DNA of 64,000 nucleotides, from NCBI GenBank assembly GCA_030704615.1, contig CM060733.1:59706001-59770000 (forward strand), written 5' to 3'. Position numbers and translations under genes: made by a program. Below the pieces are notes generated by a model. The model was not told the origin of the DNA. It did no database searches and saw only the letters and a list, made by a program, of their open reading frames with translations. The stretch is from Takakia lepidozioides (lineage: Eukaryota; Plantae; Bryophyta). Shown piece after piece: positions 1 to 64,000 of this stretch; the stretch's first letter is position 1; each line of letters starts with the position of its first letter.

Positions 1-570
1 ACTTCGATTCCCCGAATCAAGATCATGGTGTTACCTCGACAGTAAAACACTTTGGCTGCATGGTGGACCTTCTTGGACGTGCGGGACAACTGGATGAGAC
101 AGTGGACCTGATTAAAAAAATGTCAATCAATCCAGATGTTGTGGTGTGGAAGGCCTTGCTTGGTGCCTGCAGAATCCATGGCAATGTGGAGATGGCTGAA
201 CGTGCGGCAACATCTATCCTCAAGTGGGATGAACAAGATGCTGCAACTTATGTGTTGCTATTAGACATCTATGCTGCAGCTAGCAGGTGGGATGATACTG
301 CAAAGGTGAGAAAAATGATGAAGGTCAGAGGGTTTAGAAAGGAGCCGGGTCGCTTCTACATTGAGGTTGACAACAAGGTGCACACCTTCGTTGTAGATGA
401 CAAGTTGCATCCCAGAATTAAGGAAATCCATGCTGATCTGAGAAGATTGTCTGGGCAGATGAAAGGAGGTGGGAGATATGCCTGACACGCGCTTTGTATT
501 GCATGATGTGGGGGAGGAGGAAAAAGAATTTTCTCTTTGTCACCATAGTGAGAAGCTGACCATTGGTTTT
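1..570 (+). pseudogene. 3' part of a PLS-E/DYW PPR gene, truncated inside the DYW domain
   Basis: Translation gives [34 protein letters not shown]..(E domain)..KEPGRFYIEVDNKVHTF. After a frameshift near 475 it reads [22 protein letters not shown], and homology stops near 570 with no CxxCH or DYW end. Confidence 0.85.
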
Positions 571-1084
571 GCACGACCCCTACGACACCTCCTCCTCCAC
601 TAAATTTACAATTGCATTCAAACATCTATGCTGCAGCTGGTAGGTGGGATCCATCTTAGCAGCAGAATATTCTCTCTGCATTTTACCAGCGCCTAACAAC
701 AAGCTGTATGTCCCATCACATTTCACATGAGCCCTTCCTTGTACAACAATTTGACAGATAGAATAGTTTATATAGCTACCTGTTATGTGCTAACTCTCTT
801 CCTCAAAAAGATGCAGAGAGGAGAAGATTGTCAATGCCCAATGCAGGGATGCCTCGGCATGAGCTTGGTCACGTGAGCGCGTGAGCGCAACTGCGCTCAC
901 GCCACGTCACCTTGCGCCAATGCCACATCACGGGGCTCACTCCACGTCATCACACTTGAAGACCGCGTCACCACGCGCCCAGGAAGAAGTGGAGTGTATT
1001 CCCGCGGATTGGCACCCTTTACCGCGGAAACAAGCTGGACGACATAATAAAAGGCAGTGGTCATTCCCACCTGAAAGCAACAGA

Positions 1085-1440
1085 TGAATAAAGGATGGAT
1101 GAATGTACAGTTGGATGATAAACATATGGATGAGTGTGAAAAATGAATGTAGATGGATGAATGAGGGATGGATAAGAGTCAAATGGATGAATGTATAATG
1201 GATGTTGAGCAATGAAAAACATTCATGACAGGAAGATGCATGACTAAAACTTTAGACGAATGCACAACGTATATGACATGAGTGTGGAAGGTTTGTGGGG
1301 TGGATTAAAGAGTACAGAGGATGAATGTACAATGGATGTTGAACAAAGGAAAACACTCATGAATGTAGCACGCATGAATACACTGTAGATGAAAGCACAA
1401 TGGATATGACAAGAGTGAGGGAGGTTTGTGAGATGGATTC
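1085..1440. repeat. Degenerate GGATGAATG-rich tandem repeat, including two ~130-bp units
   Basis: GGATGAATGTA..ATGGATGTTGA..AAAACA.TCATGA..GCACAA..ATATGACA.GAGTG recurs at ~1185-1310 and ~1318-1440. Confidence 0.7.
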
Positions 1441-1454
1441 ATACACATTGCAAT

Positions 1455-4400
1455 TTAAATGGTGCCTGAAGTGGAGCCAGACAAAAGGGGGAGGAGCGCT
1501 GTGTTGTAGAGGTCAGAATCACCCTCCATGCCAAAAAGGCTTCTTCCGCCTGCCTTGCATGCATGGTAAGTTGCTCTTGCACCAGACAGGAGGACATGAA
1601 CAATTTGGTGGGGGGGATTTAAGCAGATGGAACTGGTGAAAGAAAATCAATTCGGAAGGGAGAGAACGAACTTGTGGACACCGAAAGATCGACCACCCGT
1701 GCAGAGTGGTGGCTGCATGACTCTAGCAGTATTTGCATGAACGCTGGGGATTTTTCCTTTGCACCTCTCTAGGGAGTGCCATCTGGTCTCTTCAGAGTCT
1801 GACTGGACTGCATGAAGTTGTGCAAAATGTCATCGACATGCGGCTCATAGGGGGGGTTGATGAAACAACCCTGGTCAGAAATCTCAAAGCTGCGGATGGA
1901 GGATGGTGTCTTTGAGGTGCGAATCCTCCGCAGGCAGATCGCCTCGAACATCCTCGTCTGCCAAAGATAGCAGGTTAGTGTGGTAAGCACAATCTATAGT
2001 GGAAGTGTGTACATCGGCTGTTCAGAACTCAGGCACAAAACAATCATTTTTATCACGAATCGGTGATGATCGGTGTCGATCATGATAGATTCTTCTAGAG
2101 TGGAGCTGCAGAGAACATTGAAACTCATCATGAAAGCACAAGCAGAAGGGAGACGGCATACCAGCTGACCAGGGAAACCCCTTTCACAAGGTAGAGGCTG
2201 TTCATATAATTCCATGTGCGCAAAACTTCAAACCCTGAAGACTTCAGGTATGATGCCAATGCCCGATGACTATCTTTGTCACATGACTGAAAAAGCAGAA
2301 GTGTCCCTGCATCAGAGAGGAAATTATTACAGAACCCGAACACCCAACTCCAGTAGTTGTCCTCGAATTTGTTCCAGCCTGGCGTCTTGCCCTTTGGAAG
2401 AACTTCTGGCACAGCCTGGCCATCCGGGATGTCGAGAATGACAATGTCAGCCGCATATGTTTTCTACACACCGCACACGAAGGTGGGACCTGTGCTCACC
2501 TGCAACAGACATGTTTTTTTTAAGAACGATGGCAAGAATGTTTTCAAAGAACCAAACTGAAATACTGCCAATGAAACTTTCAGAGAAAAAGGAAAGAACC
2601 TGGAATTCTCACCAGATTGAGGAATGAGATTATGTTGTCCCAGGTAGGCAAAAGCACCCCAGTGTATCCTCTCTTTCGACTCTGCATCATCGACAGCCAA
2701 CCCTCATTGACAATTTTAATCTCTCCTGCCGAATCAGAACGGGAAGGGTGTGGCTTGGCATCGAGCACGCACTGAACTGTGCGGGTATATCTTCCAGCAG
2801 TGAAGTCCTGCCCACTCTCCATCCCTTTTCTTTCTCCTTCCCCTTGTCCTTTTCCTTCTCTTTGGACTTGTCTTTGTCCTTTGGCTTTGCTGGTGAGATG
2901 GCTATGACATCAAGAGCCTTGTCTTTTGGTTTGCGGCCCGCCTTCTTTCCCTTCTGCGGCGTTCCCTGAGCATCAGGCTCCTTGGCAGCCAATGTTGCTA
3001 TGTTTCTTTGGTACTCTTCGTCAGTCAGAGGCGCCAGCATCTCAGCATTATTGTTCAAATATTTCATATGCTGTTCTTGAAAGGTCGTGTGCTCCGGTGG
3101 GCAGTCAAGGTACCAGCCACAGTCTCTGAAGTGAGAAGGACTCCAGTCCTTCAATATCCCTGCAGTATACATGGTTGGATCGTTTGCAGGGTCCGACCAC
3201 ATGTCAAGATAGTCTGGAATACCGCTCAGGTGATTTCCTTCCATAAGCACATATTTCGTGTACCTGTTAAACAGGAGATAAATCCCAACCCACCAAAGCG
3301 CGAAGTGAGTAAGATGCAAGTAGCACAGAATGAAAAAAACATGGAATGAAATGGCTCTGAGAACTGCTCCAAGGACCTTTCAGGACCACACGACAGCTCC
3401 GGATGTGAATGTCGTCAACGCCATTCAAAACATTCCATTCAATGATACTGTAAATACACCCTAATCCACGTGAATGCAAACTCTCGCTTTGGAATGACAC
3501 AGATATAGAAGTGAATGTCGTCAACGACATTCACTTTGGATTTGTGAATACACTGCTAATCAAGCCTAATGATTTCTCAAAAGAGGCAAAATCATTGGAT
3601 GGAAATCAGAAACTCGAGTAAGGAACCCTCCCCAAAAACTCAATGGACATTCATAACGAACATAACACTGAGGACCTCATAATAACACTGGATGTGAATG
3701 GCGTCAACGCCATTCACAAAATTACGAACAATGAACCAATTAATACACCCTTAGCTCCCAATCCATGTAAATTCAAATTGTCGCTGGTGAATGACACAGA
3801 CATAGAAGTGAATGTCGTCAACGACATTCACTTTGGATCTCTGATAACACAGCTAATCAAGCCTCAAGATTTCTCGCAAGAGGCAAAAGCAATGCAGAAC
3901 AACTGAATGTCTGCATCGACATTCAGCAAACTGAAGTGAGGAACCCTCACTGTAAACTCTATGGACATTACAAAAACTTACATAACTCTAAGGACCTCTC
4001 AACAACTCTGGATGTGAATGTCGTCAACGCCATTCAGGAACATTATCAATTCGAATCTGGGACACTATAATTACACCCTAAGCTCCTAATCCAGGTGAAT
4101 TCAAATTCTCGCTTAAGAATGACTCAGACAAAGAAGTGAATGTCGTCAACGACATTCAATTTGGATCTATGATTACAATCCTTATGAAGCCAAATTATTT
4201 CCCAAAAAGTGCAGTAGAGTTTCCAGTATGATATTGCACCTGTACACAACTCGCATCATGGCCAACTCTCCTCCAACCTGACTGTCAAAGTCGTTGGACC
4301 GTAAAATGTTACCATCTTTGGAGAACTCCCGGAAAAAACAGTATCTCCAGGTGAGACCTCTCCATGTCCTTATGTATGCCTCCAATGACATTTGGGGAGG

Positions 4401-5565
4401 GGAAACAATCAAAATGTTTAAGTCCTTCAAAGTCTGATCCAGCACAATGATGGCGCGCTTTTCGAGCTGCAAATTGTATATTTGTCAGTATTGCAAATAA
4501 GATACTCATCACATAATTGAAGAAAAGAAAACGGCTTATTTGAATACACACCTGACTCCAAAATGTAGCCTTGTGGAGCCAGTTATCAAACACCAAATCA
4601 CTGATTCCTTCCACCTTTGTGCCAGGCTGTATGGTGCTCTTTGGGAACTGATTCAAGTCCTTTACTGTCTGATCTGAGTTCCATATCTCCAGCCACCTTA
4701 TTTTGTTTGTGGGTCGACCATGGATATGGCCAGCCGGTGCAATTTCTCTTGCTGCATCTCCGGATGCACATACTTGTCATAGTGAGATTTGATCTGCTGA
4801 AGGAACTCAGAACCAAGTCCAGGATCTACTATTCTAAGCTGCTTTCCGAAGGCGGACATCAATTTGGTTCTTCGCAATTCAAACTCATTTTTTATTGCTG
4901 CTTCCACACCCTTTGATGTCCTTAGTTCCTCTGGTGTAGTGCGGTAATATTCGGATTTTCTCTTCTCAGCTGCCTCTGCCAGTTCTTGCTGCATTGATTC
5001 AAATAGTGATTAGCACCGAAGGGACTACAAACATGTATTCGAAAAGTAACTGAGTACAGACTCGGGCTTACCGCATACATGTACTCCAGAAATGCCTCTC
5101 GAGTCAAAGAATACCAAGTGCCTACAGCTCTTCCTGTTTCGCATTTCTTGATTATATTTGGGGGGGGGGGGGGGGGTACCGTCCCAAAATCATCCAGCTT
5201 CATCAGACCAATCCGCTAAATTCGGAATAGTGTGTGGACCAAGCTTGTTGTCACATGCGATTTCTTTGTCGATCTGCAAAAACATTGGAAACATTGCATT
5301 CCTTAACACTGTTTTTTTGGGATTAACAAGACACTACAGAGGGAATGAAATCTCTAGGATGACTTACTTGTTCACGTCGTGCATAGCTGTAAGAAGCCTA
5401 GCGATGTCGTTTCCTGGATCCAAAACCATTGCCTCCACAGCAACATGCTTGTCTTTGTCTTTCGCATGGTGTTTCTGGATGTATCCATCCATGCCAGCAA
5501 TCGGTGGTTGTCGTCCCAGACGTAGAACATGTGGTTGCAGAATTGCTGGGTGTTCTTCCCATCAT
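1455..5565 (-). pseudogene. Multi-exon transposon cargo gene: ParB/Sulfiredoxin-like N-terminal domain plus beta-class N6-adenine/N4-cytosine DNA methyltransferase-like domain; 5' end lost
   Basis: Manual spliced translation. HMFYVWDDNHRLLAWM at ~5490-5530 is a ParB-type xDGNHR motif. AADIVILDIPDG..WNKFEDNYWSWVFGFCNNFLSDAGTLLLF..LKSSGFEVLRTW at 2200-2455 is the motif IV region. P*RGAKEKSPAFMQILLESCSHHSARVVDLSVST at 1673-1775 is motif X/I. ATYHACKAGGRSLFGMEGDSDLY at ~1505-1575 is motif II. Stop at 1455. Introns are GT..AG; in-frame stops and frameshifts are present. Confidence 0.72.
3401..4170. repeat. ~300-bp tandem repeat (about 2.5 units) containing seven palindromes, in an intron of the cargo gene
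   Basis: Units start with GGATGTGAATG at ~3401, ~3690 and ~4010. The palindrome core TGAATGTCGT-CA-ACGACATTCA recurs. Confidence 0.85.
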
Positions 5566-5826
5566 CCCACGACTCCCACCACGAGGTCTCCGCCCCCATG
5601 GTGAGTCCTATGTCACCCCCACTAAGTCCCGCTAAGCTACCACCACCCCTTGTGGAGCCACCCCCACCGCAACCCGGTGTGCGGGGCTCCACCTAGTGAG
5701 CGCCTCCGCCTCCTTGAGTGCCTTGGGCACTCAAGGGTGCTTCAGCCCCCCATACCTATCACTGCCGTTGTCCCCACCACAGGGGCAGCCCCTCATGTGT
5801 CCCGACCCCCTGCCCTCAAGGCGACA
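5566..5826 (-). mobile_element. Truncated LTR of the chromodomain-Gypsy family (same LTR as 23232-23957)
   Basis: Near-identical to 23687-23957 and ends in ..CTCAAGGCGACA. The other part of the LTR is deleted together with the 5' end of the cargo gene. Confidence 0.9.
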
Positions 5827-7248
5827 TCAGTAAACCGATTTACACTGAAGGTCTGCGATAGCAAGGTATCAACGTACGCGAGGAAGGAAGATGGCTTCCT
5901 CTAAAGCGGAGTTATTCTCTAACGACAAACCAGTGCCATTCTCCCAGGAAGTCCTTGATAATGGATTTGCAATTGTTCTGGAAAATGTCTTGGCTACCGT
6001 TTTCAGCTTCAGAATGGCTCCATCTTTTGGAGAAAGAGGTGTACGATTTGAAAGGGAAGTTGTTGAAATACTCTTTCCAAAACCGTGATGAGACGGCTCA
6101 TGTCAGCCAGTGGAGAGTGCCCTGGTCGATACAGAGTACTTGGAGAGCCTCGGCAAAAGTCCCTTGGTCATATGTGACGCCGGGGACTGGCTGCTTCGGT
6201 CGTTGAAGACAAGAGGGAGGTGGTGGTGGAAAAAAAAGAACAGACGTCCTCCACTCCAATCGTTGAGCTTTCGGATTCGTCCGATGATGACATAAGTGAA
6301 ATTCCAAATCCAGTCCTTCCTACTGTGGTTGGAGAAGCTGATGAAGAAGATTTGTAGTGTCATTCCAAAAATACGGGCGATGGGAGGAATGGCTGGATTC
6401 AAAAGCGAGTTGCGAGGAATTGATTGGGAATCTTTGAAGCAGGTGCCTGTGAAGTTCTTGCCAGAGACTTTTGATGGCGATATCCTATTCGAGCTGCCTC
6501 TTCCTCCGCGAGTTGGAGGGTTGTAACAATCATGATGCATGGAATGGACAAGAAACACGACAGGCACCCGTGGTGTAGAACAAAAACATCCAATATTCAG
6601 AATGATGACAAGCTTGTTTTCAGGAGAACAGTTTGCAATGGACACCTTAGGTGTGATAATTTGAATTGCAGACACTTTCTTCAGTCTGGGGTTCATAATC
6701 AAAGCGAATGGGAGGGTCTGGCCGAAAATCCATTTCAGCCTGGGACTGCCCCACCACCGGCAAACACTTTCGTCTGCAAATTCTGCAAACTTGTGCCATC
6801 TGCTTGACGCTCTGCGGAGCAAGAATGTACTATGTTGTCCACCGTTTGAAAACAATGACAAGAGCTTGTGTGCATTTCAGATTCCATAACCATCCTGTCT
6901 CGAAGGGGGATTACAGGGAGAGTGTTGAGACAGTATCGAGGTTGATTAAACAGGATTTCGGGAGAAACCCATCCGCAACAACATCTGCAATTGCTCTTGG
7001 CGCAAGCAAGTCCTTCTTAGAAAGCCATATTTTGAGTGAAGGGGATTCTGTGGGGACTAAACTTGACGGTGCAGCATTGGACCTGGTCATGGATCATTTC
7101 TCCACTTTGAGTTCACCTAAAATTCGGCTTCAGATCAATGCATTAAGAATGGGTTCTGGTATCAGAGGCTACATAGACAACATTTTGGAGTTGAAACGAG
7201 TGAGCAAGTATGATACATCCAGGACAATGTATTCCCAGGTCAAGGTGC

Positions 7249-7436
7249 TGTCGTGCGCATACATATCGCTACACAACTACATCGCTGTCCAAAACCACAC
7301 AACACATGTGCACACCACACACTAGTATATCACTAGTCCACCACTAGTCCAGCCACTAGTCCAACCACTAGGCTACAACTAGTCAGTCACTAGGCTGCCA
7401 CTATGCTGCCCACTATGGCAGTCACTAGTCCACACA
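7249..7436 (-). repeat. Terminal repeat A (3' end of the DNMT-Gypsy element)
   Basis: Direct repeat of 24748-24931, rich in CACTAG units, and adjacent to the PPT. Confidence 0.9.
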
Positions 7437-7695
7437 ATCGCCCCCCTAGCTGGTGCTTAGGTCCCTCTAAGTCCAGGTAGCCACAAGATGTGATAGTGAC
7501 CATAGCCCCACTAAGTCCTCCGCCACTATCCCTACTACACTCAAACTCGATAGATCAAGAGGTCGGGTGCAAGAGTTGCCCCATCGTAGTCGCCGTCTTG
7601 CAACCTGTGAACTTGAGCTTGGGATCTCATGTATTGACTCCTATGAGCTTGGCCTCCCATGTCTTGTTAGCTGCCTCCAGTCATGTCCACTGCCA

Positions 7696-7966
7696 CTATC
7701 CCAAGCAGTGTGGACACAACCAATCTCCGTCAGGAACTTCTCAAGAGGTGGTGTCAAGCATCCCATATGCCAGCCCTTGAGCATCGATCACACACCAGCA
7801 TGGTGGCTACCCCTTTGGCAGACCCACAGAGCATGCACCTCAAACCTGCAGGTACCTTTGCCAAGTTTGGGTCAACTCTGCCATCGACATTGGGAAGGTG
7901 ACATGGCGCACAATTACGCACATGGTCCTTCCAAGTCATGTCATCCCGACCCTCCAAGATCAGGAC
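7696..7966 (-). pseudogene. Integrase C-terminus with PHD finger (DNMT-Gypsy)
   Basis: VLILEGRDDMTWKDHVRNC..CMLCGSAKGVATMLVCDRCSR/GWHMGCLTPPLE/VPDGDWLCPHCLG* is a C4HC3 pattern, read through two 1-nt frameshifts. Confidence 0.85.
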
Positions 7967-10374
7967 TGTCGTGGCCCTTTGCCTTGAGGGCAGGGGGTCG
8001 GGGACACATGAGGGGCTGCCCATGTGGTGGGGGCAGCGGGGCAGCGATAGGTATGGGGGGCTGAAGCACCCTTGAGTGCCCAAGGCACTCAAGGAGGCGG
8101 AGGAGGCGCTCACTAGGTGGAGCCCCGCACACGGGTTGCGGTTGTGGGGTGGGGGTGGCTCCACAAGGGGTGGTGGTAGCTTAGCGGGACTTAGTGGGGG
8201 TGACATAGGACTCACCATGGGGGCGGAGACCTCGTGGTGGGAGTCGTGGGGAGTCTTGGGACTCAGCACGGTCCATAGGGACCGTGGTGAGTGGGCCAAG
8301 ACTCACGCGACTCATCACCGGGAGTCGAGGGTTTTCGTGGTGGTTCGCCATTAAAATGGCATGGCTGGTTTGTGAAACCCCGCGGACAGCTACAGAGGTA
8401 TATATAGGAGAGTAGTAACCCCGAGAACGGTTGCAAGCCCGTTGGTGACCAAAAACTAGTGGATAAGCGAGGCGAGCCGGAAAAGGACCAAAGAGTGGGG
8501 AGCTGTTCGGACTGCCAACTAACAAAGGGAATTCCCGCTGGTTCCAAATCGGTGGAGGGTCTGTTGGGAGGACAACAAAAAGGGGACCGTTATGCCCCGG
8601 TGAGCAGCCGAAGCTCCAAGTTGGCCCAGCGGCCAGGTTGGGAGTCAGGCGCGCGCATCAAAGCGAGTAACCTGGCTCCTGGAGGAGCAGAGCAGTACTT
8701 CGGGCGGCCAAGTTGAGTGACGAGGATCGGGTGGAAGTGGCTCCCACCTATTTGAGAGGCTATGCTCAACAATGGTGCAGAAACGCCTTCACGACCGAGG
8801 TCCAAGCCCGGAAACCTTGAATGGAGTGGGTTCAAGGAATTGATGAAGAGACAGTTTGTGCCCCTCAACGCGTCCTGGCTTGCCCGGGACAAGATGAGGA
8901 ATTTGAAGCAAACAGATGACATTCGGGGGTATGTCCAGGCTTTCAATGTACTGTTGCTCGAAGTCGCGGACATGGCAGAACCAAAAATGGTCTTCAACTT
9001 TGTGGCGGGACTGGCCCCATGGGCAAGCGGAAGTTGGAGGAGGAGAAGCCACCCAAGACTTTGAACGAGGCAATTGAGAGGGCTGAATGTTTCTCGGATG
9101 TCCCTAGGGATGAGAGACAAGGCCGTACGAAGCTGAACCACAAGAAGACCCGGCGGAAAGGTGACTCCTTCCGACCGGAAAAGAAGTGGGATAGGCCACG
9201 CGGCGACAATGGCACGTGAAAATCGAAGGGAGTCACTTATTGCGTCCGCCACCTATGCTGTTGGATCTTGAAAATGAACCTGAGTACGAGGTGGAGGCAA
9301 TACTTAAGTCGAGGAGGTTCAAGAACCGAGAAACGGAGTATCTCGTCAAATGGAAGGGCTATCATCATGTGGAGGCATCTTGGGTGCGTGCCTCAGAAAT
9401 GGGAAACGCATCCGAGGCGGTTGCAGCTTTCGAAGGGTGACCTCAAAAGCGGAAGAAGCGTTGATGGGGACATCAACCTTGGAGCGTGGGGAGGAAATGC
9501 ATGCTGAGCTCGGCTTAGCTAGCTTAGGAATCCGATTGCAAAAACTTGTATTGTACAAAACGTGCTATAAATGAAATGGATTCCAAATGTTGTGCGTCCT
9601 ATTTTGTTGGAATGTGATGCATGGTATAGTTGGCTAGTGTGTAGAATGCATGCTAGCTTATAAAAGTGGGAGAGGTAAATTGGGTTAATCGGTGTTTGCG
9701 TAGTGCCGAAATCGGGTGACCCCCATCCGAGGGGCAAGGAAACTTGCGCCTTCTTTGGGAGTTCACGTGCTAGTGCGCACCTGGCGCGTGCGCGTATTAT
9801 AACTGCGCTACCGAGGGGGTTGCCTTGTAGTGCGGGCTAACGCGGAAGCCACGTGCTTCCGTTCACGTACTATAATTGTGTAGCCTCGGGACGAAGTCCT
9901 AGTGCGATTTCGGCGTGTTCCCGTACCGTAGGCCAGCATTCCAAGGCGGACCCAATTGTAGTGATTGGGGCGCACGGTTGGTTCAAGGTTATCCTCCTAG
10001 TCAAAGAGGGTTCCAGGTGAACCCTTGCTCAAGGTGATGCCAAAAAGCGGCATCATAAGCGGTCGCAAGCAATGTTGTTGCAGTAAGGCGATTCGATCCT
10101 CGGGGAGGATCGTTCCTTGGCCTTGAAGTAGGCCAAGAAGAGTGCACTGGGAGGAGCTGGAGAGGCTCCACCCTTGGCCGGGACTTGGAGGAAGTCGGGC
10201 CGAACTAGCTAGTGGAGAGTAGAGTCAAGTGTGGGGTTTGGTTCTTTGTCATGGGACGCCATGGTGCGGAAACAAACTCCTTGATGTGGGACGCCACAAC
10301 TTGGATGTTCGTTTCTACAAAATGGACAAGTCGATGAGGACATCCACTCCCTGTTGGTAGGGGTGTGTGTCGCG
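7967..10374 (+). mobile_element. Internally deleted chromodomain-Gypsy copy nested in the DNMT-Gypsy integrase
   Basis: 5' LTR at 7967-8670 (truncated), gag fragment at 8672-9218, chromodomain EYEVEAILKSRR..EYLVKWKGYHHVEASW at 9280-9440, purine tract near 10355-10363. Only TGTCGCG of the 3' LTR remains before DNMT-Gypsy integrase sequence resumes. Confidence 0.85.
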
Positions 10375-12900
10375 TACCCACACGTCCGGATCGTCAAGGT
10401 TAAGGACTTGAGAGCAGTGTCCCTACGAATGGCTGCAGGCAAATCCGGCTCTCGGCCAAGAGAAGGAAATATGGTGAGAAGGAGGCAAGTGATGCTTGTT
10501 TGCTGAACCTGTAGCCCATGGCTAACCAAAGAACCTGAAGATCCCAATCTCCTAGGTGTCCCTTCTGCAAGCCATACTTGCGCAAACCCCTCTTCACCGT
10601 CTGAACAACTCTCTCTGCTAAGCCATCGGCCTCAGGATGATCCCGAGAAGTGGTGCGGTGGTCTATCAAGGCTTTATCACACAAAGCCTGAAACTCCCCC
10701 AAGAACTCTCTCCCTTGGTCCGTGAGTACCTCAGCTGGAGCACCAAATCGGCTAAGCACACGATCCAAGAATGCATACGCAGCCCCCTCACTAGCCTTGT
10801 CAGGCAATGGAACCAACTCAATCCACTTGGAGAAGTGCTCCACCATCACCAACACATATCTGTGGTGGCGCATAGTCAGTGGCAACGGTCCTGCGAAGTC
10901 AAGACTCCACCTGTAGCCCAATCCCATGATTGGTAAAGGATGCAACTGTGGTGTAGGGGCGTTGAATGAAGCACGCACCCTGTCACACACCATGCACCTA
11001 GCCACGAACTGTTGCACCTCTGTATGCATACCACGCCACCAATACTGCCTGCAGTAAACTGTGAGTGCGTCGCACTCCAAAATGCCCCAACTCCTCATGG
11101 GCATGCCGCACTAACCGTGCACGCTGTGTGGGGTGAGGCACAATCCTCACCCGACCATCCTCCCACACTCGAAGTAGGTGTATCCCCTCCCACTTGAACC
11201 TCTTGGCTCGTTGCAGGATCCGATCCTCTCCCTGGCAGTCACAGTGGCTGCCGTGTCTCCCGTGCGGAGGTAGTCCAACACAGCCGAATCCTCATGTATA
11301 TCTCTGGCACCACCTGGCTCATCACTAGCCTCAGGGTCCTCAGACACTCCGTCTACAGTCATCCCTGTTGTAGGTCCAACCTGACCTCCCGATGCCAAGA
11401 TACACAAAAATGCAGATGCGTGCCATCCCGACACATCTCCTCGTCCGTCTCACCATGCACCGAGCTCCAGTGTCATCCTGCTGGCTCATGCATGGATTGC
11501 GACTCAATCCATCCGCATCCCGATTGACCAAACCCGGTCGATGCACAACCTGAAAGTCATACTCCTGGAGTATATGAGTGCCCACCGTGCAAGCTTCCCC
11601 GTAAGCTTGTCTGACTCCATCAACCACTTGAGTGGCTGGTGATCCGTGACAAGGGTGAAAAGATTGCCGTATAGATAGCACCTGAAGTGTGCCACGGCCC
11701 ACACTGCAGCTAAGCACTCTCCCTCATATGAGCTGTACTTAGCCTCTGCAGCGTTGTTCGAGCGGCTAGCATAAGCCACTACGAACTCTCTTCCCTCATC
11801 ATCCACCTGTGTGAGCACCGCTCCAAGCCCCAGCATGCTCCAATCCGTATGCAGCTGAAAGGGACGCCCCCTGATAGGTCGTCTCAAGATAGGCGCCGAG
11901 GTCAACCTCGCCTTGAGCTCTTGAAAAGCTCGTTCCTGCTCATCTTCCCACTGCCACTCGGTCCACCTTGGTCAGCTTGGTTAGAGCCTTTGCAATGGTA
12001 CTAAATCCCTTGACAAACCGTCTATAATAGTTTGCCAACCCCATGAAAGCTCGAACTCGGCTCACATCCGTGGGGCATTGTGCAATGGCCTCTACCTTAG
12101 TCTGCTGTACCCCCAATCCTCCAGGATATATCATGTGACCCAGATACTCAATCTGGTTGTGGAAAAACTTGCACTTCCCCGGATGCAACTTCAATCCGTG
12201 CGCTCTCAAGCGCTCCAATACCACCTGAAGGTGTCTCTCATGCTCCTCCATCGTAACACTAAAGATGATGATGTCATCTATGTAGCACCGAGCAAAGTCC
12301 ACCCCTGCTAGAATCCTATCCATGACTCTCTGAAACTCTGCAGGAGCATTCTTAAGCCCAAATGGTAAGAACCGCCACTGATATAGGCAATCCTTGCCGT
12401 GCTCATTGATCCCCCAGAATGTCGTCTTCTGCTTGTCCGCCTCCTTGATTGGCAACTGGTGATATCCGGATCGTAAATCCAAAGTGCTAAAGCCTTAGCA
12501 TGCCCGATGGCATCAAAGATCTCCTCTGGTGTTGGCATGGCATACTTATCGGACTTGGTCTGACGATTTACAGGCCGGTAATCACCGCACATACGTCTCT
12601 CCGTCCAATTGCCATAGACATCCTTCTTGGCTGGCATCACTGTGGCTGAAGCATACTCTCCACCAGAGAGCTCCACCAAACCTGCCTCCCAGAGATCTTG
12701 AGTCCTCATCTGAATCAAAGACCTCTCCATGTCACTGTATCTATAGGGTCTCCGAAAGATTGGCGTGTCAGTGGCCAACTCAATACGGATCTCTTGACCC
12801 TTCAGTGCTCCAAGTCTTCAAACTGAAGCAAAGCAATTCCTGTAAGCCCTCAGGAACCGCCGTATACGTCGTCTCTCTCCTCCGGTGACAATGGGTCCAA
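10375..12900 (-). pseudogene. RT, RNase H and integrase core of the DNMT-Gypsy element
   Basis: RT: RMCGDYRPVN, DLRSGYHQ, LPFGLKNAPAEFQR, YIDDIIIFS. RNaseH: LHTDWSMLGLGAVL, YSSYEGECLA, VTDHQPL. Integrase: CMVC, WSLDFAGP, LTDQGREF, HPEADGLAER. Confidence 0.95.
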
Positions 12901-13269
12901 TGTCAGGCTCCCAATTGTCCTCCGTAACTGCAACCTTAAGTCCAGTGGGCTTAGAGGTAGAGGACGCGTCCAGTGGTTGCTATGTTGCAACCTCTTGAGC
13001 AGTACTCCCTACCTGCTCAGTCAATGACAAGGCCTCATCCTGCCCCATCATCTCATCCTGAGGACTCCTCACCGAGAAAAATCCCCAACCTCATCACGCC
13101 ACCTTGGCTGCCAACTCCTCTGAACCTCGAGCACCTCCCACGTGTGCCATGGATGCATGCACCCCGTGGTCCTCACATGCTCGCCCCACTCACTGCCTGT
13201 ACCGTCTCGGTAGGCAGAGAGACCATGAGGGAAGTGTACTCCGCACTCTGCGTTGCTCAGCCAGAGCCA

Positions 13270-14215
13270 AGCTGATAATCCAGGTCAAGCAATTGAGATC
13301 CATTGCTTGCCCCAACACTTGACGACGTGATGCCTCAGAAAGAGACGACACCGCCGTGGTACCAGTGGTAAAACCCATTGCCCGCTCACGCTCGTCAGCA
13401 TTAGGCTCCACTAACTGCTAAACTGAGCATCCCACAGGAGGCCAGGTCCACTATCCCGGAAAGCATGCGATCCTGGGAAGCTGAGCAGTGTAGGTAATGC
13501 TGCTCGTGGTTGACCCACCTTGTTGACCACTGCCAAAGGCGAACGGTCATCGTGTCTCACACGCTGAGACTGCCTCCCTGTGTCCAGAATGTTATCCACT
13601 GTGAGATGTGCTGGCCGCTGCACCCCATCAAATGCACGCTTGAGCAGTGCGGGTGGCATCAAGTTAGTCCACCATAGCCGTGGACGATGAGCCCGTGACC
13701 CCACTGTAGCTGCATCTAGCAACACTGCTGACCCAAGCCACGACCGGACTTGATGCACACTGGCCATCACCCTGGCCCGAGAATCGCCCATCAGTGGCAC
13801 ATTCTCCAAGATGTATGCTGGAGATACAGCTTGATGAAGCTGCAAGTGGCGCAAAACCCGCCATCTCCCAAAACAGACCCGACCTCGAGTCTCGCAATCC
13901 ATTGCCATGCCCGGCTGATGAATGCCCTTGGCAGGGCCAACCTGCCACTACCAGATCAATGGAGCCAACCCGCTCCAAATCCTGCGCCCCCAGCAACGAA
14001 ATGTCTGCTGGCAAGGCCTGCTGATATCCACGAATTGCAGACACCGACAACAACTCAGGGTACCGCTGCACCAACTGAGCAACATGGCGAAGTGAAACGC
14101 GTCGTGCAGTCTCATCCCTCTCCACATACAGGTAACGCCGAACTCGACACCTGCCTGTAACACAGCAGCCAATCCGGTGCTGATCCCGCCAAACAAGTCC
14201 AGAAGACAAATGCCT
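13270..14215 (-). pseudogene. C5 cytosine DNA methyltransferase domain within the Gypsy polyprotein
   Basis: Motif I LLDLFGG, II YVERD, III ADI, IV GWPCQG (13923-13943), VI ILENV (~13800), VIII HRPRLWW, IX ERERAMGF, X RRQVLGQAM, read across a few 1-nt frameshifts. Confidence 0.93.
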
Positions 14216-14559
14216 TCATCCGGATACTGCCACACAATAGGTGTGGTGTCCAATGGAGACAATTGAGGTGGTCCTGGTGCAATCCCCGCACTCTCCTCCT
14301 CTCCTGACGGTACAAAAAGCCTCCACCCAGGCTTGTTGCACCCGTCGATCAGCATCCCGCTGCAAATCCTTGCTCGTGCCCCACAATGGAGTCTGAGCAA
14401 CCATGGTAGGCAACTCCGCCATACCATACATGTCATCCTGCTCTCCCGGAGGTGGTACATCCTCTGAATGAGCGTTGCCCTCAAGCAACTCTCTAGGCCA
14501 ACTCACTGCCGCTGTGAATGCTGCTAGTGTCGGCATCTTGCCTCGCTGGGCAACCGCAA

Positions 14560-17120
14560 CTCCTCCTATGAACGTCACAGGGAGCTGCACACGCCGGCCC
14601 TCCCCTGACTGCCATGCAGGCCTATAGGAAGCTGACTCCTCCCAAAAATCCAGGGTGAAGCCCATGGGGTAAACACTGCCCCACCAACCAGGACATCGTA
14701 TGAGACCGCGTCTGTCACAATGGCCTTGGCTCGCATCACTGAGCCATCTGTAGGGTGATCCGGCCGTAGTCTGATAGCCAACTCACGCCGTGTCCATGCC
14801 CCGAGCCTGCTCCGATCCTCCCAGAGACGTCTGTATCTGGAAAGGACAAGGCTCCATATCCGCCTCCGTGAGGCCCAAGCCTGCAATAGCAGCTCTGCCC
14901 AGCATCAATGGCTGAGCTCCCGAGTCCAACAAGACCCGCAGTGGCCGGTACCTCTTGCCTGCCGGTCCACTCAAACAGAAAATGCCATCCTGGTTGTCTA
15001 ACATGAACTCCAGGTGTCACCATGGCGCGCTCAATGGCTGGCCTAGCTGGCAGCTCCATCAACCTGGCAGCTGCAGCTTGCCATGGCGCCGCCGTGGCAG
15101 TCTTGACCCTCAAATCCGAGGATCCCTCCGGCACTACACCTCCCACTATAACCTCCCCACTCTCACAGTGTAGCTGCCAGCCTGAACACCTCAGCTGGTC
15201 TTACCCCCGGCGTCGCAATCATGGTAGCCGAGAACAATGGAGCCTGGCACACAGATGTGGCCGCTCCTAGCAGCACACTAGCTGCCGTAGCCTTGGCAAA
15301 CTAGGTAGTGGTGCTACCCGTGTAGCTCTCCCCAATGGCATAGTAACCTCCGCCTCGGTAACAGTCGGGCGAGAACTAGGTGCCATGGATGGCGTCGACA
15401 CTGTCTCCGCCAATGTGAATGACTGAGGAAGCCTAGCCTGACGGCTTGCCTCCCCACGCTGTGGATCCAACTCCACCTCTGCACCTCGTGGCTCAGGAAC
15501 TCGTGCTGCTCCTCGAGTCACGGCTGCAGCAGACTCCACCTGCACTAGTGGTAGTGCTGCTCCACACATGAATCCCATGCCTCCCATATCTCCTCCCTCA
15601 GGAGCAGGAGGTGGACCATCCGGCCTTAGAGCCGGTACCACCTGAGCTGTAGCCATGGCAGCGAGCCTCTGCTCTAGCTGCTGAAGCCGGTTGGCCATGC
15701 CTTGGTCAACACCCTGACCTCCGCGTCCTTGGCCATGTTGAGCTTGCCCTTGGCCTGCACCTCGTGGCTGGCCACCTCGTCCTCTCTGGGCTGCTCCACC
15801 TCGCCCCGGCCACCATGTTCCCTTGGAACTGGCCTGGGCGCAACTCAGGATGCAAACCATAACACTGGGCCTCTCCATGCCCGTGCTTGCCACAATGCCC
15901 ACACTGCAACTGTGCAGGCTGTGCATGTGCCGGCCCTTTGCCTCCCTCTGGGCAATCCTTCTTGACATGGGGTCCTCCACATGTCCAGCACACCACATCC
16001 GCCCGTTGTTGGCCAGCAAAATGAAGGGAGAGACCCCTGCATCTGAGGTCCTCTCTGCCCTTCCCTGAGCTTCACCTGAGCCCCCTTGTTGCCTTGAGCA
16101 CGTTGAGGTAGTGGTTGGCTAGGAGCACCACTACCCCGTGGTGTCTCCTTAGCAAATCCCACCATGACCACTCGTTCCTCCACCATGTTGAGCTCTATCC
16201 GCTCTGCCAGCAAAAACACATTTGCTAAGGTGGGTTGGGCCGCTTGTAGGAGAGTTGCATCCCGCACCCTTCTCCTCAGCTCCTTGTCCAATATCCCATA
16301 CCAGAATTGGACTGCCTGAGCTTCCGTAACCCCTTGGGTTACATTTATCAAGCGCCTCATGCGAGTGAAAGCCTCCCTCAAGCTCTCGGTCGGCTTCCGT
16401 TGGAACTCTTGCAAGCTCCGCAACTTTCTGTCCTCACCCCTTGGTAGTTCCCTCTCAACTCTTCGAAGAACTCCACAACAGGGTTGAAGGCAGGCACGGG
16501 TGCTAGTGCTGGTGCGGTAGTGGCTTGGGTGGACGTCGTAGCTACTGTACCACCAGTCCCACTAGTCCCACTGCTTGCTGAAGCTGCCGGTGCAGCGGCA
16601 GGTGTAGCCACTGCCCTCGTGGCTCTAGTGCCCCTAGTGATGGAGACATAGTCGGGTGACCAGTACATCCTCCACTCCTCGATCTCAACCTCATGCCCCC
16701 GCCTGAACTCATGGTAATCATCCATAGGCGGCCCCTCAAGGTGCTGAAACAGCCCCTTCCATGCCATGAAAGGCGTAAATAGTTGTGGATTGCGCATTTG
16801 CTGCAAATCACACCAACTATCAAACTCTTGGATAAAATCATCCAACTCGATGGTGCCCACCCCCAGAGTACCTTCGTGGCCCCTTGGTAGCTCCATACAT
16901 CTCCTCCATTGTGTCCCACAACAATGGCAAAGAAACAACTTGCACCGCCGGTATGAGTCCTCCTGATTCACAATCCGAATCAGAACCTTCCGTAGAAGAC
17001 ACAGAGGTGAAGGTGGCCTAAACCGCACACCTCGTCTCGTGTACCCACTAGTATCGCTAGTGCTCGAACCGGCACTCCCCAGCAACTAGTGGCACCTCCG
17101 TGTTGACACTCAACCGGTCA
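14560..17120 (-). pseudogene. Gag (two zinc knuckles) and aspartic protease of the DNMT-Gypsy element
   Basis: Gag-like FQRKPTESLREAFTRMRRL. Knuckles CWTCGGPHVKKDC and CGHCGKHGHGEAQC. Protease RVLLDSGAQ..YDVLVG. Confidence 0.85.
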
Positions 17121-17789
17121 TGAACATGTCCCTAACCCCCTCTCCACAAGGGTAACCGGGTAGAGAACCTGTTGCGGCTTATGGTTTGGAATACTAAGTT
17201 CCTAACATAGCCTACACCTGTACCTGCATCCACCGCAAGCACTCCTATGGTTGGCTGGTCATCACCTCCAACCTCACCACAGGAGAAACAATGATGGTCT
17301 GGCTGGTCATCACCCCCAGCCTCACCATCGACAGCATGCTCTAGGACTGGCCGGTGATCAAATCCGGACCAATCACCTATAAAAACAAGCGCCCACACAA
17401 AACTAGCATGGCGCACAGTCAAGCATGCAGGTATGGAGGGGATCCAAACACAAGAAATCAGAACGACAACTCCCCCACACCAAAAACAACTCCACGGTGT
17501 TGCTCCTGCAAGGACACCCCAGCCCAAACCCGGACTGACTCTTGCCTCCACCTACGGAAAGGTCTTGGCCTAATGAGAGGGTGGAAACTACGAGGAAGAG
17601 AAGCTAAAGCAATGCCTAACCCCAGCATGCCTCATCCCAACACTCTTCCTCTCCTCTCTCCCTCACTTGCATGACCATGGGAATATCATGAAGATACTCC
17701 TCAAACGCCCTCCACGAGCTTCAAAATTCGGCCTTCAAGACCACATGCCAGTCCTTAGGCAGTCCACCAGTGCCTCCAGAGTCAGCACA

Positions 17790-18852
17790 GGCCGTCAGGT
17801 CCACAGCCACCACAGACCAGCACAGGCCCACACAGCTCAATGGTCACAGCCGTCACAAGCCCCACACAGGCCAGCCTGTCACAACCCTACACAGTCACAG
17901 GATCACAGCCCCACAGCCTGTAGGTGTCACAGCCCGTCACAACCCCAAAGGCCACAGGCACCTGTCAAGTCCTACAAAGGCACTCACAGCCCCAAAGGCC
18001 ACCTGTCACAGCCATCACAGCCCCACATGCCACAAGGCAGCCTGTCACAGCCCTTCATAGCCCTCCCAGAGGCCACAGGGCACAGCCTGTCAAGCCCCTC
18101 ACAGCCCATCACAGCCCCACAGGCCACAGGCACAGCCTGTCACAGCCCCTCACAGCCCCGTCACAAGCCCACAGCCTGTCACAGTCACAGCCCCACAGGC
18201 CAAGGGCACAGCTGTCACAGCCCCTCACAGCCCTCACAGCCCCACAGGCACTGGCACAGCCTGTCACAGCCCCTCACAGCCCTGCACAGCCGTCACAGCC
18301 CCCTCACAGCCACAGCCCCACAGGCCACTGGGCACAGCCTGTCACAGCCCTCACAGCACAGCCACACACAGCCCGTCACAGCCCGTCACAGGCCACATGG
18401 CACAGCTGTCATAGCCCTCACAGCCCGTCACAGCTCGCCACAGCCCCATAGGCCACATGGCACAGCTTGTCATAGCCCTCACAACCCGTCACAGCTCGCC
18501 ACAGCCCCACAGGCCACATGGCGCCGCCTGTCACAGCCCCTCACAGCCCGTCATAGCTCGCCACAACCTGTTACAGCCCGTCACAAGCCCCACAGGCCAT
18601 AGGGCACAGCCTGCAGGCACTGGGCACACAAGCGTCACAGCACACAGTCACAGCCCGTCACAGCCCCACAGGCCACTGGGCACAGCCCGCCACAGCCCCA
18701 CAGCCACTGGCACAGCCTGTCACAGCCCCTCACAGTCCGTCACAGCCCCACAGGCTACACAGCCTGTCACAGGTCACAGCCCACAGGCCATTGGGCACAG
18801 CCTGACACAGCCGCCACAGCCCCACAGTGGCACACACAGCCCCACAGGCCAC
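17790..18852. repeat. Degenerate CACAGCC-based minisatellite in the 5' leader of the DNMT-Gypsy element
   Basis: About 1 kb built from CACAGCC, GTCACAGCC and CACAGGCC variants. Confidence 0.9.
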
Positions 18853-19722
18853 TCATGACAGTTTAGCCATTTCTCCAAGGGGTTTAGCCACGCCAAACTA
18901 GGGTTTGTGTCTCTTGGACTCTAGGCTTCTTTGCACCGAGCTATGGCGGCTGTGAAGAAATCAGCAAGGTATTCTTGCTCTTTCGGCTCCCACACACCAC
19001 CAATAGTAGCCCTAAGCCATGAGGAAGATGGTTGCCACAAACCAAACCTTCTTTCTCACTTAGACTCCCCAAACACGCCACTAAACTCAATGGCAACCAA
19101 CCAAGCCTTGCTGGTTTCCAGCCCTTGTGAGCACTCATTCAAGCGTTTCCCTTGGCCATAGCATCTGTCTTAGAGCCTATTCCAGCCCCCTAAACCTGCC
19201 ACTTCAAAGAGCCATGCTCTATCTAGGCTTGAGGTTGAAACCCCAACTCAGAACACGCTCTACAAGTGTCGGACTGTCACATAAGAGCATATCAGCCCCT
19301 TACCTTCTCTTCTAGTTCTCGAAAGCTTGAAACCTTCAACAAGCTGAAAGCAGCTCCATACATGCATTGCTCTCACATAAGGGAAGTCAGCCCTTCCCTT
19401 TCCCTTGCTTGCCCTCCAAGCTTGAAGATGGAAGCTTCAATGAGCTGAATACATGCTCCACACATGCAACCTCTTCACACAAGAGGTATCAGCCCCCTAT
19501 CTTGGCTCCTTAGCTCCTTGATGCTCTCTAAGACAAGACTAAGCACTCTACAACCTTTGCCAAGCTCCTGAAACCCTAAGGCTTATATTTCCAGCCACAA
19601 GACACTTCTCTTGGTGGTGCAAGAGCTATTCTTCCAAGCTCTGAAACCCTAGGTGCACATTCCATGGCCTTTGCCGCACCTCTTAGCTCCTGTTCCAGCC
19701 CTGCTCTTGCCATGACAAGAGC

Positions 19723-22700
19723 TGTCGCGCCACCTCACTTCGGTAAGCTCCCCCCTCAAGTCATAGTTACTCGCTTTGATGCGCGCCTGACTCCCAACCT
19801 GGCCGCCGGGCCAACTTGGAGCTTCGGCTGCTCACCGGGGGGCATAACGGTCCCCCTTTGTTCTCCCAAAGACCCTCCACCGATTGGAACCAGCGGAATT
19901 CCCTTTGGTAGTGGCAGTCCGGAAACAGCTCCCCACTCTTTGGTCGCTTTCCGGCTCGCTCGCTTACTCACTAGTTTTGGTCACCAAGGGCTTGCACCGT
20001 TCTCGGGGTTACTACTCCCTATATATACTTCTGTAGCTGTCCGCGGGGGTTTCACAACTAGCCATGCCATTTTATGGCGAACCACCCACGAAACCCTCGA
20101 CTCCCGGTGATGAGTCGCGGTGAGTCTTGGCCCACTCACCACGGTCCCTATGGACCGTGATGAGTCCCAAGACTCCCCACGACTCCACCACGAGTCTCCG
20201 CCCCCATGGTGAGTCCTATGCCACCCCCACTAAGTCCCGCTAAGCTACACCACCCTTGTGGAGCCACCCCCACCGCAACCCGGTGTGCGGGGCTCCACCT
20301 AATGAGCGCCTCCGCCTCCTTGCGTGCTTGGGCACTCAAGGGTGCTTCAGCCCCCATACCTATCGCTGGCCGCTGCCCCCACCACAGGGGCAAACCCCTC
20401 ATGTGTCCCGACCCCCCCCTGCCCTCAAGGCAAAGGGCCGACGCATCTGTATGAATCTCAAATGGACGATCGAACTCCGGGATTTTTCAAGACTGGAGCT
20501 TCCGCCATCCGCTGCTTCAATTCAGCAAAAAGCTTGGCCACAAAATGTGTTTCCATACCTAGACTTTGGATTTACACAGAAGGTCCGACAGCGGCCGCCC
20601 CCGCGATCTTGGCGGAAATTTCTCACATACTTCGGTAATAGGAGGCGAGTCCTAGGAAGGATCGCACTCCCGGGACCGAAGTCGGAGGCTCCCAGTCCAA
20701 GATCGCCCTCACCTTTCTGTCATCCATTTTGATCCCATCCTGTGTAATCACATGCCCCAGGAACTCCACTTTTGTGACCCCGAATTTGCACTTTGAAGCT
20801 TTGGCATACAGCTTCCCTTCTCGCAATTTTGGAACACCCTTTTTAGGTGCTCCAGGTGTTCTTCCTTTGTTTTCGAGTACACCAAGATGTCGTCGATGTA
20901 CACGATCACAAAGTCATCCAACCACTCCTGGAAAAGGCTGTTCATCAGCGTGCTAAATGTCGCTGGTGCATTGGTGAGCCCAAAAGGCATCACCAAGAAC
21001 TCATATGAAACCATACCTTGTCCTGCACGCGGTCTTCTCCTCATCTCCTTCCGCCACCCGAATTTGATGATAGCCGGAGTGCAAGTCGATCCGGCTGAAT
21101 ACTTCGCTCCTGCCAACGATCGAAGAGGTTGTCGATCCTTGGCAAAGGGTACCGGTTTTTGATAGTCACCTATTCAGAGCCCTGTAATCGACACACATCC
21201 GCAGCGTCCCATCCTTCTTGTCTGCGAATAGCACCGGGGCTCCGTAAGGTGACTTACTCGGCGGATGTACCCCTTTGACATTAGATCCTTGAGCTGAGTC
21301 TTCAGCTCGACCAACTCCCTGTGGCTCAACCGGTAGGTGCCTTGGCAGGCGGGTTCCATTCCGGTATCACCTCAATCTTGTGGTCAACTCCTCTTCGCGG
21401 TGGTGGCAAGCCGCTTGGTAAATCCTCTGCATCACATCCTGGTATTTCTCCAAAATCCCTTGATCCAATCTGGGCTCAGCTCCCATCGCCTTCTCCCTTC
21501 ACTTCTCTAATGTAAAGCAAAAACTGGGGCTCGTGTGCCTCCTCCACGGCCCACTCCCTTGCTGACAGAAGGTTTATTCGCCCTCCCACGGATTTGGGTG
21601 TTTTCGACACTCGTAAGACCTCGCTACCATTCCCACAAGGCAGCGTGACTACTCTCTTACGGCCATCTATTACCGCTCCGGATTTGTTCAAAAATGTCAT
21701 CCCCAAAATGAGATCTACTCCATCGATCTCGCAGATGGTGAAGTTCTCACGTCCCTCCCAACTCCCCAGTTGAAGATGAACATCAAACGCCAACCTTGTC
21801 GTCAACTCTGGTTCCTTTGGCAGAACGCACCTCAATAGAGGCCCCCACGTCACTTGTCGGAGTCCCAACTTTCGCGCTGCCGCCGGCGTCATGAAGGAGT
21901 GCGACGCTCCTGTGTCCACCTACAACGACACGTTAGTTCCGGATATTATCCCATCCATGAACAATAACTGACTCCCTTTATGCAGGGCGCCAGTTTCCTG
22001 ATACAACTCACAAGAATAGTTGCCTACCTTGCAAGTCCTGGCGACCACCGCTTCCACCAAGCGACTGATGGTATCTTTCGACAGCTCCGTGGTTGCCCGA
22101 GTCATGTTCAATTGTCGAGGTTTCGTGCACTTCTTGGCCATGTGCCCGGGCTCCCCGCAATTGAAACACACTCCATCAAAGGTCGCCTTATGTCCGCCAT
22201 AAGCCGCTCCACCGCTTTTCCTTTCGAAGCACCGGGTGTCGCCTTGACGTGTGAAGGCCCTCCCTTCGATTTCCACGTGCCATTGTCGCCGCGTGGCCTA
22301 TCCACTTCTTTTCCGGTCGGAAGGAGTCACCTTCCCGCCGGGTCTTCTTGTGGTTCAGCTCCGTACGGCCTTGTCTCTCACCCCTAGGGACATCCGAGAA
22401 ACATTCAGCCCTCTCAATTGCCTCGTTCAAAGTCTTGGGTGGCTTCTCCTCCAACTTCCGCCTGGCCCATGGGGCCAATCCTGCCACAAAGTTGAAGACC
22501 ATTTCTGGTTCTTCCATGTCCGTGACTTCGAGCAATAGCACATTGAAAGCCTAGACATACCCCCGAATGTCATCTGTTTGCTTCAAATTCCTCATCTTGT
22601 CCCGGGCAAGCCAGGACGCGTTGAGGGGCACAAACTGTCTCTTCATCAATTCCTTGAACCCACTCCAGTTCAAGGTTTCTGGGCTTGGACCTCGGTCGTG

Positions 22701-23957
22701 AAGGCGTTTCTGCCACCATTGTTGAGCAGCCCCTCAAATAGGTGGGAGCCACTTCCACCCGATCCTCGTCACTCAACTTGGCCGCCCGGAAGTACTGCTC
22801 TAGCTCCAGGACCAGGTGTTGAGTGCCTTCCGATTTCGGACCCCTCGAAGGGTGCCGGGTTCCTTAGGCTTCACCTTAAACTTTGCCTTAGTGGAAGTGG
22901 CATTAGCCGCCTTCAACACGTCTTTCAACGTCCCGCCAAACTGCGCCAACAACCCTTCCCAAAAGGCTGCCGGCATGGGAGGCATCTCTTGGTTGTCGGA
23001 GCTCTCAAGGATTCCTCGGGCTCCGACTCCTTGGATTCCTCCCGCTCTTGAGCGGCCTCGTTTTCGGAAACATGCATTGCTTCCTCCGGCCTCGGTGACA
23101 CGTCGCCCCCATCGGGCTCACCAGGATCATCATCTTTTGGGCCGTTCCGCTTTCGCTTCGGCTTGCCCGACCCCATGATGAGGCCAATCCCAAGGACGAT
23201 CGCGTACTGAACTCTAAGCTCTGATACCAAGTGTCGCGCACCTCACTTCGGTAAGCTCCCCCCTCAAGTCATAGTTACTCGCTTTGATGCGCGCGCCTGA
23301 CTCCCAACCTGGCCGCCGGGCCAACTTGGAGCTTCGGCTGCTCACCGGGGCATACGGTCCCCCTTTGTTCTCCCAAAGAACCCTCCACCGATTTGGAACC
23401 AGCAGGAATTCCCTTTGGTAGTGGCAATCCGGAACAGCTCCCCACTCTTTGGTCGCTTTCCGGCTCGCTCGCTTACTCACTAGTTTTTGGTCACCAACGG
23501 GCTTGCACCGTTCTCGGGGTTACTACTCCCTATATATACTTCTGTAGCTGTCCGCGGGGGTTTCACAACCAACCATGCCATTTTATGGCGAACCACCACG
23601 AAAACCCTCGACTCCCGGTGATGAGTCGCGGTGAGTCTTGGCCCACTCACCACGGCCCCTATAGACCGTGATGAGTCCCAAGACTCCCCACGACTCCCAC
23701 CACGAGGTCTCCGCCCCCATGGTGAGTCCTATGCCACCCCACTAAGTCCCGCTAAGCTACACCACCCCTTGTGGAGCCACCCCCACCGCAACCCGGTGTG
23801 CGGGGCTCCACCTAGTGAGCGCCTCCGCCTCCTTGAGTGCTTTGGGCACTCAAGGGTGCTTCAGCCCCCCATACCTATCGCTGCCGCTGCCCCCACCACA
23901 GGGGCAACCCCTCATGTGTCCCGACCCCCCCTGCCCTCAAGGCAAAGGGCCGCGACA
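19723..23957 (-). mobile_element. Chromodomain-family Ty3/Gypsy element with two LTRs; RNaseH-integrase region deleted
   Basis: LTRs at 23232-23957 and 19723-~20445. 5-bp TSD AGAGC at 19718-19722 and 23958-23962. tRNA-iMet PBS TGGTATCAGAGC at ~23218-23229. Gag with CFNCGEPGHMAKKC, protease [20 protein letters not shown]. Confidence 0.93.
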
Positions 23958-24422
23958 AGAGCCCTCTCAATGTTGAAGCTCGAGATTGAAAACCAATCTC
24001 ACCATACTCCACAAAGTGCATTGATTTGCCCCAAGCCAAATCAGCCCTTTCGCTTGGTCTTGCAATCCTTCACACAATGAAAGCTCGCATTCCCAAGTCC
24101 AGTTCTCAGCTTTGCCACCAAAGCCACTATAACCTGCTCTTGACTAGTCATCTTCCCAATCGTGCTTGCTCATGCATGTACATAATCTGAAACCATCAAG
24201 GTGCTCTGGAATTACCTGCAGCATGGTGCTTTCATCTCTGAAGCTGAAGATCGAATGCCAAGGTCTACCACCTCGTAACCCACATCGCCTCCGCTTTTAA
24301 CAACCAAGAGCTCCACGGTGCTCCTTGCATAACAACTTGGTTTTCTCTTCTCAAGCAAAAACCACAAGTGCTACAACTAACTCGTATCTGGCACTCACAG
24401 ATACGAGCTGATCTTTCTCGAG

Positions 24423-25259
24423 TGATAAAGAAGAAGAATACAAGCACAAGCTCATGCGAGCTCACAAGCTGAAGCATAAATTCATGCATATATAACCTCA
24501 TCACTCAAATACAAGTCAAGCCAAGTGCACCCCACGCCATGGGGAATCCACACTACGGCGCCATAGCTAGGCGCGGTGAGGCTCAACTCGAGAAAGATGA
24601 GCCTCCCGCACTTGCCGTGAAGATAACCACTCCAGGGCCTAAATGTCTTGACCCCTGGATTGACACTTGGGCCAATCCCAAATGTCAATATGTAAAAGCT
24701 AGCTATTTCCTAGCTAGTTTCACACTAGTGGAAAATAACTTGACAGCTCGTGCGCATACATATCGCTACACAACTGCATCGCTGTCCAAAACCACACAAC
24801 ACATGTGCACACCACACACTAGTATACCACTAGTCCACCACTAGTCCAACCACTAGTCAACCACTAGGCTACAACTAGTCAGTCACTAGGCTGCACAATG
24901 CTGCCCACTATGGCAGTCACTAGTCCACACAATGATAAAGAAGAAGAATACAAGCACAAGCTCATGCGAGCTCACAAAGCTGAAGCATAAATTCATGCAT
25001 ATATAACCTCATCACTCAAATACAAGTCAAGCCAAGTGCACCCCACGCCATGGGGAATCCACACTACGGCGCCATAGCTAGGCGCGGTGAGGCTCAACTC
25101 GAGAAAGATGAGCCTCCCGCAGTTGCCGTGAAGATAACCACTCCAGGGCCTAAATCTGCCTTGACCCCTGGATTGACACTTGGGCCAATCCCAAATGTCA
25201 ATATGTAAAAGCTAGCTATTTCCTAGCTAGTTTCACACTAGTGGTAAAATAACTTGACA
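24423..25259 (-). repeat. B-A-B terminal repeat block at the 5' end of the DNMT-Gypsy element
   Basis: B1 at 24423-24745, A at 24748-24931, B2 at 24933-25259. B1 and B2 are near-identical, and A matches 7251-7436. Confidence 0.92.
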
Positions 25260-27146
25260 GTGCCATCAAAGTTTTTCTTTTCAAAATGTCGACTGTTGGG
25301 GATGGCAGTGGGGTTAGCCTCGTGAAGCGGATGCAGAAGACTGGGGACTTGCAGAACTGTTTTCTTATGTTTGATCATGTGAAACAAGTGAAGGATTGGA
25401 CGATAATGGCTTGTCATGTCTACGATCACCAACGAGTTATGACAATTGCAGTTTGTGACATGCAATCCGAGGATACGGAATCCCAGAAGCTCATGTGGAA
25501 TTCCCTGATACGTGTCATGGGCTGCCATCTCCAAATTTTGCAGGTTTCATGGCGGATAGTGCTCAAGCAATTTCAATGCTGTTCGTATTGTCTTCGGATC
25601 GGGCGACCCAAAAGTGCCAATGCGAGGAAGAGAGCGTACATGTCTATTCCATTGGACACAATCTCTGGAAAAACATACAAAGTCGGACATCAAACCAGAG
25701 ATGCACACTCAGCACCGTAAATTGTGCAAAGAGTACAAAGATGCTAGAACAATGAAAGAGGCGGACACTTTGTTCCAGACAATTCGTGCCTGGGGTTTCT
25801 TTCTGGAGCTGCATCACTTGAGAGTATGAGAGCATTGGAGATTGGCTGGCGTTTTGGCACTTCCGGTATAGACAGTGGGGAGCAGCCATGCCAGTGGTAC
25901 GAGGCTTATGTTTCTTGCTTTATTCATACATTTACTTTCCATTTTATTGTGTCCTCGCTTTCTTTATGTTGTTTTCTGTTCACAGTTTGAAGTGTGGTTC
26001 TCCACTTTGCAGAACATGTCCATTGAGGAAATGGCGGACATGTCATCTTGCAATTTGGCAGAAACTGTGCACAATGCATGGTTGCAGCAGTCTGGGAAAC
26101 GAGGTCGGAATTTGTATGTGGCAACAACAGATGATTTGATACGTGCCTTGCAACAACAAACCCGATACCGTGATTTCTTACGAGGTGGGGTTGGTGACAA
26201 GGGTCCGGACAAATGGGAGTTGATGTTGCGTGCTGCAAACAGATCTGGGGATCCAATCAAGATAGCACGGGTGGTGAGCATGTATGCCCAGGGAACGCCA
26301 CTTGTTTCTAGAGTTCCACATCTTGAAGGGAGGAGAGATTCGGCTCCTGTAAGAGGAAATTGAACACTCCACCTGGTTCGGATTCCGATTCGCACAGGGC
26401 AGACCGTGATAACTTCTCGAAGCCTTGTGTTCCCCTGCATGACATCTCCATGTCCGGAACCTCCATTGTGGAGGAACCTCCAACACGACGGCAAGCTCCA
26501 GCATCAAACAGTGCCACTGAAATGGTGCAGGAGAGAAACAACCCCCTTGATGTGCTTGAGTCCGCATGCCCCGACCACGTTTGGCACATAGAACGCACAA
26601 GTGTAGGGTCTCGTGTGAAATGTACAGCGATTAGGGCAACTAATTTCGAGAAGTGCACTTGACCTATATCCAGAGGTGGAAACTCCTGCTCCGACTTTCA
26701 CGGGTTTGATGCGTCCATACGGTCAACCAGAAGCCAAGAACCACAAGTTCTGGTTCTGCGCAGATAATTGTGCCAGATGTGTGCATGGAACTGTGCGTCC
26801 TTCCGTAGTGATGAAGCCATCTCCTCCAACCGTTTGGCCCGTGAAGGTGGGAACACATCTCAGATTTCAGGAGATTGAAATGCTGGAGGAGGCAAGCTTT
26901 TCCCTTGCGAGACAACCCCAACTCCATGCATGTGCTACTACTTCTGCGTCCTCTTGGGTCCCCCTGGCAAATCCTGACTTGTGGCCAACCAAACGAGATA
27001 GAAAGCTCGTTCGGCGTTTCCCTCCAACCGCTGAACACTTTGGCAAAGTGGAGTCCGCAAGAATGCTCCAAACTCGTGTTGGAAGCACCACGGAAGTACC
27101 CGATCCCGGATATGGTCGGGTATTCATAATCATCACTTCCACATCT

Positions 27147-27872
27147 TGTCGCGGCCCCTTGCCTTGAGGGCAGGGGGTCGGGACACAAGAGGGGCTGCCC
27201 CTGTGGTGGGGTAGTGGCCTGCGATAGGTATGGGGGGGCTGAAGCACCCTTGAGTGCCCAAAGCACTCAAGGAGGCGGAGGCGCTCACTAGGTGGAGCCC
27301 CGCACCGGGTTGCGGTGGGGGTGGCTCCACAATGGGTGGTGGTAGCTTAGCGGGACTTAGTGGGGGTGGCATAGGACTCACCCTGGGGCGGAGACCTTGT
27401 GGTGGGAGTAATGGGGAGTCTTGGGACTCATCACGGTCCATAGGGGGCCGTAGTGGGTGGGCCAAGACTCACCGCGACTAATCACCGGGAGTCGAGGGTG
27501 TTCGTGGTGGTTCGCCATAAAATGACATGGTTGTTTGTGAAACCCCTGCGGACAGCTACAGAAGTATATATAGGGAGTAGTAACCCCGAGAACGGTGCAA
27601 GCCCATTGGTGTCCAAAAACTAGTGAGTAGCGAGCGAGCCGGAAAGCGACCAAAGAGTGGGGAGCTGTTCCGGACTGCCAACTACCAAAGGGAATTCCGC
27701 TGGTTCCAAATCGTTGGAGGTTCTTTGGGAGATCAAAGGGGGACCGTTATGCCCCCGGTGAGCAGCCGAAGCTCCAAGTTGGCCCGCGGCGGCCAGGTTG
27801 GGAGTTAGGCGCGCGCATCAAGCGAGTAACTATGACTTGAGGGGAGAGCTTACCGAAGTGAGGTGCGCGACA
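27147..27872 (+). mobile_element. Solo LTR of the chromodomain-Gypsy family
   Basis: Ends TGTCGCGG...GCGCGACA. 5-bp TSD CATCT at 27142-27146 and 27873-27877. The transposase frame (IITSTS/AVHDRTY) rejoins across it. Confidence 0.95.
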
Positions 27873-29123
27873 CATCTGCTGTTCATGACAGGACCTACGA
27901 CATCACGGTTTCCAATTTCCCCAATTGCACATGTCCTGATTTTGTGAATATGCTATCAACCAGTTTGGGCAAGAGAGGTAAATTCATACCTTGCAAACAT
28001 TTGTATTTCATATTTTTGAAGATGATGGTTTGCGATCCCAAAAGTGACAACTTCATTCACCAGGCCACTATGAGTTTCAACGAGGTCGATACTCTATTGC
28101 AGCGGGATACAACACATGGGTAACATCAACTATGCAATGTGGTATGTGGACGACCATGATTTGAAATGTGTAATTCACATCAATTCGTCGGCGGTGCAAT
28201 GATATGGCCTCCAACTATACGGAGTGAGCTCTGAGTGGCAACTTTTAAAAACACATTTGTCATTGCACCGTTTGAAGTCTACATGTCTTGCTGTCGCTAT
28301 GCACTACAATCATCTTTTGAAGATGATCCTAACTCTCATTGTTATTTGAGGAGGGAGGAGGTCTTCCCGTGGCAGCCTCTGTGGCGCACACTTTGTGAGG
28401 ATATTTTCTCGTCCTCGTAATTGTAAAAGTGAAACAAACATTTGTAATTGCACAATGTTGGATGTTACAATTGTAGGCCTCATGGTAGTCTTGATTCTAT
28501 TTAGGCAAGATTCCCTGCATTAATTCCATGGTCATAGGACCATCCTCGGTTATAGGCGGCGCATGTTAATGCTGACGTGGCAGATGACGGACAGTGCCAC
28601 GTCATCATTTGCCACCACATCAGCATGCTGACATGACGTTCATGCCACGTCAGCGTGGGTGTAGGCTCATGCCACGTCACTCCTGCATGAGCGTACGCTC
28701 ACGCCATTGCGTCGTTGTGCCCAATGTGAGGGTGGCCTAAAGACAATATCTATTTTATGCTACAATGTCGGGGGGATTCTCATCAGGCTGAGCCTGAAAC
28801 ACTGACCCTCTCTGACCTTTTTTTTGTGAAAAATTGAACGTAGTTATCAGAATTCGTCGCTAGTAGTGCGGAGCAACGCGAAGCCCTAATATACAGATTT
28901 TTAGAATGGTTTATTATTCGATAATTGACACTGACTTGATGGTATAGAGCATAGATCTTGGGTGGTAAAGATTCTGGGATCAAACTTTGCACGCCCCAAA
29001 ATTTGTCCGTTTTTATAGAAATTAGGAAGAAGAAAAACATGAGTTCCATACAGAAAAACAATTTGAAATTAGTGGAACAAAGGTTTCAGGATTTTTTTTA
29101 TTTGGGTCGTTCATTTTTGGGAT

Positions 29124-30258
29124 TGGTAACGATAAACATCTCTTATGGAAAATACTTAACAACTAAGCGACTCTGAGCAGATAACCTCCCAACCTTAGAG
29201 ACCTCTCTCCCCTGCTTGTTAAAGAGTAAATGATCCCTCTTGGTGCTAAGATTGCCTTGCTTGGATTTCCACAGAATGTACCTAGTGCAGCAGACTCGTT
29301 TGTAATTCAGATGCAAGAGCAGCTAGCAAGTGCAAGGTCGCATATCCGTAAGGCCTCAGATCGGGCTAAGAGTTATGTGGATAAGAAACGCACGTTCAGG
29401 AAATTCAAGGTGGGGAACAAAGTATTCCTATTGATACCATCACCTTCACTTACCCTTGTGAAAGGGAAAGGTAAGAAGAAGGGTAAGAAGTTATCTCCTC
29501 GATATTGTGGACCTTGGCTGATTGTGAAGCATTAACGATGTGGCATGTAAGCTACAGTTTCCAGAGTCATGTAAGGTACATCCAGTGTTCATGTCAGTAA
29601 GCTCAAGAGATACTTACATGATGGGGATAATTTGGGTAGAATGAACTATACTTTTACAGGAAGGGTCAGAGAGTGACCAACACGGACCTTGGCGGATTTT
29701 GGACAAAAGATAACACCGATTGCGTAGTCGTCTCATCAATGAGTGTTTGGTTGCATGGCATGGGCTTTCTTTAACTGATGCTACTTGGAGTCTGAGCAAA
29801 CACTGAGATGGAAATACCCAGACTTTGTCATTGAGGACAATGACTAAGCTTCGAAGGGGTAGGGTAGAGAATGTCACAGCCTAGATTAGCAAAGGTCAGT
29901 TATGGGCTTAAGTAAGCCATAAATAGTAAAAGTATAAGAAAGGCTTTAAGCAAAGCTATATACAATAAAAGTATATGTATAGACTTAAGCAAAGTCAAGA
30001 TTGGCAAAAGTCTAAAAGAAGGCTAGAGCCAAGTAAAGCAAAAAGTAAGCTATAAGATCATGAAGGGATGTCAGGAATAGCTACAGCCTAGTCAGAGAGA
30101 GATGATCAGACGTGGTTACTCTGAGTCTGAGAGAGCAAGGCAATCTTAGCACCAAGAGGGATCATGTACTCTTTAGCAAACATGCAAGAGAGGTCTCAGG
30201 TTATCTTGCTCAGAGTCGCTTAGTTGTTAAGTACTTTCCATAAGATGTGATCGTTACA
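29124..30258 (+). mobile_element. Degenerate chromovirus 3' fragment (integrase tail, chromodomain, PPT, LTR) with an inverted LTR-end copy on its left
   Basis: FKVGNKVFL..KLSPRYCGPW, then decayed chromodomain ILDKR..CLVAWHG..DATW. PPT at 29853-29871. LTR TGTCAC..GTTACA at 29872-30258. 29124-29208 matches the reverse complement of ~30186-30258. Confidence 0.8.
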
Positions 30259-30562
30259 TTTCTTTAATTTAGGTCATATTTATTCGATTTTACAAAAATT
30301 AATGCTCGAAAATAAAAGTCTTTCATTTAGGCCATTCATTTAGGTCATATATATTCGGTTTTGCAGAAATTAATGGTCCAAAACAAAAGTCTTCCATTTT
30401 AGGTCTTTTTTATTGGGTCGTTCATTTTGGATCTTTCATTTAGGTCATATTTATTCGATTTTATACAAATTAATGGTCGAAAACAAAAGTCTTTCATTTT
30501 GGTCTTTCTTTTTTTAGGTCTTTCATTTAGGTCATTCATTTAGGTCATATTTATTCGGTTTT
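30259..30562. repeat. AT-rich tandem repeat (TTTAGGTCATATTTATTCG..AATTAATG..AAAAGTC units)
   Basis: The unit recurs about four times. A related half unit lies left of the 29124 insertion. Confidence 0.7.
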
Positions 30563-30682
30563 AAGAGTACCCTTGTGAGATCATACCACCATTTCATAGC
30601 CCTCCAGTACTCAACTTCTTTTACAAAGATACGATCAACATTTTCTTGCAAAGATTTCAGTTTTTTGCCTGATTTCAAGCAG

Positions 30683-31621
30683 AATATGAGCGATTAGTGC
30701 AGTAGTTTCGTAAGGGAGCTGCTACATATGCACTTTCAAAAAATATTGGAGCAACTTAGAGTGGTGACGTGCGCCTGGTCAAACTTCCTTGCACTATTTT
30801 TGCTCCTGTTCTGGATTATGACAAATGTGCCACTTTGCAGCGATTGCATAATGCCCACATAGCCCATAGAAGACACGACATAGCTACCCAGGTAATGACC
30901 TCTTTGTATTTTCAAAGTACTATCATCTTTACATTTATTTGCAAATACATTTTCTTCTCATCTCTAACACTTTTGTTGTTTTTTTGGTTTTCAGGTTACA
31001 AGGCTTTTCTACAATAAAAGCTGCCATTGACAGACTTCAGTTTTCAGTTATACAAATTTCAGTTTTCAGTTTTACAGACTTTAGTTTTCAGTTTTCAGTT
31101 TTTAGCAAGATTTTAAGCCAGTTAGACATCTCAGTTAATTTTTCAGCTACAATTTTTTTCTCTTTCAGTTTTACAGATTTTAGTTTTCAGTTTTGCAAAC
31201 TTTATTGATCCAAACATTAATAGTGAAAACTGAAAATTGAAATTTGTATAATTGAAAACTTAAGTCTGTAATAACTCATATCAATGGCAGCTTCCACAAT
31301 AATGAAAATCCTTGTAACCTGAAAACCAGAAAGGCAAAGATTGTTAGAGATGAGAAGAAAATGTATTTGCAAATAAATGTAAAGATGACAGTACTTTGAA
31401 AATACAAAGAGGTCATTACTTGGGCAGCTATACCGTGTCCTCCATGGGCTGTGTGGGCCTTATGCAATCGCAAAGCGACACATTTGTCATAATCCAGAAC
31501 ATGAGCAAAAATGCAAGGAAGTTTGTCCAGGCGCATGTCACCACTTTGAGTTGCTCCAATATTTTTGAAAAGTCCATATGTAGCAGCTCCTTACGAAACT
31601 GTTGCACTAATCGCTCATATT
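30683..31621. repeat. Large inverted repeat, arms ~390 bp
   Basis: 30683-~31072 is the diverged reverse complement of ~31226-31621. The ORF track shows mirrored peptides (MRLVKLPC.. and MRLDKLPC..). Confidence 0.88.
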
Positions 31622-32127
31622 ACTATTACCGACAACTAGCATGATGTGGTTGTGGCCCGGTTGTGGGTTCAACCCACGGTCTGGTGTGTTATGAAGGTGT
31701 CTACTTTTCAGCTGGAAGGTAGTAGCTCTTGTGGTGAAGAGATACCATAAGTTACATTCCCTTCGGGAGACGTCATACTCTCTCTTCACTCTCTTTACTA
31801 TTACCATTAATATGGATATAGATATAGACTTAATATTAGAGCCTCATAATTTGTAACGTGTACACAATTACCATTATATTGTCGGAGACTGTTTATTTGA
31901 TTCGGTTGCTTATTTGTTGTATGATGAAATATCATCCAAAGATCTATGTCGTCAAAACATGAAACATTTTCTACAAACTTTACAATCGCCTATTGATGAA
32001 ATGGCCGAAATGATTCAGATCCACTTTTCTTCGAAAGCCCTCCCTGAAGCCCTCTATGGTGTTCATACAATCGAAAAATTTGTTCAAAAAATGTCCAATA
32101 GTGTTGTTTGTGGAGGTTTGGAAGGTT

Positions 32128-32460
32128 TCAGCTTTACAGACCTCAGTTTTCAGTTTATAGCAAAATTTTCAACCATATAGACTTCAATTTCCAATTTTAC
32201 AGACCTCAGTTTTCAGTTTATGGCAAGATTTTCAGTCAGTCCTTCAGACATCTCAGTTAAATTTTTAGCTACCATTGATTTCAATTTTATAGACTTCAGT
32301 TCTCAATTTTATAGATTTCATTTCAGTTTTACAGACCTCAATTTTCAGTTTACAGCAAGATTTTCAGCCAGTCCTTCAGACATCTCAGTTAATTTCTTAA
32401 CTACCATTGATTTCAGTTTTACAGACTTTTAGTTTTCAGTTTTGCAAACTTCAGATTTTT
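32128..32460. repeat. TTTCAGTTT-rich tandem repeat related to 31035-31200
   Basis: Repeated ACAGACCTCAGTTTTCAGTTTA..CAAGATTTTCAG..CAGACATCTCAGTTAA units. Confidence 0.7.
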
Positions 32461-33321
32461 AATTTACACCTAACCAACAATGTATTTAGGAGTTATAGAG
32501 GCATACTGGACACATCACAAACATATATATATAGCTTTCAAACTACCAAACCATGTTGTTAAATATTCCCTTCAGTTCCATTATATTCATTTTCTTTCAT
32601 TTATCAGAAATGACTTCCACATTCAATTTTATCTTTTTTGCATTTTTTTCTTGCATTTAATTTATTATCATCAGGACTGCCAACACTACCGTTTCAGTTT
32701 TGTGATTAGGGTGGAGCCATTACGCGACTAGCCGATTGTTTATAATTATTGAAGGGAAAAAATTAAACCCTTACAAGCTTGGAGGCTGCCGCCCATGTGG
32801 CCTAGACACACGGGGATTGTGAAGGAGATACTTTAGAGCAGTAAACAGAGACAATAAACCCTGAACTATGTCCGAGGGCCGGCATTGAAGCTAGAGGAAC
32901 ACGAGCGCAAAGAAGACGATGTAAGCCTTCAAGAAGCAAATAACCCTAGAGCAAAGGAGGAGATCAAGCATTGCATAAAGAAAGGCTGAGGGTGGAGATG
33001 GCCCAACAAACTAATCTATCTATGGAAATGAAGCTTAGACCATATGACATGGTTGTGTGAAAGGTAAAAAATCTCTCGACATGTCATGTGAAAGGCATTT
33101 TCTCAAAGTTGCCTATCACAGTGAAAGTAAAAAACATAATTAATCTGTCACAAAAAAGGTCGGGCCACCTGTCAAAAAACAACGCTCCATCCCCTCCTTG
33201 GGAGGTGGGGACATACAGCAAGGCTGCGGGACTTCGACCCCCGGATCTCTGGCCTACGCCGTCAGGTTCTGTGAACGGACATCCAACCCAGTCTGGACGT
33301 CGTCCTTCAGGTGTACCGGCT

Positions 33322-33738
33322 TGACCTTTATGAGAGATGCGATTGTACGCAATCTGTTGATTTTTTAAGGCCTTAGATGTCAATATTGTCAGTGGCGTGG
33401 ATGTCCCAATTCTCTGAGCAGTAGTCATCTGCACGTGGCAGGAAAGCAGGTATGTTCATATGACCTTTATGAGAGATGCGATCATACGCAATCTGTTGAT
33501 TTTCAAGGCCTTAGATGTCAATATTTTCAACGGTGTGGATGTCCCAATTCTCTGAGCAGTAGTCATCTGCACGTGGCAGGAAAGCAGGTATGTTCATATG
33601 ACCTTTATGAGAGATGCGATCATACGCAATCTGTTGATTTTCAAGGCCTTAGATGTCAATATTTTCAACGGTGTGGATGTTCCAATTCTCTGGGCAGTAG
33701 GACATCTGCACGTGGCAGGAAAGCATGTATGTTCGTAT
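33322..33738. repeat. Three tandem copies of a ~138-bp unit
   Basis: TGACCTTTATGAGAGATGCGAT starts at 33322, 33461 and 33599. Confidence 0.92.
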
Positions 33739-34878
33739 GTTCTTGTCTTGTCGTCTTCTGGAGGGAGAGACGAGAGAGAGAGAGAGAGAGTGTGTGTGGA
33801 GGCAAAGGATTGGAGTGTGAAGGATTCTGGATTTGCTTGGAATCCATTGGAATGGAGATGGTGGTGGGGATGGGGCTGCGGTGGGGCCGGAGGAAGCAAG
33901 CTTTGTTTCTTGTTTCTTCCACACGAGCTGCCTAGTATTCTGCACAGGCTTGCTATTTCCTGGATAGACCGGGGAAAGTGATGGCGCAGAAGTAGGGAAG
34001 AATTAAGGGAGTGAGGGAAGGGTTGGCGGGTAGCGTGCACTCACGGATCTCCAGGTCCGAAGATTCGGGTGTGTGGGACCCCCCGCCGTCATCGTCTCAT
34101 TGAAGTCGGAGGGGCGGTCTGTCGTTGCTAGCTTTCCAATCGGGAGAGGCTCAAGGGTGGTTTGCTTTGCTCACACATGCTAGCCCGATGCATCAGGTGC
34201 GTTCGCATTTGTTCTGCTGCTGCGTAGCAGTATTCGGGGTTTTTGTGGATTTCCACCAGTGTTCTGTTGTTCTTGGGGAGCTCATTCCGGACACAGTTCG
34301 TGCTTGGTTGAGCCTGAAAACAGCGCAAGAGACTGCCCCCCCTGGATGGGCCCCATAGGAGCGCAGACGGCTGTAGGCTGAAGATTGCAAAGCGCTGTGC
34401 AGTAGTGCGACTTTTTTAGGATGGTGGTCAATCTCATGTGCTAGATTCTCTCTGTGGATTGCACTGTAGTATGCCCTTTCGTCTGCTGAGAATTCGGTTT
34501 CAATGTCCTATGGCAGCTATCCGATTCTGCAGTAGCAGCTACGCATCCGCTTTTGCTAACAAAGGTTGAACTTTTGCACCTGCGCTTGTGTTCTGCACGC
34601 TGCTACAAACTACCCCTTTCGACCATCTATAACGTGTTACTCAATGAAGGTTGAGCATTTCGCCTATTATCATATACGTTACACACCATAGTTTGCTTAT
34701 TGTCAGCGTGTACATACATATCACAATTGGTTGTGTTTTTGTTTTGTTGTGTGTCTGTCCGTCAGCATGTGCAGGCCTCCATATGTCTTCTGCTTGCAAC
34801 CCAAGGTGTGTTAATGTTCTGTACTGTTTTCAGGCAGAAGAGAAATACTTGGATCTCTTCCCATCCGGCTGGCAACAC

Positions 34879-37392
34879 ATGGCAACCCAGAATCCACACA
34901 TTCATTTTTTGAGCTTTGAAGAAAACTCTGGGAGCCTCTTGCCACTTCTTCCATCTCAAGGTAGAGTGGAGAGAGTCCAGAGAAATGGATCTCCCTCAAG
35001 ACAGTGGCCCTGATCATGTCAGTGCTTCTGAACCTGGCCTTATGGCTGCCTCAGCAACAACTGCTGCAGCTGACAAATCCTCCCCACTGGCCGACTGCCG
35101 CAGTTCAAGCTGCAGAAGCTGCAGCTTTGCATTGGTGTTCGGGGCATGGCATCGTGTTTGTGGACACAATGGCAGTTGATGGTGCAGGAACCCCTGTGTG
35201 TGAGTGCCATGACTGCTTTACTGGGCCTGACTGTGCCCTCCGCATCCCAGCCTGTGTTGCTGATGCTAACAGGTGCCCCCTAAGTTTTTTTGCCTCTGTA
35301 TACTTTCCTTTCGAGCATTCTTCTCTTTTTTCCTCTTCGACCAAAAATAGTTAGCGTTATTGTATGGCCTTCATGTATTGCTCACCATTCTGTGAGTTGC
35401 TGAAGACATTTCATAGTCTTGAGCACTTTTTAGAACTGCTGTATCCACAATGTTGAGAGTTCCACAGTTAGTGGTATGTTTTTTGAATGCAGCGGAGACC
35501 CCCTTCTTTTTGAAGCATATTGGAGGCAGAATGCAGAGTTGGGTACAGTGGTTATACCAGGGTGGTATCGCATGAGCTACCAAACTGGGGAATCTGGCCG
35601 AACTCTCTATACAGAGGCACTTGAGGCTTCCATTCGGGCCCTGCATGCGCTGGTGGGCAATGCAGTGACAGAGGGCCGCTACGTCGTGGTGGGCACTGGT
35701 TCCCTGCAGCTCATCAATGCTGCGGTCTCTAGCCTTGCCCTTGACAGCTCTGCAACTGTCTCCAATGTGGTTTCTCGTCCCCTTTCTACGGGGTACACAT
35801 TTCTTACGAGAATCTTATGGGAGCTTTGTACTTAATGAGAGACTTGCTCGAACACCCTTTTCTGTCCTTTACTTTCCTTTTGGACACTGACAGAGGCTAT
35901 TTTGCGCTGCTGTAGGTCTGCATGCTTTGTCAAGCACCAGGCATTCTAGGAACTAACATGTGGATCTTTCCTCATAAGTACCTTGTGAGTTTTTGGAGAT
36001 CCATCCAGCTACTTGTACATAGGAGTTAAGTAGTCACAATTGGTGTATCTCTGCAGGCCTATCATTCACAGACTGAGTTTTTTGCAACACCACATTATCG
36101 ATGGGCAGGAGATTCCAAGCAGTTTCCTCCTATTCCAAAAGGAGAAGCAGTGATTGAACTAATAGCATCGCCCAACAATCCTGATGCATCCATTCAAGAG
36201 GTGGCATGGAATGGGACTGCTTCCATAATATATGACCATGCCTACTACTGGCCGCACCTCACTGCCATGACAAAGCCTGTTGACCAGGATATCATGCTCT
36301 TTACTCTGTCAAAGGTCACTGGCCATGCGGGCAGCCGTGTTGGGTATCCACTCTACCTCCTTTCTTGGATTTGCACCTCCAGGAATCAGGACAAAGAGCA
36401 ATATAAGCAGGCCACCCTTTCCTCTTGTGCGTTTGCTTGAGCAGCCACCACAACCATAAAGGGTTACCTGACTTGGAGCTGGTTATGTGATGCAGATGGG
36501 CAATAGTGAAGGACCCCAGCATATATTTGAGGATGATGGAGTATGTGCAATATAACACATTGGGTGTATCTCATGATTCACAGCTGCGTGCCACACAACT
36601 TCTGAATACAGTGCTGAAAACCTATTCAAAGCACCCCGTTTCACAGCAGCAAGGGCTTTTCCACTTCGGGAAAGAAGTTCTGCAAGCGCGCTGGGCCAGG
36701 CTGCAGTCTATCTTCAATGTCTCCTCCCGGTTTACACTCCAGCGCTTGGAACCACAGTACTGCTCCTTCTTTGGGAAGCTGTCTGCCCCTTCTCCAGGTG
36801 CCTGCCCAGTCGTGCCAAATTTGTGATGAATTTTTTTCATAATGGTTAAGTGAAACTAAAGGATAGACAGTCATGCTGCACCTAATCAGGGAAAACATGG
36901 AAGAAGAGACTTACTTGAATGCACTATGGTTTTTGTTACCAGGCACTAGCGAGCACTAACTTGGTCTGAGTAGGAAGCAGATTTGGACCAATTTCTTGTC
37001 AGTCCATTCTCCATTTATTGGTCCTCAGATTAAACTACATTCTAGAATGGCCCTGTTTACTGGAAGGTTGAGTGACTTGTGAGGAAAGAACTGAAGAGAA
37101 AGGGACTCTGATCCCAAGTCCAGCGGCTCTGTAATCCCTTTGCAAGTGATCATTGAGATGTGATTGTTGACTGATTGATTTTGTGTTTGTATAATAGGAT
37201 ATGCATGGGTTCACTGCGAGTGGGAGGAAGATGGAGACTGTTTAGCTGTGATGAGTGCAGCCGGCATAATTGGGCGAGCAGGCAATGCTTTTGGAAACTG
37301 ATGATCGTTACGTGCGCCTCAGCCTACTCAAACGCCAGTCCGACTTCGACAATTTGGCTGACCACCTTGTTGCACTCATTGCAGAGGGCTAA
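34879..37392 (+). CDS. Tryptophan aminotransferase-related / alliinase-family PLP enzyme with N-terminal EGF-like domain (5 coding exons)
   Basis: EGF-like CSGHG..CECHDCFTGPDC, then SGDPLLFEAYW, VVGTGSLQLINAA, SPNNPD, YDHAYYWPH and the PLP-lysine motif FTLSKVTGHAGSRVG. Exons at ~34879-35271, 35493-35792, 36057-36343, 36497-36797 and 37199-37392. A few 1-nt frameshifts are present. Confidence 0.88.
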
Positions 37393-37526
37393 TGGACTGT
37401 CCTGTGTCCTCCTTCACGCTGTGAGTGTTGGATGACAAGGCAGGGAATCAGAAGCCATGATTACCCCAGCACATGTTTGTCAGAGCAGCTGTCAACTGGG
37501 ATGGTGGCCTATATGTTAATTGCATC

Positions 37527-38145
37527 AGGTGTAGCCTGGTGTTCAACTGTGGGTATTCAGTTCTAGAGGGTATTAAATGGGACACATGTTCATCTCTGGT
37601 TGAATATGCTGCCCAGTCCATCGTGTGGTTTTCAACTGTGGTTGAATTCAAACCATTCATATGAAGTCCAACCGTGGTTGGATAACAAACGGCCTGTAGG
37701 TGATACAATGGGATCCATTCATCTATGGTTGAATATACTGCCCATTGGCATATTGTGGGTTTCAGCTGTGGCTGAATACAAACTATTCATATGAGTGAGA
37801 TTAGGACATGCATGGTAGACATGACTCTCAACAATGGTGCTGTGCACCTTGTTTGGTTGTATCAGGAGCAGCTGTGCTCTACTGGGATGGTGGTCTATAG
37901 ATTTTTATTTCTAAGCATCCTGAATTGCTTACACATTGTGAGCTCATCAGGTGTAGCATGGTGTTCAACTGTGGCTGAATACAGAACTATGGAATCCATT
38001 TTCATTTATGGTTGAATGTATTGCTCATGTGTATAGTGTGGTTTTCAACTGTGGCTGAATACAAGCCATTCATATGTGATAGATAAAGACAAGCATGGTA
38101 GACATGACTTTCAACATTGGTGCTGTGCACCTTGTTTGGTTGTAT
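37527..38145. repeat. Degenerate direct repeats downstream of the aminotransferase gene
   Basis: TTCAACTGTGG(C/T)TGAATA..CATTCATATG and CATGGTAGACATGACT..GGTGCTGTGCACCTTGTTTGGTTGTAT each recur. Confidence 0.7.
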
Positions 38146-39466
38146 TGTAATACTCTCGGAGTGAATAAATGTATGCATGGCATAGAATTAGGTCAGGGCC
38201 CTCTTATCAAGAACTCTGCAACTATGCCTTGGACAGCTTGTAGCACCTTGGCATTGCATTCTAATAACCTTGATGTGGCTTCCACGAGGTGCTGACAAGA
38301 AAGTTTGAGTGTCCCGGGACTTCTCTGGAGTGTTGAGATGGAGTGAGAACAATTTGGTCAGTTGCATATCCTTGCTTCATAAGTTGTTTGTGCAGCATCT
38401 GTTCTAAACATCACCCACTCGAGGATTGGGTGGAATAGGAATAGCAAGTGGCATGCTTTAAAAGAGTGTGTATTAAAGTGGCCTCAACGTTGTTCCCTTG
38501 GCTTTTGGCCTAAGTTCCTGAGCCATGTGCAGATCAGTGGCTCTCGGGACTCAAATTCAAACAAGTGCCTTGCTGGTGATCAAACAAGTGCAGACTCCTG
38601 AATATCTGAATCTTCTTTACCCCTACAGATTGTCAACTGACCAGCTATGAAATCCTGTTGCATGAAAGCTCAGGGTTTTTGGTTTTCCCCAAACTTGAGA
38701 GGAGCAATTCTAAGGTATAAAGTCCAGTATGAATGCCCATAGATAAGACAGGATGATGTCGTTACAACATCAGCAAGTACGCTCCTTTTGGATAGCACTC
38801 CACATTCCCTCTGCAGTACTCAAATGATAAGTATCAGACTTTCACCAACGTGAATGTGGTAGAAGATACAGTTGTAATTGTGTAGTTTCCTCAACACAAA
38901 GCCCGTCTCTCCGAAAAGATCTACATTTTTCTCGCTCACATGTTCGACTGTATGATATAATGTATCAGAACAAATTGGACTAAACCACAGCGTGCCCACG
39001 AGTTTGCTCAAGGGGTTGCGAAGGAAAAGCTCCTCTTGGGTTGTCACAGATTCTGCATGTCAGGGGGAGAATACTGGAACCACGGCTTTACCTAACTTGT
39101 CGGAGGGTCTGAGAGACACATGTACAGTAGTCTACGAAACACGCTTTTGGGTTTGCATTGATGATCAGTGCAACGTGGGATGGCCGGTGCTGCTCATGCG
39201 GAAAGAACGGTGGCTATCACAAGTGCTCGGAGTCGATCCATATCTGTGTGCTGGCAGAGCAGGCTTCTTGGAAATGCGCTTACCCCGTCACCACCGTCTC
39301 GCTCACCCACGCCGCGCTATCTTACACATAAGCATCCAACAAGTGCACAAGCATCCCAATTGTGAGAGTGGGCGGTGCGAGAGAGAAACTCAGTAATTTG
39401 CTAACGTGAGTGGGGCAAGATTGGAATTCACTTTAGGAAGTGCAAGCACATCACAGTCGTTCAGCT

Positions 39467-40544
39467 ATGGCGACCAAGGCGGTTTGGAATGGGGCTGTGA
39501 TTGCTGCCACAGACTCGTACGAGACCGTGGGGGCAATGTCTACTTCCCAGTTTCCTCGGTCAATATGCAGTATGTGAAACCCAGCTCCACCCACAGCTCC
39601 TGCCCTTGGAAAGGCAAAGCCTCATACTACACCTTGGAGGTCGATGGCAAGCAAAACAAGGATGCAGCCTGGTTCACCCTACGCCATTGCCAGCCGCCTC
39701 CAAAATCAAGGTACACAGAGAGAAGAAGAATATAAACTTTGATTACGGCCACAGTGAAGAGTACCCCCAAAATTCACAGGCATTGAAGTTTTACCATCTA
39801 TCGTGTGTAATTTCTGTCCCTGAGCACTTGCAACAGGAAGTCAGATTTGGGAGTAGTACCGGATTATGTGAGAGAATGAAGAAGCTGCAGCGATTTGGTT
39901 GGAAGAGATATGTTCTGGGTTGAAACATCCATGGTTGTTTAGCGTGGAGAGGTCAATTCAAGTTATAATTATTCACTCGAATTCAGATGACGGAGGTTGA
40001 TGCTACGTGTAGAGAAGATACCTTGAGCGGTGGTTGCATGTGGACAATTGGTAACCCCCCTATGTTGGTGTCTGTACAGTAGAGTGGACACTGTTAAGAT
40101 TATCGTGCATTGGTTTTCATCTTGGTTTGAAGGGGGAAGTCTTGGAGACTCCTATAGTCTGCGTTGCTGCCAAGGCATGCTGAATGTGGGTGGATCTCTT
40201 GACAGTAAGGAAAGGAATGAATGAAATGAAGTGGAACTTTAGAATGCAAGGAAAGAAGAAGGAATGGAAAGAAGAAGTTTATCAGGAGGGAGAGAATGTA
40301 CTCATAAGACGTTGTTGGCCGTAGCCTTGTGGCCATTGACCCCGCGCCCAGTTTGAGCGGAACAGAAATTGAGAGACAGTGAGATTGGCGGCTGGACGTG
40401 TAGGAAACATGGATTGATTGGAGTGTATAGATACACAGTATAGAGATACAACCTAATGGGATGTTTTGTAATGTGCATGACCTCTTGTGGTGACTGCAGG
40501 ATCACGTGGCTTTCTGGAAAGAAGTGAAGATAGAGAAAGCTTAG
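39467..40544 (+). CDS. DUF427 (NTP_transf_9) family protein, two exons
   Basis: MATKAVWNGAVIAATD..GNVYFP..THSSCPWKGKASYYTLEVDGKQNKDAAW(Y)PTPLPAASKIK, intron 39711-40499, then DHVAFWKEVKIEKA*. Two 1-nt frameshifts are present. Confidence 0.85.
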
Positions 40545-41418
40545 AAATGATTGCCAACTCCATGCTGGAATATGGCATTTGGACTTATAGACACTTGGAC
40601 TACTAGATAGCACATTTGTTCAGACAGAGTGATATAGTGGGTTACAATGTGCACCGCATGAGTGTTTTTGGTTCGGAAGTTTTTGTGAAATGGTACATGG
40701 CCTCTTCCCCAGGCAGCTCCCTTCCCCTTCTTCTTTCCCTTGGGACTCTCTCTAGCGTTGTGTGCTGGACTTCATAGATGAATCTTATGCTTTTCAAGGA
40801 GTAAGCTGAACAACAGAAGTTGTGCCATGTTTCAATGTTCTTTATGCCTGATGGTGGTGGCAGGAGTGGAGGAAGGTAGGCTGAAAGGGGGTGTTCCATT
40901 GATCTCAAACTTAGTGTTTTCTAGAAGCAGTCATTGGCAATCACTCCAGTCACATTGCATCCAATCCTTGATGTGCATATCTACATATCGAGGAGTCACT
41001 GGTGGGTGACTGCAGACTTGCTATCAAGAGTGCTGCTACAAGACAACTAGAAACAGCAGGATCACGGCATGCAACATTATGCACTATGTTGCGATTGTCA
41101 AAGGGCGCCTAGAACTCAATATATGTACATCCTATTCCGGGTGGTTTAACTCTCCATACTGCCTTTCCCCTGTTCACTACTGTTACGAATGCTCAATACT
41201 GCGCAGGTGACAACAGAAGGCCATTTTGTTCATGTCAATCAGCTCCTAGTGAACTTTTATGCAACTGCCAATGGTTCAATATGGTTGCCAGGCAGGTACT
41301 CTTGAACCTCTGTTTTACTACCCTTTTTGAGAGATTTGGTACCTATATAGACCTTTCCAAGGTGGTAAAGCCCCGCAAGGTGGACGTTGTAGAAGATCCA
41401 AGGTAGATGGGTATGAGA

Positions 41419-44400
41419 TCAAAGAGCACGCTGTTGATAGAAAAGGATGTAGGCTGAAGAGGTGAGAACAGCAGCATCCTGAACAGGGTTGACGGAGGCG
41501 TCGTTGAGCAGTACAAACAAACATGTTGTCACAGTTTTTGCACTGTGCTGTATAGTGGCCACACCCCATGGACCCAACATGACAGCACACAGCATACAAG
41601 TCGTACACAGAGCCCTGCACTTTCCTTGCTTTTACCCTGCACCCGTCCCCCGCTGCACATCACGTCATGTTTCACCAAGTCACCTTGGTAATGTGTCCTT
41701 TGCTTCAATGCTACAACCCTGTGTCTGTCAGTCTCAGGATTACAATTTTTGTAGGTTGCAATCCGGTGCTTCTACCATTTGAACAAGGGGATCCAGCATA
41801 CAATTCAAGTATCCTGCAAAGCACAATCACGCAGTAGTGAATTGAAACAAAACAGCTTAGAACTTTGATAAGACATTCTTCATCCTCTGTACTTAAGTAG
41901 AAAACATTATTCGGTGTCCTACTGCGCTTTATGTGTATGCCTTGTTGGCTCTGCAAAAGCTTCAAGTCTAAGTCCAAGATGCAGAATGTTTTGACGAGTG
42001 TACCCGAAAATTTGACGAAAGAAGCAAAGGATTGTTCACTGACCCCAGAAGATTGCTCAGATCCAGTCCTCGGAGTGGATAATACACTGGCGTTTCATCC
42101 TTGGTATATGAATACCGCTCCACTCCATAGAATCGCAACATTTATATGCAATGTGAAGTAAGAGTTTGAATAAAGTCCCAGCGTCCTCAAGTTCCAAAAT
42201 GAAGAATAGGATGGGAGATACCAGAGAGAGGGCAACCTTCCAGTCACCTTCAACCCACTGTGCCCTGCTGGATTACAAATACAGGCATTGTGAACTACTA
42301 AACGGTCTTGCAAATAGCAGTGCACATCCCAACAATGCCCAGGTTGCAGCTTGCGCTGGAATTGCGTGAGATTTGCCCTTCTTGGCCACTTCTGCTTCTT
42401 TTACTTATGAGAATCTCTTACAGTCAACAACACTTTCTCAGTATCCAAAGTTTTGATGGGATGGCTTCATATGCTATGCTTTCTGAAGTTGTCTACCTGT
42501 ACTTTACCTTTGATAGTAGGTTGAGGGGTTGAAGCACTGAACTCCAGGAAAGGCACCTTGATGTGAAGAACCAGCACAGGCGGAAGGCGAAATATGCTCA
42601 GCTTCTTGGTGGAAGTCCTAGGTGCCTGTCACCAGAAGCCCAGATTACAGATGCATTTTCTGCTGTTGTCCTGTTAAAGTTAACAAATGTTACTTCTCCA
42701 GAAAAGTTTCATGAGTTGCAGTGGACAGTGCTGCACTCTGCATCTGTGCTGTGGCCGTTTAATCTCGATACATTTCTGACTTGACAAGCGCCAGAGTTTG
42801 CCTTTGCTCGTAAGTTTGATGATTTTCAGAGCAGGTTTAGTGACAGAAAATCATTATTTTTCACTTGTGGCTATTAGTTTACTTGGTATAGCTGGGACTC
42901 AAATGTTATGTGGCATATGTATTTGAAGGGAAAAATGGGTTTGTATACCAAAGTGTGCATTGTTTGTGTCTATGCATGTATGTGTCTGTGGAAGAGACCA
43001 AGGAATACCTTACAGTTTGGACAGTAGTATTTATTGGAGCCTTCAAGCTGCTCAGGAGCCCCAAATGCAGACAGGCAATCTTGGAGAGTGACACGCTGCC
43101 GGGGGTGGGAGCTACGGAGCTGTTCCCGTGTGATGAGCATGCCATCAGGCTTGGGCAGGGGGCAAGGACAGATCCATGAAAGGATCAAAGCAGTGCGAAT
43201 TTCGATGACATGCTGAGCACTCTATAGTACTTTGGAGCTGCCCTGTAGTGTTCATAATGATAGCTGAGTGTTAGCCATGATCTACATCAGATGAAACTGA
43301 ATATTATGCAATCTTCCTTCACTTTGCTTGCAAGGGATCTTGCAAAGGTGGAGCAAAAGAGGGAAGAGAACGTATTCATAAGACTTTGTTTGCCGCAGCC
43401 TTGTGGCCATAGACCCTATGCCCAGTTTGGGCGGAGCAAAAGGGAACAGACACTACCTGGTAGTGGGACTTACCTTGGTATGACGAATAGTTCCTACTTT
43501 CCAGATATCCTCTAGAAAGCCCTTGACACAATCTTCTGTGTGTGAGCTGCCCAGCAATTAGACCCCAACAGGGCCAGGGCAACGGGGGAAGAGATTGTAC
43601 TCATAAGACGTTGTTTGCCGTAGCCTTGTGGCCATTGACCCCACGCCCAGTTTGAGCGGGAACAAAAGGGACAGAACCTACCTCAGTCAGGGGCTGACGT
43701 TGGTAGTGTGACTTACCATCATATATAGAATTAATCCGGGTTTTCTAGAAATCCCTTCACACGAGTATCAATCTGCTGTGTGTGATTTGCCCAAAAACTA
43801 GGCCTCAGGAGGGCCTGGGCTTTTGGCTCAGCCTCGAGACTTTCAAAGTTGTTAAACAGGGGTACAGGCACAATTCCCTTGATAGAATTGAAGAGAGCGT
43901 CTCTTTGGTGAGAGAACCCCGGACAACGGGGGAGAGAGAGCGAGAGAGAGAGCTCAGCTCTTCATGTAAGCCACCAGGTGTGGAACTGCATTTGTGGTGC
44001 ACAAAGTTCTAAGGCGGTACATGCTTTGAACTAAATTAAATGCAGAGGCTTTCTGTTTGTCAAGGCTTCCTGGCTTGGTACTTAGCTTCTCTATTAGTGG
44101 GACGCTAGAAACAGCCATTGGAGCTTGGCACCTTTGCATATTTGGTCCTAATCTTGGTCTCATAGTGCTTCATGTTCTTTTCAGATGGATCTCATCTGCA
44201 ATACACGGTACGAGAACTTTGATCGATACTCAAAACTAGAACTGGTATTTATTTCCTGTTTACTTTCTGTGTGACCAAGTTGGCACACTTGATACAAGCA
44301 GGGTTGAACTGTGTTTTGTAGTTGGCAGATTTTGGATTCCTCCTCACAAATTCATGAGGGAAGAGAGTTGCGTAAGTGCACTGGAATCCCCAAGGGCATA

Positions 44401-47100
44401 TGGGAGACAGAAGAAAGAAATCATAACATCCACAGGAAGCCTTTATTAACTAGAAATGAAATGGTCCTTACTAATGTCCGCGGAAAGCTCTAAGAGCTTA
44501 TGGGACATGACAAAGAAATGAACAAGGAAGATAGAGGGGCTCTCCACAAGCAGCCCAAAAGCAACTATCACTCAAGGGATTGCCAAGAGTCCAATCCTCA
44601 TGCAGGTAAGCTGCATGAGGATTGGAAAAATGAAATGAAATGGTACTCCATAACATCCACACATCAGGACCATGTGATGAGCATCTTGAGCATGCTAATC
44701 ATGATGATCATCTATGCATTGTGGAGAATGATTTGAGCTCTTAGCTGCACTGGAAGGTCCTTTGCTGAATAGGTTCAGAAGGTCCTCACATAAACATTCA
44801 GATATATTGGAACCCCATCCACCCTCTCCTGTGATGTTGTGCCTGAAGGATAACTGCTTCGAAGTGACAAGAGACAAAGTTATTGCCTATGCTTCAGTCA
44901 GCTGAGAGGAGTGTATGCTGCAAAGGGGGTAAATGGACGTACCACAGAATATATCCTGTATAATGGAGTCATGGCAGGATTTGTGGTAGCGCCATGTCAG
45001 CTCTGCCAGCTCTATTTCGGGTTTGGGATCCATGTATAGATCACGGTATGGAGCTGACACTTTTACCCTATTCAACGCATCATGGAGCCCGTCCAGAATG
45101 GCCCTCAACACTTCCTGCTTGCGCCAACACCCACCGTCTGCCCACTGCTTGTCATTTTGCCCTCTTGCATTTTTCTACATATGTTTGAATAGGGAAGCCA
45201 TTGAATGGTTTCATATCTACGACTCTCTCTCAGCTGACACAGATGACTATCTTTTCTGATTGCTGGGTGGTGCATGAGAGGCAGAGAAAGATTGATACTA
45301 CAAAGAGAATTGACTTAAAGGAACCTGCCAGTATTTTGCCACAGGTTCTGAATTGAGGTTAACAGAGCAGAAGACTTCGACAGTGGAATCCCAATGGACA
45401 TGATGCAAGGGTATCGCCAAACATATGATGTATGTACAATAGAATGAGCACAAAAGTCATGTGGTTGGCACCTGAGCATCATGCTGATAAGCACCTGAGA
45501 ATTGGGGAGCAAAAGCCTGGACACACTGTAAGAAAATGCTGGCACTCACAGTTGAGTATGATGGCCTCCCCCACATATCCCTTATAATCTGGTGAAATGC
45601 ATAGGCCAGAAACTCAGCAAGACTGGCCCACTCCCTTTCTGGCACAGTATGGCGAGGCCCCTGCCCCGCTTCTGAATGAGGTCTGAATAAGGTCCTAGCA
45701 CAGCCGAGGCAAGGGGTAGTGTATGCGCTAAGCATTGCAGGCAGCTGTTTAGGTAGCATGTGTTGCCCTCATTGTGCAGCCCCACGAGCCCCGCAACATC
45801 ACCACTGCTGCTGCCCTGCAGCAATTCTGTGTTCTTGTCAAATTCTCGTGGAACCCTTCTTGAACCAGGGTCAGTTCGCAACTTCATGGCAGACAGTCGA
45901 CATGTGAGTGAGAGTGGAGATACAGACCCCGAAGATGAACAGCTGCTGCCATCGTACCGCTGCATCTGCCCTCTATAGCTGCTGCATCGCTCCTGCGCCT
46001 CATCAAGGGACAACTCTGAGTTGTCAGATGATGACTCCTCAGAACACGAAGGCCTGCCCACCCCACACTGGAATACCCGAAGTCAGAGAAGGGGGTATGT
46101 TTGCGTACAGCTTGGGGAGGCCTGTCACTACTCTGAGGGCACCTTGAGACAGCTACTATCAGAGAGGTTCCGCCGACTCTCCTCACGCACTGGTACACGG
46201 CTCCGGTCTGTACATGGAGCAATGTTCAATTGGTTGCGATGCACCTCTCGCACCGCAGGAGGGCTGTTCTGCAATGATGTATGCTTATCATCCTTGATCA
46301 GTGATGCTGTCCTCCTGAATGCTGGTCCAGCAAAGGCTTCTGTGAGTATATGCTTTCTGTGTCTTTGGACAGTTGGCTTGCTCGCCGTCGTGTGTCATCA
46401 CGCTCCAAGCCTCTTAAGCTAATGCTACGCTGGAACAGATCCAATTTGCGCTCACGATTACCCACTGCTGGACTTTTGCACTGTTCGTCATCATGGTGGG
46501 AAGTGGCACGCTTGAAGGTAATGGGCAACACAATGGAGTCGTTGCCTTTCATGCTACATGGCCTCTGTCCAGTCTCGCGACTGCTGGATGATGTCCCACC
46601 TCTCTCTATGGCCAGCCCAGACTTGTCTTCAAGATCTCTGTTGTATCTGTTTTGAGAACCAAACTTCTCCTTGTAATAGGCAAACCATTTATTGTCGGGC
46701 TTCAGTTGGTTCAGAGCCGGAGGTCCTCCCCTCTTTTTCTTTGACAGCATGTGCCAAAGTGGAAACTCAATTCTCAAATTACCCCTTACCCCCAATTCGT
46801 ACCACTGTGCCATATCTCTGGCCAATGTAGCCTCCGACACTGACTAAGATTTTGACCTTGACAAGGACACTCCTGCTATCTTCAAAATTAATATTCTGTG
46901 CAGAACCTCCAAGTTGTTCATATTCGTACCCAGTGTATGATGGCTCTGACTCAAAGAAAGCAGTTGACTGTACCAAAAAACCAGCCTGGCCCCAACTCAC
47001 TCCATGATACTCTGGTACTATGAGTTCCAGGTTTGTCATTCCATTCGAGAAGCATGCCAGCCCTAAGTGTACTGCCATACTTCCACCAGCCACATATGTG
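41419..47100 (-). CDS. Ubiquitin-specific protease (peptidase C19) with long N-terminal extension; multi-exon, start uncertain
   Basis: Cys box GLHNEGNTCYLNSCLQCL, QHDAQ, SIIQDIFCG, FDPFMDLSLPL, TLQDCL..YYCPNCK, KKLSIFRLPPVLVLHIK, His box YDLYAVCCHVGSMGCGHYTA, and NDA..SAYILFYQ. Confidence 0.85.
43371..43815 (+). mobile_element. Tandem ~200-bp LTR-like units (TRIM-like) in a UBP intron; a third partial copy is at 40297-40366
   Basis: Each unit starts (T/C)GTA(C/T)TCATAAGAC directly after a purine tract (GGAAGAGA or GGAGAGAA). Unit 1 ends in ..CCAACA at 43570. Confidence 0.5.
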
Positions 47101-48895
47101 GCATCTCTAGTTGCACAAATGACTGTGCCCAGAGTTCAAACACGGACTACCCCGTGCAACACGCCATGTCCTGGCTACCATTAACAATGCCTCGCACACA
47201 TAATGCCCTTGAGCGCTGCCTGCATGCATTCTGCACGGACCAAAGTTCCAGCCTCATAGACAACTAACATGATGACCTAGCACTCCCTCTGCATGTCAAT
47301 TACCTCCCTTGTGCAAGCAATCCAATCCTTTTTGGGCAAGAAAGCCCTCTTCAGTGACTCACACATCCCACGTCAGGCGAATTTCAACACTCTCCTTCCA
47401 CTCCCCCTCTCTCTCGGGTCTCTCTCTCACTCACATACGTGAAAGAAATCACTGCAAAGCAGAGAGAATCCCTCAGACTGTAGATACCTCATGTGCGTGA
47501 GTTTGGTGAGCGCCCACCAATCCAACTCTACAGACTGAGGGAGAGCGCAGGTATGGGGGGGACCTGGGAGGCGGCGGCAGTAGCAAGTTGATGCAGTGCA
47601 GTAGCAGTATTGTCGACAGGGGGGGGAGGAGGCCTTGAGGGGGCACAGAGTGTGAGGGTGGGTGGCGAGGGATGGTCACCACCATAACCGTCGGGCCAGG
47701 CACGCCAGCCTCGCAGCCTCCTTCAGTGTCCATGACACGGAGCCCTGTGATGCAGTTGCCCAGCTGCCCCCTTCTCTGTACAATTTTCCCAGGTTCTCAT
47801 TGGCTTGTTGTTCCGTCCCGGACTTTTTCCGCATAATCGGAGCCGGTGTTGTCGAGCCGCATTTGCCTTGAGTCATCCATCAAGATTTTTTTTTTTGTCG
47901 GAACCCAAGAGGTGGTAAGTGTGTATGAGGATATAGGCCTCACCACCAAATAAACTTTTCGACACTGATGCGTAGTCTCCTCTTTAGAATGAAGAGGGCC
48001 AATAAATCAGTGACCACACTTCACGGGGTGTGTGAAGCATATATATATATATGTATGACACCAACTGCAAGAGGAGCCTCTTCCCCTTGCAGCTACTGCC
48101 CCTTTTAGGGGTGGGGCTCTGTGTGATACGTAGTTGTGCACACCACTTCGTAGTAACTAACACGACGGCCAGTGCCGCTACTGAATGGATGCTGGATGTA
48201 TTGTAGAGAATGAACCTTACATGTCTGTTTTACCTCAGGTTTCTCCACTTTCTGTAGTTTATGAAAGTGGGGAAAAACTGAACTTACCAAGGCTATTAAG
48301 CACCACACAACAGGCAGTGAGGAAGGCCCAGCTTAAGAGGAGAGAAGAAGCAGGCTGCAGCAAGGAAACAGAGTACATAGATGCCTGAACGGTGGGATAA
48401 CGAAATCAAGGCTGCAGCACTCACAGTGACATGAAGCCTATAGTACAGGTTAGTGACATCATAGACTTTATAGACATATCAAGCGTCTGTTCAGAGAAAC
48501 AGGCTTAGAACCAAGTCTAAACTCCCAGCTTGAAATGCTAACCTGTTTTGAACCACCATCACTACTATGCAGCAGTGCCCGGACCAAGACTCTCTCTCCC
48601 CAACTACCCACCCAAAAAAAGAGACATCAAGATCCATTCCTCTGTGAACATTGGATGTGGCTTGGAGATGAAGCTATATATTTTAAGTGCAACAAGATTT
48701 GGAGGAGAACATGCTGAAAGTATGGAATAGAAAATAGACAGGCAGGGACACATGTAGACAGATTAGTGGGCTTCTCAGTAGGGTGTCTCTTCTTAGCCAG
48801 ATACAACAGCAAAAGAGAACCATTTTCCACGTATGATATCATGTGGATGAGCCACAAACAAACGGCAATGTTCAATATCATCTGCCAAATTCAAT

Positions 48896-50956
<2,061 letters not shown>

Positions 50957-51739
50957 CGCAGCACCTGGAGTTCGAGACGCAACCACGGAACAGATGAGCT
51001 CAGGCAGCCTGACCGAGAGAACTCGAACAAGACGAAGGCCAAACTAAGAAGCTAAGGCCTGCGTATCTATCTTTCCCTCACATCTTCTAGTACATACGGC
51101 GGAGATCCATCTATTCTCCGTTTTGGGCGGCTGAGATTTGGACACACGCTGAGTAAGATAGGAAGGGGTTTAGGGTTTAGAAAACATTTCTTCATTGCAT
51201 CGTCTGGGGAGAGTGTTGTAGGGTTTCTCGGGAAGGTTGGTTTTCCTGTGAAGTGGCTTGAGATTGGTCCTTGTGTCTAAGCTGTTGGTTTGGCAGTCGT
51301 GTGGGAGTGATAATTCTTCAGCTGCAAAGGTCTTTTCTGGACAGAAGCACCACGCTCTCTTCTCTGAAAACTTGTGACATATCTTCCAGGTACTGACTTA
51401 GGATTCTTCGGGCCAAAATGCTCGCTGTCCACAATCAGAGGTCATATATAGCTCAATTTTCCTCAACCCATCACGCAAGCTCACTTTGAGATCAGGCAGA
51501 CAGCTATATTTAAGTAACTGGAAGTAGATGTAATACTGCTCAAACATACTCTAGTTGCAAAAGACTCGATGGTTGTATGCAATGGCTTCCATCACACGAA
51601 GAGTGAGAGTGATAGACTCTTGGTTCGTTTGAACAGAAACCTGAAGGATTATAGGTGTAACCCAGCTGGACTGAAGAAGAAAGACAAGTTTAGACAAAGA
51701 CCGGTAGCTTTTAAGGTTATGATTGTGGATCGGATGATA

Positions 51740-54007
51740 TCACCAGTAATCTCCACAAGAACACACCCCATTTTTGAAGTGATGAAAGCGATTAGCATCC
51801 CTTGCAATAATTTCACGTCCAACAATATTGGATATGAACTTTGCGGCCGTGTGGCAATCACCACACACCCGAAGATTCTTGATTATGCGGATAGGTGTCC
51901 CATGGGGTATGCTGATGAGCCCAAAAGCAATGGCAAGCTTTTCACTATGGTAGCAGAGAGCCTGTTCCTTCTGATGCTGATCCACATCATGTAAGACGAA
52001 GCTTGTGTCAGGCACATATCCTGCCTCCCCCATTTGTTGATTTAGTCTCTGCAACTCAGTATAGATCTCCTCTGTTTGTGGGTGTGATTTATCTTCTGCA
52101 CCAAAGGCATGTACTCTACTATTAACCACAATCCAGCTGCGCCCTGGCTCCTTTTTCATGCCTCTGTTCTCCATCATTTTCCTGATCTTTGCTACATCAT
52201 TCCATCTGCCTGCAACAGCATAGATGTTTGACAGTAGCACGTGGACTGAAGCATTTTGTGGTTCTAATTTGAGAACACATTCTGCAGCACGCTCTGCCAG
52301 CCTAACATTGCCGTGGATTCTACAGGCACCAAGCAAGGCACCCCAGATTGGAGCATCTGGCTTAAAGGGCATTTTATCGAGAAGGTCTTCTGCCTCATCC
52401 AAGTGCCCTGCGCGACCAAGAAGGTCAACTAGACAGCCATAGTGCTCACGTGTTGGTGTGATGCCATGCTGTTGAATCATTGAATGCAGGTAGTGACGAC
52501 CTTCATGCACTAGGCCCGCATGGTTGCATGCAGAGAGGACACCAACCAATGTAATATCATCTGGCTTCACGCCGTCCCATTGCATCTGTTCAAAGAGTTG
52601 CAGGGCCTCCTTACCACACCCATGCTGGGCAAATCCAGTGATCATTACAGTCCATGAGATGATGTCTCGTTCAAGAGTTCTGTCAAACACTCCCTGTGCA
52701 TCACCCAGACTGCCACATTTGCAATACATGTCAATGAGGGCATTTTGCACTCGGATATCTGACTCAAAGCCAAATTTTCTGGTATGACTGTGGACACTCT
52801 TGCCCTCTTCCAGGATGCCTACGCTGGCACATGCATTGATGATGCTAATAAAAGTGACCTTGTCAGGCTGCATGCTTTCTCTTTGCATCTGCCAGAAGAG
52901 GTCCAAGGCCCCATCACCATGACCATGCTGAGCTAATCCTGTGATCATAGCAGTCCATGAGACCACATCTCGCTTAACCATTCTGTCAAACACTTGGCAT
53001 GCATCCACCACACTCCCACACTTGCAATACATGCTGACAAGGGCAGTCCCTACTCGGATATCTGATTCAAATTGAGCTTTAATGATGTCTGCATGAAGCC
53101 GCTTGCCTTGTTCCAGTGCAGCTGGGTTAGCGCATGCGTTGAGGATGCTCATGAAAGTGATCCTGTCTGCCTTCATGCCTGCTCTTTGCATTTGCTGTAA
53201 AAGTTCAAAAGCCTCCTCACCATGGCCATGCTGAGCAGATCCTCCAATCACTGCATTCCATGATACCACATCTCGTTTAGGCATGCAATCAAACACTTGG
53301 CGTGCAGTCATCACGCTCCCACACTTGCAATACATGCTGACAAGAGCAGTCCCCACTCGGACAGCCGACCCTAATCCGGCTTCCATGATGCCAGCATGGA
53401 CCTGCTTGCCCTGTTCCAGATCTGCAGGGCTCACACACGCTTTAAGGATGCTGATGAAAGTGATCTCATCAGGATTCATGCCTTCCTTTTGCATTTGCCT
53501 GTAGAGTTTAAAGGCATCTTCCCCGTGCCCTTGCTGAGCCAATCCTGCAATCATGGTATTCCATGAGATCACATCTCGCTTAGGCATGCTATCGAACACT
53601 CTGCGGGCATCCACAACACTTCCGCACTTCACATACATGCACACTAGAGTATTTCCAAGGAAAGCGTCAGGCTGGAATCCACTTTTGATGATGTGGGCGT
53701 GGACGCCTTTGCCATCTGCCAAGGCCTTCATCTTACCATAGCCCTGCAAGAGACGAGCACAGATATTGGAATATGTCCGAAAGCCCTGGTGCTCCACGAG
53801 ATCCAGATTGTGCACTGCCTCCTTCAATCGTCCTTCCTTGAATACTGTGCTCATATTCCCACTAATTCCACAAATGTACTCGTGGTGTCCATCTCCATCA
53901 CATCTTTGCTCTCCATTAGAAGCAAGAATGATTGAGGGCGTGCCCAGGCCCAGACTCTGATGCCCAGCAAGTAATTCGGTCTGATTCCACAATTGAAACC
54001 CCACCAC
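51740..54007 (-). CDS. PLS-class PPR protein with E and DYW cytidine deaminase domains (organellar C-to-U editing factor)
   Basis: 755-aa ORF with P-L-S triplets, PG box KKEPGRSWI, HSEKLA, CGDCH and terminal CSCGDYW. The true start codon is uncertain. Confidence 0.95.
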   Translation of the reverse strand: MVGFQLWNQTELLAGHQSLGLGTPSIILASNGEQRCDGDGHHEYICGISGNMSTVFKEGRLKEAVHNLDLVEHQGFRTYSNICARLLQGYGKMKALADGKGVHAHIIKSGFQPDAFLGNTLVCMYVKCGSVVDARRVFDSMPKRDVISWNTMIAGLAQQGHGEDAFKLYRQMQKEGMNPDEITFISILKACVSPADLEQGKQVHAGIMEAGLGSAVRVGTALVSMYCKCGSVMTARQVFDCMPKRDVVSWNAVIGGSAQHGHGEEAFELLQQMQRAGMKADRITFMSILNACANPAALEQGKRLHADIIKAQFESDIRVGTALVSMYCKCGSVVDACQVFDRMVKRDVVSWTAMITGLAQHGHGDGALDLFWQMQRESMQPDKVTFISIINACASVGILEEGKSVHSHTRKFGFESDIRVQNALIDMYCKCGSLGDAQGVFDRTLERDIISWTVMITGFAQHGCGKEALQLFEQMQWDGVKPDDITLVGVLSACNHAGLVHEGRHYLHSMIQQHGITPTREHYGCLVDLLGRAGHLDEAEDLLDKMPFKPDAPIWGALLGACRIHGNVRLAERAAECVLKLEPQNASVHVLLSNIYAVAGRWNDVAKIRKMMENRGMKKEPGRSWIVVNSRVHAFGAEDKSHPQTEEIYTELQRLNQQMGEAGYVPDTSFVLHDVDQHQKEQALCYHSEKLAIAFGLISIPHGTPIRIIKNLRVCGDCHTAAKFISNIVGREIIARDANRFHHFKNGVCSCGDYW

Positions 54008-54309
54008 CCTGCGTGATCCACGTCAGCCGAAAGGGTCAATGCCTCACTCTGTTGCCCATTTCCAGGGAGGAATTTCCACCCCAAGTTGTAACATCACATC
54101 CTGATTGATCCATCCTACCGAGATGATTCCAAACTTGAAACCGGACCGCTGTATGATGACCATCCCCAGAAAGCCTAATTTTTCAGCGTTTGAACTGGCA
54201 GGGATCACTTTTTGCAAGTTGTAACTTCTGATCTTATTTGATTTCACACTATAAACGAAAGGAAGGAAACTTGATCATACCGAATATTGCAGAGGTACTC
54301 AGACAGCGC

Positions 54310-54515
54310 TTTGGAGGTCGCCTTCTGAACCATTCTCCCAGGTCAACGGCTTTCATAGGTCCGTTGGCTACGAGAAGAAGACAGTTTATGACGTCCCCTC
54401 GAAGCTTCGGAGGTCGCATTGTGAACCATTCTCTCCTCACAACAGCTTCCATGGATCCGTCGCTAGGAGGAGAAGAGAAAACAAACTGAAGTTCATCACG
54501 TCCACTCGAAGCTCA
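54310..54515. repeat. ~100-bp tandem duplication
   Basis: GGAGGTCGC..TGAACCATTCTC..ACGTCC.CTCGAAGCT occurs twice. Confidence 0.65.
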
Positions 54516-56487
54516 AAGGGGCTTATGGGAGCCAGAAATGGGATCCAAAGTAGGGCCTTCTCATTTCACGAGGGCTGCAGGTCATCATCATCTGCGCCAC
54601 TCTAACATTCGGCTGAACAACATGGCCCCTGCTGTGCTTTTCCCCATCCTCTTCGCTGGTAAGTTAGTGCGAAGACTCTGTAAAGGTTAAGGCTCAAAGG
54701 AGGTGTCTGCATGTTTGTAGCCAACCAAATGAGAATGCTTGGAAGGGAACTTGGCATTAATGAGCCTTTACTTTTTGAGAAGCGAGCCTCCTTCCCTCCT
54801 TTCTCTCTCTCTCCCACTTTGTGAAAGCTTTACTTTCTTCTCCCTTGCTCGATCACAAGGAAAACGAGGAGCCTAATGGGGGGCTGATAGCTTTTGGATT
54901 GGAGGGTTTCACACAGCACTCGGGTAGAATCTTTTGCCACAAATTGTAATGCCTGCGAAGATCTGCAAAATGTAGTAAGGACTTGTAAGGCTGCTGCTTG
55001 AGCTGAAATCACTCTGATTTACAATATATATTGGTGAGAGAGAAAGGGAAGATATTGCGGGGGGAAGCCAGCTGGATTCACCAAACCATCACTGGGGCAC
55101 TTTACATGCAGGTTCAATGTCATTTGTACACGTGACACAAGCCAAAGAGTCTCGTTAAACATGTCCTCGGTGCCCCTTAACTGGCCATCCTGTTGATGCA
55201 AACAAAGCTCGTGACTGGGGTCAGTTGCAAGAAGGATCTGAAGATTTTTGGAACACATGTTGCTCACACTATTGCTGTGATTTGCACTGGAGGGCCTTTC
55301 TTCTCTTCGCAGAAAAAATCCCGAAGTGGGCGGAGTCCCCAAAGTTTGAAAGAAAAAGGTCAAAACATGTTATGTACAGGCCAGCCTCTTATTCCCAGTG
55401 ACTGGAAATGTGTCATAATGTGGCTTCAAAATGGATCTCACGGAGGTCATTTTTCCGATTACAAGCCATACAACATTTGCAGATTTAGTAGGGATTACAG
55501 CACACGTCAGCTGCATAACACATCTGAGATTAGCAGTTTCCTTCAGAGTTCTCATCTCACCAATCAATACCTTAAAAGAGGGCAAATGTGATTAAGAATC
55601 TCTTGTTATTATCTGTCCTCGACTTCCGTGTTCCTTGTTCCTATGCTGTCAGTCGCCAGGAAGGCACACAGAGGAAAGCCTGCAAGCCTGCATATGTGCC
55701 AGCCCCTGTTAGAAAACCATCCAGGAATCAATTACTTGAATTTGCCCCTTTCCAGAGCCGTCACAAGGACATGTTCCTGGAATATTGTGGTTGGCTAATT
55801 ATGACCCACTACAAGCACATTCTCTTAGTCCACTTCCATGCTCGCCCTCTCTGATTTTGACTTTCAACTTTCCACTGCCAATTTCCTTGCAAGTGAGGAT
55901 GTGAGAACATCACCTTGGACAGCACAGTACCCATATTTCGATGCACAAATGATGAAACTCCATGATCTGGATTACTTCCAAAGATGAGGCTGGAGGCAAC
56001 CAAGATCAATGAACACCCACCTCACCCCAAGACACATGCACCACAAAAAATGGTTACAAACCTGTAACACAGTCTCACAGAAAATGCAGGATTCCAGATA
56101 AGCATACTCACTAACCGCCGACATGCACATATTAATGCAACCAAGGCACTGTAGCACCAAACCCCCCTCCATCCACCATTGATGGTCTAACTTTCAGCCC
56201 GGCCCTGCTCATTATTCCCTTGCATCAACAATCCTGCTTTGAGAAACAAGGCACCCCAGCATACTAACCCCATGGCAACCAGAATGCTCATCAAAACAGT
56301 ATATCAATCTCAAATAGACAATGCGACAAGCTTGCAACATAATCTGCTCAAGAATCCAAGATATAAAGACGACACTTATTCCATTAGACCAGAGCCTTAT
56401 GGACGTTGGCATTACCCTCAGCTTGCAAGATGTGGACCGCATAATTCATAATTTGGAAGATCACATTCGTTGCTTGTTTCACTCAAA

Positions 56488-58800
56488 TCACCAATAATCT
56501 CCACAAGAACACACCCCATTCTTAAAGTGATGAAAGCGGCTGGCATCCCTTGTAACAATTTCCCGCCCAACAATCTTGGATATGAACTTGGTTGCAGTGT
56601 GGCAATCACCACATACTCTAAGGTTCTTGATAACACGGATGGGTGTCCCAGGGGGAGTGCTAATGAGCCCGAAAGCAATGGCCAGCTTTTCACTGTGGTG
56701 GCAGAGAGCTAATTCCTTTTGATGTTGATCCACCTCATATAATACAAAGCGTGTGTCAGGAACATAACCTGCCTCCTTCATCTCCCTAGTCAATCTGTCC
56801 AACTCTGCATAGATACCCTTTGTTTGTGGGTGTGATCTATCTTCTACAAGAAACGTATGTATCCTGTTCTCAACCTCAATCCAGCTGCGCCCTAACTCCT
56901 TTTTCACACCTCTTTCATGCATTGTTTTCCGCACCTTTGCTACATCATCCCATTTACCACCCAAAGAATAGATGTTTGAAAGCAGCACATACACTGCAGA
57001 ATCTTCTGGTTCCAGCTCAAGAAAACATTCTGCAGCACGCTCCGCTAGTTGCATATTCCCATGGAGTCTGCAGGCACTAAGCAAGCTCCCCCACATTGGA
57101 GCATCTGGTTCAAATGGCATTTTTTTCATCAAGTCCTCTGCTTCATTCAGGCGTCCTGCACGACCAAGAAGGTCAACCATGCATCCATAGTGCTTTTTAG
57201 TTGGTTTCAAGCCATGATCTTGACTCATAGATAGGAAGTGATGATTGCCTTCAGCCACTAAACCCACATGGCTGCATGCAGAGAGAACACCAATAAATGT
57301 GACCTCATCAGGCTTCACTCCTTCCCGATCCATCTGTCCAAAGAGTTGGAGAGCCTCCTTCCCATGCCCGTGCTGGGCATATCCTATAATCATCGCATTC
57401 CACAAGACCACTTCTTTTTTGAAAACTTTGTCGAACACTTGTCTCGCATCCTCCACACTCCCGCATTTGGAATACATGTCGACAAGGGCACTCCCCACAA
57501 AGACATCTGCCTCACATCCAGATTCGATGATGCGGACATGGACCCTCCTGCCCTCTTCCAGGACTGCTAGGCTGGCGCATGCACCGAGGATGCTAATGAA
57601 AGTGACCTTGTTTGGTTTCACTCCCTCTAGTTGCATCTGCCGAAAGAGTTCCAAGGCCTCCTCACCATCACCATGTTGAGCAGACCCTCCAATCATCGCA
57701 TTCCATGACACCACATCTCGCTGTGGCATCTTAAAGAATACTCCGCGTGCATCCACCACACTTCCGCACCTACAATACATAGTGACAAGGGTAGTCCCCA
57801 CTCGGACATCCGAGTCAAATCCAGCTTTGATTATGCCCGCATGGAGCCGCTTGCCTTGTTCCAGAGCTGCTGGGGTAGCACATGCATTGAGAATGCCGAT
57901 GCAAGTGACGTTGTTTGCCCTGACGCCTTCTCGTTGCATCTGGCGAAAGACTTCCAATGCCTCTGCACCGTGCCCTTGCTGAGATAAGCCTGCAATCATC
58001 GCATTCCATGAGATCACATCTCGCTTCGGCATCTGGTCAAACACTTGCCGAGCCTCAACCACACTCCCGCACTTGCAATACATGCTGACAAGGGCGTTTC
58101 CCACTTCTACCTCTAACTCCAGTCCAGCCTCAACGATGTCGGCATGGAGCCGTTTGCCTTGTTCCAGAGCCAGTGGGCTGGCACATGCACTCAGGATGCT
58201 CATGAATGTGACCTTGTTTGGCTCCAGGCCTTCTCGTTGCATTTGCCAAAACAGGTCGAATGCCTTTCCGCCATGCCCTTGCTTAGCTAATCCTGCAATC
58301 ATCGCAGTCCATGAGACTATATTACGTTCAGGCATTTTGTCAAACACTTGGCGAGCATCCTCCACACTCCCGCACTTGCAGTACATGCTGACAACCGAGT
58401 TTCCCAGGAATTGGTTTCCTGCAAATTCACTTTTGATTATGTGGGCATGGACACGCTTTCCATCTGCCAGGGCCTTCGTCTTTCCATAACCCTGCAGGAG
58501 ACGAGCACATGTTGCGGAGTATGCCCAAAAGCCTCGTTGCTCCATCAGATCCAAGAGCTGCACTGCCTCCGTCCATCGTCCCTCCTTGCACACTGTGCTC
58601 ACATCCACTCTACTCCTAGAAATCGCCTGGTGGCTCCCTTCCCTTTTCGGAGCTGTTTCCCGCTCGCCACTACAAGCAGTGGCAATGGTGGCCGTTCCAA
58701 GCCTCAAACCCTTGCCACTTCTCTGATTCCCACCAAATGCCCGTGTGTGACTGCAGACCTGAGACCCCAGGACCCTGCAAAACAGCCGCAGTAAGATCAA
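56488..58800 (-). CDS. PLS-class PPR-DYW protein, tandem paralogue of 51740-54007
   Basis: 770-aa ORF with PLS repeats, [21 protein letters not shown] and CSCGDYW. Confidence 0.95.
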
Positions 58801-61309
58801 TGCTTAACCCTACAGCCCCTCCAATGCCATACAGTCAAGGGACCAGCTACAAGTTTCCGACTATTAAGTTGGGTTTCGCACTACAGGGAGAGAAGGTGCA
58901 GAGACTGCGAGCTTACCCAACAATCCAGATTTTTCTCCGCAAGCACATTACAACGATCGCAACCTCCTAGATCTGCAGAAAGCAGATCTGCGCACTGAGA
59001 CGTTTCAGTTTGTGCTGGCCATCTGCGGGTTTCCGTTTGTGTCCACCCCTGTTTTATATTCTCCCAAAATCACACATGACATTCGAGGTGCGAGGTGCGA
59101 CTACCCTTTCGAAGAGGGCATGGAATCATCCATCATGCTTCTTTAGATTGAATGACACACTGATCTGAGCACCTTCTTTATACAATGTCCAGTGTGGCCA
59201 CTTTTGCACCTCTGCATCGAATGTGATGGTGGGATACATGTCCCCTGGCAGTGCTTCATATACCTTTCAGTTCTTTTTTGCCCAGATGTTGCCCAGATGC
59301 ACAGCTGCAGAGATGTGTGGCACAGCAAGATCATGAACAACCTCGATCCCTCCTCCCAGATTTACAAAGCAAGAGGTGAATATCTCGGGAAGCCAAACTC
59401 GGCTCCGGCCCTCAAATAGCGTAAAGGCCTGCCCTAATTTTCCCTTTCTGTATATCGTGACCTTCGAAAACAGAATGCCCACCGATCGGGTGTTTGGAGC
59501 CTTGCATCGCATTGTCTTGACCAAAGCTTAGAGGAAACAGTGCTGCTCTCTTTTCTCACAGGTAAGTAGGTCAGCTCCCTGGCAGAATAAGCAGGCTTGA
59601 GCGTCTCATCTCGTGATCTTTTGGTCTTTACCTGCGTAGCCAGTTTTCTTCCTCAATCTACAGGAGGTTAAGAAAGAGTATTTTCTGGTGGCTTTCCTTC
59701 TTGTCTCTCCTAACACACCTGGTTTGTTGACTATCGCTTGCAAGCTTAGCCGAAGACATTACCAACTTGCTTTGCAACGTGGGTTTCTGCATCAAAATTG
59801 ATTTTGGCCTCGGTAGCGGTCCTTTTTCCCTGGTTTGTCATACGGGAGACTGCTCTCCTGTTATTGCTTCAAGACTTGGTCGTAGCCAGTGTTACCTGGA
59901 TCCATTCTTATGATTGTAAAATCATCCCATTTCTGAAGTGTGGTAGCACAGTGGAAGGACAACTTGCTCTTCCTTTCTGTTTAGGAGCATAGTTCGATGG
60001 CATGGTGTTACAAGTTTTCAGCCTCTCGAAATGACGTGTTCAGACATATGCTAGGTCCGAGACTACGAGGACCAAGTGCATGGGGAGTGAAGACGAAAGA
60101 GTGTTTCGTATATATCCTGTCAACCTGTCTGTGTTAGAATCACCTGGATATTAACATTCCCCTTTGACGAGCATCTGGTAGGCATAGATTGAAGATCTTG
60201 TGTAGTTTTTCCAGGTATGATGGGACCATCTAGCTGGGCCCTTGCAGCAATTAAACCTATAAGTAAAGATCACACAAGGCTTCTGACAAGGCTGAAAATT
60301 CTGAATTGGGGAGTGCCGTAGTTCCGATCAAACGGGAGTATGGGTTTGAGAATAGTAACTGTTACATAGTTCCATGGGAGGAGGACTTTCCCGAAGTAGT
60401 TTTCCACCGGTGCCACGTTTTTCTTGGAGCATTGCAGGATATTTCCGTATCCGGGGGAAGTCATTCAATATGCTGAATCTTTCAAGTAGAGAAAAGATCG
60501 CACTTTGTGTAGGGTTTCCAGTTTCCACCTCTCGGCACCTCCATAGTTATGCTATTTCTTCCGATAGTAACGGCGTATAATATTTACATAAGTTGCGCAG
60601 ATGAGGATCCTTTTGCTTGCTGCTTGGCTATCCTACATGCTCGTGATGTTTCTTCCGCTTGTGCAGTGCAATGTTTAGGATGAGTCTACTTTTGCTCAGC
60701 ATGCGACTCCCAGTGAGTGATATTCCATTTCCCATGACAAATTGCTGACCATGCAATATTGTGCATTGGTGTGTGTGTAGGCTGGCCATCCAATCCCATG
60801 CACATCTATACTCCAAGCTCGGTTCAGGCCCTCAAATAGCAGAACGCCCTCCGCTCGAAGCATTCTCCTAAACTGGACAACCCCAGCTTAGGATGGGCCA
60901 TTCCAGAGTGTGTAAGGCACCAGACTCTGGAGCTTATGGCATATATAACAAGGAGGGTGTTGTCAACAGGCATGATGAACTTGCCTGCTGAAGGGAAAGG
61001 CCCAACTATTGCGATCAAACATTTACTGATACAGACAAATAGAATCCATGACAGAACTCTACAAAAGTGGAATGTTTCTTAAGGGAATAGAAAACCTCCT
61101 CATAGGTGACCTTTCAATACCTTTCATTACAAAACTCTTGGACGACGATTGGGATTGTAGCTCCAGTAAAGCCTCTATAGAAGACATATTGACATGAACT
61201 AAAATATCATCATTGTTACAAAGTAAAAGAATTTCCTTTTGAGCAGCCCCCCAGACTTTACTGTCTTTGGTTCCCGCTGCATAGCTCCCATAGATCAAAA
61301 GACCAGATC

Positions 61310-63860
61310 TTACTGTGGTGCAATGCCTGAAATGCCGCCTCCTATAACAGACCTTGAAAACCCTTGAGGTAGTGTCGGAGTGCCTGATCTAGGAAGACCT
61401 TGAGATGACGTTAATTGACTAGCAGGTGAAGGCATCGGCATACTAGTACTGGAGGATGCCCCAGTAGAACCTCTGCCTATGCCGGGAAGAGACGCAGACA
61501 CAGGTGTGGCCACCCCACCTGGTCCAAAGGTGAACACAGCAGGCCTAGGTGCAGCTACTGGGGCCTGCCCTGGCAAGGCACTACTAGAAGCTGTGCCAAG
61601 TCGTGACGCAGCCATGCGTGCATGCTCTGCATACACTTTCTGCCTTGCACGTTCCACTTGCTCACACTCCTTTGCCAGCATCATCTCCAAGTCGTTACAG
61701 GTCTTTAATTTCAGCTCCAGCTTTTTAAACTGCCACATTCCCAGCATATGGGCCACAGTTACTGTGAGAACTGAAGGCTTCCATTGAACAAAACTGCAGT
61801 GACTCGTGCTTCTCAACAACTCACCTTAACAAAATCCAGCTCAACTCTTGGGGAGTAAAACCCATTTTTGGTAAACAATCAATACACACTGCAGTGCAGT
61901 GCAAGAAGTGTCAAGACCTGGTGCTCAATGACTGTTGTGACCAGACGCTGCATCTCACGCTCCTCCTGATCAGCCAGCAGTTTCGCCTTCACAGCAGCAG
62001 CTGCTAATGCAGCGGCTGCCGCCTGCTTCACACGGGTTGAACCAAGGGGGTCCTCTGCATCTGTCAAACTGCGGTCCTCCTGCAACCTCTGAGCACCATC
62101 CTTACCTGCAAGTGCCATCTAAACCCCTGCTTAGGGAGGAAGGTCAATCACAACCCACATTTCCTCAGGCCTTACATTGACAAGTGCTCGGTCAAAAGCT
62201 GGTTATAGGTTCAAGAATTACCAGAGTTTCCCTCTCCACCCGTAACCTCCACATCTTTCTTCGAAGCTGCATCAGTGTCTGACGCAGGCAACGTCATCCC
62301 TGCCGAAGCAGATTCACCACTGCCTAGCTTGGGGCCCTCAACCCCACTTTGCAACTCCGCATTTGATTGGACTACCCTGCCAACTTCAACATCGCAACCA
62401 GTTGGAACTTGCCTTACATATGTGTGCAACAAAGTCACCAACCAATTATGGATCAAAGATACACACAAGGAAACATGATCTAACACCAGCTTACATAGCC
62501 TGGCAATCTAAGCTCCAGATTGCAACTCATTGAGCCATGAACAGGTCCAACACAACAAGTGAACTGGTGCAATGAATCTTGGATCATTGACTTTCAGACA
62601 TTCCGTGCTTTGAGAATTCTGTTTCAATATAACATGGACCACATGTAGAAGGACCATACTGTTTGGGTCTAGTTGAGGACTTACAAAGTCCTTCTAGCTG
62701 AATGTCCCCTGGTACTAATTAACTTGGACAGGTCAAAAAACTTCCAAACAACTTGTTTGGGTGGCAAAAACACTTTCATGGCAGAATCAATGCTCATCTT
62801 AGCACTCGGTGACCCAACAGGAAGCCATCCCTTTCAAAGCTAGTGGGAGCAAAAGCTGGACCGAGGAATAGGTTAAAAAACTCCCATATTTACGGCTTGT
62901 GCTGCATGGTAAAGCTAATGATATGATCGAGCTCAGCAGTAAGAGGTGATAGGCTAAAAACCTGTCAGGAGAAGGACCACTTTGTGAGTTGGCTTCGACC
63001 TGAGGACCATCCAAAGTGATTGCAGTGCCTGCGGCCAGGCGAGGTGCAGGATCCTTATCTGACAGCACTGCCAATGCTGCCTGTGCTGCAGCTGCAGCTA
63101 CACGTGGCCCAACCATAGCGGCAAGAAATGCAACCTACAAAACTCAACAGACACCTGATCAAACAAGCAAGTTTGGGGTATCCCCACGAGCATTTCAGAG
63201 TATGCCAAACAACTTAGCAAAGTTATGGTAAAACCAATGTCCTGTACCTGATGAAGTGGCTATCTAGGAAGCTCGTGAGTACACTACCCATCAGGAAAGG
63301 AAAGTATACAAGGGTGAAACACTCCACAGCAAATCTTGTATGACTCCAATACACACCTGGGCCATAACGGGGTTGCCAGCATCTGCGAATGGTACAGGAC
63401 TGTGTGATGCGGATACTCCGTTGGTAGCCTCAGCAGCAACCTTGCCACTGAGTTCCTTCCCCTTGTCTGTGACAGAGCTCTTATCTAACGAGGACTCCAC
63501 CTTATGCTCTCCTTGCAAAAGGCTGGCCGTAGTTGTTTTGGAGGGTGAAGAGGGGGCAGTGAGTGCAGTGCCAGGAGTCTCCATCTCTTCCAAGAAAGGG
63601 TCCTCAACGGGCAGACGGATAAAATGCAGAATGCACTGAGACTTGGATTTGGTAGCCACATGCTCTGCAATTTCATTCCAGTTGTCACCATAAATCTCCA
63701 GTGCCTCCAGCAGCAGTAGGGTTTCCTGGTCTGTCCAACCCCCACCATTTGCATTGGCTGCCTCTGTAAAAGCATCCATCCTCATGAAATCTGTAGACAC
63801 CATGTCGGGCCCAAACTTCCCATCGTTGTAACAGTCTGGGCAGAGATCAAAATCTGCCTG
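61310..63860 (-). CDS. SWI3: SWI/SNF subunit SWI3 (SWI3C-like), 3' exons; gene continues beyond the window
   Basis: ZZ-like DLCPDCYNDGKF. SANT WTDQETLLLLEALEIYGDNWNEIAEHVATKSKSQCILHF. Then PFADAGNPVMAQV, VGPRVAAAAA, KAKLLADQEEREMQRL and KKLELKL..KECEQVE. Confidence 0.92.
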
Positions 63861-64000
63861 CTCACCCACAGATAAAATACGGTCAAAGGAGCGGCTCTCC
63901 AGAAGGCCCTAACTACTGTGCACTCACTGGGTTACTCTGTTCAACTCTTCCAAGCAGGTCAGTATGCCGTCCCCTAAATGACAAAAGGTGACCAGTCCAT

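Follow-up and report, generated by a model that had tools for sequence, protein, structure and literature searches.

The stretch of DNA analysed here, hereafter the window, comprises 64,000 nucleotides of Takakia lepidozioides and harbours at 7249-25259, on the minus strand, a decayed Ty3/Gypsy-PHD element in which a DNMT3-like C5 cytosine methyltransferase domain lies between the aspartic protease and the reverse transcriptase. In the reading that we prefer and hold to be fairly probable, it is a decayed copy from an abundant bryophyte Ty3/Gypsy-PHD family whose ORF1 encodes Gag, protease and the DNMT3-like enzyme and whose LTRs are permuted; the enzyme, packed in bulk, would methylate the cDNA, and a circle of end-joined cDNA would be cut inside an LTR. 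A bolder version, to which we give rather less than even credence, sees an old green-lineage clade with its attachment site in mid-LTR, which would integrate only from end-joined circles or concatemers, prime itself and pack the DNMT3-like enzyme 1:1 with Gag, its copies arriving methylated and the Takakia copy representing the reciprocal cut.

Layout of the element at the Takakia locus

Searches by tblastn with natural relatives recover the order gag, PR, DNMT, RT, RH, INT, PHD with E-values to 1e-98 and below, and this domain series in the Takakia copy is, at the level of sequence similarity, far beyond chance. The domain order gag-PR-RT-RH-INT with a DDE integrase, the TG...CA termini, the short target duplication and the polypurine tract are those of Ty3/Gypsy elements. 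The ends depart from the canonical form, as both the window and the relatives have split and permuted repeats instead of one whole LTR per end, and the element is filed as Gypsy because of its enzymes, not its ends. Nor is it a DIRS element, as it has an rve integrase and a target duplication instead of a tyrosine recombinase; a Pfam scan of 33 frame pieces, covering part of the element's frames, returned no recombinase family. In the following list, A and B are the two parts of the split terminal repeat, and I is used below for the internal region.

7245..7248, no strand: left target-site duplication GTGC, with the identical 4 bases at 25260-25263; empty-site contigs in host runs X1, X5 and X6
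7249..7437, minus: repeat B2, the 3' terminus of the element, ending in ...GACA; 97% to 24748-24933
7438..7447, minus: polypurine tract directly before B2 (sequence)
7705..7966, minus: PHD finger, end of ORF2, broken (tblastn with P0033, E=1e-10)
7967..10371, plus: nested insertion 2, a truncated unrelated LTR element (self-BLAST; empty-site joint)
10372..11228, minus: integrase, H2C2 zinc finger and rve core (Pfam rve E=3e-14, Integrase_H2C2 E=7e-6; motif positions)
11500..12916, minus: reverse transcriptase and RNase H, frameshifted (Pfam RVT_1 E=9e-31, RT_RNaseH E=2e-34)
12974..12982, minus: conserved ORF1 stop in the readthrough-type context TAG CAA CCA (sequence and relatives)
13232..14214, minus: DNMT3-like C5 cytosine methyltransferase domain, motifs I-X (Pfam, tblastn, motif mapping)
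14659..15004, minus: aspartic protease, LLDSG at 14932, frameshifted (tblastn to relatives)
15150..16900, minus: Gag (tblastn to P0011, E=1e-42; weak Retrotrans_gag, E=0.036)
17790..18860, no strand: degenerate CACAGCC-rich tandem repeat of ~1 kb in the 5' leader (sequence comparison)
19723..23957, minus: nested insertion 1, an ordinary LTR element, internally deleted (~720-bp LTRs, 5-bp duplication AGAGC)
24407..24423, minus: primer-binding-site position, not tRNA-like; 16/17 complementary to 24586-24602 in repeat A
24423..24745, minus: repeat A2, with TGTCA start and TATCA end; 98% to A1
24746..24933, minus: 2-nt spacer and repeat B1; the B1/A2 junction is degenerate in the Takakia copy
24934..25259, minus: repeat A1, the 5' terminus of the element; A1/B1 junction at about 24933, and an X3 contig bridges the A/B junction
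25260..25263, no strand: right target-site duplication GTGC (sequence)

Several parts call for detail. The PHD finger is separated from the integrase by nested insertion 2, which includes an LTR (7967-8671), a gag piece and a chromodomain near 9228-9440 (Pfam Chromo E=1e-13); other host copies join 10371 to 7973. The RT motif YIDD maps to 12284 on the minus strand, and two zinc-knuckle-like motifs lie inside Gag at 15990-15877. For the protease, Pfam Asp_protease_2 gives a weak match on the relative P0005 (E=1e-3) and none on the window's own protease piece. A G-rich tract like that at 7438-7447 also precedes B in L003, L010, L016, L019, L021, L027, L030, L042 and L049. The 5' leader is much shorter in metagenome relatives than in the Takakia copy with its CACAGCC-rich repeat. 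Nested insertion 1 has a tRNA-type primer site, which we take to be of the tRNA-iMet type, and serves as an internal control.

On an 11-kb stretch, more than 120,000 contigs align per host run, most of them 90-100% alike, a summed depth that does not equal a copy number. Against high-depth host contigs, parts of the element align without substitutions but with gaps, and between the repeat pairs of the Takakia copy gaps likewise outnumber substitutions. Therefore, some of the breaks in this copy may be assembly errors.

The methyltransferase domain

The sequence-only reading had described C5-methyltransferase motifs lying in order between protease and RT on one strand. All eight indeed map there, on the minus strand and in canonical order: LDLFGG (14202-14185), YVERD (14128-14114), ADI (14008-14000), GWPCQ (13942-13928), ENV (13806-13798), RAHRPRLWW (13695-13669), ERAMGF (13387-13370) and LGQAM (13315-13301). 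The domain is broken in the Takakia copy by frameshifts near 14141, 13861 and 13425 and by a stop at 13420-13418. The search with Pfam DNA_methylase (PF00145) that the same reading had proposed matches the frame piece carrying motif IV (E=2.8e-8, 34 bits for a cut-off of 22), and the remaining two frame pieces put to Pfam have no match individually. Motifs I-X with PC, ENV and RxR, followed over the window and 60 loci, and the Pfam match thus characterise a C5-methyltransferase.

The type of enzyme was addressed with the natural relative P0002. Ranked by sequence against the PDB, it comes closest to DNMT3A (6e-12) and DNMT3B (1e-9), followed by DRM-type enzymes (1e-8 to 2e-4), and bacterial enzymes reach 4e-4 or weaker (M.HhaI 4e-3). 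Its structure was predicted from an 81-row alignment with a pLDDT of 94 and a pTM of 0.92; an earlier model from 12 sequences, with a pLDDT of 46, was set aside. The predicted model has the C5-methyltransferase fold, and among the matches listed by Foldseek every one is DNMT3A, DNMT3B or DNMT3C. With VIA-align, the Z score is 28.9 for DNMT3B (rmsd 2.6 over 279 residues), 27.6 for DNMT3A, 25.3 for M.MpeI, 22.6 for M.HhaI, 18.4 for DNMT1 and 18.1 for ZMET2, DNMT3 being ahead of the bacterial M.MpeI by 3.6; DRM2 aligns over 137 residues only, with a Z of 9.4. The motif order is unrearranged, DNMT3-type rather than DRM-type. By similarity in sequence and in modelled structure, the methyltransferase family of the Takakia element is DNMT3-like.

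As to base composition, CpG observed/expected is 0.53 and CHG 1.08 in the element; the corresponding values of both nested elements are 0.78 and 0.65-0.76. Such a CG-poor, CHG-normal composition would fit self-methylation at CG, but host genes show the same. The common metagenome family is depleted in both CG and CHG and decays at both alike.

A family spread through bryophytes

When the C-terminal half of the DNMT domain is used as query, 35 longer proteins at E<=1e-3, 42-72% identical, emerge among 1734 candidates; names among the relatives include Marchantia polymorpha, Calypogeia fissa, Riccia sorocarpa and Sphagnum troendelagicum. A representative protein library adds 616 clusters at E<=1e-3, and a metagenome scan 64 loci, most of them one abundant family and several of them repeats of one insertion. 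The long metagenome loci have the order gag-ZF-PR-DNMT-RT-RH-INT-PHD. In viral contigs, P0007 has no match, and an alignment query gave one weak unrelated match. The complete 1083-residue RT-RH-INT-PHD frame P0320 comes, by its source name, from a transcriptome assembly, which hints that some clade members are transcribed.

The catalytic residues, which the sequence-only reading had found to be retained, persist as PC and ENV in the Takakia copy; across aligned loci the catalytic Cys is retained in 52/52, the Pro in 51/53 and the ENV Glu in 52/56. All seven checked residues are intact in 29/60 loci. Intact relatives had also been anticipated, and relatives with an open domain do exist, including three metagenome loci with an uninterrupted domain frame. 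The dN/dS estimate that had been suggested as a check is at most 0.17 for the DNMT between families, with dS at or near saturation, and was taken from locally well-aligned codons only, so that it leans towards conservation. This constraint resembles that on Gag and PR and is weaker than that on RT, RH and INT (0.02-0.07). Within the abundant family, dN/dS is 0.27-0.69 in all domains, as expected for decaying copies. On these codon comparisons, the DNMT domain is under purifying selection.

More distant relatives, including a pol of Scenedesmus (a chlorophyte), have a domain of this kind placed between RNase H and integrase. This RH-DNMT-INT clade counts P0056, P0062, P0066, P0074 and about 50 more Gypsy-PHD polyproteins, some of which add Tudor or G-patch domains, a layout not found in the portions seen of the literature on such elements. 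In a quick tree of 74 of the 130 well-covered DNMT domains (retrotransposon rows only, unknown-order rows and near-copies being left out), the two layouts separate cleanly, 55 versus 19 rows, with 100% support. In an RT tree of 67 rows, from which seed-plant and arachnid outgroup rows were lost at the coverage filter, the RH-DNMT-INT group forms one side of a 99% branch. In both trees the Takakia copy clusters with Marchantia and Calypogeia, joined in the DNMT tree by Sphagnum. As far as sequence comparison goes, the DNMT domain is a trait of the family, and the family is widespread in bryophytes.

The stop between ORF1 and ORF2

In all 41 loci with both anchors (of 65 loci), the RT frame has a stop codon at the homologous position. 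The DNMT shares this frame in 31 of them, the other 10 having copy-specific shifts, and CAA follows the stop directly in 39/41; as background, CARYY comes after 0.8% of all stop triplets of the same loci. From the end of the methyltransferase tail to this stop, which shares its frame with RT-RH-INT-PHD, there are about 40-75 residues. In many annotated relatives, the protein ends 38-77 residues past the conserved HPW motif, and many stand-alone RT-RH-INT-PHD proteins are about 1030-1170 residues long. Since the conserved stop cuts the DNMT off from RT, the DNMT belongs to ORF1 together with Gag and PR. The earlier view of a DNMT in the polyprotein frame thus stands insofar as the domain is in frame with RT, but the conserved stop makes it a member of ORF1 and not of a continuous Pol.

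The conserved stop and its CAA context suggest readthrough into RT-RH-INT-PHD. The Takakia junction TAG CAA CCA (12982-12974) is an exact fit to the TMV signal UAG-CAR-YYA, a likeness of sequence alone; in stable plants, 6-10% readthrough was measured at this signal, and UAA likewise permits readthrough, according to the part seen of PMC2754532. A separate count of junction patterns gives TAG CAA CCC 25 times, TAA CAA CCC 12 times, TAG CAA CTA twice and three singletons. Unlike the TMV signal, the commonest family has TAR CAA CCC (37/42), one base off the CARYYA consensus, with an ATG two codons on, which leaves room there for re-initiation or a separate RNA. The deeper relatives P0114 and P0383 have no stop between DNMT and RT and consist of a single ORF.

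Permuted ends and priming

In coding orientation, the Takakia copy reads A-B-A-I-B, starts with TG, ends with CA and has GTGC on either flank. Relatives read A-I-B-A-B, as in L027 and L042 and at the 3' ends of L010 and L049 (the contig of L003 is cut short within A2), or stop after their first B, as L016, L021 and L019 do. A 4-bp duplication surrounds 5/5 insertions with both ends (window, L019/L049, L027, L033 and L042), unlike the 5-bp duplication of nested insertion 1, and the empty insertion site of the Takakia copy is present in contigs of three host runs.

The B/A junction reads CA-GC-TG (three loci) or CA-AT-TG (two loci) in 5/5 relatives, palindromic around two central nucleotides; in host run X3, the most frequent junction variant yields the same CA-NN-TG palindrome. 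The AT spacer could reflect a double CHG decay and not a compensatory change. The A/B junction differs in all 6 cases, with 0-1 nt, filler or retained leader, a raggedness expected from end joining of cDNA ends. With the polypurine tract in front of B and the primer-site position behind A, the replicative LTR is B-A, and joining the ends of B-A-I-B-A followed by one cut in the palindrome would yield exactly A-I-B-A-B or A-B-A-I-B. The latter is seen in the Takakia copy only, with 0/13 distinct 5' ends of relatives preceded by B, so this form is rare or peculiar to the Takakia host; host contigs are too short to confirm its whole repeat order. Circles of LTR elements are usually regarded as by-products.

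Other irregular ends were recorded. In L008 and L011 (about 6324-6576), an inverted copy of the 3' end including B takes the place of the 5' repeat A, perhaps through auto-integration, and L033/L034 carry an internal inversion. L019 and L049 share an insertion site, the 3' end being B-A-B in L049 and only B in L019. An att-like match in L055, L056, L057 and L060 was dismissed as chance after inspection of L055, L057 and L060.

Inspection by eye, without a tRNA set, finds no TGG-type tRNA primer site after repeat A, another departure from canonical LTR elements. The 17 bases in this place, with their 16 complementary positions in mid-A, score 15 against a maximum of 11 in 200 shuffles, and L042 has a 21/22 complement of different sequence, scoring 20 against a maximum of 10 in 200 shuffles; the complement is clearly above chance in only 4/12 relatives. 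The predicted fold pairs the primer-site stretch with the mid-A stretch. Directly after the primer-site position, at 24379-24405, lies a perfect inverted repeat of 10 bp enclosing a 7-nt loop. Elements compared here for self-priming are Tf1 and Tj1, in which the LTR arrangement is ordinary. Their primer site is complementary to a stretch inside the 5' LTR, as described in the part seen of PMC4600332; this self-complementary layout is common to them and the Takakia element, and Tj1 also has a gag-pol stop, but they are without a methyltransferase.

Proposed mechanism and alternatives

In the preferred reading, readthrough at TAG-CAA-CCA would give ORF2 at roughly a tenth, so that the DNMT would be made 1:1 with Gag. 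The protease would free the DNMT inside the particle, where it would methylate the cDNA de novo, probably at CG, and the new copy would thus arrive pre-marked. The sequence-only reading had likewise suggested release from the polyprotein, after which the enzyme may methylate the cDNA or new insertions. The linear cDNA, B-A-I-B-A, would be self-primed from its own 5' end; its ends would be joined in a circle or concatemer, and integrase would cut the palindrome of one LTR. If LTR1 were cut, the result would be the A-I-B-A-B of the relatives, and if LTR2 were cut, the A-B-A-I-B of the Takakia copy, a product without a 3' repeat that would be a dead end.

That the DNMT is useless to the element, being a captured piece of a host gene or an independent insertion into one copy, has next to no probability left. 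The Takakia copy is broken and carries two other nested insertions, as such an accident might; however, its PR-DNMT-RT position and order recur in liverwort, moss and metagenome relatives, selection on the DNMT is purifying, the Takakia DNMT and RT both cluster with Marchantia and Calypogeia elements, and the domain has neither an intron nor boundaries of its own. The idea of a private insertion is thereby refuted, in line with the sequence-only reading. A much more serious contender, although still an improbable one at about a one-in-four chance, keeps the architecture and moves the DNMT outside the particle, where it would methylate integrated copies or host chromatin, in self-restraint or to decoy host silencing, or would bind DNA or RNA non-catalytically. 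Placement in ORF1 gives a large excess of enzyme that such roles could draw on, self-limiting roles are discussed in PMC5890265 in the part seen, and the KnitGypsy DNMT described there was inactive in yeast. Against a purely non-catalytic role, the catalytic residues are all strongly retained. The distant clade with the domain between RNase H and integrase, where it is tied to the cDNA machinery, speaks against this alternative as well.

The odd ends could also have arisen without circle cutting, which we regard as unlikely, slightly more so than the preceding alternative: both palindromes of a linear cDNA would be cut, or recombination would follow insertion, the order in the window being a rare accident or an assembly error. 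A-I-B copies do exist (3' ends of L016 and L021), and TG and CA remnants on linear ends could be used by an ordinary integrase, but A-I-B without a 3' repeat could not replicate, and A-I-B-A-B with its ragged A/B junction requires joined cDNA ends. L019, which is the L049 insertion without the last A-B, documents recombination between B copies or assembly collapse, and the many small gaps between the Takakia repeat copies hint at assembly errors; yet simple recombination between repeats cannot convert A-I-B-A-B to A-B-A-I-B and keep the 4-bp duplication.

Genomic surroundings

The sequence-only reading had placed a Gypsy element in a land plant, among neighbours of land-plant type, and the domain series and the embryophyte-type genes around it bear this out: alliinase/TAR, DUF427, UBP, RPL10, a Myb/SANT exon (Pfam) and two DYW-PPR frames. 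The latter form a tandem pair of intact intronless DYW-type PPR genes at 51740-58803 (minus), and a third PPR-DYW piece lies at the window start (14-571, minus). In a quick tree of 38 E-DYW ends, which is without named hornwort, liverwort or fern rows, the window PPRs fall on the moss side of a 99% branch, lycophyte and seed-plant rows lying outside; the ESM Atlas places the PPR at the level of Streptophyta only. The DUF427 (NTP_transf_9) gene at 39397-39735 (plus; Pfam E=3e-17) belongs to a family mostly bacterial and fungal, so an old gene transfer is possible.

The element itself sits in a high-copy host repeat (5830-7244 and 25264-27140, plus), the frame of which continues across the empty site. 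This repeat looks transposase-like, and we presume it to be MULE-like; the pieces scanned match no Pfam family. One young ordinary LTR family with ~720-bp LTRs, 89-96% alike, is present at 19723-23957 (internally deleted with the 5-bp duplication), 7967-9232 (truncated), 27147-27873 (solo-LTR-like) and 5566-5822 (a fragment), two of these copies being inside the methyltransferase element. An AT-rich stretch at 30715-31590, in which inverted repeats of 84 and 135 bp are nested, is MITE- or foldback-like.

Relation to known systems

The closest known system is KnitGypsy-Dnmt3 of Klebsormidium nitens (de Mendoza et al. 2018, PMC5890265), described as having Gypsy domains, an intronless unrearranged DNMT3-like domain under purifying selection and DIRS-like repeats (A-coding-B-A-B), all by description like those of the bryophyte family. 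The differences are the algal host, whereas the bryophyte family lives in land plants and spans liverworts and mosses, and the ORF of the DNMT, which is shared with RT and RNase H in the alga, whereas the bryophyte family has a stop between them (41/41 loci). In yeast, the KnitGypsy-Dnmt3 enzyme produced no methylation, a result that its authors deemed inconclusive, and the part seen of their account gives no repeat mechanism, readthrough or self-priming (PMC5890265). Homologue searches here returned no Klebsormidium-named sequence, most matches carrying no name. To the sequence-only reading it has to be added that the family is widespread in bryophytes and, being DNMT3-like, close in kind to this published element.

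SymbioDIRS-Dnmt3, the DNMT3-type domain of which is reported to methylate CG de novo in yeast (PMC5890265, in part), resembles the bryophyte element in carrying such a domain in a retrotransposon and, with the split-direct-repeat DIRS elements, in its A-coding-B-A-B repeats, but the tyrosine recombinase of DIRS elements contrasts with the DDE integrase and the 4-bp target duplications of the bryophyte element. EpiLTRs and DAM-LTRs are likewise Ty3/Gypsy elements with DNA methyltransferases and a chromatin reader; as presented in the part seen of bioRxiv 10.64898/2026.05.21.726589, theirs are a DNMT4-sister DNMT, Dam and a chromodomain, as opposed to a DNMT3-like domain and a PHD finger. For circle cutting, the nearest biochemical precedent is foamy virus, whose integrase cleaves the palindromic junction of 2-LTR circles, a CA..TG palindrome in double-stranded DNA (PMC1180852, in part). 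There the palindrome arises from the joined cDNA ends, whereas in the bryophyte proposal it would lie in mid-LTR and the joined ends would be an inert internal seam.

Later literature, in the parts seen, places KnitGypsy-type elements in 'streptophytes' (PMC12344493; bioRxiv 10.64898/2026.05.21.726589), and the supplementary trees of both works could include bryophyte copies. According to an opinion paper, in the part seen, land plants such as tracheophytes have no DNMT retrotransposons (PMC6338049). In the full-text literature outside subscription journals and Repbase, no report of a land-plant DNMT-Gypsy family was found, nor of readthrough in DNMT-Gypsy elements or of circle-cut permuted LTRs; the portions seen of PMC8557442, PMC9940879, PMC7466625, PMC2774666, bioRxiv 363937 and bioRxiv 2021.11.30.470311 contain nothing on DNMT-Gypsy elements. 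The methyltransferase domain is a real, family-wide feature that extends this known kind of element to land plants; the translation layout and the integration route are strongly suggested by sequence comparison.

Significance

DNMT retrotransposons, so far described from dinoflagellates and a charophyte alga, are common in bryophytes, including the model Marchantia polymorpha. A Marchantia methylation mutant, Mpmet, exists (bioRxiv 10.1101/363937, in part), and the presence of the family in a species with such mutants makes the question raised in 2018, what a transposon gains from a DNMT, directly testable. The location of the DNMT in ORF1 predicts an excess of enzyme per particle. ORF1 products among annotated Marchantia genes could inflate DNMT counts, and finders that expect one LTR per end would likely miss or mis-cut a family with permuted LTRs. 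Finally, the ends point to the integration of an LTR element through circles, a route that would explain the so far unexplained DIRS-like repeats of KnitGypsy-Dnmt3.
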